This document shows positions 1 through 64,000 of a DNA stretch of 64,000 nt, piece after piece. The notes beneath the pieces are model-generated. The model ran no database searches. It saw nothing but the letters and a program-made list of their open reading frames with translations, and was not told the DNA's origin. The position numbers and the translations under genes were made by a program. The DNA comes from a virus: the IMG/VR virus record IMGVR_UViG_3300045988_165521. The stretch is one strand, 5' to 3'. How positions within the stretch are numbered: the first letter of the stretch is position 1; every line of letters begins with the position of its first letter.

Positions 1-46
1 AATTTGGGCCATAAAAATAAAAATAAGACTTATTTATTTTTTTACT

Positions 47-57
47 CCCCCCCCCCC
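47..57. repeat. C11 homopolymer tract in intergenic DNA
   Basis: 11 consecutive C in an AT-rich spacer. Comparable tracts are C8 at 4672-4679 and G9 at 29037-29045. Confidence 0.9.
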
Positions 58-81
58 GTGATATTTTGTGATATAAACTGT

Positions 82-231
82 TTAATCATCTTCTTTATAA
101 TATTTTCCACTAATTATAAAGGATACTAAACTCAGCAATGCATATAAAGGCACTGCTGAGTTTAGCGTACTTAAAAAGAATAATGCCATAAACATTAATC
201 CTAATATGTAGAATATTTTATATATTTTCAT
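82..231 (-). CDS. small hydrophobic protein (49 aa, below ORF-track cutoff)
   Basis: ATG at 231 overlaps the upstream stop (TAATG). Translation is MKIYKIFYILGLMFMALFFLSTLNSAVPLYALLSLVSFIISGKYYKEDD, ending in TAA. Confidence 0.35.
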   Translation of the reverse strand: MKIYKIFYILGLMFMALFFLSTLNSAVPLYALLSLVSFIISGKYYKEDD

Positions 232-422
232 TACTTATCTTTGAAATATTTATCATAAATATTTTTTGCATACCACCCACAAGCAGAACCTACTATAAAG
301 CTAGTTAAAGCTAGTAAAAGACTTCCAAAGCTCATAGCTGATACAATGCCACAACCTGCTAATACTAAAGCAATTACGATTGCAGCAATAATTAATTTTG
401 TTTTTCAAGTCATTGTTTTCAT
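231..422 (-). CDS. small membrane protein (63 aa) with one in-frame TGA read as Trp
   Basis: Translation is MKTMT[W]KTKLIIAAIVIALVLAGCGIVSAMSFGSLLLALTSFIVGSACGWYAKNIYDKYFKDK. The TGA is at 405-407, and the gene is tightly packed with its neighbours. Confidence 0.4.
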
Positions 423-423
423 A

Positions 424-672
424 TTATTTATATGTTAAGTTACTATAAGTTGCCCCATTTTCAGAAACAATATAGTTTTGTTGTCCTCTATATAATGGTA
501 ATACTCCATCTTTTCAGTAAATAAAGGCATAAGCTTCATCATAATTAGGATGATCTTTCATTTTATCTTCAAATTCTTCTGGAGAACGTTCTTTTGTAAT
601 TAAACTATAATAGTCTCCTAAATCGAAATTTATTTCACCTCCATTACTTGAAATTTTTCTTAATGCAAACAT
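424..672 (-). CDS. hypothetical protein (82 aa) with one in-frame TGA
   Basis: Translation runs MFALRKISSNGGEINFDLGDYY...AYAFIY[W]KDGVLPLYRGQQNYIVSENGATYSNLTYK. The TGA is at 514-516 and the stop TAA at 424-426. Confidence 0.45.
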
Positions 673-724
673 GTATTTATATATTTATGTATTTATCAGT
701 TTATTTTAAATATATTAGAAATAT

Positions 725-1021
725 TCAAGTATAAACGTCATCTAGAATATCAATTATAACATCACAAATTGTGACATCATCTATTTCTTGATATTCCTGT
801 TTTAATAGTTCCATAATTGAAACTACCTCTTTCATTGGATTTAATATAGAGTTTTCACTACCATTAGATCCATTATTTAAAACTGCATAATATACTTTTG
901 AATCTTTAATAAAAGTTACAGCTGCATTTTTATAAAAACCATAATCTTTTAATTCAATTTTTGGAGTATCTTTATCTTGCAGTTTTGTTATTACTTTATC
1001 ATATAATTTATTGTTTTCCAT
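725..1021 (-). CDS. hypothetical protein (98 aa)
   Basis: ORF-track ORF. Its ATG at 1019-1021 overlaps the stop of the upstream hydrolase gene. Confidence 0.6.
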   Translation of the reverse strand: MENNKLYDKVITKLQDKDTPKIELKDYGFYKNAAVTFIKDSKVYYAVLNNGSNGSENSILNPMKEVVSIMELLKQEYQEIDDVTICDVIIDILDDVYT

Positions 1022-3257
1022 ACCAGTACTTATTTATAGCTTCTCCTGCTCTTATTCTTTTATTTAGATTAGGCTTTCCTGCTCTAAGAAATAATGCTTC
1101 AAATGCTTTAGTAGCTCTAGTTAGATCTCCACTTTCTCAATCCTGCCAAGCTTGCTCTGTAGTATATCCTTTGTGCATAAAAATGCTTCTTTCTCAATCT
1201 TTTAATTTGTCTATGTCTTTTTCAGATGTATTAAGAGCTTTTTGTTTATCTTTTTCGGTGGCTCTATCTCAAGGAGTTTTAAGTATTTTATTTTTTTCAT
1301 TAAATAACTCAGAAACATATTGAACTTGTAGTGCAATAGAATCTTCTCTTCCATTTAATCATTTGTTATACAATTCTAGAGCTTTTGGTTCAAACATCAT
1401 TATACCCTTTGCTGGACCCTTTTTATTTTGTTTTAACCTAGTTCATCCTTGAGTTTCGGTATATGTATTTGCTAATACTGCATTTATTTGTGAGTCATTG
1501 CCTTTAAAGTTATCTGTAACTATTTTTGCTCATTCATAGTTTGAATTTCTTACCATTATTGGTTCATATCACGTTTTCCCAGAATTATATAATGTTTCTA
1601 TATCTCCTTTCTGCCTAGCAGTTTTATATTCATTATAAAAATCTAGTGCTTTAGTTGGATTAGTCATTAAACTATCTCTAAATTCTAATTTAGATAAATC
1701 GTTATTTGTATTTCATAAACTAACATCTTTTATTAGTTTATTAATTCTTTGATCTTTTATTACATTTGAATTACCAACTATACCCTCTGAATTTAAAGGA
1801 GGAAGTTCAATCGGCTTTGAAGGATTTTGATATTTAGGTATTTTTAATCCCAACTGAGCATATAATGTAGTATCTTTCTTTTTAGTAGGCGCTTGAGCTA
1901 CATTATTAAATAAATAAAGTAAGAAATCATCACTATATCTATTCAATAAATTATATGTATTCTCTTTATTATAATGTGGAGTAACTGTAGACTCTTCAGG
2001 TACAATTTTATATTCGGGATTAAATGGTTCTGATTGAATTATCTTTCCATCTTTATCAAATTGTGATACTGAGAAACTACCTTTACCTTCTGAATTTTTA
2101 AGTCTATTTGTAAGAGTATAATGATCTAAATGTTCCTTCTTAATATTTTGTATTTCTTCTTTAGTAAATTTATGATTAGGATCTGCATTAATACTATATC
2201 TTAACTGCATTAATCTAGCATAAATTTCTTGAGGATTATCTAAATATTCATCAGGAACGATTGTTTTATTATCATAGACAGTATCTCCAAAATTATCTTG
2301 ATACTTCTTAATTACTTTCTCTTGTGCATCAGGTAAACTACTATGAGTTCATTCATGAATTGCAGTACTAGTTGATCCATCTGTTAAAAATATTCTTCTA
2401 CCAAACGGATAATAAACTCCTGAAGCATTATCAGGGACTTTACTCGGATTTATCTTTGCTCTAGTAAGATCTAAATTTCTTTTAAGTGCATTAAATACTA
2501 AAGATTCAGTTACAGGGAGAGGAATTGGTAGAACTTGTTTAACATTTTGTTTTACTAAACCTTTACGTGATTTATATCAATCTTCAAGCCACTGTTTTCC
2601 TTCTTGAATTCCTCCTTGTTGAAATTTTAATACTCCTCCATGTTTAGCAGAAGCTATAACTTGATTTAAAATATTTGCATATCTTGGATCTGTAGCATAT
2701 CCTCCTCTATGAACTCTATTTGCAAATTCTTTTATATCTCCAGAGAATGCGTTATAACGTTTATTATTTAATAGATCAATTTTAAAGTTTGCATAATCTT
2801 CAAGTGATTTGAAATTTCTAAATTGATCATTTATATAAATATCCTTACCATTAATAACTTCTCTAGTTCGTTTAGTTGTTCCCTTTCCTTTAATACCTCC
2901 AAAATTATATGATCCTGCAGGTTTAGAACCTCAAGCTGATTCTAATCCGTCTTGTGCTACTAATGATTTAGCAAATGCAGGATTTAAACCTTTTGATTTT
3001 AATAATCTTTCATAAATAGGAAGCATTGTATCTTTGAAATCCTTTTTAGAATTGAATTTATGAACTGTAGTTTCTTGAACTATTGGTTCTGGATTTCTTA
3101 TCTCTTCTACTTGAGATTGTACTTCTGTCTCTGTATCATCTTCCAAAGGTTGAGAATATCTGGGTTTATATACAGGTATTTCAAGATTTGGAATTTGAAT
3201 ATTAATATCTCCTAAAGCACTATCTCGTATGAATGGTCTGTATGTGATATCGTTCAT
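1008..3257 (-). CDS. multi-domain peptidoglycan hydrolase-like protein (about 749 aa), translated with TGA=Trp
   Basis: One 750-codon frame is interrupted only by TGA (about ten; no TAA or TAG). Track fragments 2931..3257 and 1713..2210 are in the same frame. LVAQDGLESA[W]GSKPAGSYNFGGIKGKG resembles a glucosaminidase/FlgJ-type motif, and AIHE[W]TH is an HExxH motif. Confidence 0.8.
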
Positions 3258-3298
3258 AATAATTGTTTTATATTATTTTGCAAATATATACATTATTT

Positions 3299-3658
3299 TT
3301 ATAAATCACAAATTACAGCACCTATTTCTGGATCTAATTTACAACGATTTGAATTCTCTAATTCAGAAATTCTAGATGTTAAATTATCTACTTTATTTTC
3401 TAATTCAGAAACTTTAGATAATAAATAACTTGTTACGCTTTCTAAAGCTGCGATTCTTTGTTCTAATTCATTTTTTATATTAGTTGCTGTAGTACCTACT
3501 GAGTTTGCCATAGCACTCGCTACCCCTATAGTACTTACCATACCTATATATGGATTAGGTGTTGTATTAATTATACTTCCAGGAAATGAAATAGTACCCG
3601 ACAAATCTGCTGTAGTCTTATCTGTTATAGTCATATTTGTTGTATCCATATTATGCAA
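3299..3658 (-). CDS. hypothetical coiled-coil protein (119 aa)
   Basis: ORF-track ORF. The C-terminal half has heptad-like repeats (ELEQRIAALESVTSYLLSKVSELENKVDNLTSRISELE). The start overlaps the upstream stop. Confidence 0.6.
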   Translation of the reverse strand: MHNMDTTNMTITDKTTADLSGTISFPGSIINTTPNPYIGMVSTIGVASAMANSVGTTATNIKNELEQRIAALESVTSYLLSKVSELENKVDNLTSRISELENSNRCKLDPEIGAVICDL

Positions 3659-4394
3659 AATTAAAATCAGAATTAGTATTTAATCTACTTAAAAGTTTTT
3701 CATTTTCTTGTTTTAATTTCATAATTTCCTTACGTAGATTTTTAATATCTTCTGAATGTTTTTCAATCTGTTCTGAATGTTGATCTACTTTTTGATTTAC
3801 AAATAAGATTGCTTGACATACTAAAGATAAATCAATAAGTTTAGCAGATTTACGTAATCCTGATATTTTATCTAAAGCAGATGTTCTACTTGTAATTAAA
3901 ATACCTTTATCTTCTAATTGTCTAAATACTCTAGTTAATACTTTAGTACTTATGTCCATTTTTGCTGCAAGTTCTTTATTAGTTTTAGTTGTAATAGCAA
4001 ATTGTCCATCATTTGTACTAGTGTATTGTTGCATTGCTAATAGAACTCCTTTTTCTTCAGGAGTAGTATTCTCAGCATCCATAAACTCGTAAGTAAATCT
4101 TTCAAAATATCTTCCCGATTTTTGAATCTCATAAATATTACTCCTACCTTTTTTCTTTTCTAGAATTTTAATTTCACCTGCTGCATTTAGTTTTTTAATA
4201 CTACTTTGCACTGTATTAATAGATACTCTTGCTAATTCTGCAAGAGTTCTTAGTGAAACAAAAGTTTGGAATGTATCTTTATCCATATTTTTTCTCATAT
4301 AACCATAAATGAGATAATCAGTAGGATTCATTTTAATTTCTTTTGCAACCCCCAAATCATGAGGGACTTGAATGTGTTGTACTTTATTATCCAT
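3651..4394 (-). CDS. winged-helix DNA-binding protein, candidate replication initiator or regulator
   Basis: Two HTH-like segments (LRTLAELARVSINTVQSSIKKLNAAGEI and NKELAAKMDISTKVLTRVFRQLEDKGIL) plus a C-terminal coiled coil. The gene abuts the iteron-like repeats at 4512-4601. Confidence 0.65.
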   Translation of the reverse strand: MDNKVQHIQVPHDLGVAKEIKMNPTDYLIYGYMRKNMDKDTFQTFVSLRTLAELARVSINTVQSSIKKLNAAGEIKILEKKKGRSNIYEIQKSGRYFERFTYEFMDAENTTPEEKGVLLAMQQYTSTNDGQFAITTKTNKELAAKMDISTKVLTRVFRQLEDKGILITSRTSALDKISGLRKSAKLIDLSLVCQAILFVNQKVDQHSEQIEKHSEDIKNLRKEIMKLKQENEKLLSRLNTNSDFNFA

Positions 4395-4899
4395 AAATTA
4401 ATATTTTTAATATTACAAAGATATAACATTTATTTAATATTACCAAATATTTATACCAATATTTATTTAAAGTGTATAAGAATTTGATATAGTACATTCA
4501 ATTTAAAAATAGCCCTGGGAGATACACTAAGGTGTCGTTTTTGATACACCTATTTTAAAAAAGTGCCCTGGGAGATACACTTATATGCCCTGGGAGATAC
4601 CTATCTATATATGTTCTCGCTTCGCGGAGGCGCTCGAACAGATCTATATACCTGTTGGGTTGTTTAAACAACCCCCCCCATTGAGTTTAGAAAAAGAGAT
4701 TTGTGTATGGATATCATGTATACATACGAATATTGTATATATTGTATACACATATGGATACTCTATTAAAACTCCCCCTGGGGGTTTCAGATGGAAAATC
4801 GAAATTTTTTCGAGTAAAATATTTCTGACAAAAGTTCTATTTTTAGAAACCAAAGCATCTGAACTGTCTATATGTTAAACTTTTTCATCTAATACCATT
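4395..4899. promoter_or_regulatory. divergent intergenic control region, origin-like
   Basis: It lies between the minus-strand and plus-strand gene blocks. It contains 3 direct repeats, a CCCCCTGGGGG near-palindrome (4774-4784), a C8 tract and AT-rich TGTATAC palindromes. Confidence 0.4.
4512..4601 (+). repeat. three direct repeats GCCCTGGGAGATAC (iteron-like)
   Basis: Copies are at 4512-4527, 4565-4580 and 4587-4601. GATACAC recurs at 4542-4549. Confidence 0.85.
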
Positions 4900-5352
4900 A
4901 TGAAAAACATCGCACTTATCAAATCGATCGTCGCTACTTCCATTTCGTCGGCAAACCCTGCTGAGCTCACTGAGCACATAGCAGCTCTCATTCAGGCTCA
5001 TCCTGAAGAGACTCGAGAGAACGCGCTTGCCATCCTCACTGGCACTGCAGAACTCACGGTTCGTCCTGTAGACCAGGTTGAACTGACCTGCAACAGCAGC
5101 AACTACACCAACCTCTCGTTCATGGGCGAGCCTACCGTAAATCTGCTCGAAGGAACGGTTTGTTGCTCTATCAACTACACACGAACCGAAACTCGCTGGT
5201 ACAAGACCGAGGAAGACGCCAATGCTCGAAGGAACGGCAGCTACAACCATGACGACTATGTCATCGCGCGCGAGAAAGCGTATGAAGACTCTACGAGTGT
5301 AACATTCGACATCCGCGAGTGGAACACTGGCAAGGTCGTGTGGAAACGCTAA
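4900..5352 (+). CDS. hypothetical protein (150 aa), GC-richer codon usage
   Basis: ORF-track ORF with an ATG start, followed by a strong hairpin plus T-run. G+C is visibly higher than in the flanks. Confidence 0.7.
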   Translation: MKNIALIKSIVATSISSANPAELTEHIAALIQAHPEETRENALAILTGTAELTVRPVDQVELTCNSSNYTNLSFMGEPTVNLLEGTVCCSINYTRTETRWYKTEEDANARRNGSYNHDDYVIAREKAYEDSTSVTFDIREWNTGKVVWKR

Positions 5353-5360
5353 CCACCTCA

Positions 5361-5397
5361 ATCTATCTCGGAGAAATCCGAGATAGATTTTTTTTTC
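5361..5397 (+). terminator. rho-independent terminator
   Basis: Hairpin ATCTATCTCGGA-gaaa-TCCGAGATAGAT followed by T9. Confidence 0.85.
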
Positions 5398-5469
5398 TTT
5401 TTACCAAAATATCTGAATATTATTTAGATAGCAATAGTGCTTCTCGGAAACTCATCAAACTATCAAACC

Positions 5470-5670
5470 ATGGTACAGACTGTTTTTCACAACCTGCTCA
5501 TCGAAGCAGAATCTATGTCGGATGTTCACAATTGTGGCACTGCTCGACCTCGTTACACTTATCAGGAGCCGCTCAAGCTGCAGAACGTCGACAAGGTCAC
5601 GGAAGAAGACCGTGCACTCATGGATGTTGCTCGCGATATGTGGGCAGGTGTAATCAAGAAAGGGCTTTGA
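5470..5670 (+). CDS. hypothetical protein (66 aa from the ATG; the track start 5437 is GTG)
   Basis: ORF-track ORF 5437..5670. The first ATG is at 5470. The stop is a TGA lying in the loop of the terminator hairpin. Confidence 0.55.
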   Translation: MVQTVFHNLLIEAESMSDVHNCGTARPRYTYQEPLKLQNVDKVTEEDRALMDVARDMWAGVIKKGL

Positions 5671-5681
5671 GCCCTTTCTTT
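5656..5681 (+). terminator. terminator-like hairpin
   Basis: Hairpin AAGAAAGGGC-tttga-GCCCTTTCTT. The loop contains the TGA stop of the preceding ORF. Confidence 0.6.
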
Positions 5682-5694
5682 AATAGCTTTTGCT

Positions 5695-5865
5695 ATGGAT
5701 GACAGAACCCAACGTGTTGCAGATGAAATAGCTTCTATTGAAGCTATTTCTCACAACACTGTAAAAGCTTTATCGACTGTTACTACTCCGCTCAATGTAA
5801 TTGTTGAGATGTACATTGCAGGACTCGAAGCTAAGCTACAAGCACTTCGAGCACTGGTCAAATAA
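5695..5865 (+). CDS. small hypothetical protein (56 aa)
   Basis: Translation is MDDRTQRVADEIASIEAISHNTVKALSTVTTPLNVIVEMYIAGLEAKLQALRALVK. It is in the same frame as the preceding ORF. Confidence 0.4.
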   Translation: MDDRTQRVADEIASIEAISHNTVKALSTVTTPLNVIVEMYIAGLEAKLQALRALVK

Positions 5866-5926
5866 CAAAAGCTACTGAAAGGTAGCGAATCACTAACTAA
5901 TCATTCATCTTTAACTCATCACGTTT

Positions 5927-6460
5927 ATGAAACAATTAAAAGGCGCCAAGAGGGCCGAAATGCTGCAGGATGCAGTCAACAGGGGATTCGATGACGTAAC
6001 TGTCGAGATCTTGAAGTCGAAGACTATTTTTACCCAGAACTTGCTGTTGAAGGGTGATACGGTCGAGTTTGAGGACTTCGATATCCAGCTCATCAAGCAG
6101 GGGAAGGAATTTAAGACCGTCAACAAAGACGGTGAGGAGATTACCGTTCGGGGTCTCATGATCCTTTGCTGCATCAACGGAGTGTGGCGCTGGTTCCCGC
6201 TCAGCACGTTTCAGCGCGGTTGTCAGATCGCACCTGAAGGTCGCACGGACTACATGGAGGCCATTCGCGAGAAACACGACCTCAATCTGCGCATACTCAC
6301 CTGCGGTGATGCGTTGGAGGTCGCCCAACTCCTCGCAGGCAAGCGGCTCAAAGTCACGGAGAACCAGTCCTTTAAGTTCCAGCGGTTCAACAAGGACCGT
6401 GAGAAGCTGGAGGGAGAGTTTGACCTCAAACCAGTCTCGTTATTCGAGGAACTGGCATAA
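5927..6460 (+). CDS. hypothetical protein (177 aa), GC-richer
   Basis: ORF-track ORF with an ATG start and its own downstream terminator. Confidence 0.7.
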   Translation: MKQLKGAKRAEMLQDAVNRGFDDVTVEILKSKTIFTQNLLLKGDTVEFEDFDIQLIKQGKEFKTVNKDGEEITVRGLMILCCINGVWRWFPLSTFQRGCQIAPEGRTDYMEAIREKHDLNLRILTCGDALEVAQLLAGKRLKVTENQSFKFQRFNKDREKLEGEFDLKPVSLFEELA

Positions 6461-6465
6461 TAACT

Positions 6466-6502
6466 GGAGAGTGGGGAGCAATCCCTGCTCTCCTTCTTTT
6501 TT
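6466..6502 (+). terminator. rho-independent terminator
   Basis: Stem GGAGAG...CTCTCC enclosing GGGGA-gcaa-TCCCT, followed by a T-run. Confidence 0.75.
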
Positions 6503-6619
6503 CCATCAACCAAAGCCACCAACAGATACCAAAGCTCCCGACAAGTTCGTAGTACATCACAAGTATAAAATAAACGTGATTGTAGTACATAGAAGTTTAA
6601 TTTAATTTATTTATAAAAC

Positions 6620-7093
6620 ATGAAAATTTCTGAAGTAAAAAATCTGCCGAAGATTGCAGCTCCTGGTGGGCGTGTAGTAGCAGAAGTGTCTCCCGAATTC
6701 CTGAAGGAAAAGGGTATAGGTATAGTAACCTACGGTATCGCACCGAATGAAGTTGTCGAATTTCCTGACACGGAAGCTGATATTCAGCTTTTCACTCGTA
6801 CTGTTCGTCCGAACAGTGATGCAGTTGAAACACTGCTCGTAGTGAAACGAAACGGTCAGGACGGCTATTTCTCGGTCGCAGCACTTCGTCGCATGGACTA
6901 TCAGGGCAACTTCGTCGGTCCTGTATGTAAGGATCTGCAGAAGGCAGAGAATGACTACGATCGTGTAGTCAAGACGTGTGGCAAGAAGCTGACGTGCAAG
7001 GAGATGACGAAGATCAAGGTTCGTAAGTTCAACAACGGTGTCGCAACCGATGAACTGACCGAGCGCGAAGTACCCGTTCTCGAGTATGCGTAA
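6620..7093 (+). CDS. hypothetical protein (157 aa), GC-richer
   Basis: ORF-track ORF with an ATG start and a long hairpin downstream. Confidence 0.7.
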   Translation: MKISEVKNLPKIAAPGGRVVAEVSPEFLKEKGIGIVTYGIAPNEVVEFPDTEADIQLFTRTVRPNSDAVETLLVVKRNGQDGYFSVAALRRMDYQGNFVGPVCKDLQKAENDYDRVVKTCGKKLTCKEMTKIKVRKFNNGVATDELTEREVPVLEYA

Positions 7094-7103
7094 CGGTCAA
7101 ATT

Positions 7104-7141
7104 ACAGTTAAGGGGTCGTGAGTACGGCCTCTTAACTGTTT
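7104..7141 (+). terminator. terminator-like long hairpin
   Basis: ACAGTTAAGGGG...CCTCTTAACTGT. The trailing T-run is weak. Confidence 0.5.
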
Positions 7142-7263
7142 AGAAACTAATATGGGTAGAATATATGTAGCTAATGCAGATAGCTGATATAGTAATCCAG
7201 AAAGTTTCTGAGTCCTTGAAAAAGGACGGTATGACATGTGGTACATTGTACGATGTGTCCATT

Positions 7264-7293
7264 GTCTATAAGTCTTTGATCGGACTTATAGGC
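7264..7293 (+). repeat. conserved-loop hairpin, copy A
   Basis: Stem CTATAAGTC/GACTTATAG around loop TTTGATCG. Confidence 0.8.
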
Positions 7294-7331
7294 CCTAGTG
7301 ATGATTTGATGAGTTTAGATGATTAGTGACC

Positions 7332-7368
7332 GTGGGAAGAGAAGTGATGAGCTCTTCCCACATTTTTA
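7332..7368 (+). terminator. rho-independent terminator
   Basis: Hairpin GTGGGAAGAG-aagtgatga-CTCTTCCCAC followed by ATTTTT. Confidence 0.75.
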
Positions 7369-7377
7369 TTAAAGATT

Positions 7378-7524
7378 ATGGATGCAATTAAAGTAATACT
7401 CGGTATAATCTTTGGCTTGATTATGCTTGGATGGATTGCTACAGTAATAGTCATGGCTTGTGGTCCTTGGGCAGCTGTAGTAATTGCCGCGATCGCTTTA
7501 ACTATATATCTTAACCGAGATTAA
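7378..7524 (+). CDS. small membrane protein (48 aa, below cutoff)
   Basis: Translation is MDAIKVILGIIFGLIMLGWIATVIVMACGPWAAVVIAAIALTIYLNRD. Confidence 0.4.
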   Translation: MDAIKVILGIIFGLIMLGWIATVIVMACGPWAAVVIAAIALTIYLNRD

Positions 7525-8180
7525 CTGCGATTGCATAGTAATAATAGTTCTTTGACATATTGACATGACAAAATGACAGAAACACCTGACAAAATGTCAT
7601 GTTGTGACTGAAGTAGAGGGTGAAGTGATCGGTGTAAGTCGTTGATTATCACACTGTTATTCATCCTCTACTCTTTTTAAAACTGTCAATTTGTCAGACC
7701 AACTTCCTTCATGTAAAATATCTATTATTCTCACATTCAGAAAGTTACTCCTCAATAATAATAATTTCAATTACTATTTTGAAGTTTAAACAATCGCTTT
7801 TGGTAATATTAGTTATTTTATAATTTGACAATTCAAAGTTTCAAACTTTAAACATACATAAACTCGAAATCCTGCTGATGATTACCAGAAACTAATGTCT
7901 GGATTTACTATGATTAGTTTACCTAATGTAAGTAGGGTTTAAACGAGTATAAATAAGACCCGAAATTGGCTTTTCACACTCGTCGAATAGTGTAAGGGAG
8001 CGAAGTACAGTAGGTCGACAAGTAATGTATATATTCCTTAACTGACTGTCACAAAGGAAGTGAGTACATTATGAGTTATATTATTGCTCAAGACGGTAGT
8101 AATAATTATTTAATGAATTGTGGAAGCGATATCTTTTCCAAATCACAATGGAACTTGGAGTTTCAAACATTAATCTATAT
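7525..8180 (+). ncRNA. ORF-free block A, candidate structured RNA or regulatory region
   Basis: No ORF of at least 60 aa in any frame. It contains a long hairpin (AGTAGAGGGTGAA...TTCATCCTCTACT plus T-run) and ends at a tRNA-like gene. Confidence 0.3.
7553..7696 (+). promoter_or_regulatory. cluster of TGACA/TGTCA pentamers, operator-like
   Basis: TGACA occurs at 7553, 7561, 7566, 7574 and 7587. The palindrome TGACAaaaTGTCA is at 7587-7599, and TGTCA recurs at 7684 and 7692. Confidence 0.45.
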
Positions 8181-8267
8181 CGCGGAGTGTATTGCGCATG
8201 GTAACTGGATAACCAGCCTGGGCCACGCATAACCCAGGAGATTCAGGTTCGAATCCTGACTCCGCAA
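8181..8267 (+). tRNA. tRNA-like gene with initiator-type hallmarks, an expanded D region and a 10-nt anticodon loop
   Basis: Acceptor CGCGGAG/CTCCGCA has a C1xA72 mismatch. The T arm is TCAGG-TTCGAAT-CCTGA. Stem CTGGG/CCCAG (three G-C pairs) encloses CCACGCATAA, which contains CAT. It is about 12 nt longer than a class I tRNA. Confidence 0.5.
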
Positions 8268-8355
8268 CTAATTTTCTTCATTATGGCATTTTTTATCTCT
8301 TTTAATTGCTCTTGTAATTATTATAGTATGAAAACGTAAGGAATAAATATTGGAT

Positions 8356-8440
8356 GCCGAGATGGCGAAATGGCAGCCGCAGGGGACTTAAAATCCCCTG
8401 GTCAGTAATGGCCGTACGGGTTCGACTCCCGTTCTCGGTA
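8356..8440 (+). tRNA. tRNA-Leu(TAA), class II
   Basis: Acceptor GCCGAGA/TCTCGGT (G1-U72). Anticodon arm is GGGGA-CTTAAAA-TCCCC, with a long variable arm and T arm ACGGG-TTCGACT-CCCGT. Confidence 0.9.
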
Positions 8441-8642
8441 CAAAAAATCCTATGAGTTCTGCAGAGCTTACATAGGTCGCATATGTGCCTCATCAGCCTT
8501 ATGTATGAGATAATAAGAGTGATTCTCAAACTTGATTAGGAAAATAGTTTTTTCTAGTTAGTGATTCTAAGTTATCCAGTGTACAATGAGATTATATGAA
8601 TCTTTTTAATAAAAGTCTAACAAAATTTTAATTTTAAATAAT

Positions 8643-8918
8643 ATGCTCTGTAAGAATAATATTTTTAAGCTTTTTGTTCAAGAATTTATTTTATTCTTGC
8701 ATACCAAAGACTCTGAAGAATTTTGTAAAAGACTTTGTAAAAAGCATAATTTCAAAAAAGAAGAATTTGAGGAATATTTTAAAATAGTCCAAGAAAAATT
8801 CAATGAAATACCTAGTGATCAAGAAATTGCATCTCAAGAATGCAAACAGTCTCAAATAAAAAATCAAGTTATTGAAACACTTGAAAAAGTTATTTTAGAC
8901 ATTAAAACTCTTAAATAA
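8643..8918 (+). CDS. hypothetical acidic protein (91 aa)
   Basis: ORF-track ORF with an ATG start. Confidence 0.55.
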   Translation: MLCKNNIFKLFVQEFILFLHTKDSEEFCKRLCKKHNFKKEEFEEYFKIVQEKFNEIPSDQEIASQECKQSQIKNQVIETLEKVILDIKTLK

Positions 8919-8948
8919 AGTTTAACAATATCTAAAATTGTAATTATG
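8918..8948 (+). promoter_or_regulatory. 31-nt conserved upstream cassette, copy 1
   Basis: AAGTTTAACAATATCTAAAATTGTAATTATG is identical to 11226-11256 and ends in the start codon of the downstream gene. Confidence 0.8.
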
Positions 8949-9194
8949 TTCATTTCTAAGAAAACTATGCGAAAGAAAGATTTCGCATGTCTCAAAGCAG
9001 AGAAGCCGAACTATAAGGCTTTTCGCGCACCGAAAGAAAATGCGAGACACAAGTTTCAGACGCTTTTCAAAACTCCTCGTGGCTGGTTTCTCAGCATGAT
9101 GCAAGACAAAAAGCGTGTGATCGGCGAAATCTCTGTTCCTGCAGCTCAGGAATGGCTCGACGAGTGTCATTTCAAATACGAAACTGGCTGGTAA
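8946..9194 (+). CDS. hypothetical basic protein (82 aa), GC-richer
   Basis: ORF-track ORF preceded by the conserved 31-nt cassette. Confidence 0.6.
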   Translation: MFISKKTMRKKDFACLKAEKPNYKAFRAPKENARHKFQTLFKTPRGWFLSMMQDKKRVIGEISVPAAQEWLDECHFKYETGW

Positions 9195-9230
9195 GCCACC
9201 TCCTTTCTTTGTAGTTAATGAATTCATAGC

Positions 9231-10368
9231 GAGAACCTTTGGGGCTATCTTGCCGTGACTGAACCATTAACAACGAGCAACCCTGGCACAACTCGTAAAC
9301 GCCAGGAACAGTCTATCTACACATAAGGTCTAAGGACTAATTTGTGAATATAAATCCTCCTCCCCAAGTTGAATTTTATTCCGAATTGGATAGTTAATAG
9401 AGATGTCTGCGTGAGCAGGATTGGTAGTACCCTCTATTGTTAAAACTGTTTCTTTTTGACATTTTTTATCTAAATATATAAATCTAGATTATGAAATTCG
9501 CAGTAGGCTAGCTTTAATGCTTAAAAGTTCTTAGTTTAATTTTATTTCCTCTGATTTAATTCGAGTGAACAAATTGCAGAAGTAACTCACCTGCACTAAC
9601 AAGCTAGAATATGAAAGCAAGAGACGGTCCGAATATGTAGGATTTATTTTTTATTCATAATAATTTATTTGGAGAAATTAAACATAAAAATGCCTAAGAA
9701 ATTAGGTGTGTTGAATAGGAAGGCACTTGTCCTATTGCACGCAAGTTAATTACGGTTATTTCTAATATATGCTAGCAACATTGATGTAATCCAATTAATA
9801 TTGCCTATATAAGAGATGCGGAAGACTGTTAAGTGTCGAACTACCAAGCGGTTTAACAGGGATAGAGACTCTATGGTAACATAGAGAATTTGCTGGATAG
9901 CGTGGATTCACATACGTAAATGTGGAGCAAAGGAAAATGGCAGAATTACCAAACTTCTTTTCAATAGGGACGAAATTTATCTATAGACAATAACCAGTTA
10001 GCTCGTAATGTCTGCCTTTCAGATTAGCTAGTCTAGAAAGTTGAGTGAGTTATATAGACAAGAAAAGAAGAAAACCCTCGAGTTAGAGGTCATATAAGAA
10101 TTATTATCTTACCTAGCTAGTAAGATTGATCTGTAATGTTGACTGTAGTACGACAGATGATCGTAATCTTATATGTTGATTAACCGTAACAGTAGTAATT
10201 GTAATTCTTTATTATTAAAGTTTTTACATGCTGGAGAGAAGGCAGAACTCTCTTTGGAATCTGTCGTTTAGGTATAGCTTCTTTGATCGGAAGCTATACC
10301 ACTAAAATGTCTGTAATTGCACTTTTTCATTTTAAAGAGAGTTTCCGATCTCTATAAAAATCGGATTC
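9231..10368 (+). ncRNA. ORF-free block B (about 1.1 kb), candidate large structured RNA
   Basis: All six frames are closed by TAA, TAG and TGA. G+C is intermediate. It contains hairpin copy B near its 3' end and is followed directly by tRNA-Glu. Confidence 0.35.
10271..10300 (+). repeat. conserved-loop hairpin, copy B
   Basis: Stem GGTATAGCTTC/GAAGCTATACC around loop TTTGATCG. Confidence 0.85.
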
Positions 10369-10443
10369 GCTCGGTTCGTCTAGTTGGCCTAGGACGCAAG
10401 ATTTTCATTCTTGAAATCACGGGTTCGAATCCCGTACCGAGTA
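10369..10443 (+). tRNA. tRNA-Glu(TTC)
   Basis: Acceptor GCTCGGT/ACCGAGT (G1-U72). D arm is GTC-TAGTTGGCCTAG-GAC, anticodon arm CAAGA-TTTTCAT-TCTTG, T arm ACGGG-TTCGAAT-CCCGT. Confidence 0.9.
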
Positions 10444-10478
10444 CATAAAATTGAAATCTAAAATTGACTAAAAGAGTA

Positions 10479-11006
10479 ATGGAAGTATATTTTGAAGGCA
10501 CTATAGGTATCCGAAAATGGTTGCGAATTCGAAAGAATCGCATCTCTACACTTGAAGAACTTACTAAGTTAGTAATCAAACACGAACCTCGTGAATTAAC
10601 TATTCACATCAATTCACTTGGAGGAAGTACATATCAAGCTTTAGCTATTTACTTCTATCTTCTTTCTCTTAGCATTCCAGTTACTACTTTTTGTCATGGT
10701 CAAGTGGCTTCTGCAGCAACTATTATTGCTCAAGCAGGAAAAAAGAGATATATGGATAAAGATGCAGAAATCCTTATTCATACTCCTCGGATTAATACAA
10801 GTAATGCAATTACTTTCAGACTTTTAGGTATTATTAAAGAAGATCTTGCATTTTCTAATAAAATACTTAAAACTATATTCAAAAGAAAGTCAGCTTTAAC
10901 TGAAAAACAAGTTGAAAGAGTCATGCACTTACAAAATGAAGAAGGCGTATGGTTGAACTACGAAACTGCACTTCAGTTTAAGTTAGTTGATGAACTTGAA
11001 GAATAA
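10479..11006 (+). CDS. ClpP-family (S14) serine protease-like protein
   Basis: Motifs INSLGGS, VASAATII (Ser) and ILIHTP (His) are in ClpP order. The track start 10464 is TTG; the first ATG is at 10479. Confidence 0.75.
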   Translation: MEVYFEGTIGIRKWLRIRKNRISTLEELTKLVIKHEPRELTIHINSLGGSTYQALAIYFYLLSLSIPVTTFCHGQVASAATIIAQAGKKRYMDKDAEILIHTPRINTSNAITFRLLGIIKEDLAFSNKILKTIFKRKSALTEKQVERVMHLQNEEGVWLNYETALQFKLVDELEE

Positions 11007-11030
11007 TATGTATTTTCCATAGTTAGTAGC

Positions 11031-11083
11031 TGGATCTTAGTGAGAGTGAGCTACCTCTCTGAGCTTAACTAAGATCCATTTTT
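11031..11083 (+). terminator. rho-independent terminator
   Basis: Stem TGGATCTTAG...CTAAGATCCA followed by TTTTT. Confidence 0.7.
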
Positions 11084-11225
11084 AGAAACCCCTGTTTGCA
11101 TTTGATTATATAACACACCTAGTTCCATATAACTTTTCAGTTGGCATTAGTTAGATGAAAACTACGATTTTAATCCAGCGAGCGATAGTGTGGTTGCCAT
11201 GACCTGGAGATTTTTAAAATCCTTT

Positions 11226-11256
11226 AAGTTTAACAATATCTAAAATTGTAATTATG
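11226..11256 (+). promoter_or_regulatory. 31-nt conserved upstream cassette, copy 2
   Basis: Identical to 8918-8948 and ends in the ATG of the ParB-like gene. Confidence 0.8.
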
Positions 11257-11982
11257 TCTAAAGATCTTTTTTCGAGTCGTACTCCCTTTGAGAAGTGTTA
11301 TCTCGTAGAAAACGTAAAACATCTTTCGTTCATTCCAGGGAATCGTACTCTGAGAACAGCTCATGTAAATCGAATCTTCAAAGCTTTTCTCGATGGAGAG
11401 TGGATGCCGCCTATCTATGTTTCTGCAGACGGTGAAGTTCTCGATGGTCAGAATCGTCTCGCAGCATTTCGTATGCTGAAAGAGAAGTATCCGCAGAACA
11501 AAACTGCAATTCGAGTGATTATTATCAACTCGGATGCATCTCCTCTGAATCTCGCAATCAAGTTCAATGCAGGACATGCAAACTGGGTAATCACTGACTA
11601 CATGAAAGCTTATCTGGAAAAAGGTCTTCATGGCTATCAGCAGCTCCAGGATTTCACGAAAGCTTTCCCTGAGTTCGAATTCAAGGCAGCTATTCAACTG
11701 ATCAAGGGTTCGCACTCTTCGAGAAAGTTCAATAACGGTCTCTTAGAGATCTCTAACGAAGAGTACATGGAAGCATGTAAGAAAGCTGCTGCTCTCATTC
11801 AGATCGCAGAAAAGTTGAACAATAAGATCGTCCTTCGACGAGACATTGTTCTCGCTTTCTATCATGTCTGGAACAAGATTCCTAATATTCAAACGTATCT
11901 CAAACGTATCGGTAATCTTCAGGTTCCGAGCGTTGAGAATCGTAAGGAGTGGGAACTTGCATATAGTGCTCTGTTGCGATAA
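11254..11982 (+). CDS. ParB/sulfiredoxin-fold nuclease-like protein (DGQxR motif)
   Basis: IPGNRTLRTAHVNRIFKAFLDGEWMPPIYVSADGEVLDGQNRLAAF matches the ParB N-terminal / DGQHR-type pattern. Codon usage is GC-richer. Confidence 0.7.
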   Translation: MSKDLFSSRTPFEKCYLVENVKHLSFIPGNRTLRTAHVNRIFKAFLDGEWMPPIYVSADGEVLDGQNRLAAFRMLKEKYPQNKTAIRVIIINSDASPLNLAIKFNAGHANWVITDYMKAYLEKGLHGYQQLQDFTKAFPEFEFKAAIQLIKGSHSSRKFNNGLLEISNEEYMEACKKAAALIQIAEKLNNKIVLRRDIVLAFYHVWNKIPNIQTYLKRIGNLQVPSVENRKEWELAYSALLR

Positions 11983-12138
11983 TTTCTGGTTTTTATTTGT
12001 TAATCGGCACGTTAATAGAGTTTACTCTATGCCTACTACCACTCGAAGGTGTGATTAACAAGGGTCGCCTAGCGTCCTTGTATGAACGTAGGTCGGTGAT
12101 GGTCACTATCTCAGCCTCGCCATAACAACTTTAAGAAA

Positions 12139-12507
12139 ATGAATAATTTAGGTAAAGCTATAGGATTAATTCTCTTCATGGGAATTATTCTGACTTCCTG
12201 TTTATTACTTGTTTCTAAACCTAAAGATCAAGTAGTAACTATTACAGAGTTTCCTCAGGATGGAGTAAAAGTATCTAAAGTAGCTCCTATTTCTGAGTTC
12301 GAACGTAATCAGATTACAATATCTGTAATGCATGAACTTGATTCACTCGATAATATTTATCGAGTAGAAGCAGGTATGCAAAAGATTCCTGCTGAAGTAT
12401 TCGATAACTACTGTATTGAAGTAATGAATCACTACAAAGGTCAGATTCGAAGTATCTTTTATGATCCTTTAGAAAATCCTCGTATAAAAATCAGATGGGT
12501 TAATTAA
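12139..12507 (+). CDS. membrane-anchored hypothetical protein (122 aa)
   Basis: ORF-track ORF with an N-terminal TM segment (LILFMGIILTSCLLLV). Confidence 0.6.
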   Translation: MNNLGKAIGLILFMGIILTSCLLLVSKPKDQVVTITEFPQDGVKVSKVAPISEFERNQITISVMHELDSLDNIYRVEAGMQKIPAEVFDNYCIEVMNHYKGQIRSIFYDPLENPRIKIRWVN

Positions 12508-12509
12508 CT

Positions 12510-12698
12510 ATGATTATTTCTTGTATTACAACAGCTTCTAATAAAGCTGTACTCATTAAAGGAATTCCTTTTCGTATTGTTCAAATTAAAGGCTTTGTTG
12601 TAAATACAGAGACAAATCAAGTTCTTCACATTTGCATTAACAGATTGTATGATTTGTTAATGACTTGTTGTTTATACGAAAAAGTCTTTACAGAATAA
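12510..12698 (+). CDS. hypothetical protein (62 aa)
   Basis: ORF-track ORF with an ATG 3 nt after the upstream stop. Confidence 0.35.
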   Translation: MIISCITTASNKAVLIKGIPFRIVQIKGFVVNTETNQVLHICINRLYDLLMTCCLYEKVFTE

Positions 12699-12742
12699 TG
12701 TAGGAAGTTGTATCTATAATTAATAATAAATAAATTAACAGT

Positions 12743-12937
12743 ATGAAGGGTGGAAAACCTGGACTGAATGTCCGTCGCAAAGGTGCTCTTGCTCGCCTGG
12801 AAGTTACGTATGAAGCTTTCAAAAAAGCAGGTGAAGACAAAAGGAATTTGATTACGGGAAAAACTATTCCCTACGATCAAGAAATCGCACGCATGGAGCG
12901 TGAGATTGCAACACTCAAATCTCGAATCTATAACTAA
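12743..12937 (+). CDS. hypothetical basic protein (64 aa), GC-richer
   Basis: ORF-track ORF. TTAACAGTATG lies upstream, as at 17570. Confidence 0.55.
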   Translation: MKGGKPGLNVRRKGALARLEVTYEAFKKAGEDKRNLITGKTIPYDQEIARMEREIATLKSRIYN

Positions 12938-12951
12938 AACAAAGAAAGAAG

Positions 12952-13155
12952 ATGTCAACGATTGGACAGGTAAGACGCATGCTTCGTATTCAGGCACTCG
13001 AAGCTGCAAAACGTGAGGATTATCGAACACGTACTCGTGTTCAGAAAATCTATATCAAGGATAAGATTACGAGGAATATCACTATAAAGGAGATTACTCA
13101 TTTTCCTAAGAAGGAAGAGACTCCTGCAGAGGTAGAAACTCAGGTAACTGAATAA
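12952..13155 (+). CDS. hypothetical protein (67 aa)
   Basis: ORF-track ORF. Confidence 0.5.
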   Translation: MSTIGQVRRMLRIQALEAAKREDYRTRTRVQKIYIKDKITRNITIKEITHFPKKEETPAEVETQVTE

Positions 13156-13417
13156 AATTACGTATACTTTCAGGCTTCAGTAAAAGATTTGGTGAATTTA
13201 GATGATTCCACTGCTGTACAGAATTTTTCTGTTAGGATAACATAAGGCAGCATAATTGATTCTAATACTTGCATCCTTGAGAGTTCGAACTGTATCAATG
13301 ACCAAATAAGAGATACAGATTTTTAATAAAATATAGGCTGCAACCTATTTGGGACGCTAACGGATATTATTATGATGTTGTTGCAGTAAAACATATAGTA
13401 AGAAGGTTAGTGAAAAG

Positions 13418-13487
13418 ATGTGAATAGCTCAGTTGGTAGAGCGGCAGGTTGTGCTGAGGGTCGCAGGTTCGAGTCCTGTTTCACATC
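13418..13487 (+). tRNA. tRNA-like gene with a truncated anticodon arm (14 nt instead of 17)
   Basis: The acceptor (ATGTGAA/TTCACAT), D arm (GCTC-AGTTGGTA-GAGC) and T arm (GCAGG-TTCGAGT-CCTGT) are all regular. Only GCAGGTTGTGCTGA lies between position 26 and the variable loop. Confidence 0.45.
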
Positions 13488-13507
13488 CAAAATTAAAAAT
13501 TAAAATT

Positions 13508-13723
13508 ATGTTTTGGTTTATATATAAAATAACTCTCGTAGTTATTGTAATGATAATAATTGCAGTATACTTTAAAGATCGAGAACTTTTCAAGTCGCAA
13601 ATTTTTAACTTATTTACGACAGGAGAATTTATTATCTTATTGACTCCCATTATCAATACACTTCTTATTATTTATGGTGTATATAGAGCCATTCAAATTA
13701 CAACTAAAAATGGTAGGAAGTAA
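13508..13723 (+). CDS. membrane protein (71 aa)
   Basis: Track ORF 13433..13723 begins inside the tRNA-like gene. The first ATG after it is at 13508 (MFWFIYKITLVVIVMIIIAVYF...). Confidence 0.5.
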   Translation: MFWFIYKITLVVIVMIIIAVYFKDRELFKSQIFNLFTTGEFIILLTPIINTLLIIYGVYRAIQITTKNGRK

Positions 13724-13877
13724 ATATTGTGTAGAATATTATTTTTATAACGAGGATAATTTACCAGTTCAAAGTTTTGCTTTTGTTATTGCAACTTCTG
13801 ATGAGGAAGCAATACAAAAAGCACAAAATTATTCTACAAGTAAAATAACAATTATATCTTGTACTAAATACGCTTAG
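13710..13877 (+). CDS. hypothetical protein (55 aa)
   Basis: Track ORF 13674..13877. An ATG at 13710 gives a short overlap with the upstream gene. Confidence 0.45.
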   Translation: MVGSKYCVEYYFYNEDNLPVQSFAFVIATSDEEAIQKAQNYSTSKITIISCTKYA

Positions 13878-13966
13878 GCATGGAAGATATTGAGACGAAT
13901 GATATTGGGCAATCTTTAGTAGATGAATTTGTCGATGATAATGCTATTGAAGCTCAAGAAAAATAG

Positions 13967-15453
13967 CCTACGGACTTAAGAGGGTTAACACAAACCTAAA
14001 CTATTATGGATAAACCCATAATTCAATTATAATAAGCCTATAATGAATTTGAGGGGAGTTAAGGCAATTCTGAACAATTAAAACCAGCCGTATCCTAACT
14101 TCAACATGGTCTGTCAGTTTAGTGTTGAAGGAATAAGTTCTGTAATTATTTAGGGTGAACCATTTGAAGAAGTTGTAATTCTTCTACGATGACTTGTGTC
14201 GTATAATAAAAGAACAAGATCTATGTACAGTTGCATGGATTACTCCGTGAGATTCGGAGAGTTAAACTGCAGGTCAATAGAAGTGGTTAATCTATTGATG
14301 AGTCCTTTGTCTACTAAGGGAGTCCACTCGTTATAAGTTTAGAGGGAAGGAGTAGAATAACTTGAGTCGAGGCCATGAGTATTTAGTTAGCATGAGTTAT
14401 ATTATCCCAGATTAACAAATGTGTAAATACAAAAGGTACAGCAAGGATATCTCTAATTGAATAACTTTACTTCTAAATTCTGTAGTTTAGGTTTAGAGAT
14501 CTTTTAATAGGGAAAGCCAGCTTATTATAACGAAATTAATACCACTGCAAGGGCATGCGTTACAGAGTGGTATTTTTAATAGAATGTGTTAAATATTATA
14601 TAACTGATAACAATGGGAGTAGATGCTTAGTTCTACAAAAATCTCTATCTGATAAGCTTATGATCCTGCCAGTGATTAAGTAAAACAGAGATGCCTTGGC
14701 AGAGGCTGCAACGGCTAGCAGATCATAAGAGATCCTAGTATCGGGCGGAGGGAAGTTGCATACGTAAGTACCTCTAATTTTTTAAATCCTTCTGATCAAG
14801 CCTATGAGTAGATGAAGGTGCATAGTGACAGTAGGCTGCTTGATCTATGTTTAAGGTGGTTGACTAAGAGACGAATGCAGTAAAAGACTGGCCCGAGAAG
14901 GTCAGTAGAGTAGGGGCGGAGCCTACCGTAGTCACAATGAAAAACGAAAAGATTAAGTTGTCGCAAGGAAACTTACACTTAGTAGTTTATAAGAGCAAAC
15001 AGACGTCAAGCAATGTACAGATTAAATGATGTTTGGGAAAATAGAAACTATTAGTAGCTGTAACTACGAATGTTTGATGTAGCAGTCAATTGCATATGAG
15101 AGGTCATATGATTGATAGCCAAATGAATATCTGCTCTTATTGATAAACATGCCTGTACAAGTAATATCGAAGGTTGCACACGGATGATACGAAGGTTAAA
15201 GAGCTGGTGCAATAAGCTCATAATTAGAATTTATCTAGCTGGAATGTTTATCACTTTTTACCTATAACACTTTGATCGGTGTTATAGGTCCTAGAAAATA
15301 ATAGAGATAGGTGGCAAAGTCTGAAGATTCGAAAGAATATATGGCAACAGTACCTAGCTGTAGGGTTGTAACCATTGTGAGGTCACATTTTAGATGATCC
15401 AAACGTACAGTCTATCTCTTTTATTTTTTTAAGAAAATAATTATGGTAAAAAT
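13967..15453 (+). ncRNA. ORF-free block C (about 1.5 kb), candidate large structured RNA(s)
   Basis: It is the largest ORF-free stretch, with stops of all three kinds in all frames. It has many local and long-range complementarities (for example AGAGATAG at about 15304 with CTATCTCT at about 15411, then a T-run). It contains hairpin copy C. Confidence 0.35.
15260..15289 (+). repeat. conserved-loop hairpin, copy C
   Basis: Stem ACCTATAACAC/GTGTTATAGGT around loop TTTGATCG. Confidence 0.85.
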
Positions 15454-15696
15454 ATGAAAAAGTTACTCATTGTACTCGCATTATGTGTATTTGCAGTATC
15501 TTGTTGTGAAGTAGACCACAACAATTCTCAGAAAAAAGAACCAGAAAAGATTACTGCAACTTCCTTTAAAGTTTATACACAAAGAGGAAGTCTTGTTTGT
15601 GAATACTATGAATTCATATATCATGGGCATAAGTATATTACAAACTATGGAGAAAAATTTTTACTTCATTCTCCTGAGTGTTCTTGTCAGTATTAG
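15454..15696 (+). CDS. putative lipoprotein (80 aa), paralog of 39418..39636
   Basis: Signal peptide with lipobox-like VFAVSC. The C-terminal region (GH.Y...H.P.C.C) is shared with 39418..39636. Confidence 0.6.
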   Translation: MKKLLIVLALCVFAVSCCEVDHNNSQKKEPEKITATSFKVYTQRGSLVCEYYEFIYHGHKYITNYGEKFLLHSPECSCQY

Positions 15697-15699
15697 TTT

Positions 15700-15999
15700 A
15701 TGGAAAATAAAAGTTTACGAGCTCTTGCAATATTTATTATAATAGGTTTTGTCTTTATAGTAAATTTTGCTTTTTTTGGAGTTCAAGGTAGAATTACTGA
15801 AGACTGGACAGATAAGTTTACAAAAGAGATTAACTATCTTGAATATAAGGTAGATTCTTTAGAAAAGGTAGTTAATAGTAATCTTACACATCGTCGTGAT
15901 ACATTAATCATTGATGTACGCCCTCAAACAATCAAAATTTATCAACCTAATGGAAATAGTATTAATAATAATTCTAGTATTGCTAGTACTCCAAGATGA
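15700..15999 (+). CDS. membrane-anchored hypothetical protein (99 aa)
   Basis: ORF-track ORF ending in TGA. Under TGA=Trp it would run to the TAG at 16021-16023. Confidence 0.55.
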   Translation: MENKSLRALAIFIIIGFVFIVNFAFFGVQGRITEDWTDKFTKEINYLEYKVDSLEKVVNSNLTHRRDTLIIDVRPQTIKIYQPNGNSINNNSSIASTPR

Positions 16000-16009
16000 C
16001 GATTAAACT

Positions 16010-16165
16010 ATGTGGTTCTTTAGATTTGCAATTATTCTCTTAGAATTTTTATTTATTTTTTATTATACTGCAGTTGTTTTTCAACTGTTAGATGTATGGA
16101 AAATAACTAATCGTAAGATAACATGGAAGGCTATTATACCTTTCTATTACTTTATTAAGAGGTAG
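16010..16165 (+). CDS. small membrane protein (51 aa, below cutoff)
   Basis: Translation is MWFFRFAIILLEFLFIFYYTAVVFQLLDVWKITNRKITWKAIIPFYYFIKR. Confidence 0.35.
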   Translation: MWFFRFAIILLEFLFIFYYTAVVFQLLDVWKITNRKITWKAIIPFYYFIKR

Positions 16166-16270
16166 AAAATATATGGCGCCTCTATTTATAATTCTTGTAA
16201 TCTGTTTATTGATATTATTAATAGATTGCTTTAAAAACAAAAGAAAACATTAATCACTTTATAAAATCAT

Positions 16271-17449
16271 ATGAATTTAAAAAAGATTATTGCTGTCTTC
16301 GTGGCAGTGTTCGCAGTTTTCTGCGTTGTGTTTCTCGGTAAGATTGGAGAGGATGTGAAGAACGAAACTATTGTGGTCAACCAGTACCCCCTTACGGGTA
16401 ACATGGAGTATTGGACGACGCCTGGCTTCCACTGGCAGTGGTGGGGTAAGACGACGGTCTATTACAAGACTCAGCAGCTCTGGTTCGGATCTGACAACGA
16501 TGCTGGTCAACAGATGGGAAGTCCTATTCCCGTGATCTTTAATGATGCGTCGGATGGTATGGTGTATGGTTCACTTCGAGTTAAACTCCCTACTGATCCT
16601 AAGTATCTAGCACGTATTCAGACGGATTATAACGGTATGGATAGGCTTATTAATGACCTCGTTCGGCCTACTGTTACCAAGGTTATTTATGCGTCTGGTC
16701 CTCTGATGTCTGCATTTGAATCTTATGCTGAAAAGAAGAACGACCTTATTGAGTATATCACTGACCAGCTCAATAATGGTGTATACAAAACTTCTGTAAA
16801 GCGAGTTGAGATTCTGGATGCAATTTCAGGAGATAAAAAGCTGGTTAATATTGCAACTCTTATCCCTGATTCTCTCTCTGCTGGTGGATACAAACGTAGT
16901 GAATCTTCGCCGTTTGCCTACTATGGTTTAGAGATCGGTCAGGTAGCAGTTTCTAAAATTGACTATTCTGAAACAGTTAAGAAGCAGATTGCTCAGCAAC
17001 AGAAAGCAAACATGGATATCCAGACTGCAAAGGCGCAAGCCGCTGCTGCTCAACAGGATGCAATTAAGGCAGAGGAGCTTGGTAAAGCTGCTGCTATGAC
17101 TGCAAAGTGGGAGCAGGAAAAAGTAAAAGCAGTCGAGGTAACTAAGGCTCAACAGGCTTATGAAGTAGCATCACTTGCTGCTAAAGAAGCTATGGAAAAT
17201 GCAAAGAAAGTGAAGGCTGAAGGTGATGCAGAAGCATTCCGTCAGGCAGCATTAGTACGTGCAGGTCTTAGTCCTAAGGAAAAGGCAGAGATTGAGATGC
17301 AAACGAAGATTGGTGTAGCTGAAGCTTTATCGAAGCTGGAACTTCCTAAAATTGTTATGGCTGGTGGAAACACTAGTAATGGCAATGCTGCCATGGATGC
17401 GATGGGACTTAAGATGGTATCGGATCTTGTAGATAAGATGTCGAATTAA
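16271..17449 (+). CDS. SPFH/Band 7 (prohibitin/HflK-like) domain protein
   Basis: An N-terminal TM is followed by an SPFH-like core and an Ala/Gln/Lys-rich coiled coil (QQQKANMDIQTAKAQAAAAQQDAIKAEELGKAAA). Codon usage is GC-richer. Confidence 0.8.
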   Translation: MNLKKIIAVFVAVFAVFCVVFLGKIGEDVKNETIVVNQYPLTGNMEYWTTPGFHWQWWGKTTVYYKTQQLWFGSDNDAGQQMGSPIPVIFNDASDGMVYGSLRVKLPTDPKYLARIQTDYNGMDRLINDLVRPTVTKVIYASGPLMSAFESYAEKKNDLIEYITDQLNNGVYKTSVKRVEILDAISGDKKLVNIATLIPDSLSAGGYKRSESSPFAYYGLEIGQVAVSKIDYSETVKKQIAQQQKANMDIQTAKAQAAAAQQDAIKAEELGKAAAMTAKWEQEKVKAVEVTKAQQAYEVASLAAKEAMENAKKVKAEGDAEAFRQAALVRAGLSPKEKAEIEMQTKIGVAEALSKLELPKIVMAGGNTSNGNAAMDAMGLKMVSDLVDKMSN

Positions 17450-17493
17450 GTTCTTTAAGGCTAGGGAGGAGCCTACGGCAATCCTCCCAACAA

Positions 17494-17564
17494 ACAGAAG
17501 TAGTTCAATGGTAGAACGTAACACTGATAAGGTTAAAATAGGGGTTCGATTCCTCTCTTCTGTT
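17494..17564 (+). tRNA. tRNA-Ile(GAT)
   Basis: Acceptor ACAGAAG/CTTCTGT. D arm is GTTC-AATGGTA-GAAC, the anticodon loop is CTGATAA, T arm is AGGGG-TTCGATT-CCTCT. Confidence 0.85.
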
Positions 17565-17580
17565 CTAATTTAACAGTATA

Positions 17581-17796
17581 ATGTTTAAGAATATGTTAAA
17601 GTTTAGAGGTAAACAACTTGCAAGTGGTGCAGTTGTAAATGAAAGGATGTACTATTATGTTCTTGATGCACTTGATAGTAATAAAGACATAACTCTTACT
17701 TCTATTCTTGGAGTTGAAGTGAGTCGGTGTAACGATTTAACTAAAGAACAGTTAGAACAAGTTTTTGATTACTTAGTTGAAAAGGAATTAGAATAA
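17581..17796 (+). CDS. hypothetical protein (71 aa)
   Basis: ORF-track ORF. Confidence 0.5.
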   Translation: MFKNMLKFRGKQLASGAVVNERMYYYVLDALDSNKDITLTSILGVEVSRCNDLTKEQLEQVFDYLVEKELE

Positions 17797-17825
17797 AAAT
17801 ATCATTCATTAAATAAAAAGAAACG

Positions 17826-17990
17826 ATGGCAAAAATGAACATGAAGGCTATTACGATGGCTTTCAAAGAAGTTCTTCTCGATGAGGAGGGAAATCCTGTA
17901 AAGGATAATGAAGGTAAACCTGTTTATGTACGTGTGTTCCGAAAGGTTCGCCACAATGCAGCATACTTTCCCCGCACTTATCGCCGTTAG
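17826..17990 (+). CDS. small basic protein (54 aa, below cutoff), GC-richer
   Basis: Translation is MAKMNMKAITMAFKEVLLDEEGNPVKDNEGKPVYVRVFRKVRHNAAYFPRTYRR. Confidence 0.45.
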   Translation: MAKMNMKAITMAFKEVLLDEEGNPVKDNEGKPVYVRVFRKVRHNAAYFPRTYRR

Positions 17991-18540
17991 GCAGAAAATC
18001 CTACCTGCTTCACCAAAGGTGTAGTCCCTGTAATAGAACGTTACAGTTTTCTCTATTAAATATATGGAAAAACCATATATAAGAGAAGGAACCCATACTA
18101 AAACTATGAAGTTCTAAAAGGACGATAAACATTGCCTACATCTCTTTGATCGGAGGTGTAGGCTCTATTTTTTACCTATTTTCAAACGAATTCGTTAGGA
18201 GAAAGCAGAGCCTCTAATGCTTACGCAATAAGTATTATGCAGAAAACGCGACTAAAACTTGATTCCACAAGTGTTGAATTTTGTTGATTAAACGATACCA
18301 GATAGAGTGGCTCATACCCACAAACCTGAATTAAACTACATGATCGTAAAGTGTAGATTCTCCTGTAGGCATACAGGCTGTTATTGTTTACCCATTGGAA
18401 GGCGTGGGAATAGGTAGAGTTAAGGAGGAAGGTTAGTCTACTGGTGTATAGTAGTATAGAGAACATGGCCCAGTACTAGGCTGAATAATAGCCCATGTTA
18501 GCACACCTTAACTTTTTAATTATTAAATTTCTATTAAGTT
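17991..18540 (+). ncRNA. ORF-free block D, candidate structured RNA
   Basis: There is no sense ORF (the 18221..18466 minus ORF looks spurious). It contains hairpin copy D followed by a T-run. Confidence 0.3.
18134..18163 (+). repeat. conserved-loop hairpin, copy D
   Basis: Stem GCCTACATCTC/GAGGTGTAGGC (one G-U pair) around loop TTTGATCG, then TCTATTTTTT. Confidence 0.85.
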
Positions 18541-18761
18541 ATGGAAGAAGATTTTGATGGAAATCAAATATTAGGAGTAGGACTATTAATAGTAGCTGCA
18601 CTTGCAGCAATAATTCTAGCTCTAATGTAATCACATAAGTACTAAGCGAAAGCCGAGCGATGAGGGTTCATCTTCCTAATACGCGTTAAAGCTCCCGAGA
18701 GGTATCAGAACTGAGAATCAGAGTATGTTAAGTCTCAAAACGAAGAACAGTACTTATTTTA

Positions 18762-18835
18762 GGGCCCTTAGCTCAATTGGTTAGAGCAACTGACTCATAA
18801 TCAGTAGGTTATCAGTTCAAGTCTGGTAGGGCCCA
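18762..18835 (+). tRNA. tRNA with CAT anticodon, most similar to tRNA-Ile2 (lysidine type); Met not excluded
   Basis: GGGCCCTTAGCTCAATTGGTTAGAGC...CTCATAA...AGGGCCCA closely parallels E. coli ileX (GGCCCCUUAGCUCAGUGGUUAGAGC...). Confidence 0.9.
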
Positions 18836-19170
18836 CTATATTAAAGTTATCTGAGGTAGAAGGAAAGTACCGCTCTGTACTGAACACGGACAGGTAGAAG
18901 GTGGAAGTGAATTCCTTAAATCTCTTAGGTGTTCAGCTGAGGTTTAAGAAGGTTCATGTGTAAGATAACTTTAATTTAAACTAGCTCGCCGTCTCACCTT
19001 TCATTGGAAAGATAGTGTACCGTATATTTAGTTCTAGTACATGAAGGAGACATACTTCGAGGATAATCTGGAGGTCGCGAACGAAAGATGAAAGTAAGAT
19101 GTTAGATAGGGCCTGGTAATACAGGGGAACTGAGAGCGAGACTCAGGATGGACACAAAATTTTTAGTAAA
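18836..19170 (+). ncRNA. ORF-free block E with long-range inverted repeats
   Basis: TTAAAGTTATCT (about 18841) pairs with AGATAACTTTAA (about 18966). No ORF is present. Confidence 0.3.
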
Positions 19171-19470
19171 ATGATAACAAAAGAAGATATAATTCACTGG
19201 TTTGAAGCTCTCAAAAATAAATGTGATAAAGTAACAACAGGCAATTGTTCTCATGAAGTTAATTCGATTCGTTTCTTAGCATCTAATTGGGCGGATAAAA
19301 TGAAGAAAGAGCAAGGAGAAACTATGTTTTATCATAATTTCATTGGTATATCTGAAGTTTGTGTTAAGATAACTTCTGGAAATCTTGCTCATCATATAGC
19401 AACGATTAAAAGAATGTGTACTCGAAATATAGAGTTCATTGAAAAGTATGGAATAGAAGAAATAAGTTAA
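19171..19470 (+). CDS. hypothetical protein (99 aa)
   Basis: ORF-track ORF. Confidence 0.55.
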   Translation: MITKEDIIHWFEALKNKCDKVTTGNCSHEVNSIRFLASNWADKMKKEQGETMFYHNFIGISEVCVKITSGNLAHHIATIKRMCTRNIEFIEKYGIEEIS

Positions 19471-19472
19471 GT

Positions 19473-20165
19473 ATGAGTAGTTATTATCAAAAAATCAATA
19501 CTCTCTATAAAAGAGATATGACAAAACCTAAGAAACCGATAATTCTTGGAGAATATTCGGAATCTGAGTTTGAAGTTCTTAAAGATCTTAAATGGGAAGC
19601 TACTGAAAAGATTGATGGAACTAATATGTCTTGTTGTTTTCATCCAGGTCTAAGAATGATTGAAATTCGAGGCAAAACTGAAAATGCAAGCATTCCCACT
19701 CACTTACATAAGCGAATGGAGGAATTGTTTCAGTTTGATCTCTTATATAAAGCTTTCGGAGTACAAACAGAAATAGGAGAAACTGTTTATCCTGAAAAAG
19801 TAGAAATCTTTGGAGAAGGGTATGGCCTAAAGATTCAAAAAGGTGGAAACTATATTAAAGATCATTGTGATTTCATTTTGTTTGATATAAGAATTCTTAC
19901 ATCTACAGGTGAATCTCTTTGGTTAACTCGAGAAGCATGTGAAGATATTGCTAAAAAGCTTAATCTTAAAATTGTTCCTTTAGTAGGTTATATGACTATT
20001 AAAGAAGCTGAGGATTTTGTAAAAGCAGGTTTCAAGTCTTTAATTGCAGAAAATAAAGACTATATTGCTGAGGGTCTTGTACTTAAAGCACCTTGTGGTC
20101 TATTAAATCGCAGAGGTAAGAGAATTATTACAAAGATTAAGTATTGCGATTATAAAGATCTTTAA
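19473..20165 (+). CDS. ATP-dependent RNA ligase-like nucleotidyltransferase
   Basis: Motif I is EKIDGTN (KxDG). Downstream motifs FGEGYG and ILFDI follow in ligase order. It is a small (230 aa) Rnl-type protein. Confidence 0.75.
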   Translation: MSSYYQKINTLYKRDMTKPKKPIILGEYSESEFEVLKDLKWEATEKIDGTNMSCCFHPGLRMIEIRGKTENASIPTHLHKRMEELFQFDLLYKAFGVQTEIGETVYPEKVEIFGEGYGLKIQKGGNYIKDHCDFILFDIRILTSTGESLWLTREACEDIAKKLNLKIVPLVGYMTIKEAEDFVKAGFKSLIAENKDYIAEGLVLKAPCGLLNRRGKRIITKIKYCDYKDL

Positions 20166-20166
20166 T

Positions 20167-20343
20167 ATGAGAGCCCTCAACATTTTAGTACTATTAGCAA
20201 TTGTATTGCTACTCTTTCTTTTAATAATTGTTTTAATAGGATATATAATGTTTAAAGCGTCTATTTGGTTAGGTGTTGGATATATTATGATTCTTATTGC
20301 AATTATTATATATCTTTTATACAAACAAATAGAAAAATACTAA
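20167..20343 (+). CDS. small two-TM membrane protein (58 aa, below cutoff)
   Basis: Translation is MRALNILVLLAIVLLLFLLIIVLIGYIMFKASIWLGVGYIMILIAIIIYLLYKQIEKY. Confidence 0.4.
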   Translation: MRALNILVLLAIVLLLFLLIIVLIGYIMFKASIWLGVGYIMILIAIIIYLLYKQIEKY

Positions 20344-20347
20344 ACAT

Positions 20348-21214
20348 ATGACTGAAAAGAATAAAGTCTTTTTTGCAGCAGATGGTATTACTGCTACTTC
20401 TGCAAATCATCTCTGCAACATAGGTAAAGAATATGTTGCATCTGCTCACAGTCGTCTTGATAACATTCGATTTATCACTACAACTGTAGAAACATTAAGT
20501 GCAGACAACCGCATTACTCTCTCGCAAGGATTAAATTCTGCAGAAGTACTTTCTTTAAAAGAAGAGATCAGAAAAATTGCTGAAATCAATGCATTTATTG
20601 CATATATGCGAGAGGCAATTAAAGCAAAAGATGCTGAGCATCGTGCTGTAAAAGAGCTTTCTTTTAAGGATTGGTGCGAGCAGGAAAGTATTACTCTTCC
20701 TGAATATCCCGCTAGTCCTAAGTATCCTTCTTTTGAAGATATCTTAGGAGAGTTAGATATCAAGGAGCGTAATCGTTATTACACTCTTGGGGCAGAAGCT
20801 GCTATCATTGGTAAGCAGATTCATCCTCGTGGTGCTATTCATGAAGCACGTGAAAAGCTGTTTGATGCAATATCAAATCCTGCGTTAGTAGAAGATGATA
20901 AAGTTTATCGTCATGTTGCATCAGTAAAACAGGAAGAAGTTGAAGAACTTTACTTTGAGCTGCAAAAGCAACATCGTGCTGTTGAAGCAAGTCTCAATGC
21001 CATTAAAGGTTCTATTGATCAACGTGTTGCAGAAGAAACTGCAAAACTTGATACAGAAACTGCAGTTAAATTCAAGCAATATTCAAATGAAATAGAGCTT
21101 TTGAATAAGCAGTTTACAACCTGGAAAAATGAGGAAATAAGTAAAATTGGTAAACTTCGGATTATAATTCCGAATGAACTGAAAGATACTTATGATTTCT
21201 TAAGTTCTCTCTAA
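20348..21214 (+). CDS. hypothetical protein (288 aa), GC-richer
   Basis: ORF-track ORF with an ATG start. Confidence 0.7.
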   Translation: MTEKNKVFFAADGITATSANHLCNIGKEYVASAHSRLDNIRFITTTVETLSADNRITLSQGLNSAEVLSLKEEIRKIAEINAFIAYMREAIKAKDAEHRAVKELSFKDWCEQESITLPEYPASPKYPSFEDILGELDIKERNRYYTLGAEAAIIGKQIHPRGAIHEAREKLFDAISNPALVEDDKVYRHVASVKQEEVEELYFELQKQHRAVEASLNAIKGSIDQRVAEETAKLDTETAVKFKQYSNEIELLNKQFTTWKNEEISKIGKLRIIIPNELKDTYDFLSSL

Positions 21215-21964
21215 TAGGTAGATAGATGCTATACTGTATTTTCATCAGTATACTCTATCTTTTACATAGGACTAAATCCTACAAGATATATTGTGTGTTA
21301 TACGCGTGTTGCGGATAATACAAATATAGACAAACACTTGCTCTAGTAAAGCACATGTATGCTAAGCATTATTAGTATTGTACAAACTTGTGAAATACTT
21401 CAAATATAAATATAATTGACTTTGTTTTTAGCTTTGAGAAGTATTTCGTCATGGTCATTGTTTTTACTTTTGCCTCTGTTAGGATTTAGTCCTATGACTA
21501 TTTCTTTATATACCTGCTGACTCCTGCGGTATAGAAAATGGGTAGTTTTCCTTCGACTATATGTAAGGGTATGTAACTCAGTGATACTTAAGACTGAGGG
21601 AGTTAAAACTAATCTTAAAAGTTTGGTAGATTGGCTATTAGATCCCCACAAGAAATAGCCCTCCGCGATGTTCAGGCAACTTCACGCGTATCTGAAGTAT
21701 CCCTATCGTCTTTCCTAGGACATTAAACAAGGATCTTGAGCCTATCGAGAATACGGGGCAATTCGGTCGGTTTTTTCATGTTAGGTTCCGCAGAAATAAA
21801 GAACATGCTATGTAGTTTCCATCGTGAAATAATAGCCGCGGTTAGTGTTTTCACACTAATCTCCGTTATAATTAGAGTAGGGATACTCTAGACTACAAGC
21901 TTGGAGTTCCACAAGTTTAAAAAAGAATCCTACTAGGGAGGTGATGGTTAATTTCTCCCTGCTC
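21215..21964 (+). ncRNA. ORF-free block F upstream of the tmRNA
   Basis: No credible ORF (the minus-strand ORFs 21400..21651 and 21856..22044 lack support). G+C is intermediate. Confidence 0.25.
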
Positions 21965-22342
21965 GGGGCTGCTAGGTATTTGATCCTAATGTCAAGTAAT
22001 ATCAATCGTGTCGAGTTTGATTCATACTCGTAAAACAGATTCAAACAATAAACGCAAATAACATTTTTTCGCGCATTATCAACAAGGTTGAGACGGCGCT
22101 GTTTGGCGACATTGAAGGAGTAGCTTTAATAGCTGCGTAAATCAATGGGAGGTTCGTCACTCTTAAACTGGCGAGAACAACACTTCCTTTCAAGGTTTGG
22201 CTTCGTTCCTTAAAAATGAGCTGGTGGATGGGTCACCTTCGGGTACCCCTATTGGGTAGTTCCAATTAAAACAAAACTAACACACGTAATAAGTTGATAT
22301 TAGGAGAATTAGGAGACACGCGTTCGATTCGCGTCAGCTCCA
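21965..22342 (+). ncRNA. ssrA: tmRNA (transfer-messenger RNA)
   Basis: 5' GGGGCTG pairs with 3' CAGCTCC, including G3-U70, and is followed by A73. The T arm is ACGCG-TTCGATT-CGCGT. The ends resemble E. coli GGGGCUGAUUCUGGAUUCGAC and ...CCAGCUCCACCA. An internal frame ...GDIEGVALIAA-TAA (stop at 22138-22140) looks like a tag. Length is 378 nt. Confidence 0.85.
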
Positions 22343-22350
22343 CTATTTAA

Positions 22351-22382
22351 TACTCAGCTACTTAGGTGGCTGAGTATTTTTT
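22351..22382 (+). terminator. rho-independent terminator after the tmRNA
   Basis: Hairpin TACTCAGC-tacttaggtg-GCTGAGTA followed by T6. Confidence 0.8.
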
Positions 22383-22395
22383 AAAATTGAAATTT

Positions 22396-22668
22396 ATGAG
22401 TAGTAAATTAAAGATATTTCAATATCATAACGTACATCTATACAATCTAAAACAATATAGAATAGCTTTAGAAGTTGGAGTATATAATTCTATGGAAGGT
22501 TTTCTAAGTGTATTAGGAAGTAATCAACGTTTAGCTTGGGAATTTAAAAAATGGTTACCTATACATAAAGAAGATTTTATTCCATATTCTATGAATTATC
22601 GATATGGGCATGTAATAGTATATAGTGATATGTGTATACAAATAGTTTATAGAATATGGGTAAGATAG
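22396..22668 (+). CDS. YRI-tail family small protein (tandem copy 1)
   Basis: The track ORF starts at a GTG inside the terminator; the ATG is at 22396. It ends ...QIVYRIWVR. Its last codons contain the ATG of the next copy. Confidence 0.6.
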   Translation: MSSKLKIFQYHNVHLYNLKQYRIALEVGVYNSMEGFLSVLGSNQRLAWEFKKWLPIHKEDFIPYSMNYRYGHVIVYSDMCIQIVYRIWVR

Positions 22669-22925
22669 TTCAAATTATAGATTCTTTCTATGCTGAACGA
22701 TTGTCATTTAGAATTTGTGAGGTCGTAGGAACTTACAATAATCCTTTTGCACCTCCAAGTAGACTTATAGTTGGAAGTAATAAATTTTTGTCTTGGGAAT
22801 TTGATGAGTGGCTTCCAGAAGTTAAGGATTTTGTTAACCTAGAGAAAAAATCATTAAGATATGGAAGAGTACTTGTTGTAGGGGATGAATATGAGATTAC
22901 AAAATATCGTATATGGATAAAATAG
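22656..22925 (+). CDS. YRI-tail family small protein (tandem copy 2)
   Basis: Starts MGKIVQI and ends ...ITKYRIWIK. It shares L[AS]WEF..WLP with copy 1. Confidence 0.65.
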   Translation: MGKIVQIIDSFYAERLSFRICEVVGTYNNPFAPPSRLIVGSNKFLSWEFDEWLPEVKDFVNLEKKSLRYGRVLVVGDEYEITKYRIWIK

Positions 22926-23182
22926 TACAGATTAAATATGCCCGTGGATTACGGTATGCAAAAAACAAGATATGCTTGATATTAGGTATAGATGAAGGTG
23001 GAACTGTTATTTTGGCTCGAAGTTCTAGTTTAAGTTGGAAGATTCCTAAGGATCTAATATCTCATCTTGTTAAATGTAATTTTACTTCTAAAGAATCTAA
23101 AAAATTAAATCTTATTTGTGGAAGATATATAGAACCTAAGGATATTACTTGTTATGTAAAATACCGTATATGGATAAGTTAA
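22913..23182 (+). CDS. YRI-tail family small protein (tandem copy 3)
   Basis: Starts MDKIVQI and ends ...YVKYRIWIS. Confidence 0.65.
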   Translation: MDKIVQIKYARGLRYAKNKICLILGIDEGGTVILARSSSLSWKIPKDLISHLVKCNFTSKESKKLNLICGRYIEPKDITCYVKYRIWIS

Positions 23183-23292
23183 CTTCTTATGACATTTGTA
23201 CAAAATACGGATGTCTTTCTCGGATATTTACTTTAATTACATATTTTATTATGTTATTTGTAGTAATTTTATTACTTAATATTATATTATAA
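23170..23292 (+). CDS. small membrane peptide (40 aa)
   Basis: Its ATG is embedded in the RIW codons of copy 3, the same overlap geometry as the tandem copies. Translation is MDKLTSYDICTKYGCLSRIFTLITYFIMLFVVILLLNIIL. Confidence 0.3.
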   Translation: MDKLTSYDICTKYGCLSRIFTLITYFIMLFVVILLLNIIL

Positions 23293-23399
23293 TGAAAACT
23301 TCTGATTATACTATATATTCTATAGTAGCTTATTTATACTATTTCTCCAAGTCTTTGTTTTAAGATTGGATTACTTTTAAGTATTATTAAGAAATTATA

Positions 23400-23765
23400 A
23401 TGTTAAGAAAACTTAGCATAATTTTCATTAGATTAGCTCCTGTACTTCTTGCAATTAAAATTTTAGTATTGCTACTAGCTGAATATTTTGTAGTTAGTTC
23501 TTTGTTGATTGGGTTGGTCAGTTCAATTACTGATCTTTTAATTGCAATTGGATTACTTATACTCTCACTAACATTTAAGTTTTGTATCTATCATAGACTG
23601 ATAATATATTATGTCTTTGTAAGTTACATCAGTTATATTGTTAGTATATTATTTGGATTTTCATTAACAAATATAATATTCGTATCTTTATTTCTATGTC
23701 TAACTATTATTATTATATTTTTAGTAGTTTATACATATTTGAGATATGGAGATAGAAAACAATGA
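23400..23765 (+). CDS. multi-pass membrane protein (121 aa)
   Basis: ORF-track ORF, hydrophobic throughout. Its TGA stop is followed immediately by TAA and overlaps the next ATG. Confidence 0.6.
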   Translation: MLRKLSIIFIRLAPVLLAIKILVLLLAEYFVVSSLLIGLVSSITDLLIAIGLLILSLTFKFCIYHRLIIYYVFVSYISYIVSILFGFSLTNIIFVSLFLCLTIIIIFLVVYTYLRYGDRKQ

Positions 23766-24676
23766 TAAATTGGAAATGTAATTCTTGCGATGGAATTTAC
23801 GAGTCATTAGATATTCGATTCACTAAGGCTTGTGATAATAATTGTTCTTTCTGCATTGAAAAATTTGGAATCAAGTCATTAGGAAAAACAGATGTAGCTG
23901 CCTTAGCTAAATCTGTTTTTGATAGTGATTTTAAAAATATACTTATAGTAGGTGGAGAACCTTTATTAGACTTACAGAAACTCTATCAATTTGTACATTT
24001 AGTTCGTTCATACACTAAAGTAAAGAAAATTTATGTTACAACTTCTTTACCCATAAGTATAGATATAAATCTTGATACTAAAAATCTATTAATAGATATT
24101 ATAAAGTTAATTGATGGATTAAATGTATCACTTCAACATTATGATTCCAGAATCAATAATGTAGTATTACACGCTTCTTCAAAACATGATAGACTTGAAA
24201 CTTTATTTATGTTAACGCACATAAATCCTGAAATTCGGAATAAAATTCGCGTTAATCTTAATTTAGTTCAAGGATATATTGATAATAAAATAGAAGTTCT
24301 TAAAGCAATAAGATTATTATCAAATGTATATCATGTTAAAACAATCAAGCTAAACGAATTACAAAATAGTGATAAGTATGTATCTTTTGAAAATATATTC
24401 CTAGATTGTGAGTTATCATCTCCTTATGCTCATGGCTGTCAAACAGATATTACACATTATTTTGATTCTTTAAGTTTAATGCACGATATACAAATTCTCC
24501 TTAAAAGAAGTTGTTTTCTTGTTGAACCCTCTAAAACAGCTACTTTTTCTGATTTAGTTAAAGTAGTTGGTAAACGAATTAAGAATGAAAAACATAAGTT
24601 TGGAGTTCTATATGAGAATGGAAAATTAGAAAGTCATTGGTTAACAAATGAAGAAATTAATAACAAAACTCGCTAG
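23762..24676 (+). CDS. radical SAM domain protein
   Basis: CDNNCSFC is a CX3CX2C cluster motif, and GGEPLL lies downstream. Confidence 0.8.
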   Translation: MINWKCNSCDGIYESLDIRFTKACDNNCSFCIEKFGIKSLGKTDVAALAKSVFDSDFKNILIVGGEPLLDLQKLYQFVHLVRSYTKVKKIYVTTSLPISIDINLDTKNLLIDIIKLIDGLNVSLQHYDSRINNVVLHASSKHDRLETLFMLTHINPEIRNKIRVNLNLVQGYIDNKIEVLKAIRLLSNVYHVKTIKLNELQNSDKYVSFENIFLDCELSSPYAHGCQTDITHYFDSLSLMHDIQILLKRSCFLVEPSKTATFSDLVKVVGKRIKNEKHKFGVLYENGKLESHWLTNEEINNKTR

Positions 24677-24738
24677 AGCAATCTCTCGGAGTAGAGGCTG
24701 TCATGAAATCGAGACAGGTTGTCACTAAGTAACAATAT

Positions 24739-24810
24739 ACTCTCGTTGTTCAAGGCATAGGACGCAAAACTACGGATTTTGTAATAGAGGTTGGATTCCT
24801 CTCGAGAGTG
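24739..24810 (+). tRNA. tRNA-Arg(ACG)
   Basis: Acceptor ACTCTCG/CGAGAGT. Anticodon arm is CAAAA-CTACGGA-TTTTG. The T loop TTGGATT is unusual. Confidence 0.85.
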
Positions 24811-24833
24811 CAGACGTTTAATTTTTACACACT

Positions 24834-25025
24834 ATGCATTATAAACTTGTAATTTTCGAAAATCACACTAAATCTACTAGCTTAGACATCACTCCTGAAC
24901 AAGCTAGACAAATCTTAGGAGTAACAGACTATACTCCTGAACAGTATGAAATACTGGCAGAAATAACCAATCGTCCTGCATCCTACTTTATGGATGATTT
25001 AGTCGATTATTATGTAGACTTCTAA
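24834..25025 (+). CDS. hypothetical protein (63 aa)
   Basis: ORF-track ORF. Confidence 0.5.
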   Translation: MHYKLVIFENHTKSTSLDITPEQARQILGVTDYTPEQYEILAEITNRPASYFMDDLVDYYVDF

Positions 25026-25032
25026 TAAAAAT

Positions 25033-25317
25033 ATGGATCTTAAAGAACATATTGTAGGAGAAGTTGAAGGATATCCTGTAATCTACATTGAAGAAAAAGA
25101 TACAATTTTCTGTAAGAACACTGCTGTAAAATATTCTTTATTAAAAAGATTATATGATAGTCCTTTCTCAAGAGAAAAAATTGAGGAAAAATCTCTTACT
25201 ATAACAAAAGAAGAACATTTTGTTACATTTGGTTGTTTAACTACAACTAAAGAATATTGTCAAACTGTAATAAAAAATATAAATAAAATTAAAAATGGGA
25301 AATCCTGTAGGAGTTAA
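25033..25317 (+). CDS. hypothetical protein (94 aa)
   Basis: ORF-track ORF. Confidence 0.55.
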   Translation: MDLKEHIVGEVEGYPVIYIEEKDTIFCKNTAVKYSLLKRLYDSPFSREKIEEKSLTITKEEHFVTFGCLTTTKEYCQTVIKNINKIKNGKSCRS

Positions 25318-26704
25318 AAGCGTAATGCGAAGTACTGTTTCTAAGTATGAGCAGGAGCAAAAAGAGAAATTTATTCAGGTAATGTCTGATCCTCGTATGC
25401 GTTATTCGGACGCTTTAAATTTTGTTGAAAACGAGATTAAGCAGTCGAAGCGTATGGGTACATTCAATCATAAGATCTTGTGTTTTATGAATGATGGAGT
25501 TTATCAGCTGAATCGTGCAATCCAGGAAGTTTTTGGAATTGTATCAGCAGCTAAAAACGATAACCCTTCAGGAGGTGATGATACTGTTAATACTATTGAA
25601 GTTATCCTTGCTGATGGACGTCGTGTTAAAGTTCCGTATGGAGATATTGAACTTGCGGATTTAGGAGAAGGAAGTGTTATTTCTATCTCTTATAATGGTA
25701 ATGATCACCATCTCTATATCAAGGGTAAGTGTCAGTTCAGGTTTACTACTCTGATGGACGACATTATCGATCGGACAAAAGAACTTCTTGCAACTGATTC
25801 TATTTATAAGAGTCAGGCATTAGAGATCTCTGATCTCAACAATCCTCTTGTCATGGATCTGTCAAATATTGACCGTGAAATGATGGTTCTTTCTGAAGAT
25901 ACAGCTCTCGGATTACGTCCTCTTAAATCTCGTATCAAGTATCCTGAGAAGTGTACTGAACGAGGAATTCCTCTGAAGTATGGTGCACTGTTTGAAGGTC
26001 CTTATGGAACTGGCAAAACTCTGCTTGCTTTTAAGCTTATTCAGGAAGCTATTCAGAATAATTGGGTAAGTGTATATCTGAAAGATCCTACATTACTTGC
26101 TGAGACTATTCGTCTTTGTAAAGTAATCGACGGAACTGGGCATGGAGTTGTTATCTTTGTTGAGGATATCGATCAGGTAACTCGTGGTAAACGAGATGCT
26201 GCTATGCAGGATATTCTTAATACTCTTGATGGTGGTGATACTAAGGGTATGAATGTAATTACTCTGTTTACTACTAATCATCTTGAGCTTATTGAGCCGA
26301 CTTTTCTGCGTGGTAAGCGTATTGGCAAAGTTATCTCTTTAGGTGCTTTAGATGAAGCTACTGCTAAAGAGTTCATTGAGCGTTCTTTTGTAGGAGATTA
26401 TACTCTTCAGGGAGATTTCTCTGCAGTATGTAAGCAGATCCGAGATTCGAACATTGCTCCTGCATTCATGGCTGAGATTGTAGAATCTGTAAAGAGTGAT
26501 ATGATCTTTATGGATGATACTAAGGTTGTATTACCTCAGTATATTAAAGTAGCAGTTGAATCTTATCTGCGTCAAGTAGGTCTTGCTCAGAAGAAAGATA
26601 TGACTGAAACTCCTGAAGTTAAATTTGCTGAATCAATTCGCGAAATTACTGGTATTGATCGCGTTGAGAAGAAAGTAGATGAACTTATTGAAATGCAAGA
26701 CTAA
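25295..26704 (+). CDS. AAA+ ATPase
   Basis: Walker A is GPYGTGKT and Walker B is VVIFVEDID. Codon usage is GC-richer. Confidence 0.85.
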   Translation: MGNPVGVKSVMRSTVSKYEQEQKEKFIQVMSDPRMRYSDALNFVENEIKQSKRMGTFNHKILCFMNDGVYQLNRAIQEVFGIVSAAKNDNPSGGDDTVNTIEVILADGRRVKVPYGDIELADLGEGSVISISYNGNDHHLYIKGKCQFRFTTLMDDIIDRTKELLATDSIYKSQALEISDLNNPLVMDLSNIDREMMVLSEDTALGLRPLKSRIKYPEKCTERGIPLKYGALFEGPYGTGKTLLAFKLIQEAIQNNWVSVYLKDPTLLAETIRLCKVIDGTGHGVVIFVEDIDQVTRGKRDAAMQDILNTLDGGDTKGMNVITLFTTNHLELIEPTFLRGKRIGKVISLGALDEATAKEFIERSFVGDYTLQGDFSAVCKQIRDSNIAPAFMAEIVESVKSDMIFMDDTKVVLPQYIKVAVESYLRQVGLAQKKDMTETPEVKFAESIREITGIDRVEKKVDELIEMQD

Positions 26705-26711
26705 GTGCTAT

Positions 26712-26729
26712 GGAGAGCATATGCTCTCC
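26712..26729 (+). terminator. perfect palindromic hairpin, terminator-like
   Basis: GGAGAGCATATGCTCTCC lies directly after the AAA+ gene. There is no strong T-run. Confidence 0.45.
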
Positions 26730-26825
26730 TATGACACCTTTATTCTACCTTCACGTGGTGGTGTTGTAAGTAGATAGATATCGAAACCAAAGAATAAATA
26801 AAATGTAAATTATTTTAAAACAACT

Positions 26826-27404
26826 ATGATAGTACAGTATTTTGACGTAATTCACTGTAAAACTCAGGAACAGGTAACGGCAGTAATTAACAAACTTCAT
26901 TCTGAACAAGGACTTACTTGGATGCACGATGATGAAAATCCTCTTATCGAAAACCCTGCAGATTTTGAAATAGAACAGAAGTTCTTTAAAAATATTAATG
27001 AAGAAGAAAAGGAGGAGTTTTATATTGTAACAGTGAAATTTCCTGAATTAGATAAGTGTATTGTTCACATATCTCGAAAGGAACATAATACAAAAACAAT
27101 GCGAGCTGCTCTTGCAGAAACTGATGAAGAAGAAAGTTCTGCAGAAACTGTTTTCTATGAAGCTGAAGAATTTCTTGGGAGTTTTATAGGAAGCGATCTC
27201 TTTGGAGTATTTTCTATAGACTACGAAGTCTATGATACTGAAGATAATCATATCTGTAGTATTAAGAACAAAAAGGAACTTTCTGAAATTTATAACAAAG
27301 CTATAGAAGAAGGAACTACATTTGTTGTCTACGTGGGTAGTGAAAAAGTAGAAATCAATTCTGAGCATAATATTGATTATTATGATGAAAAAATTGCATT
27401 CTAA
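26826..27404 (+). CDS. hypothetical acidic protein (192 aa)
   Basis: ORF-track ORF. Confidence 0.6.
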   Translation: MIVQYFDVIHCKTQEQVTAVINKLHSEQGLTWMHDDENPLIENPADFEIEQKFFKNINEEEKEEFYIVTVKFPELDKCIVHISRKEHNTKTMRAALAETDEEESSAETVFYEAEEFLGSFIGSDLFGVFSIDYEVYDTEDNHICSIKNKKELSEIYNKAIEEGTTFVVYVGSEKVEINSEHNIDYYDEKIAF

Positions 27405-27678
27405 TCGAGAATTCTGAGATCAATTAAAGGAAAATGATAAAGTATTAGTAAAATCTAAAGACTGGTATGATAAAAACGCTGTTGAGGAAAATGTTCCTAT
27501 AGGTCCTAAATTTGTTTCAGCAATGACTGAAGACTGTAATAAATTCTTAACAGTTTCTGGTGTTATAGGTTGGTATGGCAGAGAAGACTTGCACTTTGAA
27601 ATTAAACATAACTGGTATAGATACTCAAGTCTTTTTGTTCATAAGCTAATTATTCGTAACTATAGAATTTTATTGTAA
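27382..27678 (+). CDS. YRI-tail family member (98 aa), needs TGA=Trp at 27415-27417
   Basis: Translation runs MMKKLHSNREF[W]DQLKENDKVLVKSKDWYDK...HKLIIRNYRILL. No ATG is available downstream of the TGA. It is a paralog of 28311..28578. Confidence 0.45.
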
Positions 27679-27766
27679 TAATTTTTTAAAAATAAGTGTA
27701 TAAATATTTGGATATATTAACTTTTGTCCTTATATTTGTACACTTTTCTGATGAAATCAGACTGAT

Positions 27767-27839
27767 TGCCCTGTCGTTTAATAGGCTAAGACGTTGCCCT
27801 TTGGAGGCAAAGTTCCAGGATCGTACCCTGGTGGGGCAA
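27767..27839 (+). tRNA. tRNA-Gln(TTG)
   Basis: Acceptor TGCCCTG/TGGGGCA with U1-A72. Anticodon arm is TTGCC-CTTTGGA-GGCAA, T arm is CCAGG-ATCGTAC-CCTGG. Confidence 0.85.
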
Positions 27840-27854
27840 CTAAATTTTAAATAT

Positions 27855-28298
27855 ATGAAAGAGTGGTGGTATAAAATTAGGAACTTCTTTAGAAATCTCT
27901 ATATTTATAGAAAAATATTATCAGCAGATTATCAATTTGATTATGGGTATCTTCTTGATTTAGAAAAGTTTAAGTTACAGTTAATGCTTAAATCTTTTAA
28001 AGATGAATCTCATACAGATCACACTAACGATATTCGTTGGATATCTATATGTATTAAACTTATTGATATTATTCAAGAAGAAGATTCTGCTTTAGAAGTT
28101 GTTGAAATGGAAATGAGTAAACCTCAATTCAAACTTGTTAAATATGTAAATATTAATAATGCATTTCGGTTCGGAATTGAATATCTTGATCGATATGATG
28201 GACTTCAAGTATATCGAAGAGAATTATTAAGGCAACAAAAGGCTCTTTACTTATATAATAAAATTAGATATAACTATATGTTAGAATGGTGGGATTAA
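27855..28298 (+). CDS. hypothetical protein (147 aa)
   Basis: Track ORF 27696..28298 starts at a GTG upstream of tRNA-Gln and runs through it. The first ATG after the tRNA is at 27855 (MKEWWYKIRNFF...). Confidence 0.6.
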   Translation: MKEWWYKIRNFFRNLYIYRKILSADYQFDYGYLLDLEKFKLQLMLKSFKDESHTDHTNDIRWISICIKLIDIIQEEDSALEVVEMEMSKPQFKLVKYVNINNAFRFGIEYLDRYDGLQVYRRELLRQQKALYLYNKIRYNYMLEWWD

Positions 28299-28310
28299 TA
28301 AATAAGATAT

Positions 28311-28578
28311 ATGATAATACGCTCAGAATATTTTCATAAACATGGACTAAAAATTAGAGATAAAATAGTAATTGCAAGTAAGGAGGTCTTAAAAGATAAT
28401 AAAACTGTACACCCCCTTTGTAGTTAACGAAATGCTAAAATATGCGGATCAAATTCATACTTTAAAGTATGAACCCAAGGATGTAGTTTATCTTGCAAAT
28501 ACTCAAAACTGGGTATGGGGTCCAACCTTTTTCAGAAATTTAATTATTCGCAATTATAGACTTCTATTAGAAAATTAA
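28311..28578 (+). pseudogene. YRI-tail family paralog disrupted by a frameshift at a C5 run
   Basis: The frame from ATG 28311 (MIIRSEYFHKHGLKIRDKIVIASKEVLKDNKTVH) stops soon after C5 (28412-28416). The +1 frame continues PFVVNEMLKYADQ...FRNLIIRNYRLLLEN and aligns to 27382..27678. Confidence 0.45.
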
Positions 28579-28599
28579 TTATTCAAGATTTTTTAATGT

Positions 28600-28776
28600 T
28601 TGATTAAAAAGATTTATTTTCTTAGTGAGAAGAAATATATACAAATATGTAAGGAAGGGAATAGTTGTTTCTCTGAGAAGCAATTGCCTTGTTGTTTTCA
28701 ATATAGTTCAGATTGTTCTTTTTATCCTTGTCCAAGTAGAGTATATATACGTATTAAATATAGAATAACTTTATAA
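28600..28776 (+). CDS. Cys-rich YRI-tail family member without an ATG start (possible TTG start)
   Basis: Open frame ...KKYIQICKEGNSCFSEKQLPCCFQYSSDCSFYPCPSRVYIRIKYRITL ends 5 nt before tRNA-Asp. Confidence 0.3.
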   Translation: MIKKIYFLSEKKYIQICKEGNSCFSEKQLPCCFQYSSDCSFYPCPSRVYIRIKYRITL

Positions 28777-28781
28777 ATAAT

Positions 28782-28853
28782 GGTCTTATAGGGTAGTGGT
28801 TATCCTTCCAGCTTGTCACGCTGGAGACACGAGTTCGATTCTCGTTAAGACCG
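28782..28853 (+). tRNA. tRNA-Asp(GTC)
   Basis: Acceptor GGTCTTA/TAAGACC. Anticodon arm is CCAGC-TTGTCAC-GCTGG, T arm is ACGAG-TTCGATT-CTCGT. Confidence 0.9.
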
Positions 28854-28956
28854 CGAAGTTCTTAATTATTAGCTGCAAATATACCCTATTTGGGAGAGCT
28901 TGTTATTCGTGTGTAAAGACGTTTGCTGTAAGCACGATTAAGAACTTTATTTTAAT

Positions 28957-29028
28957 GGCCCCTTAGTTTATTTGGAAAAATGTCAGTTTTGTAACCTGAG
29001 GAGAACGGATCGTAACCGTTAGGGGCCT
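28957..29028 (+). tRNA. tRNA-Thr(TGT)
   Basis: Acceptor GGCCCCT/AGGGGCC. The anticodon loop is TTTGTAA, T arm is AACGG-ATCGTAA-CCGTT. Confidence 0.85.
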
Positions 29029-29036
29029 CTATTATT

Positions 29037-29045
29037 GGGGGGGGG
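29037..29045. repeat. G9 homopolymer tract
   Basis: Nine consecutive G lie 9 nt after tRNA-Thr. Confidence 0.9.
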
Positions 29046-29090
29046 TATGTAAATACTCTCTCACAATATTAACTTTTAAAATTATTAAAC

Positions 29091-29324
29091 ATGTTTAATT
29101 CAAAAGGTACAACATCTACAGATCTGTCGAAGAAAGTAGACAATGTTTTAAATGCTTTTAAAACAGCAATTGATGGACTTAATGCAGTTAATACTCAGGC
29201 AAAAGAAGGTATTGCTGCTAAAGAAGAGGAAATTAAAGCTGCTCAAACTGAGAAAGAAGCACTTGAGACAATCTGCAAAAAGAACGAAAGTGTTCTTGCA
29301 AAATTAACTGCTATCCTTGAATAA
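29091..29324 (+). CDS. hypothetical coiled-coil protein (77 aa)
   Basis: ORF-track ORF. Confidence 0.5.
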   Translation: MFNSKGTTSTDLSKKVDNVLNAFKTAIDGLNAVNTQAKEGIAAKEEEIKAAQTEKEALETICKKNESVLAKLTAILE

Positions 29325-29426
29325 AGGATAGTTTTCGAGTATGGGGTGTGGAAGTAGCACGAGAAATTTGGGATTTCTAGGGGATTGAGCGTTACAATCA
29401 TACTCGACTAATAATTAATTATATTT

Positions 29427-29687
29427 ATGGAATCTTTTATTGATAACCCTAATCTATTCTGTATTCAATTTATTGATGGTTATATAATTCAAACAACTCC
29501 TGCAGATAGTAAGTCTTGTGCAGATCCTGATCAATTTGGTAATTATTGCATATGTCGATCTCGAGGAGATAACTCAGCAAAAATAGGGTGTTGTTTTACT
29601 TGTGAGAATCATTCAGAGTATAGTGATTATACAATACAAGCTCAAGTTAAATACAGAATCTATGTAAATAGTAAAATGGAGAGTTAG
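29427..29687 (+). CDS. Cys-rich YRI-tail family protein
   Basis: Contains ...CADPDQFGNYCICRSRGDNSAKIGCCFTCENH...QVKYRIYVNSKMES. Its 3' end overlaps tRNA-Val by 10 nt. Confidence 0.6.
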   Translation: MESFIDNPNLFCIQFIDGYIIQTTPADSKSCADPDQFGNYCICRSRGDNSAKIGCCFTCENHSEYSDYTIQAQVKYRIYVNSKMES

Positions 29688-29751
29688 CCAAGTGGTTCAC
29701 GGCACCTGACTTACATTCAGGAGATCGGGAGTTCGACTCTCTCACTCTCTA
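29678..29751 (+). tRNA. tRNA-Val(TAC)
   Basis: Acceptor GGAGAGT/ACTCTCT (G1-U72). Anticodon arm is CCTGA-CTTACAT-TCAGG, T arm is GGGAG-TTCGACT-CTCTC. Confidence 0.85.
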
Positions 29752-29772
29752 CTAATAATTAATGTATATAAG

Positions 29773-30867
29773 ATGATAACATTAGATCATGTAAATAAAA
29801 ATTCTGGAAACTTTCTTCCAACACTTTGGTTAGTAGATAAATATAAACAATATCCAAATTGTGTATCAGTAATCTGTAACCTTGAACAAAAGAAGTTAAA
29901 TGAAAATAAGTTCTTAAAGAAGTTTAAAGAAAAGTTTACTAACTTTTGTATATGGGAAGATAATGTAATTGGAGTCAAACCTGAAGTTTCTGAAGAGGTA
30001 CTTGAAGAATTGGATCGTCCATTTTATGTAAGTCAACCTACTGCCTTACAATTTAGTGGAATTTGTGAAGAGTATAGATGCGCTTTGAATTATTATTCTT
30101 CTAGAATGTTAATTTATTTTTGTGATAAAGCTCTTATAGGTAACTTTATAGAGGATATTAAATCTTTATTTGAAGAATGTTCAGAAAAAGTAGTTTCTAC
30201 AACAAAAGTTAACTTAATTACTTTTGATGGTCAGGATTATGGTTTAACTGAATGTAAGATTAGAGATGTTAATGTTGACCTTGATAAACACTATAATGAT
30301 GATTTCAAACCTGTTTATAAAGATATTTCTGACTTCTTAAATAGTCCAAAATCTGGTTTAGTTATTCTTCATGGAACTCAAGGTACTGGTAAAACCTATA
30401 TGATTCGTCACTTAGTTAATAATTTTGATAAGCAATTTATTATTATTAATAACTCTATGATGAATAGCTTATCTGATCCTGTATTCTTAAACTTTATTCT
30501 TGATCATAAGAATTCAGTAATTATTCTTGAGGATTGTGAACAGCTTCTTAAAGATCGTTCTGAAAATGTATTTACAAATGGTATTAGTAATATTCTTAAT
30601 ATGACTGATGGTATTTATTCAGATATTTTAAATATTAAGTTTATTGCTACATTTAATAGTCCTGATACAAGTATTGATAAAGCATTGATGCGAAAGGGTC
30701 GACTTGCTGCAAAATACAAGTTTGATGAACTCTCTTTAGAGAAGACTAATAGAATACTTAAGGAATTAGGTAAACCTGAGGCAAGTAAAGGTATGACTCT
30801 TGCAGATATCTATAATCTTGATGTTCAGTCTTATGAACATAAGACTAGACGTAAAATTGGATTCTAA
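29773..30867 (+). CDS. AAA+ ATPase
   Basis: Walker A is HGTQGTGKT and Walker B is VIILEDCEQ. Confidence 0.85.
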   Translation: MITLDHVNKNSGNFLPTLWLVDKYKQYPNCVSVICNLEQKKLNENKFLKKFKEKFTNFCIWEDNVIGVKPEVSEEVLEELDRPFYVSQPTALQFSGICEEYRCALNYYSSRMLIYFCDKALIGNFIEDIKSLFEECSEKVVSTTKVNLITFDGQDYGLTECKIRDVNVDLDKHYNDDFKPVYKDISDFLNSPKSGLVILHGTQGTGKTYMIRHLVNNFDKQFIIINNSMMNSLSDPVFLNFILDHKNSVIILEDCEQLLKDRSENVFTNGISNILNMTDGIYSDILNIKFIATFNSPDTSIDKALMRKGRLAAKYKFDELSLEKTNRILKELGKPEASKGMTLADIYNLDVQSYEHKTRRKIGF

Positions 30868-31067
30868 TGATGTTTTGGATATTTATTTATTGGTTACTTT
30901 GTGCGTTTATTGTTATTGGAACAGATGATGGAGAACCATGGACTGTTGGAGATAAATGGTACATAGTATTTGCAGGATTTTATGTTCCTATAATAATTGG
31001 CCTATTTATAGGTAGTTACATTAAAGAAACTGGATTTTTTGATAAAAAACATCCATGGGAACATTAA
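30867..31067 (+). CDS. small membrane protein (66 aa)
   Basis: ORF-track ORF with a TAATG overlap with the upstream gene. Confidence 0.55.
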   Translation: MMFWIFIYWLLCAFIVIGTDDGEPWTVGDKWYIVFAGFYVPIIIGLFIGSYIKETGFFDKKHPWEH

Positions 31068-31074
31068 TCTATAT

Positions 31075-31149
31075 GTTGTCCGTAGCTTAGTTGATTAAAG
31101 CGCAAGTTTGTGGCACTTGAGATCGGGAGTTTGAATCTCCTCGGACACC
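31075..31149 (+). tRNA. tRNA-His(GTG) with encoded G-1
   Basis: G-1 (31075) lies opposite C73. Anticodon arm is CAAGT-TTGTGGC-ACTTG, T arm is GGGAG-TTTGAAT-CTCCT. Confidence 0.85.
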
Positions 31150-31328
31150 TAAAAGTATTCTTTAAACATACGAATCTGGACAAATGGTTAGACCTTATCT
31201 TATAAACCCCAAACTATAAGAATTAAGAAGTATTTCTCTCGAAATTAGGTAGATCCAGCTTCCTAGAGAGATAGAAGAATACTTACGATATAGTAGATTA
31301 GTTAAAATAATAATAACTTCTACTAAAT

Positions 31329-31402
31329 ACCTACATGGCGCAATTGGTTAGCGTACTTCTCTGATAAGGAAGCGGTTGAAGGTTCAAGTCCTTCTGTAGG
31401 TA
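31329..31402 (+). tRNA. tRNA-Ile(GAT), second copy
   Basis: Acceptor ACCTACA/TGTAGGT. Anticodon arm is CTTCT-CTGATAA-GGAAG, T arm is GAAGG-TTCAAGT-CCTTC. Confidence 0.9.
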
Positions 31403-31417
31403 CTAAAAGAGAAAATT

Positions 31418-31678
31418 ATGAAAGAATATAAGATTTGGAAATTTATACCAGGAAAATATTTACAAACAGTAACTGTTAGTCTTGAAGAGGAATATCCTTG
31501 TAAACAAAAAAGATGTGGATATTCTTGTTTAGGAGATAAAACAGAACATGTATGTTTTGTTAAAGCAAATCTCTCTTTTGAAGAACGTGAAAATTTAAAA
31601 TGTACAGCTTCAGGGAACAAAGAACATAAAAACTTTATACATATTAGACTTTTACATAGAATTTTTATAGATGAATAA
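31418..31678 (+). CDS. Cys-rich YRI-tail family protein (variant tail HRIFIDE)
   Basis: ORF-track ORF lying between tRNA-Ile and tRNA-Lys. Confidence 0.55.
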   Translation: MKEYKIWKFIPGKYLQTVTVSLEEEYPCKQKRCGYSCLGDKTEHVCFVKANLSFEERENLKCTASGNKEHKNFIHIRLLHRIFIDE

Positions 31679-31706
31679 TTATAAAGAGGAGTGTAATCCT
31701 TAGGCA

Positions 31707-31779
31707 GAGCTTATAATATAATCGGTTAGTATCCTACACTTTTAATGTAGTTGTCAGGGTTCGAGTCCCTGTAGGCTCA
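31707..31779 (+). tRNA. tRNA-Lys(TTT)
   Basis: Acceptor GAGCTTA/TAGGCTC. Anticodon arm is CTACA-CTTTTAA-TGTAG, T arm is CAGGG-TTCGAGT-CCCTG. Confidence 0.85.
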
Positions 31780-31804
31780 CACAATTTTTAAGTCAGAATT
31801 ACAA

Positions 31805-31999
31805 ATGATAAAACGTTTTGAAAATAAGTATATACAATCTATAAGAAGAGGTTATTTATGTCATATTACCCCTAATAAAAAATGTTATGGATTTGAATAT
31901 CATCATAATTCAAATGGATGTGAGATTTTTAATGAGAAATTTGGAGGATGTAGTAACAGACGTTATAATATGATTAAATATAGGATCTATGCAGATTAA
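31805..31999 (+). CDS. Cys-rich YRI-tail family protein
   Basis: Ends ...MIKYRIYAD. The ATG of the next member is embedded in its tail codons. Confidence 0.55.
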   Translation: MIKRFENKYIQSIRRGYLCHITPNKKCYGFEYHHNSNGCEIFNEKFGGCSNRRYNMIKYRIYAD

Positions 32000-32195
32000 A
32001 TATTTTCCTGAAATAAAGTGTTGTATACAAGCAGTTAGATCTCTAAAACAAAACCATTGTAGTAATAATCAATGCTATAAGTCAACCAATTATTGTATTT
32101 TGTTTTTACCTGCTTTCAATAAAAGTTGTCTTAAATATTATTTTTGGAGAGTTTCTTATCGTGTATTCTTAGAAGCTTCTTATGATAGAATATAA
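31989..32195 (+). CDS. YRI-tail family protein (tail SYRVFLE)
   Basis: ORF-track ORF that ends 8 nt before tRNA-Asn. Confidence 0.45.
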   Translation: MQIKYFPEIKCCIQAVRSLKQNHCSNNQCYKSTNYCILFLPAFNKSCLKYYFWRVSYRVFLEASYDRI

Positions 32196-32203
32196 AATAT
32201 AAT

Positions 32204-32276
32204 TGGAATGTGGCTGAGTGGTTGAAGCACCAAACTGTTAATTTGGGTTACGTGGGTTCGAGCCCCACCGTTCCAG
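32204..32276 (+). tRNA. tRNA-Asn(GTT)
   Basis: Acceptor TGGAATG/CGTTCCA. Anticodon arm is CCAAA-CTGTTAA-TTTGG, T arm is GTGGG-TTCGAGC-CCCAC. Confidence 0.9.
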
Positions 32277-32290
32277 CTAATATTAAACTT

Positions 32291-32551
32291 ATGCAACAGA
32301 TAAATACTTATGCAGAACTTAGAAAACTTAAACTAAATAAGTTATTCAAACATCCAACTTATAATATATATCAAGTTATTAAAAATAGAAATGCAGGATT
32401 TTGTCAGGGTGGATCTAGTAATATTAACCAGTGTGGTTTTATGTATCGTACTAGTTTTAATAAGCCATTTTGTTATAGAGCATGTGTACAAGGAAAACAA
32501 TATTTCTGGTATATAAAAATCAAATATAGAATTATACTAGATGATAAATAA
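32291..32551 (+). CDS. Cys-rich YRI-tail family protein
   Basis: Track ORF 32210 starts at a GTG inside tRNA-Asn; the ATG is at 32291. It ends ...WYIKIKYRIILDDK. Confidence 0.6.
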   Translation: MQQINTYAELRKLKLNKLFKHPTYNIYQVIKNRNAGFCQGGSSNINQCGFMYRTSFNKPFCYRACVQGKQYFWYIKIKYRIILDDK

Positions 32552-32588
32552 TTTGCTACAAATTTATTAACTTTTTGTGTTAAAATAC

Positions 32589-32679
32589 GGAGGATTGAGC
32601 CAAGTTGGACTAATGGCAGCACTCTTGAAAAGTGTAGGTCGCTTAAAACGGCGTGGGGGTTCGAGTCCCTCATCCTCCG
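32589..32679 (+). tRNA. tRNA-Ser(TGA), class II
   Basis: Acceptor GGAGGAT/ATCCTCC. Anticodon arm is GCACT-CTTGAAA-AGTGT, with a long variable arm. Confidence 0.9.
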
Positions 32680-32689
32680 CAATAAATAT

Positions 32690-32935
32690 ATGAAAACAGT
32701 AGAAGATCTTACAGAACTTAACAAAATCAAGTTAAATCAACTATTTAAATATATAAATAACTATATATTCCAGGCTATTCGAAGTAAAAAACATTTCTAT
32801 TGTTTTGATAATAAGAAGAATATTGGATGTAATTTATATAAGATTGGTCGTAGATGTAGCTTAGTTTGTATAAAATCTAAAGAAGAAAATTTCTGGTATA
32901 TAAGAATCATATATAGAATTAGACTAGATGAGTAG
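32690..32935 (+). CDS. Cys-rich YRI-tail family protein
   Basis: Ends ...WYIRIIYRIRLDE and shares KLNQLFK with 32291..32551. Confidence 0.6.
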   Translation: MKTVEDLTELNKIKLNQLFKYINNYIFQAIRSKKHFYCFDNKKNIGCNLYKIGRRCSLVCIKSKEENFWYIRIIYRIRLDE

Positions 32936-33161
32936 AGATATTGTATTAAAATATTGGAAAATAATTAGATATAAAACTTTAATTATTCAATGTGTACCTG
33001 AAGGAACACCTATAAAAAGATTTTGTTATGAATCTTCTGTTGGAAAGCCATGTGCTTTTACAGGAAAGGCTTGTAGTGATTTTAAATGTATAGATAGAGT
33101 AGATGGTCTTCGAGTTAGGTATATTAAAATAGATCATAGAGTTTATGTCAGCAAAACATAG
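32928..33161 (+). CDS. Cys-rich YRI-tail family protein (tail DHRVYV)
   Basis: Its start is embedded in the tail codons of the previous member. It shares RVRYIKID with the next member. Confidence 0.55.
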   Translation: MSRDIVLKYWKIIRYKTLIIQCVPEGTPIKRFCYESSVGKPCAFTGKACSDFKCIDRVDGLRVRYIKIDHRVYVSKT

Positions 33162-33405
33162 AGTTTCTCAAATAATTCTATTATTTGGTTATAGATATCG
33201 ATTACATCAGGTTATTCTAGGTATACAAGGAGAATCATCGTGTTATATGAGTGTTATTAAAGGTAAATCTTGTATATTTCGTGAGTATAATAGAATAAAT
33301 GGTAAGACATGTTGTGTCGATATTGCATGTACTCCTTTAGAACGAAAAGATGATATTAGAGTACGTTATATTAAATTAGACTATCGAATTTATTTGTTTA
33401 AATAA
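33145..33405 (+). CDS. Cys-rich YRI-tail family protein
   Basis: Ends ...RVRYIKLDYRIYLFK. Its stop is immediately followed by tRNA-Trp. Confidence 0.55.
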   Translation: MSAKHRVSQIILLFGYRYRLHQVILGIQGESSCYMSVIKGKSCIFREYNRINGKTCCVDIACTPLERKDDIRVRYIKLDYRIYLFK

Positions 33406-33477
33406 GCACTCTTGATGTAACTGGTAACATGACAGTCTCCAAAACTGTTCTTTGGGGTTCGAATCCTTAAGAGTGTG
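33406..33477 (+). tRNA. tRNA-Trp(CCA)
   Basis: Acceptor GCACTCT/AGAGTGC. Anticodon arm is ACAGT-CTCCAAA-ACTGT, T arm is TGGGG-TTCGAAT-CCTTA. Confidence 0.85.
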
Positions 33478-33491
33478 CTTATATATAATTA

Positions 33492-33563
33492 GGGCTGTTA
33501 GTATAGTGGCTATTACATCTGGTTTGCAACCAGAAAACAGGGTTTCGATTACCCTACGGTCCA
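33492..33563 (+). tRNA. tRNA-Ala(TGC)
   Basis: Acceptor GGGCTGT/ACGGTCC with the G3-U70 identity pair. Anticodon arm is TCTGG-TTTGCAA-CCAGA. Confidence 0.9.
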
Positions 33564-33705
33564 CAATCTTCTGTAGATTAGGATTCTATACAGAAAGAGT
33601 ACTGTAATCTGTTAAGAGCTTATAAATCAGACGTTAAAGAAAAAAGTTTTCGGGGCTGAAGAGCCCTGCTATGAATCTAATCCTAGTAGAAATACTAGGA
33701 TTTTT

Positions 33706-33778
33706 GGAACTGCGGTGTGCTAGGTGCGCTCGCTGGACTGAAAATCCAGAGGTAAATGTTCGACTCATTTCAGTTCCG
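33706..33778 (+). tRNA. tRNA-Phe(GAA)
   Basis: Acceptor GGAACTG/CAGTTCC. Anticodon arm is CTGGA-CTGAAAA-TCCAG, T arm is AAATG-TTCGACT-CATTT. D-stem pairing is imperfect. Confidence 0.8.
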
Positions 33779-33867
33779 CACTATCGTCTTCCTTATTAAG
33801 TTTGGTAACACGTGCACTGCCTGTAAATCTTAATAATAGATATGCTTAGTACTTGTTTTTATTAATG

Positions 33868-33939
33868 GATGTATTAGCTCAGTGGTAGAGCTCTGGCAAG
33901 GAGTGCCAGAAGTCATAGGTTCGAATCCTATATGCATCC
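33868..33939 (+). tRNA. tRNA-like gene with non-canonical anticodon loop AAGGAGT (no U33)
   Basis: The acceptor (GATGTAT/ATGCATC), D arm (GCTC-AGTGGTA-GAGC) and T arm (ATAGG-TTCGAAT-CCTAT) are regular. Anticodon stem CTGGC/GCCAG encloses AAGGAGT, which can also fold as a 7-bp stem with loop AGGAG. Confidence 0.5.
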
Positions 33940-34235
33940 CTTAAATCAAAAAATTATGATTATACCTCCAAATTTTTTAGTTAAAACTATTCCACTATAT
34001 AGTGAAGGAGATGTATCTACTCCACATGTAGTAATAAATTATCTTACAAGAAGTCTATTTTTATTCTTTTAAAATTTCCTCCGAATTGGAAATTGATAAA
34101 AGTTAAAGAAATAAAAGATAGAATTTTTATTAAAAATCTTGATTATAAGATGACTATGGGTCTTATGGAAGCAAAACGAATTGTAGATGAATTAACTATA
34201 GAATATGATATGAATAATATCTATAGAATACGATT

Positions 34236-34307
34236 GGTAGAATAGCCAAGTTGATAAGGCAGTGGTCTGCAACACCACGATCGCAGGTTTGAGTCCTGCT
34301 TCTACCT
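34236..34307 (+). tRNA. tRNA-Cys(GCA)
   Basis: Acceptor GGTAGAA/TTCTACC. Anticodon arm is GTGGT-CTGCAAC-ACCAC, T arm is GCAGG-TTTGAGT-CCTGC. Confidence 0.9.
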
Positions 34308-34310
34308 CTA

Positions 34311-34383
34311 AGCGAGTTGGAGAAGATGGTTACCTCGAGAGTTTCATAAGCTCTAGACCTCGGTTCAAATCCGAGACTCGCTA
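34311..34383 (+). tRNA. tRNA-Met(CAT), elongator-like
   Basis: Acceptor AGCGAGT/ACTCGCT. Anticodon arm is AGAGT-TTCATAA-GCTCT, T arm is CTCGG-TTCAAAT-CCGAG. Confidence 0.85.
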
Positions 34384-34400
34384 CACAAAATTTTAAAGTT

Positions 34401-34718
34401 ATGAGAAATATATTTAACGTACTTATATGGAATTTTAATACACAAACAATAGAAGAATATAATGTTATTCCATATTTTGTAAGAGAATGGAAAGAAGAAA
34501 AAGATAAATCTAAATTTAAGTCTTTTGATGATATTAAAGAATTTGTTAGAAGTAAATCTTTATATCAATTCTGGTCTCGATGTGAATATGAAATGATTGT
34601 TAAAGGATGGCCTGTAACTAAAAGAGAAATTAAATTAGATGTACATGAACAAATCATGATGAATCTTGATTTAGTTACACAAGTTTTTATAAATACTATT
34701 GGATGGAAAGTAAAGTAA
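34401..34718 (+). CDS. hypothetical protein (105 aa)
   Basis: ORF-track ORF. Confidence 0.55.
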   Translation: MRNIFNVLIWNFNTQTIEEYNVIPYFVREWKEEKDKSKFKSFDDIKEFVRSKSLYQFWSRCEYEMIVKGWPVTKREIKLDVHEQIMMNLDLVTQVFINTIGWKVK

Positions 34719-34867
34719 AGAATATTTTGTTACTTTTAGAACAAAATGGATGATCTGATCTTATCGATAGTCGATGGGAACAACAGGTTAGAGAGGAAAT
34801 ATTAACAGCTTATCCTGATATTGATATAGATACTTTAGATAAGGTATTAGAAATTGTATTAATTTAA
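34703..34867 (+). CDS. small ORF (54 aa) readable only with TGA=Trp
   Basis: Translation is MESKVKNILLLLEQNG[W]SDLIDSRWEQQVREEILTAYPDIDIDTLDKVLEIVLI. It fills an otherwise empty gap. Confidence 0.35.
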
Positions 34868-34879
34868 TTAGGATTACAA

Positions 34880-35155
34880 GTGAAAATAATTGTAAGTCCA
34901 GTTGACTATAATCACGATGAAACTGCAATTATATTTTACTGTAGAGCAAAAGATCGTGAGGATTATATGCGAGTATATGGTATTTTTGATACAGAACAAT
35001 TTGAAATTATTGAATCAAGAATTACTGATATAACTATTTTTAGAAAAATGGTTGAAAAACTTAACGATTTTGGATTTGAAAATGAAAAATATAAAGAAAA
35101 TAATCCTAATTTTGATATTAATATTGTTAAGCTCATGTGCAACAACAAAGTTTAA
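34880..35155 (+). CDS. hypothetical protein (91 aa), GTG start
   Basis: ORF-track ORF. Confidence 0.45.
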   Translation: MKIIVSPVDYNHDETAIIFYCRAKDREDYMRVYGIFDTEQFEIIESRITDITIFRKMVEKLNDFGFENEKYKENNPNFDINIVKLMCNNKV

Positions 35156-35221
35156 CTTAATGGTTGGTCCTACAGGTGAGGAACAGAAAACATATATAGA
35201 AAATATAAAACAGTATAAATA

Positions 35222-35470
35222 ATGATAATTATTATTTTCATTTTATTTTATTTACTTCCTATATTTTTAATTCATATCGTTGGATTATATTTTTGGAAGA
35301 AGCGCACTGATTGTGGGAAAACAATAGGAGATATGTATGAATATTATGATGCAGCTGATGGAAATCCTTTAGTAATTTTTACTTGGGTTCCTCTCGCTAA
35401 TATTTTTATATTATTAGCAGGACTTATTATATTTTTTATAAATTTAATGAGTAATATAAAAATTCGATAG
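35222..35470 (+). CDS. two-TM membrane protein, paralog of the next gene
   Basis: ORF-track ORF. It shares its layout and the I[GE].(M/I)(Y/F)EY(Y/W) motif with 35472..35735. Confidence 0.55.
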   Translation: MIIIIFILFYLLPIFLIHIVGLYFWKKRTDCGKTIGDMYEYYDAADGNPLVIFTWVPLANIFILLAGLIIFFINLMSNIKIR

Positions 35471-35471
35471 G

Positions 35472-35735
35472 ATGTATACTTTTTTTGTTATTATTTTATG
35501 TTATATTATTCCTGTATTTATTAATGCTTTTCTTTTTGTTTTTGCTTATAAAGTAAGTCATAAAGAAAAGATTGCTATTGGAAAAATATTTGAATATTGG
35601 AATGATAAGTTTAGGGATAGTGATGGTGATAGTAGTCTTTGTCTATTTCTTTTTATTCCTGGAATGAATATACTATTTATACTCTATACCTTTTTCTTAT
35701 CATTGTATAACATATTTAAAAATATAGAAGTCTAA
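35472..35735 (+). CDS. two-TM membrane protein, paralog of the previous gene
   Basis: ORF-track ORF. Confidence 0.55.
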   Translation: MYTFFVIILCYIIPVFINAFLFVFAYKVSHKEKIAIGKIFEYWNDKFRDSDGDSSLCLFLFIPGMNILFILYTFFLSLYNIFKNIEV

Positions 35736-36115
35736 TGTTTACTTTTATTACAGGTCTAATTGCAGTTTTGGTATGTGGAGCTCTTATAGGATATGAACGA
35801 CAATTTAAATCTAAAATAATTGGAATTAGAACCTGTATATTAATTATGTTAGGTTCTTTTGTTTTTACATATATCTCAATTAAAATAGGTGGAGATCCGT
35901 CTAGAGTTGCTGCACAAATTGCTTCTGGTGTTGGTTTTATTGGCGCAGGTATAATATTTAAGAATGGAATTGATGATATTCGGCATTTAACTACAGCTGT
36001 ATTAGTTTGGGTATTAGCGGCTTTAGGTAGTTTAATTTCTCTTGGATATTTATTTGAATCGTTAATGATAACTGGAATAATCTATATAATCCTTAAAATA
36101 AAAATACTAAAATGA
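35735..36115 (+). CDS. MgtC/SapB-family membrane protein
   Basis: CGALIGYERQFKSKIIGIRTCILIMLGS...IASGVGFIGAGIIFK matches the MgtC N-terminal domain pattern. Its TGA stop overlaps the next ATG. Confidence 0.7.
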   Translation: MFTFITGLIAVLVCGALIGYERQFKSKIIGIRTCILIMLGSFVFTYISIKIGGDPSRVAAQIASGVGFIGAGIIFKNGIDDIRHLTTAVLVWVLAALGSLISLGYLFESLMITGIIYIILKIKILK

Positions 36116-36369
36116 ACAAAATTGAAAAGCTGTACAGGTCTATGTATGAAAATGAATTACGTAAACTAAGAAAATGTGCAGAATCTGTTCAAAAACCTTC
36201 TCAATATGTTGTATTTAAAGCATGGAGTAAGGAAGTAATGGCTTACTTGTTTTTTAAAATAGATCGTTTAGATTATACTTGGGAATGGGAATATAAGGAT
36301 AAAATTGCAATGTTTATTCAGGATTGTCAAGAAATTGCTTTGCGAAAAGTAAAACTTAGTTCTAAATGA
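36112..36369 (+). CDS. hypothetical protein (85 aa)
   Basis: ORF-track ORF with a TGA stop in an ATGA overlap. It has a paralog immediately downstream. Confidence 0.55.
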   Translation: MNKIEKLYRSMYENELRKLRKCAESVQKPSQYVVFKAWSKEVMAYLFFKIDRLDYTWEWEYKDKIAMFIQDCQEIALRKVKLSSK

Positions 36370-36613
36370 CAGAAGAAAGAAAACTTTGGTTATCAATATG
36401 TAATAATGATTTAAAGAAATTAGAAGCTTGTGCTGAATCTATTCAAACTGAAATTCAAAGAAATGTGTTTTGAATTGGAGCGAAAAGGTAAAGTGGAATA
36501 TTATCTTTAAATTAGATAAAGCTACTCGTTGGGGGCATAGTCCTCATAGAAGAGAAATTTCTTATATTATTTCTGTATATCAACAAAGAGTTAGAGAAAT
36601 GATGCTAGAATAA
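36366..36613 (+). pseudogene. frameshifted paralog of 36112..36369 (break at a T4 run)
   Basis: The ATG frame gives MTEERKLWLSICNNDLKKLEACAESIQTEIQRNVF and then TGA. The -1 frame continues LNWSEKVKWNIIFKLDKATRWGHSPHRREISYIISVYQQRVREMMLE, which aligns with the paralog. One extra T at 36468-36471 would restore a single ORF. Confidence 0.5.
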
Positions 36614-36626
36614 ATATTAATGGTTT

Positions 36627-36698
36627 GCGTCGTTGGTGTTAGTGATAGCATATTAGACTTCCAATCTAAAGGGGAGAGTTTGAATCTCTTACGACGCT
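36627..36698 (+). tRNA. tRNA-Gly(TCC)
   Basis: Acceptor GCGTCGT/ACGACGC. Anticodon arm is TTAGA-CTTCCAA-TCTAA, T arm is GAGAG-TTTGAAT-CTCTT. Confidence 0.9.
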
Positions 36699-36720
36699 CT
36701 AAAGTGAATAATGAATATTG

Positions 36721-37449
36721 ATGAAAACTATTAAAGAACTTTCAGATAGACAAATTAAACTTGCGTGAATTAGTAGTAAAAGTTTATATGAAATTTGTAA
36801 AAAATTAGAAATTCACGATAATACTTATAATAGAAAATATTTAAGAGTTTGAGGAGTTAAGGAAGGACTAAAAATTCCTGTTTTTACACGATTTACTAAA
36901 ACAGATTATATAAAAAATCCTAAATTGTGTAAAAAATGTAAAAAACCTATTCCTTGAAATCAAAGAGAAAATAACTTCTGTTCTCACTCTTGTGCAACTA
37001 GTTATACAAATATAAAAAGAGGTGCTATAACTAGTGGTAAATATGTCAAAAATGCAACTAGTAAATGCTTAAATTGTGGAAAGGAAATTTTTGCAAGAAA
37101 TAAATATTGTAGTATTATTTGTCAAGTTGAATTTAAATATAAGGAGTATATTCAAAGGTGGAAAGACGGGAAAGAAACAGGAATGTCTGGTACAGATGGT
37201 CTTTCAAATCATATAAGAAAATATTTATTAGATAAGACTAATTATACTTGTGAAATTCCAGGGTGTGGATGCAATTTTATTAATCCTTATACTGGATTAT
37301 CTATTTTGCAAATTCATCATATAGATGGAGATGCAACTAATAATAAAGAGCAAAATCTTCAGGTTTTATGTCCTAATCATCATGCTATGACAGAACATTT
37401 TGGCTCCAGAAATAAAAATAGTACTAGAAAGTATCGTTATAAAAAGTAA
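36721..37449 (+). mobile_element. HNH homing-endonuclease-like gene, copy 1 (242 aa, three in-frame TGA)
   Basis: A 243-codon frame is broken only by TGA. It contains the HNH motif LQIHHIDGDATNNKEQNLQVLCPNHH, Cys4 zinc-ribbon pairs and an N-terminal HTH-like region. It starts 22 nt after tRNA-Gly. Confidence 0.8.
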
Positions 37450-37476
37450 TTACCCACTCTAATAAATTTTAAAAAC

Positions 37477-38346
37477 ATGAAATCCTTATCTAAAATTTTT
37501 AATGCAATATATTTGTGTATAAGATTTCCATTCTTATATCCAAGAAATAGATTTTCAGATAAACATACAGTTTATATAAGATGGATGTCTAATTTAGTAT
37601 ACAAATACTATAGTAAGTCTTATTATGATATCAGTTTAGCTTATAAGTTTTATAAAGATCCTCAAGAATGTACTACTATTACAAAGCAAGTAATCTTCAA
37701 GGATAAATACAATTTTAAAGCAAGGCTTATACGTAATAATACTATTTTAAGATTTTATAGTGATATATTGAAAGAACCTTATGATTTTAATATACAAAAG
37801 TATGTGGGTGATAATTTTAAGATTTCAGGAATTACTGTAAGTAAATCAACCTTCAATAATATACCTGTTTTATATTATCATATACATAAAAAGGAAGTTA
37901 CTAATACTAATTATGGATTTAGTTATAAGAAGTTAGAATTTGTAGCTGATACCAAAAGTGTCAAGATCTATACTATTCTAAACTATATTTACGAAAATAT
38001 AATTCCTAAAATTTGTTTTATTCCAACTTATACAGAACTTAATAGTATGCCAATTGGTTGGAGAAAAGCATTTGGCATTCAAATGTGTAAAGAAATAAAA
38101 CAAGCTCTTAAAAAGCATAATTATTTATATAATTATAGAATTATGCAGATTAAAGAGAAGTACGGTTCTCTTCGTTGGTATGATGCAGGAGCTCCAGAAG
38201 AAATACAGACTATAATTAATAAGTATGAAGATATTTCTTATCATACATGTATAAGTTGTGGAAAACCTGCTAAATATTTAAGTACAGGGTGGATATGTCC
38301 TTATTGTGAAAAATGTGCTCCAAGGGGCAGTAAGTTAATGAAATAA
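37477..38346 (+). CDS. hypothetical protein with a C-terminal zinc ribbon (289 aa)
   Basis: ORF-track ORF containing CISCGKPAKYLSTGWICPYCEKC. Confidence 0.65.
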   Translation: MKSLSKIFNAIYLCIRFPFLYPRNRFSDKHTVYIRWMSNLVYKYYSKSYYDISLAYKFYKDPQECTTITKQVIFKDKYNFKARLIRNNTILRFYSDILKEPYDFNIQKYVGDNFKISGITVSKSTFNNIPVLYYHIHKKEVTNTNYGFSYKKLEFVADTKSVKIYTILNYIYENIIPKICFIPTYTELNSMPIGWRKAFGIQMCKEIKQALKKHNYLYNYRIMQIKEKYGSLRWYDAGAPEEIQTIINKYEDISYHTCISCGKPAKYLSTGWICPYCEKCAPRGSKLMK

Positions 38347-38678
38347 TGACTTTTAAAGAATTTTGTAAAGAACTATTAGAGGAGTATGGATATATAATAT
38401 TTCAATATGATAGTGTTATTTCTTTTACTCAAACTTTTCCTGATACAACTTGTGGATTAGGTGGAATAGGAGGACAAGCATTTACTGATGCTCAAATATT
38501 TATATTTGTTGATCAAAGTAATAGAAATGCTATTGTAATTGGTCCTGCATGGAGTTATTACATAGAAGGTATTACTGAAAAATTTTCAGTAGATTGTTGT
38601 AACCATCATATGGCTGGAATTAATAATATTGCAAGAATTAAAAAATATGGTGACATTAAAGAAATTAAAAGAGCTTAA
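38346..38678 (+). CDS. hypothetical protein (110 aa)
   Basis: ORF-track ORF with a TAATG overlap. Confidence 0.55.
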   Translation: MTFKEFCKELLEEYGYIIFQYDSVISFTQTFPDTTCGLGGIGGQAFTDAQIFIFVDQSNRNAIVIGPAWSYYIEGITEKFSVDCCNHHMAGINNIARIKKYGDIKEIKRA

Positions 38679-39051
38679 GCAGATTAAGCGAGATAATAAG
38701 GTAATTTATAATTTGTTAAATACTATCATTGGAGAGTGTGAACAGATTAGTAAAGATCCTTCTTGTAGTCAGGTTATGGATGTTATACAGAAAATGTATA
38801 AAGATAATAAACAGACTATTAGTGAATGTTCGGTGGATAGAGTTGATCAACTTAATACCCTAAACGAAGAAAATGCTTTCCTTGAGAGTTATTTACCTCA
38901 ACCTCTTACTAAGGAGGAATTAACTGCACTTATTGGTTCACAATTAACTGCAGGTAACAATATGTCAAAAATTATGAAATATCTTTCAGAAGAATATAAA
39001 GGAAGATATGATGGCAAAGTTGCAGTAGAAATTATTAAATCCTTACAATAA
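38629..39051 (+). CDS. GatB/YqeY-domain-like protein
   Basis: YLPQPLTKEELTALIGSQLTAGNNMSKIMKYLSEEYKGRYDGKVAVEIIKSL follows the YqeY C-terminal pattern. An alternative start is at 38647. Confidence 0.6.
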   Translation: MQELKNMVTLKKLKELKQIKRDNKVIYNLLNTIIGECEQISKDPSCSQVMDVIQKMYKDNKQTISECSVDRVDQLNTLNEENAFLESYLPQPLTKEELTALIGSQLTAGNNMSKIMKYLSEEYKGRYDGKVAVEIIKSLQ

Positions 39052-39413
39052 TGTTAATTGTATTTATTATAATATTCATAGCTTTATATGAACTAATAAC
39101 AGTTATGTATTATGAAAGTCTTAAGATAAGACTTGTCAAAGTAGGCGCTTTTATAGATCATCTTAATACTTTTGGTTCTACAGAAGATAAACAAATTTTC
39201 TATAAGTTTTTAAAAGAAGTTAATACAGAATCTATTAGATGCAATGCTAAACTTGATATAACTATAGAAAATGCAAGTAAACCTGAACTTTGGTACAGAT
39301 ATCCTTCAAATCCTAATACCTTTAAAGAGTGTTTCAAACTTTTTAATTTATGTTTTTATCGAAATGTAGTTAAAGATTCAGTTGATAAAATAATTAACTG
39401 GTTTAAGAAATAA
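39051..39413 (+). CDS. membrane-anchored hypothetical protein (120 aa)
   Basis: ORF-track ORF. Confidence 0.55.
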   Translation: MLIVFIIIFIALYELITVMYYESLKIRLVKVGAFIDHLNTFGSTEDKQIFYKFLKEVNTESIRCNAKLDITIENASKPELWYRYPSNPNTFKECFKLFNLCFYRNVVKDSVDKIINWFKK

Positions 39414-39417
39414 AAAT

Positions 39418-39636
39418 ATGAAATTTTTACTTTGTCTAATTTGTTTAATTACAGTTAGTTGTAATGCTGTAATTGATCCTAAGTCAGAAACTATAAGATC
39501 TGAAGATGGATACTATATTGGTACTGCACATAAATTTAAGTTTGAAGGACATGATTATATTAGTTTTACTAAAGGTCATGGTGTAGCAGTTGTTCATAAT
39601 CCTAAATGTCATTGTAATCTAAATGAAGACTATTAA
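39418..39636 (+). CDS. putative lipoprotein, paralog of 15454..15696
   Basis: Signal peptide with LITVSC and a shared C-terminal Cys/His pattern. Confidence 0.6.
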   Translation: MKFLLCLICLITVSCNAVIDPKSETIRSEDGYYIGTAHKFKFEGHDYISFTKGHGVAVVHNPKCHCNLNEDY

Positions 39637-39811
39637 AACATATTGCCCAGAATGTGACAAAGAAACAGTTCATATAATTTGGACGGAGGATGCATATGGA
39701 GCTTCTGGTGTAGCTAGAATCTTTTCAACTTTACTTTCTGTTGGAATGTCAAACTTAGCTTGTACTACATACAGTAAGTGTATTAGTTGTGGAAATACTA
39801 AAGAATTATAA
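39623..39811 (+). CDS. zinc-ribbon small protein (62 aa)
   Basis: Contains CPECDK...CISCGN. Confidence 0.5.
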   Translation: MKTIKTYCPECDKETVHIIWTEDAYGASGVARIFSTLLSVGMSNLACTTYSKCISCGNTKEL

Positions 39812-39812
39812 A

Positions 39813-40076
39813 ATGATTAATGACCAAATTAAAAAGTTAGCTAATAAAAAGATTCCATTATATAATAACTCTTCTAGTTTATATGATATTTTGGATTGGC
39901 TGCGGGAGAAAAAATTCCTACATGTAGAGATACAATGGTATCCTCATGGTTGGATGTTTGTTATTTATAAAATTGATTCTCAAGAGGATGAACCATATGA
40001 TACTTTCTCTGAAGTATATACTAGTTATCTAAATTGTTTAGAAGCTGGAATTATAAGAGCATTAAATATTATATAA
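39813..40076 (+). CDS. hypothetical protein, paralog pair member 1
   Basis: The track start 39789 is GTG; the ATG is at 39813. LYDILDWLREKKFLHVEIQWYPHGW parallels the next gene. Confidence 0.55.
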   Translation: MINDQIKKLANKKIPLYNNSSSLYDILDWLREKKFLHVEIQWYPHGWMFVIYKIDSQEDEPYDTFSEVYTSYLNCLEAGIIRALNII

Positions 40077-40078
40077 TT

Positions 40079-40294
40079 ATGAAAAATACAGGTTTACATG
40101 ATATTCTGGATGAACTAAGAGATAAAGAGTCTTTACATGTAGAAATCGGATGGCATCCTAATGGATATGCATACTCTATTTATAGAATTAATAGGCGAGA
40201 TACAGAGCCGTGTTATGCTTCTTCTGAAAGATACCATAATTATCGGGAATGCTTAGGAGCGGCAATTGTAAAAGCAATGAACTTGGCGGATTAA
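40079..40294 (+). CDS. hypothetical protein, paralog pair member 2
   Basis: ATG at 40079. Contains LHDILDELRDKESLHVEIGWHPNGY. Confidence 0.55.
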   Translation: MKNTGLHDILDELRDKESLHVEIGWHPNGYAYSIYRINRRDTEPCYASSERYHNYRECLGAAIVKAMNLAD

Positions 40295-40299
40295 TAAAA

Positions 40300-40719
40300 A
40301 TGAAAACATTACTTTGGGTGGACGATGCTCGTAATCCTCTTGAGAATGATTGGTTAAATTTTAGTCCTATCGGTCGAAACTGTTTTGTAATATGGGCGCA
40401 AACTTATCAAGAAGCAATACAATTTCTTGAAAAAGACTGGCCTGATGCAATTTGTCTTGATCACGATTTAGGAGAAGAAGAAAGCGGTTATGATATAGCT
40501 AAATATATTGTAAATCGTTGTATTGATGAGGGAAAGAAACTTCCATTATTTGCAAGTCAATCTGCAAATCCTGTAGGTAGAGAGAATATCTTAAGATTGT
40601 TTAAAAATTATCAAAAACAGGAATTATTAGAACATGTTCAAGAAGCAGTTCAATATAAACATGATTGGTTAAATGCTGTTGAAAATGGTACAGAAATTCC
40701 CAAAAAGAGACGAATGTAG
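40300..40719 (+). CDS. receiver (REC)-like fold protein
   Basis: MKTLLWVDDARNP...ICLDHDLGEEESGYDIAKYIV has the acidic-pocket spacing of receiver-type domains. The ATG is at 40300. Confidence 0.5.
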   Translation: MKTLLWVDDARNPLENDWLNFSPIGRNCFVIWAQTYQEAIQFLEKDWPDAICLDHDLGEEESGYDIAKYIVNRCIDEGKKLPLFASQSANPVGRENILRLFKNYQKQELLEHVQEAVQYKHDWLNAVENGTEIPKKRRM

Positions 40720-41032
40720 AATTCTTTATCATATAACCTTAAAAGAAAATTTAGATAGTATTTTAGATAAAGGACTTATTCCAGATATTGGTTCTCAGTG
40801 TACTCATTGTAAAAATGATAATCCAACTGAGAAGTTAGTTTATATGACTGATTTAGAAGGAATTGCTAAATGGAAGAAAGCGTTATATGGTAATAGTAAT
40901 TCTTGTGTAATTCTTGAAGTTAATACTCTTAATCTTGAAATAATCTATCGCAGAAAGTTTGTTGAAGGAACTGAATATGCATGTAAAGAAACTATTTTAC
41001 CTGACAGATTAAAGATTATAACTCTTAAATGA
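40673..41032 (+). CDS. hypothetical protein (119 aa)
   Basis: ORF-track ORF. Its TGA stop is in an ATGA overlap with the next gene. Confidence 0.5.
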   Translation: MLLKMVQKFPKRDECRILYHITLKENLDSILDKGLIPDIGSQCTHCKNDNPTEKLVYMTDLEGIAKWKKALYGNSNSCVILEVNTLNLEIIYRRKFVEGTEYACKETILPDRLKIITLK

Positions 41033-41217
41033 AAAATTTTATTCAACATGTTGTTTATAGTCATAGAGAGGGATTACGTTGGTACTTTAAATCAACAGAG
41101 CGTAAAGGTACATTTGTAATTTCTTTATATCCTTGGGATATTAGACTTTTAAAATATGGACTTTATTTACTAATTCCACCTCTTAAAGAGACTCATATTA
41201 AAGGCAACTGGAATTAA
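41029..41217 (+). CDS. hypothetical protein (62 aa)
   Basis: ORF-track ORF. Confidence 0.45.
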   Translation: MKNFIQHVVYSHREGLRWYFKSTERKGTFVISLYPWDIRLLKYGLYLLIPPLKETHIKGNWN

Positions 41218-41226
41218 AAAAGGTAT

Positions 41227-41309
41227 GCCCACGCAGCAGAGTTGGAGATCTGCACGAAACTGTAAATTTCGCGTCTCAGACTAATGAGGTTCGAATCCTC
41301 ACGGGGGCA
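41227..41309 (+). tRNA. tRNA-Tyr(GTA), class II
   Basis: Acceptor GCCCACG/CGGGGGC. Anticodon arm is CGAAA-CTGTAAA-TTTCG, with a 13-nt variable arm and T arm TGAGG-TTCGAAT-CCTCA. Confidence 0.9.
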
Positions 41310-41332
41310 CAAAATAATAAAAATTGCAAATA

Positions 41333-41854
41333 ATGAAAAATTTTCAAGTAACTTCAAAAGAAGATAATCAAAAATACTGGATTTCGAGGTCTTGTGCAGT
41401 TGCTATGTTTCTATTTTCTAGAGATAAATTTGGAAACTTATGTATTTTAGCAAATAAACGTGGTACTGGAACTCCTGATTTTCAAGGATATTGGAATTGT
41501 CCTTGTGGTTATATAGACTTTGATGAAACTGGAGAAGATGCCGTTTGCAGAGAAATTATGGAAGAAACAGGATATGTAATTACTCCTGAAGTTCCTAAAT
41601 TTGTAGAGGTTGAAACAAGTCCAAAGGCTAATAAGCAAAATATTACTCTTAGATATACTGCTTTAGTACCTTATAAATTACTTTCTCAAGTTAAACCTAT
41701 TGGAGGCGAAGATAATGAAGTTGAAGAGGTTAAATGGATTGATATAAGAAAATTAAACAACTATAAATGGGCATTTAATCACAACAAAATAATTGAAAGA
41801 ATTATACTTTTAAAACAATATATACAAAATGACAGACATAAACACTTTAGCTAA
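41333..41854 (+). CDS. NUDIX hydrolase
   Basis: The Nudix box is GYIDFDETGEDAVCREIMEETGY. The track start 41324 is TTG; the ATG is at 41333. Confidence 0.85.
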   Translation: MKNFQVTSKEDNQKYWISRSCAVAMFLFSRDKFGNLCILANKRGTGTPDFQGYWNCPCGYIDFDETGEDAVCREIMEETGYVITPEVPKFVEVETSPKANKQNITLRYTALVPYKLLSQVKPIGGEDNEVEEVKWIDIRKLNNYKWAFNHNKIIERIILLKQYIQNDRHKHFS

Positions 41855-42386
41855 AAGTGGTTGGTATGAAACTAATCACGATAAGTATAAGTATGTTTAC
41901 TTAGAGCTTGATTATAGTAAAAAAATTAACAAGTTTGTATTTTCAGGCTGTTTAAGCCCTCAAGGGTTAGCTTATTTTCCACTTCCTAATCAAATTTATA
42001 GAGAACCAGATAGTGGAAATATGTTTTGTATCCCTTTTACATTATTTTCGCTTGTAAAATTTTGTGACGGGACTTTACTTCCACTAGTTTTAACTGAAGA
42101 CTTAGTAAAAAGGTACGCAGATCCTGAAAATATTGTTCTAACTTCTTTATGTATTAATATCTCTCGTTATGCAAGTAGTTTAGACTTTAGTACTATTCAT
42201 CTTACTCGAGATACTCCTTTAAGAAATCTCTTGAGTGAAGAGGCATTAAGAGTTGTTACTGGTAGTATGTTTGATTATTTTATGATAAGTGTATTAGAAC
42301 ATAAGAAGGAGTTTGATGAGCTTAACACTTCTCATTCAAATATAGAGTCTTTCATTAAGGTAATCTTAAAAATAATAGACTTATAA
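41829..42386 (+). CDS. hypothetical protein (185 aa)
   Basis: ORF-track ORF. Confidence 0.6.
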   Translation: MTDINTLAKSGWYETNHDKYKYVYLELDYSKKINKFVFSGCLSPQGLAYFPLPNQIYREPDSGNMFCIPFTLFSLVKFCDGTLLPLVLTEDLVKRYADPENIVLTSLCINISRYASSLDFSTIHLTRDTPLRNLLSEEALRVVTGSMFDYFMISVLEHKKEFDELNTSHSNIESFIKVILKIIDL

Positions 42387-42387
42387 A

Positions 42388-42705
42388 ATGTTTACTTTTA
42401 TTATTCTTTATTTTTTAAACTTAGTTCTAGATTATCCATTGCAAGGAACATTTCTTGCAGAATATAAATGTAAAAATAATTATATTTTATTTGTTCATTG
42501 TGCTATTTGGGCATTAGGTATTTATATTGCTTTATATTTTCTAGGGCTAGCTACAGTTTGGAAACTTGTAATGTTATTAGTTGGACATTATCTTATTGAC
42601 TACTGGAAATGTAGAGGCTTATATAAGAAATATATGAAAGACTTTACCGCTTATTATATTGATCAAAGTCTTCATATTGTTCAGGTTCTACTTTGTTTAA
42701 TATAA
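42388..42705 (+). CDS. membrane protein (105 aa)
   Basis: ORF-track ORF with three hydrophobic segments. Confidence 0.55.
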   Translation: MFTFIILYFLNLVLDYPLQGTFLAEYKCKNNYILFVHCAIWALGIYIALYFLGLATVWKLVMLLVGHYLIDYWKCRGLYKKYMKDFTAYYIDQSLHIVQVLLCLI

Positions 42706-42732
42706 AACAAGTTCTATAAAAACTTGTTTTTT

Positions 42733-42821
42733 GGAGAGTTGGGGGAGTTGGCTTAACCCATCGTCCTGCTAAGACGACGTACCTCAAAAGGGTGCCACTA
42801 GTTCGAATCTAGTACTCTCCG
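42733..42821 (+). tRNA. tRNA-Ser(GCT), class II
   Basis: Acceptor GGAGAGT/ACTCTCC. Anticodon arm is TCGTC-CTGCTAA-GACGA, with a long variable arm. Confidence 0.9.
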
Positions 42822-42836
42822 CAAATTTAAAATAAC

Positions 42837-43103
42837 ATGAGTAAACTAATAATTAATAAACATCAAATTTGTTATATACCAGAATACAATTTATATTTAC
42901 AGAGAGTAGGAGTAGATAATACAAGCGTTCGTCATACTTGTGAACGTATATGTTCGATTTATCAGATCTGTAGGTATGGTTATTGTCGTAATAAGACTAT
43001 AGACCCACATTATGGTAATCATGGTTGCGCAGATAACGGAGAGCAAGACGCTTATAAAATTATTTGTTATAGAATATACTTAGAACCTATAGAATGGAAA
43101 TAG
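42837..43103 (+). CDS. Cys-rich YRI-tail family protein
   Basis: Ends ...AYKIICYRIYLEPIEWK and starts 16 nt after tRNA-Ser. Confidence 0.6.
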   Translation: MSKLIINKHQICYIPEYNLYLQRVGVDNTSVRHTCERICSIYQICRYGYCRNKTIDPHYGNHGCADNGEQDAYKIICYRIYLEPIEWK

Positions 43104-43852
43104 CAAATTTAAAGGTATATAATGATAATATGCGAAAATCACTTTTAGATAAAGCATATTTTCTATCTTTTGTAGATTCGGATACGTTCATTGATTTTGG
43201 ATGTGCTGATGGATCTTTATTAAAATATATTCATGAGATGTTTCCTGATAAGAAACTAATTGGATATGATATATCTCCTGAAATGCTTCAAGTTGCAGAA
43301 AAGAATCTTGAAGGATGTAATGTTTCTTTATATAATAATTTTGAAAACGTTATATCCTTAAAGTTAGATAATGCTACTTTAATACTTTCTTCTGTTATTC
43401 ATGAAGTTTATAGTTACGGTGATAATCAAAGTGTAAATGAATTTTGGAGACAAGTTTTTAATGAAAACTTTAGATATATTGCTATTCGAGATTTAACTCC
43501 TCGAAAATCAATTGATAGAATGTCTGATATTAATGATGTTTCTAGAGTTTTACATAATGCTAATCCCACACATTTAGCTGAGTTTCAATCTATTTGGGGA
43601 AATATTAGTAACAATAAAAATCTAGTTCATTTCCTTATGAAATATAAATGGGTTGAAAATTGGGCTAGAGAAGTTAGAGAAAATTATTTTCCAATAACTA
43701 TCGAAGAGTTTTTATCAAAAGTTCCTAATAACTATGTTATTGATTATTTTTACGAATTTATTATGCCTCAAACTCAGCAAGGAATTCTTAAAGATTTTAA
43801 TATCCTATTAAAGGATACAACACACTTCAAATGCATTTTAAGAAAAATATAA
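43094..43852 (+). CDS. SAM-dependent methyltransferase
   Basis: Motif I is FIDFGCADGS, followed by a class I methyltransferase-like layout. Confidence 0.7.
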   Translation: MEIANLKVYNDNMRKSLLDKAYFLSFVDSDTFIDFGCADGSLLKYIHEMFPDKKLIGYDISPEMLQVAEKNLEGCNVSLYNNFENVISLKLDNATLILSSVIHEVYSYGDNQSVNEFWRQVFNENFRYIAIRDLTPRKSIDRMSDINDVSRVLHNANPTHLAEFQSIWGNISNNKNLVHFLMKYKWVENWAREVRENYFPITIEEFLSKVPNNYVIDYFYEFIMPQTQQGILKDFNILLKDTTHFKCILRKI

Positions 43853-43853
43853 T

Positions 43854-44144
43854 ATGAAAGTAGTACAAGTAAATGTGGATTACACTGAAGAAGTTAATTC
43901 TTCGAATAAGAATTGGTTAAATTCTGATTCTAGGCATTGTGATATCTTAGTTAGAAGTGATGATGCAGAAACTATTAAGTATAGTGGAACTTTATCTCAA
44001 TCACAAGTAGAACATATCGTGTTTCTAATTCAAGATAATTATTCTGGAAAAGATATTAAAGATCAAATTATCGAATATGAAGTTCAAAATCTATCTCCTA
44101 CAGTAACTTCTCAGATTGGAGATCCTGAATTTTTAGAAGAATAA
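43854..44144 (+). CDS. hypothetical protein (96 aa)
   Basis: ORF-track ORF. Confidence 0.55.
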   Translation: MKVVQVNVDYTEEVNSSNKNWLNSDSRHCDILVRSDDAETIKYSGTLSQSQVEHIVFLIQDNYSGKDIKDQIIEYEVQNLSPTVTSQIGDPEFLEE

Positions 44145-44166
44145 TAGAGAGATTTACTCTCTATTT

Positions 44167-44254
44167 GCCCTCGTGATGGAACTGGCAGACATGCCGCTCT
44201 TAGAAAGCGGTCTGAAGTAATAGTAGGGTGCAGGTTCAAATCCTGTCGAGGGCA
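44167..44254 (+). tRNA. tRNA-Leu(TAG), class II
   Basis: Acceptor GCCCTCG/CGAGGGC. Anticodon arm is CCGCT-CTTAGAA-AGCGG, with a long variable arm. Confidence 0.9.
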
Positions 44255-44298
44255 CTCTAATAGCTTCCTATCTTGGAGGCATTTTCTATTTTATAGAT

Positions 44299-45042
44299 AT
44301 GTTTAAGTTTATTAAAAAGATGTTTAACAATAGAAATATTCTAACTAAAAACTTATATAAAGTAAAGTTAGATAAATATGATGAAGCTCTGATTATTATT
44401 TGTAAAGCTTTAGGAGTAAACTTACTAAAAGCAAATTTCTTCCATATAGATTCTTATACAAAAGTAATGAAATCATATGGCTCTTTGATAACTATTATTG
44501 ATTTTGATAATGCTATTGATTTAATTTTTGGTAATTTAAGTTCTAAAAGAAATCATGACGAAATTGTTTTACAATACATGATTAAGGTTATGCAGCTTCC
44601 TTCTAGTGTTATTGATAATGATAGATTTTATCGTAGTATTCATAGGACCTTTAATAAGATTTCTGTGTATTATTCTAAAGAAGATAAATTTACATGGTTT
44701 CAAGAATATTGTCAAAAATTTATAAAACCTGAATGGTCTAATTCTTTTTGCTTTTACTATAAATCTGCAGAATTTTATGTAACTTTTTATCAAGGATATT
44801 TTAAATATAAACGTAAACAGGAAGACTATCGAAGAAAAAGTAGAGAGAATTATCAATCTCAAAAACAACCTAATATAAATGAGTATTATAGAATACTTGG
44901 AATTAATATTACTAAAGATAAGGCTATTATCAAAACTGCTTATCGTAAGTTGTGTTTTCAGTATCATCCTGATAAAGGAGGCTCTAAGGAAAAGTTTATT
45001 GAAATTAATCAAGCATATGAATATTTAATTACACATGTCTAA
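44299..45042 (+). CDS. J-domain (DnaJ-like) protein
   Basis: C-terminal YYRILGINITKDKAIIKTAYRKLCFQYHPDKGGSKEKFIEINQAYEYL contains the HPD motif. Confidence 0.8.
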   Translation: MFKFIKKMFNNRNILTKNLYKVKLDKYDEALIIICKALGVNLLKANFFHIDSYTKVMKSYGSLITIIDFDNAIDLIFGNLSSKRNHDEIVLQYMIKVMQLPSSVIDNDRFYRSIHRTFNKISVYYSKEDKFTWFQEYCQKFIKPEWSNSFCFYYKSAEFYVTFYQGYFKYKRKQEDYRRKSRENYQSQKQPNINEYYRILGINITKDKAIIKTAYRKLCFQYHPDKGGSKEKFIEINQAYEYLITHV

Positions 45043-45295
45043 AATGTATAAATTAATGAGTCTTAAAGGCTATAACGGGCCTGAAGATGTAATAAAACTT
45101 CAAGAATGGTTAGCTATAGAAAAACAAATATTTATTGAGACAAGAGTGTGTTGGAATAAAGAAGGAACTTTCCCTATTGGATATAGTGCAAGAGCTTGGA
45201 TGCCTCCGTATATATTATATACAGTAGCTCCAACAGAATTAACTATTGAAGAAGCAGTTATGGCAATTCTAGCAAGAATTTATGATTATATTTAA
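45035..45295 (+). CDS. hypothetical protein (86 aa)
   Basis: ORF-track ORF. Confidence 0.55.
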   Translation: MSKMYKLMSLKGYNGPEDVIKLQEWLAIEKQIFIETRVCWNKEGTFPIGYSARAWMPPYILYTVAPTELTIEEAVMAILARIYDYI

Positions 45296-45303
45296 ATAAT
45301 CTT

Positions 45304-45347
45304 GCTCCCGTAGTTCAAGGGATAGAAATTAATTTTTGATTCGAACT
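45304..45347 (+). pseudogene. tRNA 5' fragment (acceptor 5' strand plus D arm only)
   Basis: GCTCCCG-TA-GTTC-AAGGGATA-GAA... is present, but I found no matching 3' strand CGGGAGC or T arm downstream. It is followed by a promoter-like box and an HNH gene. Confidence 0.35.
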
Positions 45348-45370
45348 TTGTATTTTTAATAAAATTTTTG

Positions 45371-45378
45371 TATCTTTG
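45371..45378 (+). promoter_or_regulatory. Bacteroidota-type -7 box candidate (TAnnTTTG)
   Basis: TATCTTTG lies 28 nt upstream of the HNH copy 2 ATG. The 16-mer context AAATTTGTATCTTTG recurs at about 60586-60600. Confidence 0.35.
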
Positions 45379-45405
45379 TGTACGAAAATTTTAAATATAA
45401 AATAT

Positions 45406-46017
45406 ATGATAAGTTGAAAATTAGAAAAAGAAAATTTAATTAAGTTCCTTATTGATGAAAAATTAAGTTTTGAAGAAGTAGGTCGTAAGTATAAATGTAG
45501 TGGTAGCAATATTAGAAAAGTAGCACAACGTTTAAATATAATTGTTCCTTCTAGAAGAGCAGTAAATCCATGCGAAACTTTTAGAAGAGGAACTGCTAAA
45601 AAAGGTATCTGTAAGAACTGTGGAAAAGAATTTATATTATATTTATCTCATAGCGGAATTTATTGTAGTAGTAAATGTCAACAAGAGTACCAATCTAAGA
45701 AAAGATATGAATTAATTCTTAATGGAGATCCTTCTATTATGAGAGCTAATTATAACCCTAGATCATCTAAGAAGTATATATTAGAGGAACAGAATAATAA
45801 ATGTGCCATTTGTGGGATGGAACCCAGTTGAAATGGGAAAGAGTTAGTTTTTATTTTAGATCATATTGACGGTCATGCTTCTAATAATAAAAGAGATAAT
45901 TTAAGATGTATATGTCCTAATTGCGATTCTCAGTTGGATACTTACAAATCTAAAAATAAAAACGGAGACAGATATTATTATAGATACTATAAAAGTAGGA
46001 GTGACCAGAATGGATAA
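45406..46017 (+). mobile_element. HNH homing-endonuclease-like gene, copy 2 (203 aa, two in-frame TGA)
   Basis: Contains MIS[W]KLEKENLIKF...CAICGMEPS[W]NGKELVFILDHIDGHASNNKRDNLRCICPNC. Its last 23 nt overlap the downstream tRNA. Confidence 0.75.
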
Positions 46018-46081
46018 TGGACCAGACTTCTAATCTGGCGAGCTGCAATGCTCATTGCGGGTTCGACTCCCGCCTCCTATA
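45995..46081 (+). tRNA. class II (long variable arm) tRNA with anticodon TCT
   Basis: Acceptor GTAGGAG/CTCCTAT (G1-U72). It has a Ser-like 3-bp D stem, anticodon arm CCAGA-CTTCTAA-TCTGG, an 18-nt variable arm with stem GAGC/GCTC, and T arm GCGGG-TTCGACT-CCCGC. Confidence 0.75.
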
Positions 46082-46097
46082 CTAAATAAATATAACT

Positions 46098-46370
46098 ATG
46101 ATATTATATAAAGTTCAGAAATACTTTCCTACAGATTTTTCACAAAATTTTATAGAATGTAATATTTGTTCTATAGACAATTTTGAAAGAGAAAGTATAA
46201 AACATGCTATTCGCGATGGTCTTAAACCACATATTTGTTCAGGCATGTGTAGAGAATGTAATAATTTTATAGGTTTGATTGGAGTAGATCTTGAAAAACG
46301 AACAGGAACTGTAATATGTTCTCATAAAAATTATTACAGACTTGAATTTGATGAAAACGAAGGTGCATAA
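46098..46370 (+). CDS. Cys-rich small protein with a YRI-like tail (YYRLEFDENEGA)
   Basis: ORF-track ORF that starts 17 nt after the TCT tRNA. Confidence 0.55.
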   Translation: MILYKVQKYFPTDFSQNFIECNICSIDNFERESIKHAIRDGLKPHICSGMCRECNNFIGLIGVDLEKRTGTVICSHKNYYRLEFDENEGA

Positions 46371-46380
46371 ATTATTATAT

Positions 46381-47238
46381 ATGAAATTATACGATTCAAC
46401 TGAAAACACATTTCATTGGGAAAAATTAGATTTAATCCCTGAAATAGAAAAACTAAAACGAATACCTCAAAATGAAATATGGCACAAAGAGGGTAATGCT
46501 TTTGTACATACTTGTATGGTTGTACAAAGTGCATTAGATCATATTTCAAATGAAACTATTGATTATTTAGCATCACCTGAAATTAGAGAAATTTTAGTAT
46601 ATGCTGCTTTATTGCATGATGTTGGCAAAGCTTTTACAACAAAGAAAGGAGAAGATGGCCTATATCATGCAAGTAACCATGCAATTAAAAGTGCAGAAAT
46701 TGCAAAAGATTTATTAGTTAAGTTAGAAGTAGATAAACATTTACATACAGCAATTATTTCATTAGTTCGCTGGCATATGCAGCCTATGTATATTCTTGAA
46801 CAGACAAATCCTGAAAAAGCTATACTAAAACTAGCTAATAATCTTAATGAAGTAAATGTAGAACTTTTAATTCTACTAAAACAATGTGATTGTGAAGGTT
46901 CAATCTACGATAAGGATGATCATCGAGACGAAATACTCCAAAAGGTAAGAGAGATTTATTATGATAAAATTACTTACAAACGTGGAGAAACCGTTAAAAT
47001 TACTAAGTTATCAGATAATGATACTTGTAGTTATGTTCCAGGACATCATCCTAATGGAATTAATACTGGATATGAAAAAATAGGTAGGCTAATTGAACCT
47101 ATTACAAAAGGACATAGAGTATATCTAGGACTTGGATTCTCTACATCTCCTGTTGTAGAAATTGTTAGCAAAAATTGTTTTAAAACAAGAAATTCTGTAT
47201 ATGAAATTACAGAAGTTTGTAAAACTACAGAAAAATAA
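46381..47238 (+). CDS. HD-domain phosphohydrolase (resembles the HD domain of CCA-adding enzymes)
   Basis: Contains IPQNEIWHKEGNAFVHTCMV...AALLHDVGK. The track start 46342 overlaps the previous gene; an ATG is at 46381. Confidence 0.7.
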   Translation: MKLYDSTENTFHWEKLDLIPEIEKLKRIPQNEIWHKEGNAFVHTCMVVQSALDHISNETIDYLASPEIREILVYAALLHDVGKAFTTKKGEDGLYHASNHAIKSAEIAKDLLVKLEVDKHLHTAIISLVRWHMQPMYILEQTNPEKAILKLANNLNEVNVELLILLKQCDCEGSIYDKDDHRDEILQKVREIYYDKITYKRGETVKITKLSDNDTCSYVPGHHPNGINTGYEKIGRLIEPITKGHRVYLGLGFSTSPVVEIVSKNCFKTRNSVYEITEVCKTTEK

Positions 47239-47249
47239 AATTTAATATA

Positions 47250-48029
47250 ATGCGTTATTTATTAGTAAAAACCGAAAACATGCCTATTTTGGCTCTGGCT
47301 CTTGGAAGTCTAGATTACAAAGCTGGAAACTCACCTATTTTTCCTATTGCATTTGGAGAATTCTCAATTTTAATTGATAAGGAGGATAAAACATTCTTCT
47401 ATGTTAAAGGTCGAAAAGAAATTGATAAATTTGTTGAAGATCATGCTAAAATCTATACAACTAATGATTTATCACATGCTCTTGAATTTCTTAAGGAAGA
47501 CGAAGATGAGGAAACCGATAAGTCTGAAGAAGATAAAGAGGAGATCGATCTTAAAACTATTTTTGAACATCCTTTAATGCAGGTTTTTAGTCGGCATATT
47601 CCTAAAGAGATTTTGGCTAAGTGTATTATGGAAGCTAAAGAAGAACGAGAACAGGAAGAAGAAAACGCTGCAGAGGAAAAATCTGAAGATAAAGAGTCTA
47701 ACTTCCATAAAGAGTTGGTACCTGGACGAATCGTTCAGTTTGAAAATGCAGGTATGATTCGGTATGGAATTGTACTTAGTAATGGTACAGTAATGCACTT
47801 TTCAGGAAGTAATTTAGCTGCTTCAGGATATATTAATAATATTACTGAAGATCGTCCTTATAGAGTTGTACGTATTCTTAAGCCTACAAGTAAATATTAC
47901 AATCTAAAGGATGTAAGTAATATGGAAGTAGCTTGGGAACGTAAAGTTCGCAAACCTAAAGTTACTAAAACAATAACCGAGATTGAAAAGGAATTAGGGC
48001 TTGCTCCTGGTTCGTTAGTCATTGAATAA
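47250..48029 (+). CDS. hypothetical protein with an acidic central region (259 aa)
   Basis: ORF-track ORF. Confidence 0.65.
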   Translation: MRYLLVKTENMPILALALGSLDYKAGNSPIFPIAFGEFSILIDKEDKTFFYVKGRKEIDKFVEDHAKIYTTNDLSHALEFLKEDEDEETDKSEEDKEEIDLKTIFEHPLMQVFSRHIPKEILAKCIMEAKEEREQEEENAAEEKSEDKESNFHKELVPGRIVQFENAGMIRYGIVLSNGTVMHFSGSNLAASGYINNITEDRPYRVVRILKPTSKYYNLKDVSNMEVAWERKVRKPKVTKTITEIEKELGLAPGSLVIE

Positions 48030-48056
48030 GAGGGATTAATTCCCTCTTTTTGTTTT
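48029..48056 (+). terminator. rho-independent terminator
   Basis: Hairpin AGAGGGA-ttaat-TCCCTCT followed by a T-run. Confidence 0.7.
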
Positions 48057-48063
48057 TATAAGT

Positions 48064-48201
48064 ATGGGTAAGTTTATTCGGGATTATCAAGTTGGTAAGA
48101 CATTTAGTAAAGAAGAGGAAACTTTTAAGCCTAATCGTAAAAAGGTAAAAAAGTTTAAAGACCCTGAAAAACGTGAAAAGAAACAATCTAAAAAAGATTA
48201 A
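48064..48201 (+). CDS. small Lys-rich protein (45 aa, below cutoff)
   Basis: Translation is MGKFIRDYQVGKTFSKEEETFKPNRKKVKKFKDPEKREKKQSKKD. Confidence 0.35.
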   Translation: MGKFIRDYQVGKTFSKEEETFKPNRKKVKKFKDPEKREKKQSKKD

Positions 48202-48204
48202 AAG

Positions 48205-49245
48205 ATGACATATGGATTGAACGATATTTGTTTAGTACCTGCTAGGATTAGTGATATTGAACATCGTGAACAATGTAATCCATATAATGCTGATAATATG
48301 CTCCCGTTGTTTACTGCTCCTATGAGTTCAGTAATTAACGAGAGCAATTATCAGGTATTTATGGATAATAAAATAAATACTATAATTCCTCGTTCAGTAG
48401 ATTTATCTACTAGATATGAGTTAATGTCAAAAACTTTTGTGGCCTTAAGTTTATCTGAATTTGAAACATTTGCAGGTCTAGAATTAGGTGAAATTAAGGA
48501 GGAAGAAATATTTTATATATGCGTAGATATTGCTAATGGTCATATGCGTAAGCTTATTGATCTTTGTAAATCTGTAAAACAGAAATATGGAGGTCATGTT
48601 ATACTAATGGCAGGCAATATTGCAAATCCTGATACTTATATAGATTATGCCTTAGCTGGTATTGATTTTGTACGTGTTGGAATTGGTGGTGGATCAGTAT
48701 GTACTACTTCTGCAAATGGAGGAGTTCATTATGCTATGGCTTCTTTAATTAAAGAGGTTGTAGATCGTAAGTGGGAGATAGAAAAAGCAATTAAAGATGC
48801 AGAAGCTATGCGTATTTCCCATAAATATGAGTCTTTGCCATTTATTGTAGCTGATGGAGGATTTGATAATTATGATAAGATTATTAAAGCGTTAGCATTA
48901 GGTGCAGATTATGTAATGGTAGGCAAAATCTTTGCTCAAGCAGAAGAAGCTTGTGGTAAAGTAATAGAACATTGGGTACGAGGAGAGTATATTGCTCGAG
49001 ACCGAGTTTATTATGGGATGTCTACTAAAAAAGCTCAAGTAGAAACTGGAAGTCAAAAATTAAAAACAGCAGAAGGAATAGAAGTTACAGTACCTATTTT
49101 GTATCCTTTAAGTGGATGGTGTGAGAATTTTGTTCATTATCTTCGATCAATGATGAGTTATACAAACTCTTTTACACTTAGTGATTTTAAAAATACAGAA
49201 TATCGTATTGTTAGTCCTTCTGAATATTTATCATATTATAAGTAA
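48205..49245 (+). CDS. guaC: GMP reductase / IMP dehydrogenase-family enzyme
   Basis: 346 aa. Contains ICVDIANGH, VGIGGGSVCTT (catalytic Cys loop) and VADGG...GADYVMVG. The size and motif order match GuaC. Confidence 0.8.
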   Translation: MTYGLNDICLVPARISDIEHREQCNPYNADNMLPLFTAPMSSVINESNYQVFMDNKINTIIPRSVDLSTRYELMSKTFVALSLSEFETFAGLELGEIKEEEIFYICVDIANGHMRKLIDLCKSVKQKYGGHVILMAGNIANPDTYIDYALAGIDFVRVGIGGGSVCTTSANGGVHYAMASLIKEVVDRKWEIEKAIKDAEAMRISHKYESLPFIVADGGFDNYDKIIKALALGADYVMVGKIFAQAEEACGKVIEHWVRGEYIARDRVYYGMSTKKAQVETGSQKLKTAEGIEVTVPILYPLSGWCENFVHYLRSMMSYTNSFTLSDFKNTEYRIVSPSEYLSYYK

Positions 49246-50420
49246 TGGCAGAGATAATTTATTGTAAATTAACTGAAACTAGATCTCGAAGAACTTGGCA
49301 AATATTGCCTAAGCAGTATTTTCCTGACAAAACTCCTGTTTATGAATTAGCTGTATCTATTTCTCAGTATACAATTGATAGGGTACAACATCCTTTTGAT
49401 TGTATAGTTGGATTATATGCTAAACAGCTAAATTTTGCATCAACACAAAAGTATTATTCTTATTCTGGAGACGTATATTCAATAGCGGATAATCCTGAGG
49501 CAGATTCTGGATATCAAAAATACCTTAAAAATAGGGATAAGACTCCTGAAGAAATAGAAGAGGAAGAAGCTAAATTAAAGTCAAAAGTTTTATATCAAAT
49601 TAAAAATAATCCTGATATAGTTCCTATGTCTATTGATAAAGATGGTTTCTATATTAAGGATGAAACTTTTTATCTACTTACTCGAAATATTTATAAACGT
49701 GTAAATACAATGCTAACTGGTCCTACTGGATCTGGTAAAACACAAGTAGTAGAATTAATTTGTAAGCAATTAGGACTTCCTTGTACTATTTATGATATGG
49801 GTGCCATGCATGATCCTATATCAGACTTACTTGGTGTTCATCGTCTCGAAGAGGGGAAGTCTATCTTCGACTATGCTAAATTTACTCAAGATGTTCAAAA
49901 ACCTGGAGTTATTGTTTTAGATGAGCTGTCGCGTGCGCCTGCTACCTGCCTCAATATACTTTTTCCTGCTCTTGACCATCGTAGGACTTTGCCTGTAGAA
50001 ATTGCAGGTTCTAAGGATATTCGTGAAATTCCTATTCATCCTGAAGTATGCTTTATATCAACTTGTAATATTGGTATTGAATATACTGGTACCTCAACTC
50101 TTGATAAAGCATTAAAGAATCGTTTCTTCCCAATTGAATTTACATATCTTCCTGCAGACATTGAAGCTCGAGTTCTCATGAAGAGATGTGATATTGAGAA
50201 ACAGGATGCTGATATGATTACTTCTATTGCTGCTAAACTTCGTAGGATGGCAGAAAATGCAGAGGCTGCAACTACAGTATCAACTCGAGAAACTTTAATG
50301 ATTGCAGAATTAATTCATGATGGATGGTCAACATTAGATGCATTAAATTATGTATTAATTCCACTATGTGATAGTAAAGAGTCTCGAGAATTAGTACGAA
50401 AATTGTTAATGAGTAAATAA
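49245..50420 (+). CDS. AAA (MoxR/CobS-like, AAA_5-type) ATPase
   Basis: Walker A is TGPTGSGKT and Walker B is VIVLDELSRA. It is adjacent to a vWA partner gene. Confidence 0.8.
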   Translation: MAEIIYCKLTETRSRRTWQILPKQYFPDKTPVYELAVSISQYTIDRVQHPFDCIVGLYAKQLNFASTQKYYSYSGDVYSIADNPEADSGYQKYLKNRDKTPEEIEEEEAKLKSKVLYQIKNNPDIVPMSIDKDGFYIKDETFYLLTRNIYKRVNTMLTGPTGSGKTQVVELICKQLGLPCTIYDMGAMHDPISDLLGVHRLEEGKSIFDYAKFTQDVQKPGVIVLDELSRAPATCLNILFPALDHRRTLPVEIAGSKDIREIPIHPEVCFISTCNIGIEYTGTSTLDKALKNRFFPIEFTYLPADIEARVLMKRCDIEKQDADMITSIAAKLRRMAENAEAATTVSTRETLMIAELIHDGWSTLDALNYVLIPLCDSKESRELVRKLLMSK

Positions 50421-50421
50421 T

Positions 50422-52368
50422 ATGTCATTTACTGACTGGTTTGGGCGTAAAGGTAAGAATTATACATCTACTTATAAAGGATCTACTCGTTTAGGGTGGG
50501 ATACTAAAGTAAGTGGATCGTATTCTTCTTTCTTTGCACCTGATTTAAACAAAAGAAAGCTTTTAAGAGATTCCTATCGTCACGCATGTGATATTAGGGA
50601 TATTATGGATATTCCAAGAAATATTCGAATACAGTTAAATGTAGACACAGAAACTTCATGTACAGATGGAAAAACAGTTATTGTTTCTACTAAAGTATAT
50701 GATGATAATAAAATCGATAATAATGTTAAATTAGATGTATTCTTAGGTACAACTATTCATGAATTTTCTCACATATTATATACAGATATGGCAGAAATTC
50801 GTAAAAATAGACCTAATAAGTTCCTTTTTAATCTGTTCAATACTATTGAAGATGAACGAATTGAATACAATACTACACAAAATTATCCTGGGTATGCTAA
50901 TTTTATTGGGCAAGCAAAATATTATTATTTTGATTTGTTATATAAAAAAGCTGAAAAACAGGATGATTTAATGGATGTATTACAAAACATTTTATATATT
51001 GTAAGATATCCTGCAAGAGTAGATACTAAGGTTATTTATCGACATCAGGTTTTGTTTGATAAAATTAAGAAAGTTCTTTGTGACTTTGGAAATAATTCTA
51101 AAGAAGCTTATGATAAAGCAGAAAAAATTTATAAGCTATTACTAGATTACTTTAAGTTCCCACCTCCTCCGCCTGAAGAACAACAAGAAGGAGATGAAGA
51201 ACAAGATCAATCTGATTCTAGTGAAGGACAGTCTGATTCAGGTGAAGGCCAAGAAGGATCAGACGGAAGTTCTGACCCTCAAAATTCTAAACAGTCTTCT
51301 CAAAAACAAGATTCTAAAGATAATGAAGGATCAGATAAGAATAGTAAAACACAAAGTTCTCCCAAAAGTGGTTCTGATGAGGGATCTGCGGGCAAAAAGA
51401 AACAAGAACCTATTAAAGCATATACTCAAGAAGAAATAAAACAGGCAGCTGAGAAATTAGCTGAACAAATGCGACGTTTAATTACTTCTAATACTTCTTT
51501 AAATAGTAATGAAATTAAAGATGAGTGGGATTCTAAAGAAATTGCTGATGAGTGTAAGCAAATAAAAGATGATGTTTTTATTGTAAAACAAGAAGATTAC
51601 GAAAGACGTTATAAAGCGGATTTTGATACAGTAAAACAACATATTAATGGTTTAGTTAATACTTTTAGCAAATTCTTTGTTGAACAGGAATATCGTTTAA
51701 CAGGAATGCGAAGAGGTGTGCTAGATACTAATAAATTAGCTGAAGCTTATCAAGCAGTAGAAACTGTCTATTCAAATAAGTTTAAACGTACTACTCCTGG
51801 TTTAGATGTTTGTGTATTGATTGATGAGAGTGGCTCTATGAGCGGAACTAATATCGCATCTGCAAGAAAATGTGCAATATTACTTAATGAGGTATTTTTA
51901 CGTTTAAAGCAATGTGACTTTTATGTTTATGGTCATACTGCAGATAATCGACATATGGGAGAAGTTACTATTAATGTATATCGTGATCACTGGAATAGGA
52001 ACCGTTATGCTTTAGGTAAAGTTGAAAGTTATTCTAATAACAAAGACTCTGTTGCTATTGAAGAGACATATAAAATGGTTAGAAAGCAAACTTCGAAACC
52101 ACTTTTAATGTTTGTAATTTCTGATGGAGCACCTAATGCATATGGTTTAAGAGGACAACCTGCTGTAGAGGAAGTTAAAAAGGTAGTAAATAGAATTGAA
52201 TCAAATGGAGATACTCTAGTTTGTCAAATTGCTATTGAAAGCCACTTCCGACCTCAGGATATGTTTAATCATTATGTTGTCATGACAGATATGAATACTT
52301 TTCCAAGTGACTTATCTGGATACGTTATGAATACGTTAATATCTAAACTTAAAAGAGTAGATGTTTAA
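50422..52368 (+). CDS. vWA-domain (CobT-like) protein with an HExxH motif and an acidic/Ser-rich linker
   Basis: The MIDAS motif is VCVLIDESGSMSG and the HExxH motif is TIHEFSHILY. There is a low-complexity PPPPPEEQQEGDEEQDQSDSSEG... linker. Confidence 0.8.
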   Translation: MSFTDWFGRKGKNYTSTYKGSTRLGWDTKVSGSYSSFFAPDLNKRKLLRDSYRHACDIRDIMDIPRNIRIQLNVDTETSCTDGKTVIVSTKVYDDNKIDNNVKLDVFLGTTIHEFSHILYTDMAEIRKNRPNKFLFNLFNTIEDERIEYNTTQNYPGYANFIGQAKYYYFDLLYKKAEKQDDLMDVLQNILYIVRYPARVDTKVIYRHQVLFDKIKKVLCDFGNNSKEAYDKAEKIYKLLLDYFKFPPPPPEEQQEGDEEQDQSDSSEGQSDSGEGQEGSDGSSDPQNSKQSSQKQDSKDNEGSDKNSKTQSSPKSGSDEGSAGKKKQEPIKAYTQEEIKQAAEKLAEQMRRLITSNTSLNSNEIKDEWDSKEIADECKQIKDDVFIVKQEDYERRYKADFDTVKQHINGLVNTFSKFFVEQEYRLTGMRRGVLDTNKLAEAYQAVETVYSNKFKRTTPGLDVCVLIDESGSMSGTNIASARKCAILLNEVFLRLKQCDFYVYGHTADNRHMGEVTINVYRDHWNRNRYALGKVESYSNNKDSVAIEETYKMVRKQTSKPLLMFVISDGAPNAYGLRGQPAVEEVKKVVNRIESNGDTLVCQIAIESHFRPQDMFNHYVVMTDMNTFPSDLSGYVMNTLISKLKRVDV

Positions 52369-52424
52369 TTTGTATATTTTCAGATTTTTTACTACCTTTG
52401 CTGTATAACTAAAGGTAGTAAAAT

Positions 52425-52862
52425 GCGAGCTTAGTGTAATGGTAGCACAGCGGTCTTCGAATTGGAGCACGCTTGGCGTGAAAATTGTGGCAAATTCGGT
52501 AAAAGCGAAATAAGATGATAAAAATCATGCGAATCAGCTTTCTAAGAAAGTCTAAGGTCCCGAAATATGGATAGCTGATAATACCGAGCTAAATTAGAGT
52601 AAAATACAGTAGAGAACATAGGCTGTCTATGCCGTGTAAAATAGGCGGAGTGCTTAGTAGGTCGAAAATTAAAGCCGTACACTTCTCTATGTATCCTACT
52701 TTACTCTATAAATGTGTAGAGACTAAATGCCACACTTGTATATCAAGCTGATATAGTCCAGACCACAAACAGTAAAACTGGTAGTGAAAACTATAGTGGT
52801 AAGCAAAACCGTATTGTAGGGCTCCAAACCCTACGGTCTCTGTTCGAATCGGAGAGCTCGTG
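52425..52862 (+). tRNA. intron-containing tRNA with anticodon TCA (TGA decoder, Trp-like) plus an extra CCA-looped arm
   Basis: The exons 52425-52457 and 52804-52862 give acceptor GCGAGCT/AGCTCGT (G1-U72), G73 and D arm GTGT-AATGGTA-GCAC. The anticodon arm is GCGGT-CTT|CAAA-ACCGT, the variable region is ATT-GTAGGG-CTCCAAA-CCCTAC-GGT, and the T arm is CTCTG-TTCGAAT-CGGAG. Confidence 0.8.
52458..52803 (+). ncRNA. group I intron (ORF-less, IC3-like) in the anticodon loop
   Basis: P1 pairs CTTC (52455-58) with GGAG (52464-67), with U52457-G52465 at the 5' splice site. The core strings TAGAGACTA (52717-25) and GATATAGTCC (52750-59) can form P7. A terminal G is at 52803. Confidence 0.75.
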
Positions 52863-52876
52863 CTAATAAGTTGATT

Positions 52877-53446
52877 ATGAGTAAGTTAAAGGAACAAATT
52901 CTTATTTTAAGAAGTGATAATAAAAGTTATAATGAAATTGCTAAGATACTTGGATGTAGCAAAAGTATTGTTGGATATTATTGTAATGATATAACTAATA
53001 GTAAACAACGAAAATCTACTTCATTATGACGTAATACACTTAAGGGGAGAATTAAATCTAGACTATGTACTTTTTGTGCTAGAATCTCTCATGGAGGTAG
53101 AAGAATCTCTAATAGAACATGACGTAAACGTTTAAGGAGATATATTGAACATTTTCAAAATAGAGGAACGAAGAGTTTAAATAAAATTAAGACTTTAGAT
53201 ATTATTAATAAATTTGGTACAAAAACAAAGTGCTATTTAACAGGTACTCCTATAGATTTAGAAAAAGATAATTATTGTTTTGATCATATAGTTCCTGTTT
53301 CTAAAGGTGGAACAAATGATTTGTCAAATTTAGGTATTACAATTCCTATTGCTAATTATTCTAAATCTGATTTAACAGTAGAAGAATATTTAGAATTATG
53401 TAAGAAAGTACTTGAACATTATGGTTATACCGTTAATAAGATATAA
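52877..53446 (+). mobile_element. HNH homing-endonuclease-like gene, copy 3 (189 aa, two in-frame TGA)
   Basis: Contains MSKLKEQILILRSDNKSYNEIAKILGC...STSL[W]RNT...NRT[W]RKR...CFDHIVPVSKGGTNDLSNLGITIPIANYSK. It starts 15 nt after the intron-containing tRNA. Confidence 0.75.
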
Positions 53447-53448
53447 CA

Positions 53449-53613
53449 ATGCAACATAGTCCTTATAAGATAAAGTATGAGCAATATTTTGTAATGTATT
53501 CTGATAGATTAAAAAGAAGGTATTATCAAGGAAAGCCTTGGGCAGAAGCAGGCTCTTATACAGTTTGAAATCTTCATTATATTAATAAAACTTATCGAAT
53601 TGTTATACAATAG
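53449..53613 (+). CDS. small YRI-tail protein (54 aa) with one in-frame TGA
   Basis: Translation is MQHSPYKIKYEQYFVMYSDRLKRRYYQGKPWAEAGSYTV[W]NLHYINKTYRIVIQ, followed by a terminator. Confidence 0.4.
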
Positions 53614-53645
53614 GCATCTAGAGTAATCTAGGTGCCTTTATTTTT
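53612..53645 (+). terminator. rho-independent terminator
   Basis: Hairpin AGGCATCTAG-agtaat-CTAGGTGCCT followed by TTTATTTTT. Confidence 0.75.
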
Positions 53646-53745
53646 AAAACGAAGAATATTATGGTAATTGGAGTATTAATTTTAGGAACATTAGTTGCTT
53701 TGGATAGTTTGGCAATTATAGAATATTTTATAGATAAAAAGTAAA

Positions 53746-54351
53746 ATGAAATCAATTTTAATAAAAATTGGGATATTAGCTGTTTTAGGTTTAACAATAT
53801 TTTTCATGGGACAAAGAATTCATGATTTAAATATTGCATTAGATAATTCAGTTAATAACGAAAAGGCTTATGCTGCAGAAAATTCTGGTTTAAAAGAAAG
53901 TAATCGAGTATTTAAATTAACTATTGAACAATTAGATTATTATAATGATTCACTTATGTTAGCTATGAAAAAAATAGCTAATGATAATGGTATTAAAGAT
54001 AAAAAAATTAAGTCTTTACAGTATCAATTAGAACATTATTCTAAAAGAGATACTTTAATTCTTAGAGATACTGTATTTAAAGATCCTAATTTTGTTCTTG
54101 ATACATGTATTATTGATCGTTGGAATAAGAGCTGTTTACACTTACAATATCCTGGTACAATTGCTCTAAGTAATGAGTATGAAAATGAAAAGTTTATTAC
54201 TTTAAGTTCTCATCGAGAACCTATTAAACCTCGTAAATGGTTTTTACCTAGATGGTTTACTAAGAAACAAACTGTAGTAGAGGTTTTAGTAGTTGATGAA
54301 AACCCTTATGTTAAAACAAAACAACAAAGATTTGTTGAAATTATAGACTAA
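53746..54351 (+). CDS. membrane-anchored hypothetical protein (201 aa)
   Basis: ORF-track ORF with an N-terminal TM followed by a coiled-coil-like segment. Confidence 0.6.
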   Translation: MKSILIKIGILAVLGLTIFFMGQRIHDLNIALDNSVNNEKAYAAENSGLKESNRVFKLTIEQLDYYNDSLMLAMKKIANDNGIKDKKIKSLQYQLEHYSKRDTLILRDTVFKDPNFVLDTCIIDRWNKSCLHLQYPGTIALSNEYENEKFITLSSHREPIKPRKWFLPRWFTKKQTVVEVLVVDENPYVKTKQQRFVEIID

Positions 54352-54352
54352 T

Positions 54353-54661
54353 ATGAAAGCTGCACTTCCAAGAGATGTTTCTTTAAATATATTATTTGTA
54401 ATAGATATCTGTAAATTAACTTTAGAAGAAAAAGGTAAACTCCAGGAAGATTTATTTGGAGTAGGAGCTTATTGGAGTAATAGTCAGAGAGTTATTATTG
54501 AAGAGGGCACGGATAATTCAGTTGGATATTATTTTATATATCCTAATCGAAGAATAACTTATTTACAAAAAGATCATAATATTTTTGATTTTACCTTTGA
54601 TCGTATTGTAGATAAAGATACTGCGCTAAATCTTTTAAGATATAGAATTTTTCTAAAGTAA
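54353..54661 (+). CDS. YRI-tail family protein (tail LLRYRIFLK)
   Basis: ORF-track ORF. Confidence 0.55.
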   Translation: MKAALPRDVSLNILFVIDICKLTLEEKGKLQEDLFGVGAYWSNSQRVIIEEGTDNSVGYYFIYPNRRITYLQKDHNIFDFTFDRIVDKDTALNLLRYRIFLK

Positions 54662-54825
54662 TGAAAAAGAAAGCTATTGCATTAATAGATTATATTGATG
54701 ATGATGGAATGATTGCATTTCAAGTTAATCAAAGAGTTAATATAATTGAATTTACAGATAATTGTCTAGTTAAAACTAAGTATGGTTATATAAAAATCTC
54801 TAAAGAATATTTAAAAATATTATAA
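54661..54825 (+). CDS. small hypothetical protein (54 aa, below cutoff)
   Basis: Translation is MKKKAIALIDYIDDDGMIAFQVNQRVNIIEFTDNCLVKTKYGYIKISKEYLKIL, with a TAATG overlap. Confidence 0.4.
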   Translation: MKKKAIALIDYIDDDGMIAFQVNQRVNIIEFTDNCLVKTKYGYIKISKEYLKIL

Positions 54826-54826
54826 A

Positions 54827-55114
54827 ATGTCTGAAAAATCTCTTTCAATTAAAATTCGAAGAGCTAGAAAAGAGCTAAGAATAATGCAAGGTGAAGCTAC
54901 TAATATTTATTCTTATCTTACTGTAATAAAGAATATTGATAAAAATAATCATATGGCTCGCAATATATATGTAAGTTTAATAGCTGACAATTTAGAGCAA
55001 TACTCAGTTAAAAGTATTACTGAACTAGAAAAACTTATTCGAAAACAGAAAAGTAAAATACGTAAATATGATCAAAGAATATGCAAATTACGGTCAACAC
55101 AAAATATGAAATAG
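54827..55114 (+). CDS. hypothetical protein (95 aa)
   Basis: ORF-track ORF. Confidence 0.5.
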   Translation: MSEKSLSIKIRRARKELRIMQGEATNIYSYLTVIKNIDKNNHMARNIYVSLIADNLEQYSVKSITELEKLIRKQKSKIRKYDQRICKLRSTQNMK

Positions 55115-55341
55115 GACAGCAGGTATATCTTTGTAAAACAAAGTTAAAATTTAAAGATGGAGATTTTGTAAACGCAAGTGTACCTAATTTGAATCCTTTT
55201 ACTGTAACTTCTATTCGGATTCATCAACATCCTAATTCTCAGAGTATTTATTATCGCTTAGATGGCTTACAAAAATCTATTCGAGAAGATCAGATTTTTG
55301 AATCTATTGAAGCAGCTAAAAAATTTTGTCATGAGCAATAG
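55081..55341 (+). CDS. hypothetical protein (86 aa)
   Basis: ORF-track ORF. Confidence 0.5.
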   Translation: MQITVNTKYEIGQQVYLCKTKLKFKDGDFVNASVPNLNPFTVTSIRIHQHPNSQSIYYRLDGLQKSIREDQIFESIEAAKKFCHEQ

Positions 55342-55840
55342 TTTTAATCATCAATCTTTTTTAAAAGCAGGAGCTGAAAAAGAACAAGAATTTGCTAATT
55401 TATTAGTTCTTAGGAATGGTGGGGTCATTTCACATTCTGATAGAAGTACAGATATTAAAGATCATATAGATCTTTTCTGAACTAAAGACAATAAAACATT
55501 TTCTTTTGATGTTAAGGGCTTAAAAAAGAGTAATTGATCAGATATTAATACCGATAGTAGTATTCATTGGATTGAAATTAGTAATGTAAGAGGAAATCCA
55601 GGCTGGTTATACGGAAAAGCAGATTATATTGCTTTTGAGACAGATAAAGAATGGCTTTTAGTAAAAAGACGTAAGTTAATTGATTTAATCAATTCGAAAG
55701 TAACAGATACTGCAGTTAAAAATACTAAAGAATTATATACTTACTATCAAAGATATGGTAAAAAAGATATAATTGTTAAGGTTTTAACTAAAGATTTAGC
55801 TGAAATAGCTTCAAAAACTATTAGTAAATGAGAAAATTAA
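55331..55840 (+). CDS. PD-(D/E)xK nuclease-like protein, translated with TGA=Trp
   Basis: The frame from ATG 55331 is broken only by TGA. DHIDLF[W]...SFDVKGLKKSN[W] gives a D...(D/E)xK pattern. The final TGA (55829-31) overlaps the mgsA ATG, so the end is either 55831 or 55840. Confidence 0.5.
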
Positions 55841-56313
55841 ATATAGCATTAGTTGCACACGATGCTAGAAAACAAGAATTAGTAGACTGGGTTAAGTTCA
55901 ATAAACAAGTTTTATTTCCACATCATTTAATAGCTACTGGAACTACCGCAAAGTTACTAAGTGAGATTAATATTGATGAGATCAGTCCAGACTGGCCAGG
56001 TAAAGGAGATTATTATAATACTTATTTAGCTGTAACTCCTGTTCTTTCAGGACCACTTGGAGGAGATCAAATGATAGGAGCTATGATTGCTCAAGGACAA
56101 ATTGATGTATTAATTTTCTTTTGTGATAATCTTATTACTCAAGGGCATCAAACTGATATATCTGCATTAACTCGTTTAGCATCATTATACAATATTGCTT
56201 TTGCAACAAATAGAACTACTGCGGACATGATTCTTACATCCTCATTATTTGGAAATGAAGATTATGTTCCTATTAAACAAGATTTTAGTTCTTATTTAAA
56301 TAGAAAATTATAG
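55828..56313 (+). CDS. mgsA: methylglyoxal synthase
   Basis: IALVAHDARKQELVDWV...IATGTTAKLL...LSGPLGGDQMIGAMIAQGQIDVLIFFCD...ALTRLASLYNIAFATNRTTADMIL aligns motif by motif with E. coli MgsA. Confidence 0.85.
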   Translation: MRKLNIALVAHDARKQELVDWVKFNKQVLFPHHLIATGTTAKLLSEINIDEISPDWPGKGDYYNTYLAVTPVLSGPLGGDQMIGAMIAQGQIDVLIFFCDNLITQGHQTDISALTRLASLYNIAFATNRTTADMILTSSLFGNEDYVPIKQDFSSYLNRKL

Positions 56314-56334
56314 ATAATTTAAAAATAAGAAGAT

Positions 56335-56733
56335 ATGAGTAAAGTAGTTAAATTTTATTACACTAGACCTCTTTCCTTTCTTGAAGTAGCAATTGTGCCA
56401 ATTCGAGAAACTGTAGCAGTACCTCAGCAAAAAACTCGTATGAGTGAGCGATATACAATTGCTGCAATATACGATGAGGAAGCTAAAACTATTAAGTTTG
56501 GTCTTGCAACATGTGTTCCTGCCGATCCTTTTGTTAAAAAGATTGGTCGAGAAATTGCTGAAAAGAGAGCAGAAACTGAACCTTTCTTTGAAGTAAAAGA
56601 TTTTGATGGAACTTTTGCAGATTTTAGGCGTTTGGTTATAGAGGTTGGTACTAATAAAGAAGAGGAATTACTTTATCGGAAGTATAACCGTTATATGCAG
56701 GCTGCTGATGAAAATCCTAGATCTAGCATTTAA
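56335..56733 (+). CDS. hypothetical protein (132 aa)
   Basis: ORF-track ORF followed by the hairpin AAAGGG-aaggtaa-CCCTTT. Confidence 0.6.
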   Translation: MSKVVKFYYTRPLSFLEVAIVPIRETVAVPQQKTRMSERYTIAAIYDEEAKTIKFGLATCVPADPFVKKIGREIAEKRAETEPFFEVKDFDGTFADFRRLVIEVGTNKEEELLYRKYNRYMQAADENPRSSI

Positions 56734-56870
56734 AGGGAAGGTAACCCTTTCTTTGGAAAAAGAACAAGACTTCTTAAAAGATTTCGAAGACTTACTAGCT
56801 AAATACGATGCCTATTTTGATGGCACAATTAGGTCTTATGAATTTGACGATTGTGAAATTATAGAAGAAA

Positions 56871-57212
56871 TTGAAGAAGTGAGAAGTTAATATTCCAATT
56901 TTTGATAAAGATATTTTAGTTATTCAGGATGAAGATATAAGTAAGATCACATCTTATTTAGAAGATATGTATTCTGTGCATCTTGAGTACCAATCTAATC
57001 TAACAGATGGTATTACTTGTATACTACCTAACGGATTAATTGTTATTGGATTAACCAATAACGATCCATATATTGCTTTACATGAATGTACTCATGCTGT
57101 ATTTGCTTTAAAAGAGATAATAGGATGATCAGATAACGATGAAGAAGTATTTTGTTATACTTTAGAATGAGTCTATAAGCATGTAACAAAGTATATAAAT
57201 TCTCATGATTAG
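56871..57212 (+). CDS. HExxH-motif protein, TGA=Trp; start uncertain
   Basis: The frame contains ...PYIALHECTHAVFALKEIIG[W]SDNDEEVFCYTLE[W]VYKHVTKYINSHD. There is no ATG before 56963 (TTG at 56871). Its end overlaps the rnhA start. Confidence 0.4.
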
Positions 57213-57645
57213 AGTATATACAGATGGTAGTTATAAACCAACATTAAATCAAGGTGGATATTCTTCAGTTATAACTGAAGATGGAAAAGTAATTAAAATT
57301 CTTTATCAAGGTTTTAAAAATACTACTAATAATAGACAAGAACTAAAAGGAGTTTTAGAAGCCTTAAAGTATTTTAAAACTCCTCAAGTTCTTGAAATTT
57401 ATTCTGATTCAAGCTATGTAGTTAGTAGTATAAATAATGGCCATGTGGCTAGATGAATCGAAGAAAAAGACGATTCAAAGAAAAATATGGATTTATGAAC
57501 TGAAATCTACAAGTTAATTCAGTTTCATAAAGTTACATTTGTCTGAGTAAAAGGACATAATAACAATGAATTTAATGAACTTGCAGATTTATATGCACAA
57601 CATGCTGCAGAATGTTTAGAATTAACAGAAGATGAAAAGTTTTAA
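57205..57645 (+). CDS. rnhA: ribonuclease HI, three in-frame TGA codons at conserved Trp positions
   Basis: Translation runs MIRVYTDGS...TTNNRQELKGVLEAL...IYSDSSYVV...HVAR[W]IEE...NMDL[W]TEI...VTFV[W]VKGHNNNEFNELADLYA. The bracketed TGAs align with the Q-W-I, D-L-W and W-V-K-G-H Trp residues of E. coli RNase HI. Confidence 0.9.
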
Positions 57646-57991
57646 ATTAAGAAAAATTGGAAATCATTGGTATCCTTGTATTGATCATGAACTTGGAGAT
57701 CCTATTAATCTTACTGAAAAAGTTGACCGATATTTAAATATATTAGATCTCTCTAAATCAGGAGAAATTACAGTAGAACTAGAAGAATTAGGAATTTTAT
57801 TTGGAGGTATAAATATTATCTATTTTAACGAAGAGGATATTGTTCGATATTTGACTACTGATGATAATTTTGATATTCGTTTTGTTGTAAACGAACATGA
57901 GTTTCTTATATCTTCTGATGTTTATTGGTTATTGGAAAATCAATTTAATTTTAATTTTCATAAGACTAGTTATAAAATTCATATTTATTAG
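57632..57991 (+). CDS. hypothetical protein (119 aa)
   Basis: ORF-track ORF. Confidence 0.55.
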   Translation: MKSFKLRKIGNHWYPCIDHELGDPINLTEKVDRYLNILDLSKSGEITVELEELGILFGGINIIYFNEEDIVRYLTTDDNFDIRFVVNEHEFLISSDVYWLLENQFNFNFHKTSYKIHIY

Positions 57992-58030
57992 AGATAGCAG
58001 AAATGCTTTGTATTTTTAACCATTATAATT

Positions 58031-58606
58031 ATGGTAGTTAAAGAAACTGCAAAAGATCCTACTGGACCTAAAGATATTAGTAGGAGAGAATGTACATTAA
58101 GTAAAGAAATTCAAGAGTTATTACTTCGACAGCTTAAACATGAATTACAAAATCATAATATATACATGAATTTTGCTAATTATTTTGGAGTTCGTGGATT
58201 TGTAGTTCTCGAAGAGTATTTTAAATTAAGAGCCGATGAAGAATATTTGCATCATAGTTGGATTCGTAAGTATTTAAATGAAAATGATGCAGAATATATT
58301 TATCCTACTATTGATCAATTTGATAAAAAGATAGTGGATATGGTTGATCCATTCAAGATGACTGTTGATCTTGAAATTGAAACTACTCAAATGATCTATG
58401 AAATAGTTGATCAAGCTGCTGCTGAATGTGATTGGGCAACGTTTAACTGGCTTAATGGTCATGATCCTGTAACAGGTATGCTTGTAAATGAGCAAGTTGA
58501 GGAAGAATCTATTAGTCGTACAGCTTTAGATATTGCAGAATCAGAAGGTTCTTGGCTTCGGAAAGAGAAGTCTATTATGAACGCTTATAAAGGCGATACT
58601 GATTAA
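58031..58606 (+). CDS. ferritin-like protein
   Basis: LKHELQNHNIYMNFANYF...LRADEEYLHHSWIRKYL...DLEIETTQMIYEIVDQA follows the spacing of ferritin-like di-iron ligands (E, ExxH, E). Confidence 0.6.
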   Translation: MVVKETAKDPTGPKDISRRECTLSKEIQELLLRQLKHELQNHNIYMNFANYFGVRGFVVLEEYFKLRADEEYLHHSWIRKYLNENDAEYIYPTIDQFDKKIVDMVDPFKMTVDLEIETTQMIYEIVDQAAAECDWATFNWLNGHDPVTGMLVNEQVEEESISRTALDIAESEGSWLRKEKSIMNAYKGDTD

Positions 58607-58617
58607 TAGTTAAATCT

Positions 58618-59418
58618 ATGTTAATTCAACTTCCAGATACAATTAAAGACTTATACTTTGTTGGCGATGTTCATGCTGGATGAAATATAGTTACTTATTA
58701 TATTCGACAATACAAAATTAAGGACTCTGTTTTTATTTTTTGTGGAGATGTTGGTATTGGATTTGAAAGTCTAATGCATTATGCTAATTGTGTAGTTCCT
58801 CAACTTCATAAGACATTAAAGAAATTTAATGACATATTTATTTGGGTTAGAGGTAATCATGATGATCCATCCTATTTTGAACAAAGGCTAATTGATACTA
58901 AATACGTAAAATGTGTTTCAGATTATGATATTATTAATGTTTGTAATTTAAACGTTTTATGTATAGGTGGAGGTATTAGTATTGATAGACAGTTTCGTAT
59001 GCAAAATGATAGTGTTAGTATAGTTAGATATATGAAATATCATAATTGTGACTATCAAACTGCAGAACTGAGTTGTCTTAAATCATATTGGCCTGATGAG
59101 CCAGTAATATATCGTCCAAAAGTAGAAGAACACATTGATATTATTTGTAGTCATTCCGCTCCTTCTTTTTGTTATCCAAATGATAAAGGAGGAATTGTAA
59201 AAGACTTTGCAGCATACGATTCTGAGTTATTAAATGATATTGACAATGAGCGAGCTGTATTAGATCGAGTATATGAGGATTATAAGAATGAAGTAACACA
59301 TTGGTATTATGGTCATTTTCATAAAAACCAAATGCAGACTATTAATAATACAATGTTTAAACTTTTAAATATTGGCGAAATTGTTCGACACTACTCAGAC
59401 AATAACAATACATTGTAA
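58618..59418 (+). CDS. calcineurin-like metallophosphoesterase, one in-frame TGA
   Basis: Contains LYFVGDVHAG[W]N, FCGDVGIG and VRGNHDD in the canonical order. The track only found 58774..59418. Confidence 0.8.
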
Positions 59419-59710
59419 GATAGTTGCTATTGAAGATGGTCAGTATACAGCTATTGTAGTAGAAGATCTGAATCGAATAGAAACAGATGATCTTAAATAT
59501 GTTACTGTTGTTAAATGTCCAAACTGAGATATTTCTACTTTTGAAATTGGAGATATAGGTTATCTTCAATTTCAATATGTAGAAGGAGGAAAGACACAAT
59601 GATACAACAAAGATTCAAAAGATTTTGAAATTTATAAATATACAAATAATTATTTTATAAGTTTTATTAAAGAAAAAGATATATGTAATCAAAAAGAATT
59701 TAATTTTTAA
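59372..59710 (+). CDS. hypothetical protein, TGA=Trp, non-ATG start likely
   Basis: The open frame ...KIVAIEDGQYTAIVVEDLNRIETDDLKYVTVVKCPN[W]DISTFEIGDIGYLQFQYVEGGKTQ[W]YNKDSKDFEIYKYTNNYFISFIKEKD... has no in-frame ATG. TTG codons are at 59372 and 59381. Confidence 0.35.
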
Positions 59711-59712
59711 AT

Positions 59713-60555
59713 ATGCGTAAAGAGACAGAATTTGGCGAGAAGTTACGTAGCGTGTTAGAATCAATTGATTCCTTAACATGGAGAGACAAAAGTGGGAATG
59801 ATGTTAAACTTGTTGATGCATCTGTAGAGGACTTACGTAAATGATATAAGCACTGTTATGAGATGTTACATAACGTTAGTCCTTGGAATCCTGGTAAGTT
59901 TATAGTTAGAGAAAACATTCATCGAACTTGAGATTCATGTAATACGGAACTATTTGTTAGATACATTCTTCATGAATGCGAAACAGATATCAAAACTAAG
60001 AAAGATATCTTAGATTATATTAATAAACAAAGAGCAGCATCTGAAAAAGATATACTAAATGATTCAATAGCAAGTATATTTAATGGTGTTCCTCCTATTT
60101 TTGAAAAAGTAACAGTAAATCGTCTTATGGATGCTTGTTTTGATAAACTTGACGTTCTTAATAAGAAAATGATTACTGATAAATTCATTTTAGCACAAGG
60201 AATTTGGCTAACGGACGAGGAAAAAATTGAGCTAACTGAAGTTGGCAAAGACGGCAAAGCAAGAAATAGAATGGAAGTTATTAAGGAACGATTGTGTTTA
60301 AATCCTGATATCAAATTAAGAGTTAGTCCTACAGGGTTATCTTTTACAGAATTTAGATCTTTAGTTCAACTTAGCTCTTTACCAAAAATTTCTTCTTTAA
60401 CTACAATTGCACTGAAAACACTAAGAGATAAGATCTTATTACTTTTAGATAACGATCTCGATTATCATATAAATAAATGAAGTACATTAATGTCTAATAT
60501 TCAACGAGTTGCGGATGCTCGAAATATTGAAATTAATCCTCCTGCAGGAAATTAA
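59713..60555 (+). CDS. hypothetical protein (280 aa), TGA=Trp
   Basis: The frame from ATG 59713 is in phase with track ORF 60127..60480. It is interrupted only by TGA (59842, 59929 and 60478) and ends with the TAA at 60553-55. Confidence 0.6.
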
Positions 60556-60600
60556 TTAGTACTAAAAATTTTATTTTTTAAATAAAAATTTGTATCTTTG

Positions 60601-61824
60601 ATGAACAGAACGGAACGTCAAAAGCTTGCTATTAGACGTTGATTAGATAGTAATGGGATAGGCACAATTGTTGCTGCAACTGGATTTGGTAAGACCTATA
60701 TGACTTGCATGTTGATAAAGGCACTATATAATAAAAATCCTAGACTATCTGTATTAATTGGAGTTCCTACAGAGGTTCTAAAAGAACAATGACTTAGAGA
60801 GTTGGCTAAAAACCAACTCTTTTCTGTCTGTAAGGTAGAGATATTTAACACTATTGTTAAAAATCAGTATACAGTTGATTTATTTGTAATTGATGAAATT
60901 CATTGCGCATGTAGTGAAAATAACATCAATATGTTTAAAGCTGTAAAATATCGTTATTTTTTAGGATTAACTGCTACATTTGAGAGATTAGACGGAAAAG
61001 AAGACCGATTATCTGAGTTTACTTATGTTTGTGATCGTATAAATATAAAGGAAGCAGTTGATAATAATTGATTATCTGATTATAGAAATTATAAAGTTTT
61101 AATTGATGTAGACTTATCTCTATATCATGAATGAAATCAGAAATTTCAAAATCTATTTTCTATATTTAATTTTGAATTTAATACAGTAATGAATTGTATT
61201 AGTCGTCCTGGTTTTGCAAGTAAATATGCAAAGAAAACAGGATGAAGTGAATCTCAAGTTAAAGGATTTGCAGCAGCTTGAATGAGAATGTTAAGAAAAC
61301 GTAAGTCTTTTGTAATGTCTCATCCTAAGAAATTTGAAATAGCAGATAAGATATTAGATGCAAGAAGTAATAAAAAAGCAATTACTTTTTCAGCTACTAT
61401 TAAAGATGCAGAATATTTTAAGAAACGAGGATATGTTTTACATAGTAAACAGAAAAAGAAGGAAAATAATACCATTATAGAAAGTTTTAACCAACAAACT
61501 ATAGGTGTATTAAGTACTTCAAAATCTTGCGACGCAGGTGTAGATATAAAAGGGTTAAGTGTTGGAATTATATTAAGTGGAGATAGTTCAAAGACAAGGA
61601 CTACGCAGAGGATTGGAAGAATTTGTCGATTCGAACAAGGTAAACTCGCAGAAATGTTTACACTAGTTATTAAGGGAACTATAGAAGAAACCTGATATAA
61701 TAACTCTAATTCAAACCAACAGTATATAACTATTGATGAATCACAATTAGATATAGTGTTAAGTGGAAAGGAGATTTCTACTAGACCAAAAAAAGGCATA
61801 ATAGATATAGAACATAGATTTTAA
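60601..61824 (+). CDS. superfamily 2 (DEAD/DEAH-type) helicase, TGA=Trp
   Basis: Motif I is AATGFGKT, motif II VIDEIH, motif III GLTAT and motif VI TQRIGRICR. The 407-aa frame is broken only by TGA codons. Confidence 0.85.
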
Positions 61825-61870
61825 TAAATAGATCTAACGTAGTACGTTTGTTTATTTTTTATCGTATTAT

Positions 61871-62476
61871 ATGGAGTTAGATACGATTCTTAATATTATG
61901 GCTAAATATAAACTAACAGCTGATGAGTTACTGTTAGTTTATTTAACGTTTATTGCTCAAACAGAAAATGGAGATCCTAAAATAAATAGGAACTATTTTC
62001 GAAGGTGATATGAAGGGGGCGGCAAAGAAAGATTACGAGAATTATTCAATTCACTAAAAGAGAAAGGAGTAATCAGGAAAAACTATAACCCAAGTACTTA
62101 TGATCCTGATGAAATTGAATTTAATCAGAATTTTATAAAACAATATTTTAAACTTTCTGGAGAGCTTGGCATGGAATTAGAGGATGCTTATCCAACTAAT
62201 TTATACTTTAATGGGAAAACAGTTAGTTTAAAAAATATTGCAAAGAAATTCTTAAATATGTCAGAATTCTACTTCTGATATTCCTCTACTATTGGACATA
62301 GTATTGAAAAGCATCGTGAAATATTAGAGATACTAGAATGAGCTAAATCTAAAGATCTTGTACAAGTTTCTATGATTGAATTTGTTTCCAGTCAAAAATG
62401 GAAAGAGTTTAAAGAAATGCGAGATAAAGGAATTAATGGCAAAGTTAGTACTGAACAACTTTACGATACTGCTTAA
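61871..62476 (+). CDS. hypothetical replication-module protein (201 aa), TGA=Trp
   Basis: The frame from ATG 61871 has three in-frame TGA and a TAATG overlap with the DnaB-like gene. Confidence 0.55.
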
Positions 62477-63600
62477 TGTCTATTGTAGATGAATTATATT
62501 CTGAAATTGACAATGGTAGAGAAGGTAGAAACTTAGGTTTAAAAACTGGATTGCCAAAGTTGGATTGATATACAGGCGGATTCCAAAAAGGAGTTTACAA
62601 ATTAATATTTGGACAAAGTGGTTCAGGTAAAAGTTCATATGTAATATATTCTGATTTATATCGTATATTACGAGATTATCCAGATAGAGATATTGTACAT
62701 GTATATTTTAGTCTGGAAATGAGTTCGAAAGTTTTACTTGCTAAATTGCTTAATCTATATATATATGATACTTATGGAATAGAAATTTCTTATATGACAC
62801 TAATGTCCGTTCGAGAAAAACTATCTGATAAATATTATAAGTATATTCAAGAGTCCAGAGTATGACTAAACTCAATCATACATAAGCTTATTATCTTTGA
62901 TAAACAGCTAAGTTCTAATACTTTCTATGGTAATATGAAAGAACTTCTAAAACAATGAGGTACTTTTCAAGATATTGATGAAGGTAGAAGAAATATTTAT
63001 ATTCCAAGTAATCCCGATAAAATAATAAATGTAATAATTGATCATGCTGGTTTATTAACTCCAGTTGATGGTAGAACTAAAAAACAGGAAATTGATCAAA
63101 CCTCGCAATACTGCGTTTATTTTAGAGAAAAGTGTGGAATATCTATTGACTTTATTATGCAAGAAAATAGAAACACAAGTGATGTAAATAGATTAAAAAT
63201 GGATCTTGCAGAGCCAACCCTTGATGATGTTAAGGATTCTGGTAATGCAGGTAATGACTGTAATATTTGTGTTGCAGTATATAATCCTATAAAACATCAA
63301 CGTAGTACTTATAGAGGATATACTATCATTAATAAAGAATATCCAGAAGAATCTTTAGGTTCTGCTATGCGTGGATTAATATTATTAAAACATCGATTTG
63401 GAGTTGCAAATAAAGTTTTTTGTACTGGCTTTCAAGGTAGTTTAGGACGATTTGAGGAACTTCCTGATCCAGGAAGTATTAATTATGAAGTATATCAATC
63501 TTGAAAAGATGAGAAGTTAGAAGATGAAATAACAAAAGATACAGCTGCAAAAGATGCAGAAGAAAAAGATAGCTTACAAAAACCAATATTCAAATTTTAA
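62476..63600 (+). CDS. DnaB-like (RecA-fold) replicative helicase domain protein, TGA=Trp
   Basis: Walker A is FGQSGSGKS; SLEM, IIDHAGL and LKHRFG follow in DnaB C-terminal order. The track only found 63157..63504. Confidence 0.8.
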
Positions 63601-63602
63601 AT

Positions 63603-63710
63603 ATGGCTATCACATTACCAACAAACAAAATTCCTGCAGAAACTCAGGACCCAAGAAATTTAATTATTTTCTCAAAACCAAAATACGGTGGCTTTCGCCG
63701 TGTATTATAG
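63603..63710 (+). CDS. 35-aa ORF resembling the N-terminus of a P-loop ATPase, truncated within the P-loop
   Basis: Translation is MAITLPTNKIPAETQDPRNLIIFSKPKYG then GFRRVL-stop. The break coincides with the hairpin ACGGTGGCTTTCGCCGT, and an endonuclease-like ORF follows. Confidence 0.35.
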   Translation: MAITLPTNKIPAETQDPRNLIIFSKPKYGGFRRVL

Positions 63711-63801
63711 TAATATAATACTTATGAATGGGCAAAAACGGTGAATTCTAAAAATTTGCCATATATTTACATTCTTAGTTGGAATTTCCAGAATCTTTAT
63801 G

Positions 63802-63809
63802 TAAATTTG
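63802..63809 (+). promoter_or_regulatory. Bacteroidota-type -7 box candidate (TAnnTTTG)
   Basis: TAAATTTG lies 31 nt upstream of the ATG at 63841. Confidence 0.35.
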
Positions 63810-63840
63810 CATTATTAATTTTTAAACTAAAATAATTATT

Positions 63841-64000
63841 ATGCAAATTAAAAGACAAAAATATTCGTATGAATTATTACAAGAGTGTTCAAATTATTTA
63901 AATACACACTCTCTTAAGGAAACAGCTATACACTATAACCTTAGTTATAAAACAATGATAAATGGGTTAATTAGGTTTGGATTTTATACTCCAACTAGAA
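63841..64000 (+). mobile_element. partial ORF resembling the N-terminal HTH region of the HNH endonuclease family (copy 4, truncated by the window end)
   Basis: MQIKRQKYSYELLQECSNYLNTHSLKETAIHYNLSYKTMINGLIRFGF parallels the N-termini of copies 1-3 (for example SYNEIAKILGCSKSIVGYY). Confidence 0.4.

What the first reader, a model, noticed from the sequence alone, without database searches (positions are those of the whole stretch)
27382..34245. Family of at least 19 small proteins with a YRI[WYIF]-type C-terminal tail, interleaved almost one-to-one with tRNA genes
The members end in ...KYRIWIK, ...KYRIYVN, ...KYRIILDDK, ...IYRIRLDE, ...DYRIYLFK, ...DHRVYVSKT, ...HRIFIDE, ...NYRILL, ...CYRIYLE, ...YYRLEFDE, ...TYRIVIQ and ...RYRIFLK. 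They start at 22396, 22656, 22913, 27382, 28311, 28600, 29427, 31418, 31805, 31989, 32291, 32690, 32928, 33145, about 34150, 42837, 46098, 53449 and 54353. Most are 55-110 aa with a variable Cys-rich middle. The Arg of the motif is encoded by CGT, CGA, AGA or AGG in different copies. That indicates selection on the protein, not on a DNA repeat. The placement is striking. Between 31329 and 33477 the order is tRNA-ORF-tRNA-ORF-ORF-tRNA-ORF-tRNA-ORF-ORF-ORF-tRNA. Other copies directly abut tRNA-Gln, Asp, Val, Cys, Ser(GCT), the TCT tRNA, the intron tRNA/HNH unit and the tmRNA. I do not recognise the family. Possible roles are tRNA-binding or protective factors (for example against anticodon nucleases), small zinc-binding inhibitors, or passengers of a tRNA-cassette duplication mechanism.
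Basis: seen in the sequence. Interest (0 to 1): 0.85.

Follow-up and report, generated by a model that had tools for sequence, protein, structure and literature searches.

The report
Fast-evolving mini-proteins filling a phage tRNA array
A gut phage packs the gaps between its tRNA genes with 19 small, fast-changing proteins that all end in the same short "Tyr-Arg-Ile" strand; they form at least three unrelated groups with no known relatives, and nothing found here shows that they act on tRNA.

Summary
Nineteen + strand ORFs end in [YH]R[ILV]x[ILVFA], against about 1 expected and 1 on the - strand. The order tRNA-ORF-tRNA-ORF-ORF-tRNA-ORF-tRNA-ORF-ORF-ORF-tRNA at 31329-33478 is exact.

"One family" is not supported.
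- Group C is a true 10-member family. It has four conserved Cys, an invariant Gln and a C-terminal hairpin.
- Group A (3 genes after the tmRNA) and group B (2 genes) share only the tail with C in profile comparison.
- Four further ORFs are singletons.

Two members need read-through of an in-frame TGA. The phage appears to read TGA as Trp. One member is frameshifted in this window.

None of the 17 members scanned has a significant Pfam or PHROGs match. Structure searches found nothing for groups A and C. Profile and word-index searches of the large protein collections found relatives only in this human-gut phage lineage (genomes about 175 kb).

The genes are real and coding, but they evolve fast: pooled pN/pS is 0.46 against 0.09 for neighbouring genes. 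They show whole-ORF presence/absence, recombinants between paralogues and exchange of 3' ends.

Every gene in the array abuts a tRNA, not only these. A sister clade has a smaller array and no such tails.

Best reading: early accessory, host-interaction mini-proteins in a hyperplastic region shared with the tRNAs. The function of the tail is unknown.

The parts
22396..22668 (+). Group A member A1 (90 aa), tail ...IVYRIWVR. It starts 53 nt after the tmRNA.
   Evidence: ORF. Paralogue of A2 by blastp (E 2e-13). Thirteen gapless alleles with an invariant tail.
22656..22925 (+). Group A member A2 (89 aa), tail ...TKYRIWIK. Its ATG lies inside the tail codons of A1.
   Evidence: The profile search found 188 relatives, all from the same phage lineage. 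The AF2 model is beta-rich, pLDDT 74.
22913..23182 (+). Group A member A3 (89 aa), tail ...VKYRIWIS. Its ATG lies inside the tail codons of A2.
   Evidence: Against A2, 10 of 12 shared degenerate residues in the last third use the same codon, compared with 3 of 11 in the first third.
27382..27678 (+). Group B member B1 (98 aa if the TGA at 27415-27417 is read as Trp), tail ...IIRNYRILL. It ends 89 nt before tRNA-Gln.
   Evidence: Translation. The in-frame TGA is conserved in 10 related genomes while flanking codons vary. The sister clade has a positional homologue without the YRI tail (L025 8284-8547).
28311..28578 (+). Group B member B2. It is frameshifted in this window (28311-28427 plus 28432-28578). 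Tail ...IIRNYRLLLEN.
   Evidence: Two ORFs. L006, L007 and L010 carry one intact 87-aa ORF. blastp of the C-terminal piece (28432-28578) against the B1 fragment 27523-27678 gives E 7e-5.
28600..28776 (+). Group C member (58 aa from a TTG start), tail ...IKYRITL. It ends 6 nt before tRNA-Asp.
   Evidence: HMM E 2e-13. Alignment A1.
29427..29687 (+). Group C member (86 aa), tail ...VKYRIYVNSKMES. It overlaps tRNA-Val by 10 bases (ARAGORN places tRNA-Val at 29678).
   Evidence: Its most distant homologue is P0127 in L011.
31418..31678 (+). Group C member (86 aa), tail ...LLHRIFIDE, between tRNA-Ile and tRNA-Lys.
31805..31999 (+). Group C member (64 aa), tail ...IKYRIYAD. It starts 25 nt after tRNA-Lys.
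   Evidence: It is the most constrained member (3 synonymous and 0 non-synonymous differences).
31989..32195 (+). Group C member (68 aa), tail ...VSYRVFLEASYDRI. It ends 9 nt before tRNA-Asn.
32291..32551 (+). Group C member (86 aa), tail ...IKYRIILDDK, between tRNA-Asn and tRNA-Ser(tga). It is present or absent as a whole-ORF cassette.
   Evidence: The indel is precisely ORF-sized and travels with an alternative tRNA-Asn allele. Its 49-nt 3' end is 90% identical to that of 32690.
32690..32935 (+). Group C member (81 aa), tail ...IIYRIRLDE. It starts 10 nt after tRNA-Ser(tga).
   Evidence: It is absent from 5 of 12 related genomes. Metagenomic proteins include chimeras with 33145.
32928..33161 (+). 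Group C member (77 aa), tail ...IDHRVYVSKT.
   Evidence: AF2 model: pLDDT 65, all beta, with the tail as the last strand. Foldseek found no match in PDB or BFVD.
33145..33405 (+). Group C member (86 aa), tail ...LDYRIYLFK. It ends 1 nt before tRNA-Trp.
   Evidence: pN/pS is 0.78. The C-terminal hairpin is nearly invariant across 22 sequences (21 orthologues plus the window copy) while the loops between the Cys vary.
34093..34245 (+). Singleton (50 aa), tail ...NIYRIRLVE. It overlaps tRNA-Cys by 10 bases (ARAGORN places tRNA-Cys at 34236).
   Evidence: It is conserved in all related loci with an invariant tail (15 alleles). It has no Cys cluster.
42837..43103 (+). Group C member (88 aa), tail ...ICYRIYLEPIEWK. 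It starts 15 nt after tRNA-Ser(gct).
   Evidence: HMM E 8e-15..
46098..46370 (+). Singleton (90 aa) with CxxC motifs, tail ...NYYRLEFDENEGA. It starts 16 nt after tRNA-Arg(tct).
   Evidence: The group C HMM does not retrieve it. Only a weak PHROG endonuclease VII hit, E 0.027.
53449..53613 (+). Singleton (54 aa if the TGA at 53566-53568 is read as Trp), tail ...KTYRIVIQ. It follows an HNH ORF.
54353..54661 (+). Singleton (102 aa), tail ...LLRYRIFLK. No tRNA is nearby.
   Evidence: No family match.
27767..34384 (+). Core tRNA array: 15 tRNA genes interleaved with the small ORFs, an AAA+ ATPase gene and several other ORFs.
   Evidence: ARAGORN and Rfam. The tRNA order is conserved in related genomes while the ORFs between the tRNAs vary.
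21965..22343 (+). Phage tmRNA, immediately upstream of the group A trio.
   Evidence: ARAGORN. Rfam RF00023 at 100 bits.

Best explanation
These are real genes of a human-gut phage lineage with genomes of about 175 kb. The phage appears to read TGA as Trp, and its genes lack Shine-Dalgarno sequences, which suggests a Bacteroidota-type host.

**What they encode.** They encode beta-rich mini-proteins of 50-100 aa and belong to at least three sequence-unrelated groups.
- In the main group (C, 10 genes), a conserved N-terminal hairpin and a nearly invariant C-terminal hairpin (...YIKIxYRIYL) form a scaffold. Between them sits a fast-changing four-Cys segment that is probably the surface that binds a target.
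- Groups A and B and four singletons carry the same terminal strand on different bodies.

**Where they sit.** They lie in the phage's early, hyperplastic accessory region, which also houses the tRNA array.

**How they are probably expressed (inferred).** Genes and tRNAs are co-transcribed. RNase P and RNase Z processing of the tRNAs would then release short mRNAs with A-rich leaders of 10-25 nt.

**What they probably do (inferred).** They bind or inhibit host proteins, for host takeover or anti-defence. They diversify by duplication, recombination between paralogues, exchange of 3' ends and gain or loss of whole ORFs.

**Why they sit beside tRNAs.** The interleaving reflects shared location and tight gene packing, not a shown action on tRNA.
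For: **Shown: the genes are coding and strand-specific.**
- 19 tail-bearing ORFs on the + strand against 1 on the - strand.
- Pooled pN/pS is 0.46, below 1. For the tail block it is 0.36.
- The ORFs are intact in 10 or more related genomes.

**Shown: group C is a true family.**
- C38, C47, C60 and R76 are invariant. Q28 and C56 are conserved in at least 90% of the ten paralogues.
- All four Cys and the Gln are invariant in the 48-sequence alignment.

**Shown: they evolve fast on a conserved scaffold.**
- pN/pS is 0.46, against 0.09 for neighbouring genes.
- Variation sits between the Cys and in the N-terminal part. The C-terminal hairpin is nearly invariant.

**Shown: cassette behaviour and recombination.**
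- One indel is exactly ORF-sized.
- The presence/absence matrix shows members coming and going.
- Metagenomic proteins include chimeras between paralogues.
- Paralogue 3' ends share identical codons.

**Shown: restricted to this lineage, no known relatives.**
- The group C profile search of 1.84 billion representative proteins gave 28 hits. Twenty-seven are from this phage lineage (P0127 is from the related L011 contig). One, P0124, is a chance match to a repetitive Cys-rich protein.
- Word-index profile searches of 5.8 billion proteins for groups C and A found only unnamed proteins. The sequences inspected are close relatives of the window's own genes.
- No significant match in Pfam, PHROGs or NCBIfam. 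Foldseek gave nothing for the models of groups A and C.

**Supporting the early-gene and co-transcription inference.**
- 17 of the 19 ORFs contain no in-frame TGA. TGA-containing ORFs are concentrated in the replication-type genes at 55-64 kb.
- Only three Bacteroidetes-type promoter matches lie on the + strand, one of them at 27707 at the head of the array.
- 2 of 52 genes have a Shine-Dalgarno core upstream.
- All genes in the array, family or not, start 14-62 nt after a tRNA.
Against: - There is no expression data and no identified target.
- The AF2 models are of modest confidence (pLDDT 65 and 74), so the scaffold-and-loop picture is tentative.
- Group C lacks CxxC knuckles, so metal binding is unproven. 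Disulfides would be unusual in the cytoplasm.
- A pN/pS below 1 everywhere except A1 and A2 fits relaxed constraint as well as diversifying selection.
- This account does not explain why unrelated bodies share one C-terminal motif.
- 13 of the 19 lie within 30 nt of a tRNA or overlap one, so a functional tie to tRNA cannot be excluded.
Confidence: 0.5

Rival explanations
1. The YRI tail is a shared docking or sorting signal. On this view, unrelated small proteins acquired the same C-terminal strand because it binds one common partner. Candidates are a host or phage machine such as one of the two AAA+ ATPases in the array, a protease, the ribosome, or the capsid. The variable bodies would then be adaptors or cargo.
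For: - At least six independent groups (A, B, C and singletons) carry the motif, where about 0.3-1 would be expected by chance.
- The tail is the most conserved part of every group.
- B1's positional homologue in the sister clade has the same body with a different tail.
- Two AAA+ ATPase genes lie inside the array.
Against: - In the group C model the tail is an integral last strand of a hairpin, not a free peptide.
- The sister clade keeps both AAA+ genes without any YRI tails.
- No known C-terminal signal resembles the motif (from my own knowledge).
- Exchange of 3' ends between paralogues can spread a tail without a common partner.
Confidence: 0.15
2. The proteins act on tRNA. They would bind, chaperone or shield the phage's tRNAs, for example against host anticodon nucleases, or they would regulate processing of the adjacent tRNA.
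For: - 13 of the 19 lie within 30 nt of a tRNA or overlap one.
- The more distant contig L011 also has tail-bearing ORFs interleaved with tRNAs.
- The same region carries a tmRNA, an RNA ligase and an HD-domain protein.
- The conserved hairpin is rich in Arg, Lys and Tyr.
- C32291 and C32690 co-vary with a tRNA-Asn allele.
Against: - Non-family genes abut tRNAs equally closely.
- Six members have no tRNA within 50 nt (A2, A3, B1, C32928, 53449, 54353).
- Members and their neighbouring tRNAs are lost independently.
- The sister clade has the tmRNA and 5-10 tRNAs in the same stretch but no YRI tails.
- No RNA-binding fold or family was detected, and the Hfq comparison was negative.
- The loops evolve fast, which fits a varying protein target better than conserved tRNA.
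Confidence: 0.12
3. The ORFs are spacer DNA without protein function. The tail would reflect a DNA- or RNA-level element, such as a promoter, a processing site or a recombination site, read in frame.
For: - TATAGAAT recurs in 10 of the 19 tails, counting the 18 printed and 53449's TAT CGA ATT.
- 3' ends of some paralogues are identical even at synonymous sites.
- pN/pS is high for several members.
Against: - The Arg codons are AGA, CGT, CGA and AGG, in the same proportions as elsewhere in these genes.
- Tyr, His, Ile, Val and Leu codons also vary.
- pN is lower than pS overall, and lowest in the tail.
- Four Cys and one Gln are conserved across paralogues that share only 20-40% identity.
- No ORF has been lost to stop codons in 10 or more genomes that differ by up to 10-28% in these genes.
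- Sigma-70-type promoter and terminator scans show no enrichment.
- No flanking repeat or attC-like element was found.
Confidence: 0.05

Closest known systems
Small ORFan early genes in the hyperplastic regions of T4-type and other large phages, including the tRNA regions of T4 and T5 (from my own knowledge of the field; T4 tRNA region as described in PMC2330249)
   Same: - Arrays of short genes of unknown function on one strand.
- Tightly packed, with overlapping start and stop codons.
- Lineage-specific and paralogous.
- Whole-gene presence/absence between close relatives.
- Located with tRNA genes and free-standing homing endonucleases.
   Different: - A single C-terminal motif is shared by sequence-unrelated groups.
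- Ten members share a four-Cys core.
- No PeSL-like flanking repeats were found.
- The host is probably Bacteroidota-type, and the phage reads TGA as Trp.
Small zinc-ribbon or zinc-knuckle phage proteins
   Same: - Similar size: four conserved Cys in a beta-rich protein of 60-90 aa.
- The sister clade has tandem small proteins with CxxC motifs in the equivalent region.
   Different: - Group C has Cys spacings of C-x8-10-C and C-x3-5-C and no CxxC or CxxH knuckle.
- No zinc-ribbon family or fold was matched.
SH3-like small beta-barrels (CAP-Gly, ribosomal proteins bL19 and eL27)
   Same: The best Foldseek matches for the group A model are these folds, with TM-scores of about 0.4-0.54.
   Different: - The E-values are all above 0.5.
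- Only one of the five AF2 models was confident.
- The group C model matched nothing.
TGA-recoded gut phages (zeta crAss-like phage Lera, PMC12386605; Jade, Sapphire and Agate clades, bioRxiv 10.1101/2021.08.26.457843)
   Same: - Human-gut origin.
- Genomes of about 150-200 kb.
- About 26 tRNAs in a block among the forward-strand nucleic-acid-metabolism genes, near the start of most of those genomes.
- TGA read as Trp in a subset of genes.
   Different: - No nucleotide match in the phage collection.
- The AAA+ ATPase is closest to those of jumbo phages such as PA5oct.
- In the passages I read, neither paper mentions this protein family.

Membership tests
Any curated protein family (Pfam-A, PHROGs v4, NCBIfam 20) | A significant HMM match at or near the family's cut-off | tested here: not met
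   Seventeen members were scanned. The best E-values were 0.02-0.5, all far below the cut-offs.
A single 'YRI-tail' protein family comprising all 19 ORFs | Homology detectable beyond the tail in profile comparisons | tested here: not met
   The group C HMM retrieves only its own 10 members; A3 scores E 0.026. hhalign: A against C aligns 18 tail columns at 18% probability, B against C aligns 6 columns, and A against B aligns nothing in register.
Group C (four-Cys) family, as defined here | Four Cys, one Gln and the tail Arg alignable over the full length | tested here: met
   Ten window paralogues score E 1e-11 to 4e-23. M, Q, four C and R are invariant in the 48-sequence alignment.
Zinc-ribbon / zinc-knuckle proteins | Two CxxC (or CxxH) knuckles on beta-hairpins | tested here: not met
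   Group C Cys spacings are C-x8-10-C, then C-x3-5-C. Only the singleton 46098 has CxxC pairs. Metal content cannot be tested with these tools.
Homing endonucleases of phage tRNA regions (GIY-YIG SegB-like, HNH) | A catalytic GIY-YIG or HNH motif, and a size above about 150 aa | tested here: not met
   No Pfam match, and the proteins are 48-102 aa. True HNH ORFs lie nearby at 36721, 45406 and 52877 and are unrelated.
Sm/Hfq-like RNA-binding barrels | Sm1 and Sm2 motifs; profile similarity to Hfq | tested here: not met
SH3-like small beta-barrel (group A only) | A five-stranded barrel that superposes on known members | tested here: inconclusive
   Foldseek top hits are CAP-Gly and bL19, with TM 0.43-0.54 and E above 0.5. 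The model has pLDDT 74, and only one of five models was confident.
Integron-type gene cassettes | An attC inverted-repeat site after each ORF, and an integrase | tested here: not met
   No recurrent inverted or direct repeat flanks the ORFs. The one indel examined is bounded by the start and stop codons, without repeats. No integrase gene was seen among the ORFs annotated.
tRNA-binding or anticodon-nuclease-inhibitor proteins | Direct binding to tRNA, or inhibition of a tRNA nuclease | not testable with these tools
   Only positional data are available.

The most novel reading that the evidence does not exclude
The C-terminal strand ...[KN]-Y-R-I-hydrophobic-hydrophobic may be a lineage-specific module that couples many unrelated, fast-evolving small proteins to one common partner. 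The partner could be the phage tRNAs or the tRNA-processing and translation apparatus next to which the genes sit, or a phage AAA+ machine. The array would then be a diversified set of adaptors or protectors. That would be a new kind of phage counter-defence or takeover toolkit, physically organised around a tRNA array.
Probability: 0.15. Interest if true: 0.8.

Novelty: new variant of a known kind. Interest (0 to 1): 0.45.

Why it matters
- Large gut phages carry long tRNA arrays whose surroundings are almost entirely unannotated.
- In this lineage, many of the gaps between the tRNAs hold real genes. They are fast-evolving and exchanged like cassettes, and they share one terminal motif across unrelated bodies.
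- This is the evolutionary signature seen in host-interaction and anti-defence genes.
- If the tail proves to be a common docking strand, or the proteins prove to act on tRNA or translation, it would link phage tRNA arrays to a dedicated protein toolkit. It would also provide a compact scaffold with naturally diversified loops.
- If not, this remains a well-delimited new ORFan family in an uncultured, TGA-recoded gut phage.

Tried and rejected
1. **Known families.** Pfam, PHROGs, NCBIfam and a PDB sequence search gave only chance-level hits. The flavivirus E hits, at E about 0.08, fall in a Cys-rich stretch and I take them as chance.
2. **Fold recognition.**
   - The group C model matched nothing in PDB or BFVD.
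   - The group A model resembles SH3-like barrels only weakly.
3. **Hfq/Sm.** The tail recalled the YKHAI motif, but hhalign was negative.
4. **DNA-level element.**
   - Arg codon usage matches the background of these genes.
   - There is no promoter or terminator enrichment.
   - There are no flanking repeats.
5. **Integron-like cassettes.** No attC-like repeats and no integrase.
6. **tRNA+ORF duplication.** The closest paralogues follow tRNA-Asn and tRNA-Ser, which are different tRNA classes, and their leaders are unrelated.
7. **Wider relatives.**
   - IMG/VR and metagenome scans anchored on the embedded AAA+ gene found only this clade and a sister clade without the tails.
   - The L011 clade is a single contig.
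   - There is no near match in the phage collection.
8. **Prohead-protease or clamp-binding motif in the tail.** I considered this from memory. The patterns do not fit, and I did not test it further.
9. **Ile-rich C-termini in the sister clade**. I noted these as a possible parallel. Ile is abundant in this AT-rich genome, so I did not rely on it.

Full report
**Setting**

The window is AT-rich (27-42% GC) and almost all its genes lie on the + strand.
- It carries a tmRNA and 26 tRNA calls from ARAGORN. Rfam adds a 27th tRNA at 36627.
- It has no near match among 50,697 phage records.
- Relatives are human-gut metagenomic contigs. The complete-looking ones are about 165-183 kb, and two are longer, at 203 and 222 kb.
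- Only 2 of 52 genes have a Shine-Dalgarno core upstream, and the leaders are 83% A+T. This fits a Bacteroidota-type host, as do distant protein matches to a Bacteroides phage.
- Translating with TGA as Trp joins broken ORFs into a 407-aa helicase-like protein, a 374-aa DnaB/RecA-like protein, an RNase H-like protein and three HNH endonucleases. These names rest on motifs I read in the translations, not on family searches. The phage therefore appears to use code 4 in part of its genome, as described for other gut phages (PMC12386605; bioRxiv 10.1101/2021.08.26.457843).

Yes.
- The pattern [YH]R[ILV]x[ILVFA] within the last 14 residues occurs in 18 of 371 + strand stop-to-stop ORFs, and in 1 of 512 on the - strand.
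- With TGA read through, the + strand count is 19 of 449. Only 8 further matches lie anywhere else in the + strand frames, so about 1 is expected by chance.
- The stated order between 31329 and 33478 is exact.

Three members need qualification.
- 27382 and 53449 each contain an in-frame TGA. The one at 27415 is conserved in all 10 related genomes while its neighbouring codons vary. It is therefore most likely translated.
- 28311 and 28432 are one 87-aa gene in relatives and are frameshifted here.

**Protein or DNA?**

Protein.
- The motif's Arg is AGA 13 times, CGT 3, CGA 2 and AGG 1, close to the 55% AGA of other Arg codons in these genes. The Tyr/His and Ile/Val/Leu codons also vary.
- Over 16 members with orthologues, pooled pN/pS is 0.46, and for 12 neighbouring genes it is 0.09.
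- The 11-codon tail block has pN 0.013 and pS 0.036. The rest of the genes have pN 0.038 and pS 0.059.
- The genes are therefore under purifying selection, strongest on the tail, but they evolve about five times faster at the protein level than their neighbours.
- A1 and A2 have more non-synonymous change than neutral expectation (A2: 12 non-synonymous, 0 synonymous). The numbers are too small to be significant.

**One family?**

No.
- blastp and an HMM define group C with ten members: 28600, 29427, 31418, 31805, 31989, 32291, 32690, 32928, 33145 and 42837. They share four Cys, one Gln and the hairpin ...YIKIxYRIYL.
- Group A (22396, 22656, 22913) and group B (27382, 28311/28432) are separate families.
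- hhalign aligns only the tail between groups.
- 34093, 46098, 53449 and 54353 are singletons.
- B1 has a positional and sequence homologue in a sister clade that ends ...ELVIQFPIIE instead.
- At least six independent groups carry a motif expected about once by chance. The sharing is therefore not accidental. The cause could be very deep homology, convergence on a common function, or spread by recombination.

**Relatives and structure**
- A profile search of 1.84 billion representative proteins with group C found 28 proteins. Twenty-seven are from this phage lineage, and one (P0124) is a chance match to a repetitive Cys-rich protein.
- Word-index searches of the 5.8-billion-protein collection found 137 relatives of group C and 188 of group A. 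None has an informative name. The sequences inspected are close relatives of the window's own genes, on contigs of up to about 177 kb.
- AF2 on 32928 with 48 sequences gave pLDDT 65 and pTM 0.49. The model is all-beta, with an N-terminal hairpin, two middle strands and a C-terminal hairpin whose last strand is the YRI tail.
- Foldseek found nothing for that model in PDB or BFVD.
- Group A gave pLDDT 74 in one model of five. It resembles SH3-like barrels such as CAP-Gly and bL19, but not significantly.
- Within orthologue sets, variation lies between the Cys and in the N-terminal part. The C-terminal hairpin is almost invariant.

**Dynamics**
- Among 12 related IMG/VR genomes, 32291 and 32690 are missing together with a switch of tRNA-Asn allele.
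- 33145, tRNA-Trp and tRNA-Ala are all absent from L016. L017 lacks the two tRNAs but keeps 33145.
- 29427 and tRNA-Val are absent together from L020. A radical-SAM gene with tRNA-Arg is present in only 3 of the 12.
- The 32291 indel runs from the start codon to the last codons of the ORF.
- Many metagenomic proteins are chimeras between paralogues, or run from a paralogue into a tRNA gene. These are either natural deletions or assembly chimeras.
- The last 49 nt of 32291 and 32690 are 90% identical. All 12 shared degenerate residues in the last third use identical codons, rare ones included. A2 and A3 show 10 of 12 there, against 3 of 11 in the first third. Paralogue 3' ends are therefore exchanged, or they are constrained because they overlap the next gene's start.

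**The tRNA link**
- Thirteen of the 19 lie within 30 nt of a tRNA or overlap one.
- Non-family genes do the same: 24834, 27855, 29773, 34401, 41324 and 44299 start 14-44 nt after a tRNA, and 29091 starts 62 nt after one.
- The tRNA order is conserved while the ORFs between the tRNAs turn over, both within the clade and in the more distant contig L011. L011 still has four small ORFs ending in RIYI (three KYRIY[IL], one TNRIYI) among its tRNAs.
- The sister clade (AAA+ protein 45% identical) keeps the tmRNA, 5-10 tRNAs and a tRNA(tca). It lacks YRI tails and instead has a different tandem family of small CxxC proteins.
- The closest paralogues follow tRNAs of different classes, so tRNA+ORF units were not duplicated together.
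- Only three Bacteroidetes-type promoter matches lie on the + strand, one of them at 27707 at the head of the array. This fits long transcripts that tRNA processing cuts into short-leader mRNAs, but that remains an inference.

**Conclusion**

The finding is real, and it uncovers new protein families restricted to one phage lineage. The single-family and tRNA-function readings are not supported. The most likely account is that these are early accessory mini-proteins with a conserved beta scaffold and diversifying loops, sitting in a hyperplastic region that they share with the tRNA array. The unexplained point is why unrelated bodies carry the same terminal strand. That is where a new mechanism, such as a common docking partner or a tie to tRNA or translation, could still be hiding.

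Noticed in passing
window 55262-63600, and also 36721-37449, 45406-46017, 52877-53446: Reading TGA as Trp joins broken ORFs. The results include a 407-aa helicase-like protein (7 in-frame TGA), a 374-aa DnaB/RecA-like protein (4), an RNase H-like protein and three HNH endonucleases; these names come from motifs I read in the translations, not from family searches. The phage seems to use code 4 in part of its genome. No tRNA(tca) was found in the window, but a sister-clade locus has one (L025 20577-20648).
   Followed up: partly
window 28311-28578: Group B member B2 is split by a frameshift in this window. It is one intact 87-aa ORF in L006, L007 and L010. This is either a pseudogene or a sequencing or assembly error.
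   Followed up: partly
P0001, P0004, P0006, P0008, P0063, P0118, P0123, P0086, P0045, P0075, P0126: Many metagenomic proteins are chimeras between two paralogues, or run from a paralogue into the reading frame of a tRNA gene. This implies frequent deletions with breakpoints inside the small genes, or assembly chimeras.
   Followed up: partly
window 52420-53446: A tRNA-like 5' half (GCGAGCTTAGTGTAATGGTAGCAC...) and a matching 3' half lie about 400 nt apart. They are followed by an HNH ORF with two in-frame TGA, and a Bacteroidetes-type promoter match starts at 52369. This looks like an intron-containing tRNA that neither ARAGORN nor Rfam called.
   Followed up: no
window 13418-13488 and 36627-36698: ARAGORN reports a tRNA with an unassignable anticodon at 13418. 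Rfam confirms it as a tRNA at 48.8 bits. Rfam also finds a tRNA at 36627 that ARAGORN missed; its anticodon loop reads UCC (Gly).
   Followed up: partly
L025 4107-4936 and 12242-12517 (sister clade): The sister clade has a different tandem family of four to five small CxxC proteins in the equivalent region. Many of its small ORFs end in Ile-rich strands (...ILIDII, ...INIIIE, ...IPITII, ...QFPIIE). This may be a parallel to the YRI tail, or simply AT-rich composition.
   Followed up: partly
window 23762-24811: The radical-SAM gene and the adjacent tRNA-Arg(acg) are present together in only 3 of 12 closely related genomes. Cassette-like turnover in this region is therefore not limited to the small ORFs.
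   Followed up: no
window 22913-23292: In group A, the start codon and first codons of each downstream gene (ATGGATAAAATAG = MDKIV) are the same nucleotides as the upstream tail (...I W I K stop). After A3 the same overlap leads into a short hydrophobic ORF (MDKLTSYD...). Dual coding may add constraint on the tail in this group.
   Followed up: partly
window 19473-20165, 46342-47238, 25295-26704, 29773-30867: An RNA ligase, an HD-domain protein and two AAA+ ATPases are embedded in or next to the tRNA/tmRNA region. The 364-aa ATPase is closest to proteins of jumbo phages such as PA5oct.
   Followed up: no

What the first reader, a model, noticed from the sequence alone, without database searches (positions are those of the whole stretch)
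35735..36613. The same genome appears to use TGA both as a stop and as Trp
Several genes in the central block end at TGA in contexts typical of real stops. There are ATGA start/stop overlaps at 36112-36115, 36366-36369, 41029-41032 and 23762-23765; the last TGA is followed directly by TAA. The TGA at 5668-5670 lies in the loop of a terminator hairpin. For the paralog pair 36112..36369 and 36366..36613, stopping at TGA gives matching C-terminal lengths, whereas read-through would add 15 residues. In the same block, other ORFs need TGA=Trp: the HNH genes at 36721, 45406 and 52877 and the small ORFs at 27382, 34703 and 53449. This fits the published model in which recoded phages keep early genes in the host code and switch once a suppressor tRNA is made. 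Here the two codon meanings are interleaved at the scale of single genes. Read-through would also give C-terminal extensions to the TGA-terminated genes.
Basis: inference. Interest (0 to 1): 0.72.

Follow-up and report, generated by a model that had tools for sequence, protein, structure and literature searches.

The report
Gut phage using TGA two ways
This piece of an uncultivated human-gut phage genome reads TGA as tryptophan in its lysis, replication and homing-endonuclease genes, but TGA still ends a few genes in a large tRNA-rich block; this is a clear example of the already published "code-switching phage" pattern, not a new kind of system.

Summary
TGA means Trp in the tail-lysozyme gene (11 TGA, 3 TGG) and in the replication module at 55.2-63.6 kb. 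There, RNase H TGAs align with conserved Trp, and TGA and TGG swap often among relatives.

The tRNA/auxiliary block at about 4.4-55.2 kb differs. Its counted part (10.4-55.2 kb) has 79 ORFs with 124 TGG and no internal TGA. Five of these ORFs end at TGA, all within ATGA.

At the flagged locus:
- MgtC orthologs (63-69% identical) end with TAA, one of them at exactly the residue of the window's TGA.
- The 17-codon read-through tail is not conserved (5/17). The overlapping P1 frame is conserved (13/18).
- A diverged P1 ortholog ends with TAG one codon later.

Three HNH genes inside the block need TGA=Trp. They are mobile: absent in some relatives, and one is 95% identical across clades whose flanks are about 75% identical.

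Corrections:
- P2 (36366-36613) is frameshifted in this window.
- No tRNA(UCA) was found in the window or in about 97 kb of the roughly 170-kb genome.
- Support for the small ORFs is weak.

This is the published mixed-code phage pattern (Borges et al.; Mgcod). Expression timing is untested.

The parts
35735..36115 (+). MgtC-family membrane protein gene (126 aa). It ends at TGA 36113-36115 inside ATGA, and read-through would add 18 residues.
   Evidence: Pfam PF02308, E = 1.6e-30, covering residues 8-123. Orthologs P0009 (69% identical...KLKILK-TAA), P0053 (126 aa, TAA) and L014 (131 aa, TAA) all stop at or near the same residue. The extension is 5/17 conserved against L005, while the overlapping P1 frame is 13/18 conserved.
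36112..36369 (+). P1, an 85-aa protein of unknown function. It ends at TGA 36367-36369 inside ATGA, and read-through would add 15 residues.
   Evidence: The diverged ortholog in L005 (62% identical) is 86 aa and ends with TAG. No Pfam hit.
36366..36613 (+). P2, a paralog of P1 that is disrupted here by a 1-nt deletion (T4 instead of T5 at 36468-36471). Frame 0 runs to TGA 36471, and the remainder is in the -1 frame ending at TAA 36611-36613.
   Evidence: Intact 82-aa copy in L009 and L013. L011 has an independent A-run deletion. The repaired P2 is 42% identical to P1 over 52 aa spanning the shift, E = 4e-12.
36627..36698 (+). tRNA-Gly(UCC), lying between P2 and the first HNH gene.
   Evidence: Rfam tRNA, 51.5 bits. 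ARAGORN in relaxed mode also finds it. Cloverleaf fold.
36721..37449 (+). HNH homing-endonuclease-like gene 1, with in-frame TGA at 36766, 36850 and 36955.
   Evidence: Weak matches (below the curated cut-offs) to HNH_3 and a treble-clef zinc-ribbon family, DUF2116, plus a PLATZ match just at its cut-off. The gene is absent from relatives L003, L008, L009 and L013. All TGAs are conserved where the gene is present.
45406..46017 (+). HNH gene 2, with TGA at 45415 and 45829. The second TGA lies at the edge of the nuclease motif. The 3' end overlaps tRNA-Arg(UCU) 45995-46082.
   Evidence: Segment 45299-46056 is missing in L009 and L013. Codon 142 aligns with TAT, TGA or TGG in paralogs and orthologs.
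52381..53446 (+). Mobile element made of about 490 nt of non-coding leader plus HNH gene 3 (52877-53446; TGA at 53027 and 53120).
   Evidence: HNH_4 scores above the Pfam cut-off. The gene is absent in 8 close relatives. The element is 94-96% identical in the sister clade, whose flanks are only about 75-77% identical. Codon-position variability is 14/10/38.
15700..15999 (+). 99-aa gene ending at TGA 15997 (in an ATGA context); read-through would add 8 residues (Trp plus 7 codons).
   Evidence: The stop is TAA in relative L064. Distant orthologs end with TAA at about 93 aa.
23400..23765 (+). 121-aa membrane-protein gene ending in the tandem TGA-TAA. Its ATGA overlaps the start of the radical-SAM-like gene 23762-24676.
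   Evidence: The tandem stop is conserved in all relatives.
40673..41032 (+). 119-aa gene ending at TGA inside ATGA. It lies within a 411-bp cassette (40618-41028) that most relatives lack.
   Evidence: Besides the window, the cassette is intact in L010 and frameshifted in L002 (its gene also aligns in L005). The other relatives join 40617 directly to 41029.
5470..5670 (+). Small ORF whose TGA (5668-5670) lies in the loop of the terminator-like hairpin 5659-5683. A same-frame ORF (5696-5865) follows.
   Evidence: Sequence. Conserved in L067 and L078. No family hit.
34703..34867 (+). 54-codon ORF with an in-frame TGA at 34751. It is a possible Trp-reading small gene inside the block.
   Evidence: It fills the gap between neighbouring genes. 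Codon 25 is TGG here and TGA in 4 relatives. Variability by codon position is 3/2/6. Support is weak.
33406..33478 (+). Phage tRNA-Trp with anticodon CCA, the only Trp tRNA found. It is not an opal suppressor by anticodon.
4400..55200 (+). Block compatible with the standard code. It holds 27 tRNA genes (20 amino acids), a tmRNA, and genes resembling ClpP, ParB, RNA ligase, AAA ATPases, NUDIX, tRNA methyltransferase, CCA-adding enzyme, GMP reductase and CobS/CobT.
55262..63600 (+). Replication module written with TGA=Trp. It includes RNase H, a phosphoesterase, a DEAD-like helicase and a DnaB-like helicase.
   Evidence: Two of the three RNase H TGAs align with Trp in the best-matching solved structure (3h08), one of them in all three alignments shown; the third aligns with Trp only in the third match (2e4l). 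Many TGA/TGG swaps occur in two clades.
1008..3257 (-). Tail-associated glucosaminidase/lysozyme gene with 11 TGA and 3 TGG.
   Evidence: Pfam Glucosaminidase, plus Phage_lysozyme2 just below its cut-off. One TGA falls in the ESAWG motif.

Best explanation
The window is part of an uncultivated human-gut phage of about 165-175 kb, probably infecting a standard-code Bacteroidota host. The phage belongs to the known class of TGA-to-Trp recoded, mixed-code phages.

A block of about 50 kb holds the tRNA array, the tmRNA and auxiliary or host-takeover genes. It is written so that it can be translated by an unmodified host: Trp is always TGG there. A few ancestral TGA terminators survive in the block, and all five are in ATGA contexts. 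In four of them the G is also the G of the next gene's ATG, so a change to TAA would destroy that start codon.

Lysis, structural and replication genes use TGA freely as Trp. They can therefore be translated in full only when opal decoding is active in the infected cell.

The single-gene interleaving inside the block comes mainly from free-standing HNH homing-endonuclease cassettes. These move between related recoded phages and carry TGA-Trp codons, which would also hold back their translation until the late state.

Once opal decoding is on, the TGA-terminated block genes would gain short, unselected tails of 0-28 codons.

Shown: the two codon meanings, the true stop positions, and the mobility of the cassettes. 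Inferred: the timing, the host's genetic code, and the ATGA 'lock'. Unknown: what decodes TGA.
For: TGA = Trp:
- Two of the three RNase H TGAs align with Trp in the best-matching solved structure, one of them in all three alignments shown.
- One lysozyme TGA falls in the ESAWG glucosaminidase motif.
- TGA and TGG swap at many orthologous codons in two clades.

Block contrast:
- TGA/TGG is 0/124 in the block against 49/19 in read-through genes, p = 2e-30.
- Changes of TGG to TGA in relatives are about 20-fold rarer in the block: 10 TGA against 2349 TGG aligned codons, versus 38 against 390; p = 4e-23.

TGA = stop:
- MgtC orthologs end with TAA at the same residue.
- The P1 ortholog in L005 ends with TAG.
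- TGA and TAA swap at 15997. Two further block stops are TAA here and TGA in relatives.
- The MgtC tail is not conserved (5/17), while the overlapping frame is (13/18).
- Tail lengths equal the off-frame expectation.

Mobility:
- HNH1, HNH2 and HNH3 show presence/absence among relatives, and HNH3 is 95% identical across clades against about 76% for its flanks.

Not an assembly chimera:
- Several contigs of 140-174 kb from different samples carry both block types in the same order.

Published model:
- bioRxiv 10.1101/2021.08.26.457843, 10.1101/2022.06.29.495998 and PMC9523058.
Against: - No tRNA(UCA), release factor or TrpRS was found. Only about 97 of the roughly 170 kb could be examined, so the switch mechanism is unverified.
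- Replication genes are recoded, so 'early versus late' does not map simply onto 'standard versus recoded'.
- A few relatives carry TGA at Trp positions of block genes (5 of the 124 TGG sites), so the boundary leaks.
- The ATGA enrichment is weak statistically. Including the 5668 stop it is 5/6 against 21/49, Fisher p = 0.09; for the five block stops it is 5/5, p = 0.014.
- There are no expression data. The host is inferred only from helicase similarity to phages of Bacteroidota.
Confidence: 0.75

Rival explanations
1. There is no temporal switch. TGA is decoded as Trp at a constant, partial efficiency throughout infection, for example by the phage tRNA-Trp(CCA) competing with RF2. Every TGA would then give a mixture of termination and read-through. 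Block genes avoid TGA simply because they need high yield.
For: - No tRNA(UCA) was found in about 97 kb of the genome or in any close relative.
- The phage encodes its own tRNA-Trp(CCA).
- Some replication genes carry few or no TGAs and some block genes in relatives carry one, suggesting a gradient and not a sharp boundary.
Against: - Genes with 7-11 TGAs would give almost no full-length product under partial read-through.
- About 78 kb of the genome is still unscanned.
- Distant cousins do carry tRNA(UCA) or tRNA(CUA).
Confidence: 0.15
2. The host itself uses code 4, so TGA is always Trp. The apparent TGA stops would be illusions, with the true stops at the next TAA or TAG.
For: Every TGA-terminated ORF can be extended to a nearby TAA or TAG. 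One gene-caller output in the public database contains the 144-aa extended MgtC (P0001).
Against: - 0 of 124 Trp codons in the block are TGA, against 72% elsewhere.
- MgtC orthologs stop with TAA at the same residue.
- The extension is not conserved.
- TGA and TAA swap at gene ends.
- The only Trp tRNA has anticodon CCA.
- Similar proteins are found in phages of Bacteroidota, which use the standard code (the host code is established knowledge).
Confidence: 0.04
3. The pattern is an artefact: either a chimeric assembly of a standard-code and a recoded phage, or the TGA-containing genes are pseudogenes.
For: None beyond the block structure itself.
Against: - Several contigs of 140-174 kb, assembled from different samples, carry both kinds of block in the same order.
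- TGA positions are conserved or swap with TGG across two clades, and they align with Trp in solved structures.
Confidence: 0.01

Closest known systems
TGA-recoded gut phages under the code-switch model (Borges et al., bioRxiv 10.1101/2021.08.26.457843; clades Jade, Agate and others)
   Same: - A large, low-GC gut phage with many tRNAs.
- In-frame TGA=Trp in lysis and structural genes, variable in replication genes.
- A set of genes compatible with the standard code.
- TGA is rare as a stop: 5 of 79 here, against 4 of 146 in their standard-code Agate relative.
   Different: - No tRNA(UCA), RF1 or TrpRS 'code-change module' was found near the lysis cassette or in the tRNA array.
- Clade membership was not tested, because no terminase lies in the window.
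- This report documents residual TGA terminators with ortholog evidence, and recoded HNH cassettes inside the compatible block. I did not find either described in the passages I read.
Multi-code phage genomes with a 'dual-coded' early block (Mgcod; Pfennig, Lomsadze and Borodovsky, bioRxiv 10.1101/2022.06.29.495998)
   Same: One block gives nearly identical proteins under code 11 and code 4. The other blocks need code 4.
   Different: - The block is not perfectly dual-coded. Five (perhaps six) genes differ by tails of 0-28 codons.
- Three HNH genes inside the block need code 4, so the blocks are interrupted at single-gene scale.
Free-standing HNH homing endonuclease genes of large lytic phages (T4-like)
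   Same: - Small intergenic ORFs with an HNH motif, often next to tRNA genes.
- Presence/absence among close relatives.
- Recent transfer between diverged genomes.
   Different: - Cleavage and homing were not tested.
- Pfam scores are mostly below the curated cut-offs.
- Delay of expression through stop-codon recoding is an inference.
Opal decoding by tRNA-Trp(CCA) variants (the Hirsh suppressor, G24A in E. coli tRNA-Trp)
   Same: The phage tRNA-Trp keeps anticodon CCA and has a U11:A24 pair in the D stem. This was read from the sequence; the link to Hirsh suppression rests on my own knowledge.
   Different: U11:A24 is common in ordinary tRNAs. There is no functional evidence, so this is only a lead.

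Membership tests
TGA-to-Trp recoded, mixed-code phage (Borges et al.; Mgcod) | In-frame TGA in conserved genes at positions occupied by Trp in homologs | tested here: met
   Two of the three RNase H TGAs align with Trp in the best-matching solved structure, one of them in all three alignments shown. TGA and TGG swap in the helicases, DnaB, RNase H and other genes across two clades.
TGA-to-Trp recoded, mixed-code phage (Borges et al.; Mgcod) | A contiguous set of genes translatable under the standard code (no in-frame TGA) | tested here: met
   79 ORFs, 11,048 codons, 124 TGG and 0 internal TGA. The contrast with recoded genes gives p = 2e-30.
TGA-to-Trp recoded, mixed-code phage (Borges et al.; Mgcod) | Recoded codons concentrated in structural and lysis genes | tested here: met
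   The tail lysozyme has 11 TGA. Genes I read as a lysis cassette (by eye, not checked against a family library), just upstream of the window in relative L100, carry 1-3 TGA each.
TGA-to-Trp recoded, mixed-code phage (Borges et al.; Mgcod) | Phage-encoded opal suppressor tRNA(UCA) or other code-change machinery (frequent in the class, not universal) | tested here: inconclusive
   None was found in the window, in the loci covering window-equivalent -16.8 to +80.7 kb, or by an anticodon-arm pattern scan. About 78 kb remains unscanned. Distant cousins do have tRNA(UCA) or tRNA(CUA).
TGA-to-Trp recoded, mixed-code phage (Borges et al.; Mgcod) | The host uses the standard code, and the code changes during infection | not testable with these tools
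   Indirect only. Helicase relatives occur in phages of Flavobacterium, Bacteroides and Cellulophaga and in human faecal phage contigs. No expression data exist.
Phage of a native code-4 host (uniform TGA=Trp) | TGA used as the main Trp codon throughout the genome and never as a stop | tested here: not met
   0 of 124 Trp codons in the block are TGA. MgtC orthologs end with TAA at the same residue. TGA and TAA swap at gene ends.
Free-standing HNH homing endonuclease gene | HNH nuclease motif | tested here: inconclusive
   HNH3 passes the Pfam HNH_4 cut-off (23.7 against 22). HNH1 and HNH2 match HNH_3 at 18.8 bits, below the cut-off of 24.8.
Free-standing HNH homing endonuclease gene | Presence/absence polymorphism and horizontal spread among related genomes | tested here: met
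   HNH1 is absent in 4 of 13 contigs (L003, L008, L009, L013) and HNH2 in 2 of 13. HNH3 is absent in 8 relatives, yet 95% identical in a clade whose flanks are about 76% identical.
Programmed ribosomal frameshift (considered for P2) | A conserved slippery site that gives the needed -1 shift, with the shift conserved among relatives | tested here: not met
   The site GTG TTT TGA is not an X XXY YYZ heptamer. Relatives L009 and L013 have an unshifted gene, and L011 is broken at a different place. A decaying paralog is the simpler reading.
Selenocysteine insertion at TGA | tRNA-Sec and SECIS-type elements, with TGA aligning with Cys or Sec | tested here: not met
   No tRNA-Sec was found in the window. 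TGAs align with Trp or TGG.

The most novel reading that the evidence does not exclude
This clade decodes TGA without any dedicated tRNA(UCA). Instead, its own abundant tRNA-Trp(CCA), which has a Hirsh-like U11:A24 D stem, would read TGA, perhaps helped by interference with RF2. The surviving ATGA junctions would act as switches: before the code change they couple termination to re-initiation of the next gene, and after it read-through runs over the downstream start and turns those block genes down.
Probability: 0.08. Interest if true: 0.65.

Novelty: new member of a known kind. Interest (0 to 1): 0.3.

Why it matters
The result gives ortholog-level proof, within one phage lineage, that the same codon is kept as a real terminator in some genes and as Trp in neighbouring genes. 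This is assumed by the code-switch model but is usually only inferred from gene-calling statistics.

There are practical consequences. Neither code 11 nor code 4 annotates this genome correctly. Public databases already hold both the 126-aa and the 144-aa MgtC.

Two smaller points may be useful to specialists:
- The residual TGA stops sit in ATGA contexts, four of them overlapping the next gene's start, where they cannot mutate to TAA without destroying that start.
- Homing-endonuclease cassettes carry recoded codons into the code-neutral block.

The lack of a detectable suppressor tRNA in a clade whose distant cousins have one points to an open question: what actually reads TGA here?

Tried and rejected
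- A nucleotide search of 20 kb of the window against GenBank phages found nothing. A protein search found only relatives about 40% identical, from human faecal samples.
- The suppressor tRNA search failed at every step. I ran ARAGORN in default, relaxed and intron modes, and Rfam at the gathering and E <= 1 thresholds, on the window. I ran ARAGORN on 222 related loci and Rfam on two walked loci. I walked about 17 kb upstream and 17 kb downstream of the window. A collection scan with a Trp-like UCA anticodon arm hit none of this clade's contigs.
- The intron-containing 'tRNA-Ala' at 52425-52863 (ARAGORN -i) was rejected as a poor model. Rfam finds no group I intron there.
- Context test for stop-type against sense-type TGAs. 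Base +4 shows no difference. Base -1 is A in 5/6 stops against 21/49 sense codons, p = 0.09. A wider survey of terminal TGAs in relatives gave 20/38 against 106/330. This is suggestive only.
- Programmed frameshifting in P2 was rejected.
- A Bacteroidetes-type promoter motif occurs no more often than chance: 5 matches against 3.2 expected.
- No P1 homologs were found next to diverged MgtC genes, so P1 has only one independent ortholog, in L005.
- PHROGs and Pfam gave no function for P1, for the gene at 40673, or for the ORFs at 5470/5696.
Full report
WHAT THE WINDOW IS

The 64-kb window has low GC (about 30%) and almost all of its genes lie on the + strand. It carries 27 tRNA genes covering all 20 amino acids, plus a tmRNA.

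Very close relatives (91-100% identical proteins) occur on many IMG/VR viral contigs, the longest 164-174 kb, from many samples including HMP gut samples. GenBank phages give no nucleotide match. The best protein matches are two unannotated 'Bacteriophage sp.' contigs from human faeces at about 40% identity, followed by phages of Flavobacterium, Bacteroides and Cellulophaga. I conclude that this is an uncultivated gut phage of roughly 170 kb, probably with a Bacteroidota host. The host assignment is an inference.

CHECKING THE OBSERVATION

- The ATGA overlaps are at 36112, 36366, 41029 and 23762, and the last is followed by TAA.
- The TGA at 5668 sits in the loop of a perfect 10-bp hairpin, AAGAAAGGGC-TTTGA-GCCCTTTCTT.

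A table of ORFs read with only TAA and TAG as stops shows three zones:
- A minus-strand tail glucosaminidase/lysozyme gene (1008-3257) has 11 TGA and 3 TGG.
- A block from about 4.4 to 55.2 kb has + strand ORFs that avoid in-frame TGA, apart from the exceptions below.
- A replication module at 55.2-63.6 kb contains RNase H, a phosphoesterase, a DEAD-like helicase and a DnaB-like helicase, with many in-frame TGAs.

The numbers are as follows.
- In the block's counted part (10.4-55.2 kb), 79 non-overlapping ORFs (11,048 codons) have 124 TGG and 0 internal TGA. TGA occurs 149 and 573 times in the other two frames.
- Genes that need read-through have 49 TGA and 19 TGG. Fisher p = 2e-30.
- Stops in the block are 57 TAA, 17 TAG and 5 TGA.

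IS TGA REALLY TRP?

I replaced the three RNase H TGAs with X and compared the protein with solved structures.
- One X aligns with the Trp of the (I/V/R)DLW motif in all three best RNase H chains.
- A second aligns with Trp in the best chain.
- The third aligns with Trp in the RNase HI of entry 2e4l.

Two clades of relatives were available, about 97% and about 58% identical in the helicase. Across them, window TGAs align with TGA or TGG, and window TGGs with TGG or TGA, at many codons of RNase H, both helicases and other genes. A selenocysteine reading, a pseudogene reading and an assembly-chimera reading are all excluded by this evidence. They are also excluded because single long contigs carry all three zones in the same order.

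IS TGA REALLY A STOP IN THE BLOCK?

MgtC (35735-36115)
- The Pfam MgtC domain fills the protein up to residue 123 of 126.
- A database search found a large family of phage MgtC proteins, mostly 126 aa long.
- I fetched the DNA of two diverged members. P0009 (69% identical) ends ...KLKILK followed by TAA. That is the residue where the window has ...KIKILK followed by TGA, and its junction with the next gene is TAATG instead of ATGA. P0053 (63% identical, 126 aa) also ends with TAA.
- A third homolog, in L014, ends with TAA at 131 aa.
- The 17-codon read-through tail is not conserved. Against relative L005 it is 5/17 identical, while the same nucleotides read in the overlapping P1 frame are 13/18 identical.

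P1 (36112-36369)
- The one diverged ortholog (L005, 62% identical) is 86 aa and ends with TAG. No overlapping gene follows it there.

Other gene ends
- Gene 15700-15999 has TAA in place of TGA in relative L064. Its distant orthologs end with TAA at about 93 aa.
- Two other block genes that end with TAA here end with TGA in some relatives.
- The read-through tails of the five TGA-terminated genes are 0, 7, 14, 17 and 28 codons (mean 13.2). Off-frame TAA/TAG density predicts 11-15 codons. The tails therefore look like unselected sequence.

CORRECTIONS AT THE FLAGGED LOCUS

P2 (36366-36613) is not an intact ORF in this window.
- Frame 0 runs for 35 codons to an in-frame TGA at 36471, and a TAA follows 5 codons later. 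The rest of the paralog is in the -1 frame.
- Relatives L009 and L013 have one more T (T5 instead of T4) and an intact 82-aa gene. L011 has T5 but lost an A in a nearby A run.
- With the shift repaired, P2 is 42% identical to P1 over 52 ungapped residues that span the break, E = 4e-12.

P2 is therefore a true paralog that is decaying in most lineages, and nothing supports programmed frameshifting.

Between P2 and the first HNH gene lies a tRNA-Gly(UCC) that the default ARAGORN run missed.

WHY THE TWO MEANINGS ARE INTERLEAVED

The three HNH genes need read-through to produce their nuclease domains. They are also mobile.
- HNH1 is missing from 4 of 13 relatives (L003, L008, L009, L013) and HNH2 from 2 of 13.
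- HNH3 is missing from 8 relatives. Yet HNH3 and its 490-nt leader (52381-53439) are 94-96% identical in the sister clade, whose flanking genes are only about 75-77% identical.

The whole block is a mosaic of small cassettes around the tRNA genes. The TGA-terminated gene 40673-41032 lies in a 411-bp cassette that, besides the window, is intact in L010 and frameshifted in L002; most other relatives lack it.

No terminator-like site was found on the + strand between 34.4 and 41.9 kb. TGA-as-stop genes (MgtC, P1) and a TGA-as-Trp gene (HNH1) are therefore probably co-transcribed, though this is an inference.

The small ORFs are less secure. ORFs 27382 and 53449 show no third-position bias among relatives, so their TGA/TGG swaps may be neutral changes. 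ORF 34703 is weakly supported.

A PATTERN IN THE SURVIVING TGA STOPS

All five TGA stops of the block are preceded by A, giving ATGA, and four of them overlap the ATG of a real downstream gene. Changing TGA to TAA at such a site would destroy that start codon. Where the overlap is absent, orthologs use TAA or TAG: the MgtC orthologs use TAATG, and P1 in L005 uses TAG.

I propose that these stops are leftovers of the ancestral purge of TGA stops described by Borges et al., held in place by the overlap. The statistics are modest:
- 5/5 against a 43% base rate, p = 0.014.
- Including the 5668 stop, 5/6 against 21/49, p = 0.09.
- In a noisier survey of relatives, 20/38 against 106/330.

WHAT DECODES TGA?

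I could not find it.
- No tRNA(UCA) is present in the window, in any related locus of this clade or its sister clades, or in walks that bring the examined span to window-equivalent -16.8 to +80.7 kb. That is about 97 kb of the roughly 170 kb.
- Distant cousins (33-38% identical in a marker protein) do carry a Trp-like tRNA(UCA) or a tRNA(CUA), near the position where this clade has what I read, by eye, as its lysis genes.
- A collection scan with that anticodon arm, also allowing the arm of the window's tRNA-Trp changed to UCA, hit none of this clade's contigs.
- The only Trp tRNA has anticodon CCA.
- About 78 kb remains unscanned, so absence is not shown.

The block is not absolutely closed to TGA. 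At 5 of its 124 TGG sites some relative has TGA. This is about 20 times rarer than in the replication module (p = 4e-23) but not zero.

COMPARISON WITH WHAT IS KNOWN

Stop-codon-recoded gut phages, and the idea that standard-code-compatible genes are expressed before a code change, are published. Borges et al. report a standard-code relative with 4 of 146 TGA stops. Mgcod describes blocks, one of them 'dual-coded'. Peters et al. state that such phages use both codes.

This window is a member of that kind. Beyond the published picture it adds:
- direct ortholog evidence that a few TGAs are still true terminators;
- the ATGA context of those terminators;
- recoded, mobile HNH cassettes inside the compatible block;
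- a clade with no obvious suppressor tRNA.

These are refinements and not a new kind of system.

VERDICT

Novelty: a new member of a known kind. Interest is about 0.3.

Noticed in passing
window 36366-36613: P2, the paralog of P1, is broken by a 1-nt homopolymer deletion (T4 instead of T5 at 36468-36471) in the window and 8 relatives. It is intact in L009 and L013, and L011 is broken independently in a nearby A run. The gene appears to be decaying.
   Followed up: yes
window 13418-13488: A tRNA-like gene (Rfam 48.8 bits) has a 6-nt anticodon loop (GTTGTG, Thr-UGU-like with one base missing) and two mismatched stem pairs. Its sequence is identical in at least 14 relatives apart from a D-loop indel. 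A different tRNA with a 6-nt loop (Lys-like) occurs in the distant relative L082 at 15420-15489.
   Followed up: partly
window 52381-53446; L046, L047, L049, L050, L052: HNH3 and its 490-nt non-coding leader are 94-96% identical in a sister clade whose neighbouring genes are about 75-77% identical, which indicates recent transfer between clades. Part of the leader (52462-52813) also occurs elsewhere in that clade at 82% identity (L069, L071, L076, L083). What the leader does is unknown, and it has no Rfam hit.
   Followed up: partly
window 40618-41028: A 411-bp (137-codon) cassette adds 34 residues to the receiver-domain-like gene 40249-40719 and brings in the gene 40673-41032. Besides the window it is intact in L010 and frameshifted in L002. 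Most other relatives join 40617 directly to 41029.
   Followed up: yes
window 33406-33478: The phage tRNA-Trp has anticodon CCA and a U11:A24 pair in the D stem. This is the pair created by the classical Hirsh UGA-suppressor mutation, although it is also common in ordinary tRNAs.
   Followed up: no
L163 and L164 4662-4735; L160 1997-2073, L161 4057-4133, L162 4010-4086: Distant cousins of this phage carry a Trp-like opal suppressor tRNA(UCA) or an amber suppressor tRNA(CUA), 5-8 kb upstream of a shared 178-aa gene. The corresponding region in this clade, where I read the lysis genes, has no tRNA.
   Followed up: partly
window 55535-55537 (codon 92 of gene 55262-55840): The codon is TGA in the window and one relative, CGA (Arg) in 13 close relatives, and AGA in most sister-clade loci. 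It is either a recent Arg-to-Trp change or a nonsense mutation. The same gene also has an ATGA overlap at 55828-55831 although it needs TGA=Trp upstream, which shows that ATGA alone does not prove a stop.
   Followed up: partly
window 4000-8000: This stretch has a GC content of 39-42%, against about 30% elsewhere. It contains short + strand ORFs of unknown function separated by strong terminator-like hairpins (5360-5389, 5659-5683, 6466-6493). ORFs 5470-5670 and 5696-5865 are in the same frame, and the hairpin loop TGA is the only stop between them.
   Followed up: partly
window 45347-45378, 52369-52400, 4416-4447 (-): Matches to the Bacteroidetes promoter consensus (TTTG...TAnnTTTG) lie directly upstream of HNH2, at the start of the HNH3 element, and upstream of the replication-initiator gene. 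The total count in the window is not above chance (5 matches against 3.2 expected).
   Followed up: partly
window 19593, 40351, 40438, 40666, 54121: At these five Trp codons of block genes, which are TGG in the window, one to four relatives have TGA. The standard-code compatibility of the block is therefore not absolute across the clade.
   Followed up: partly
window 21965-22343: A phage-encoded tmRNA (Rfam 100 bits) with an unusually long predicted tag peptide, ANNIFSRIINKVETALFGDIEGVALIAA.
   Followed up: no
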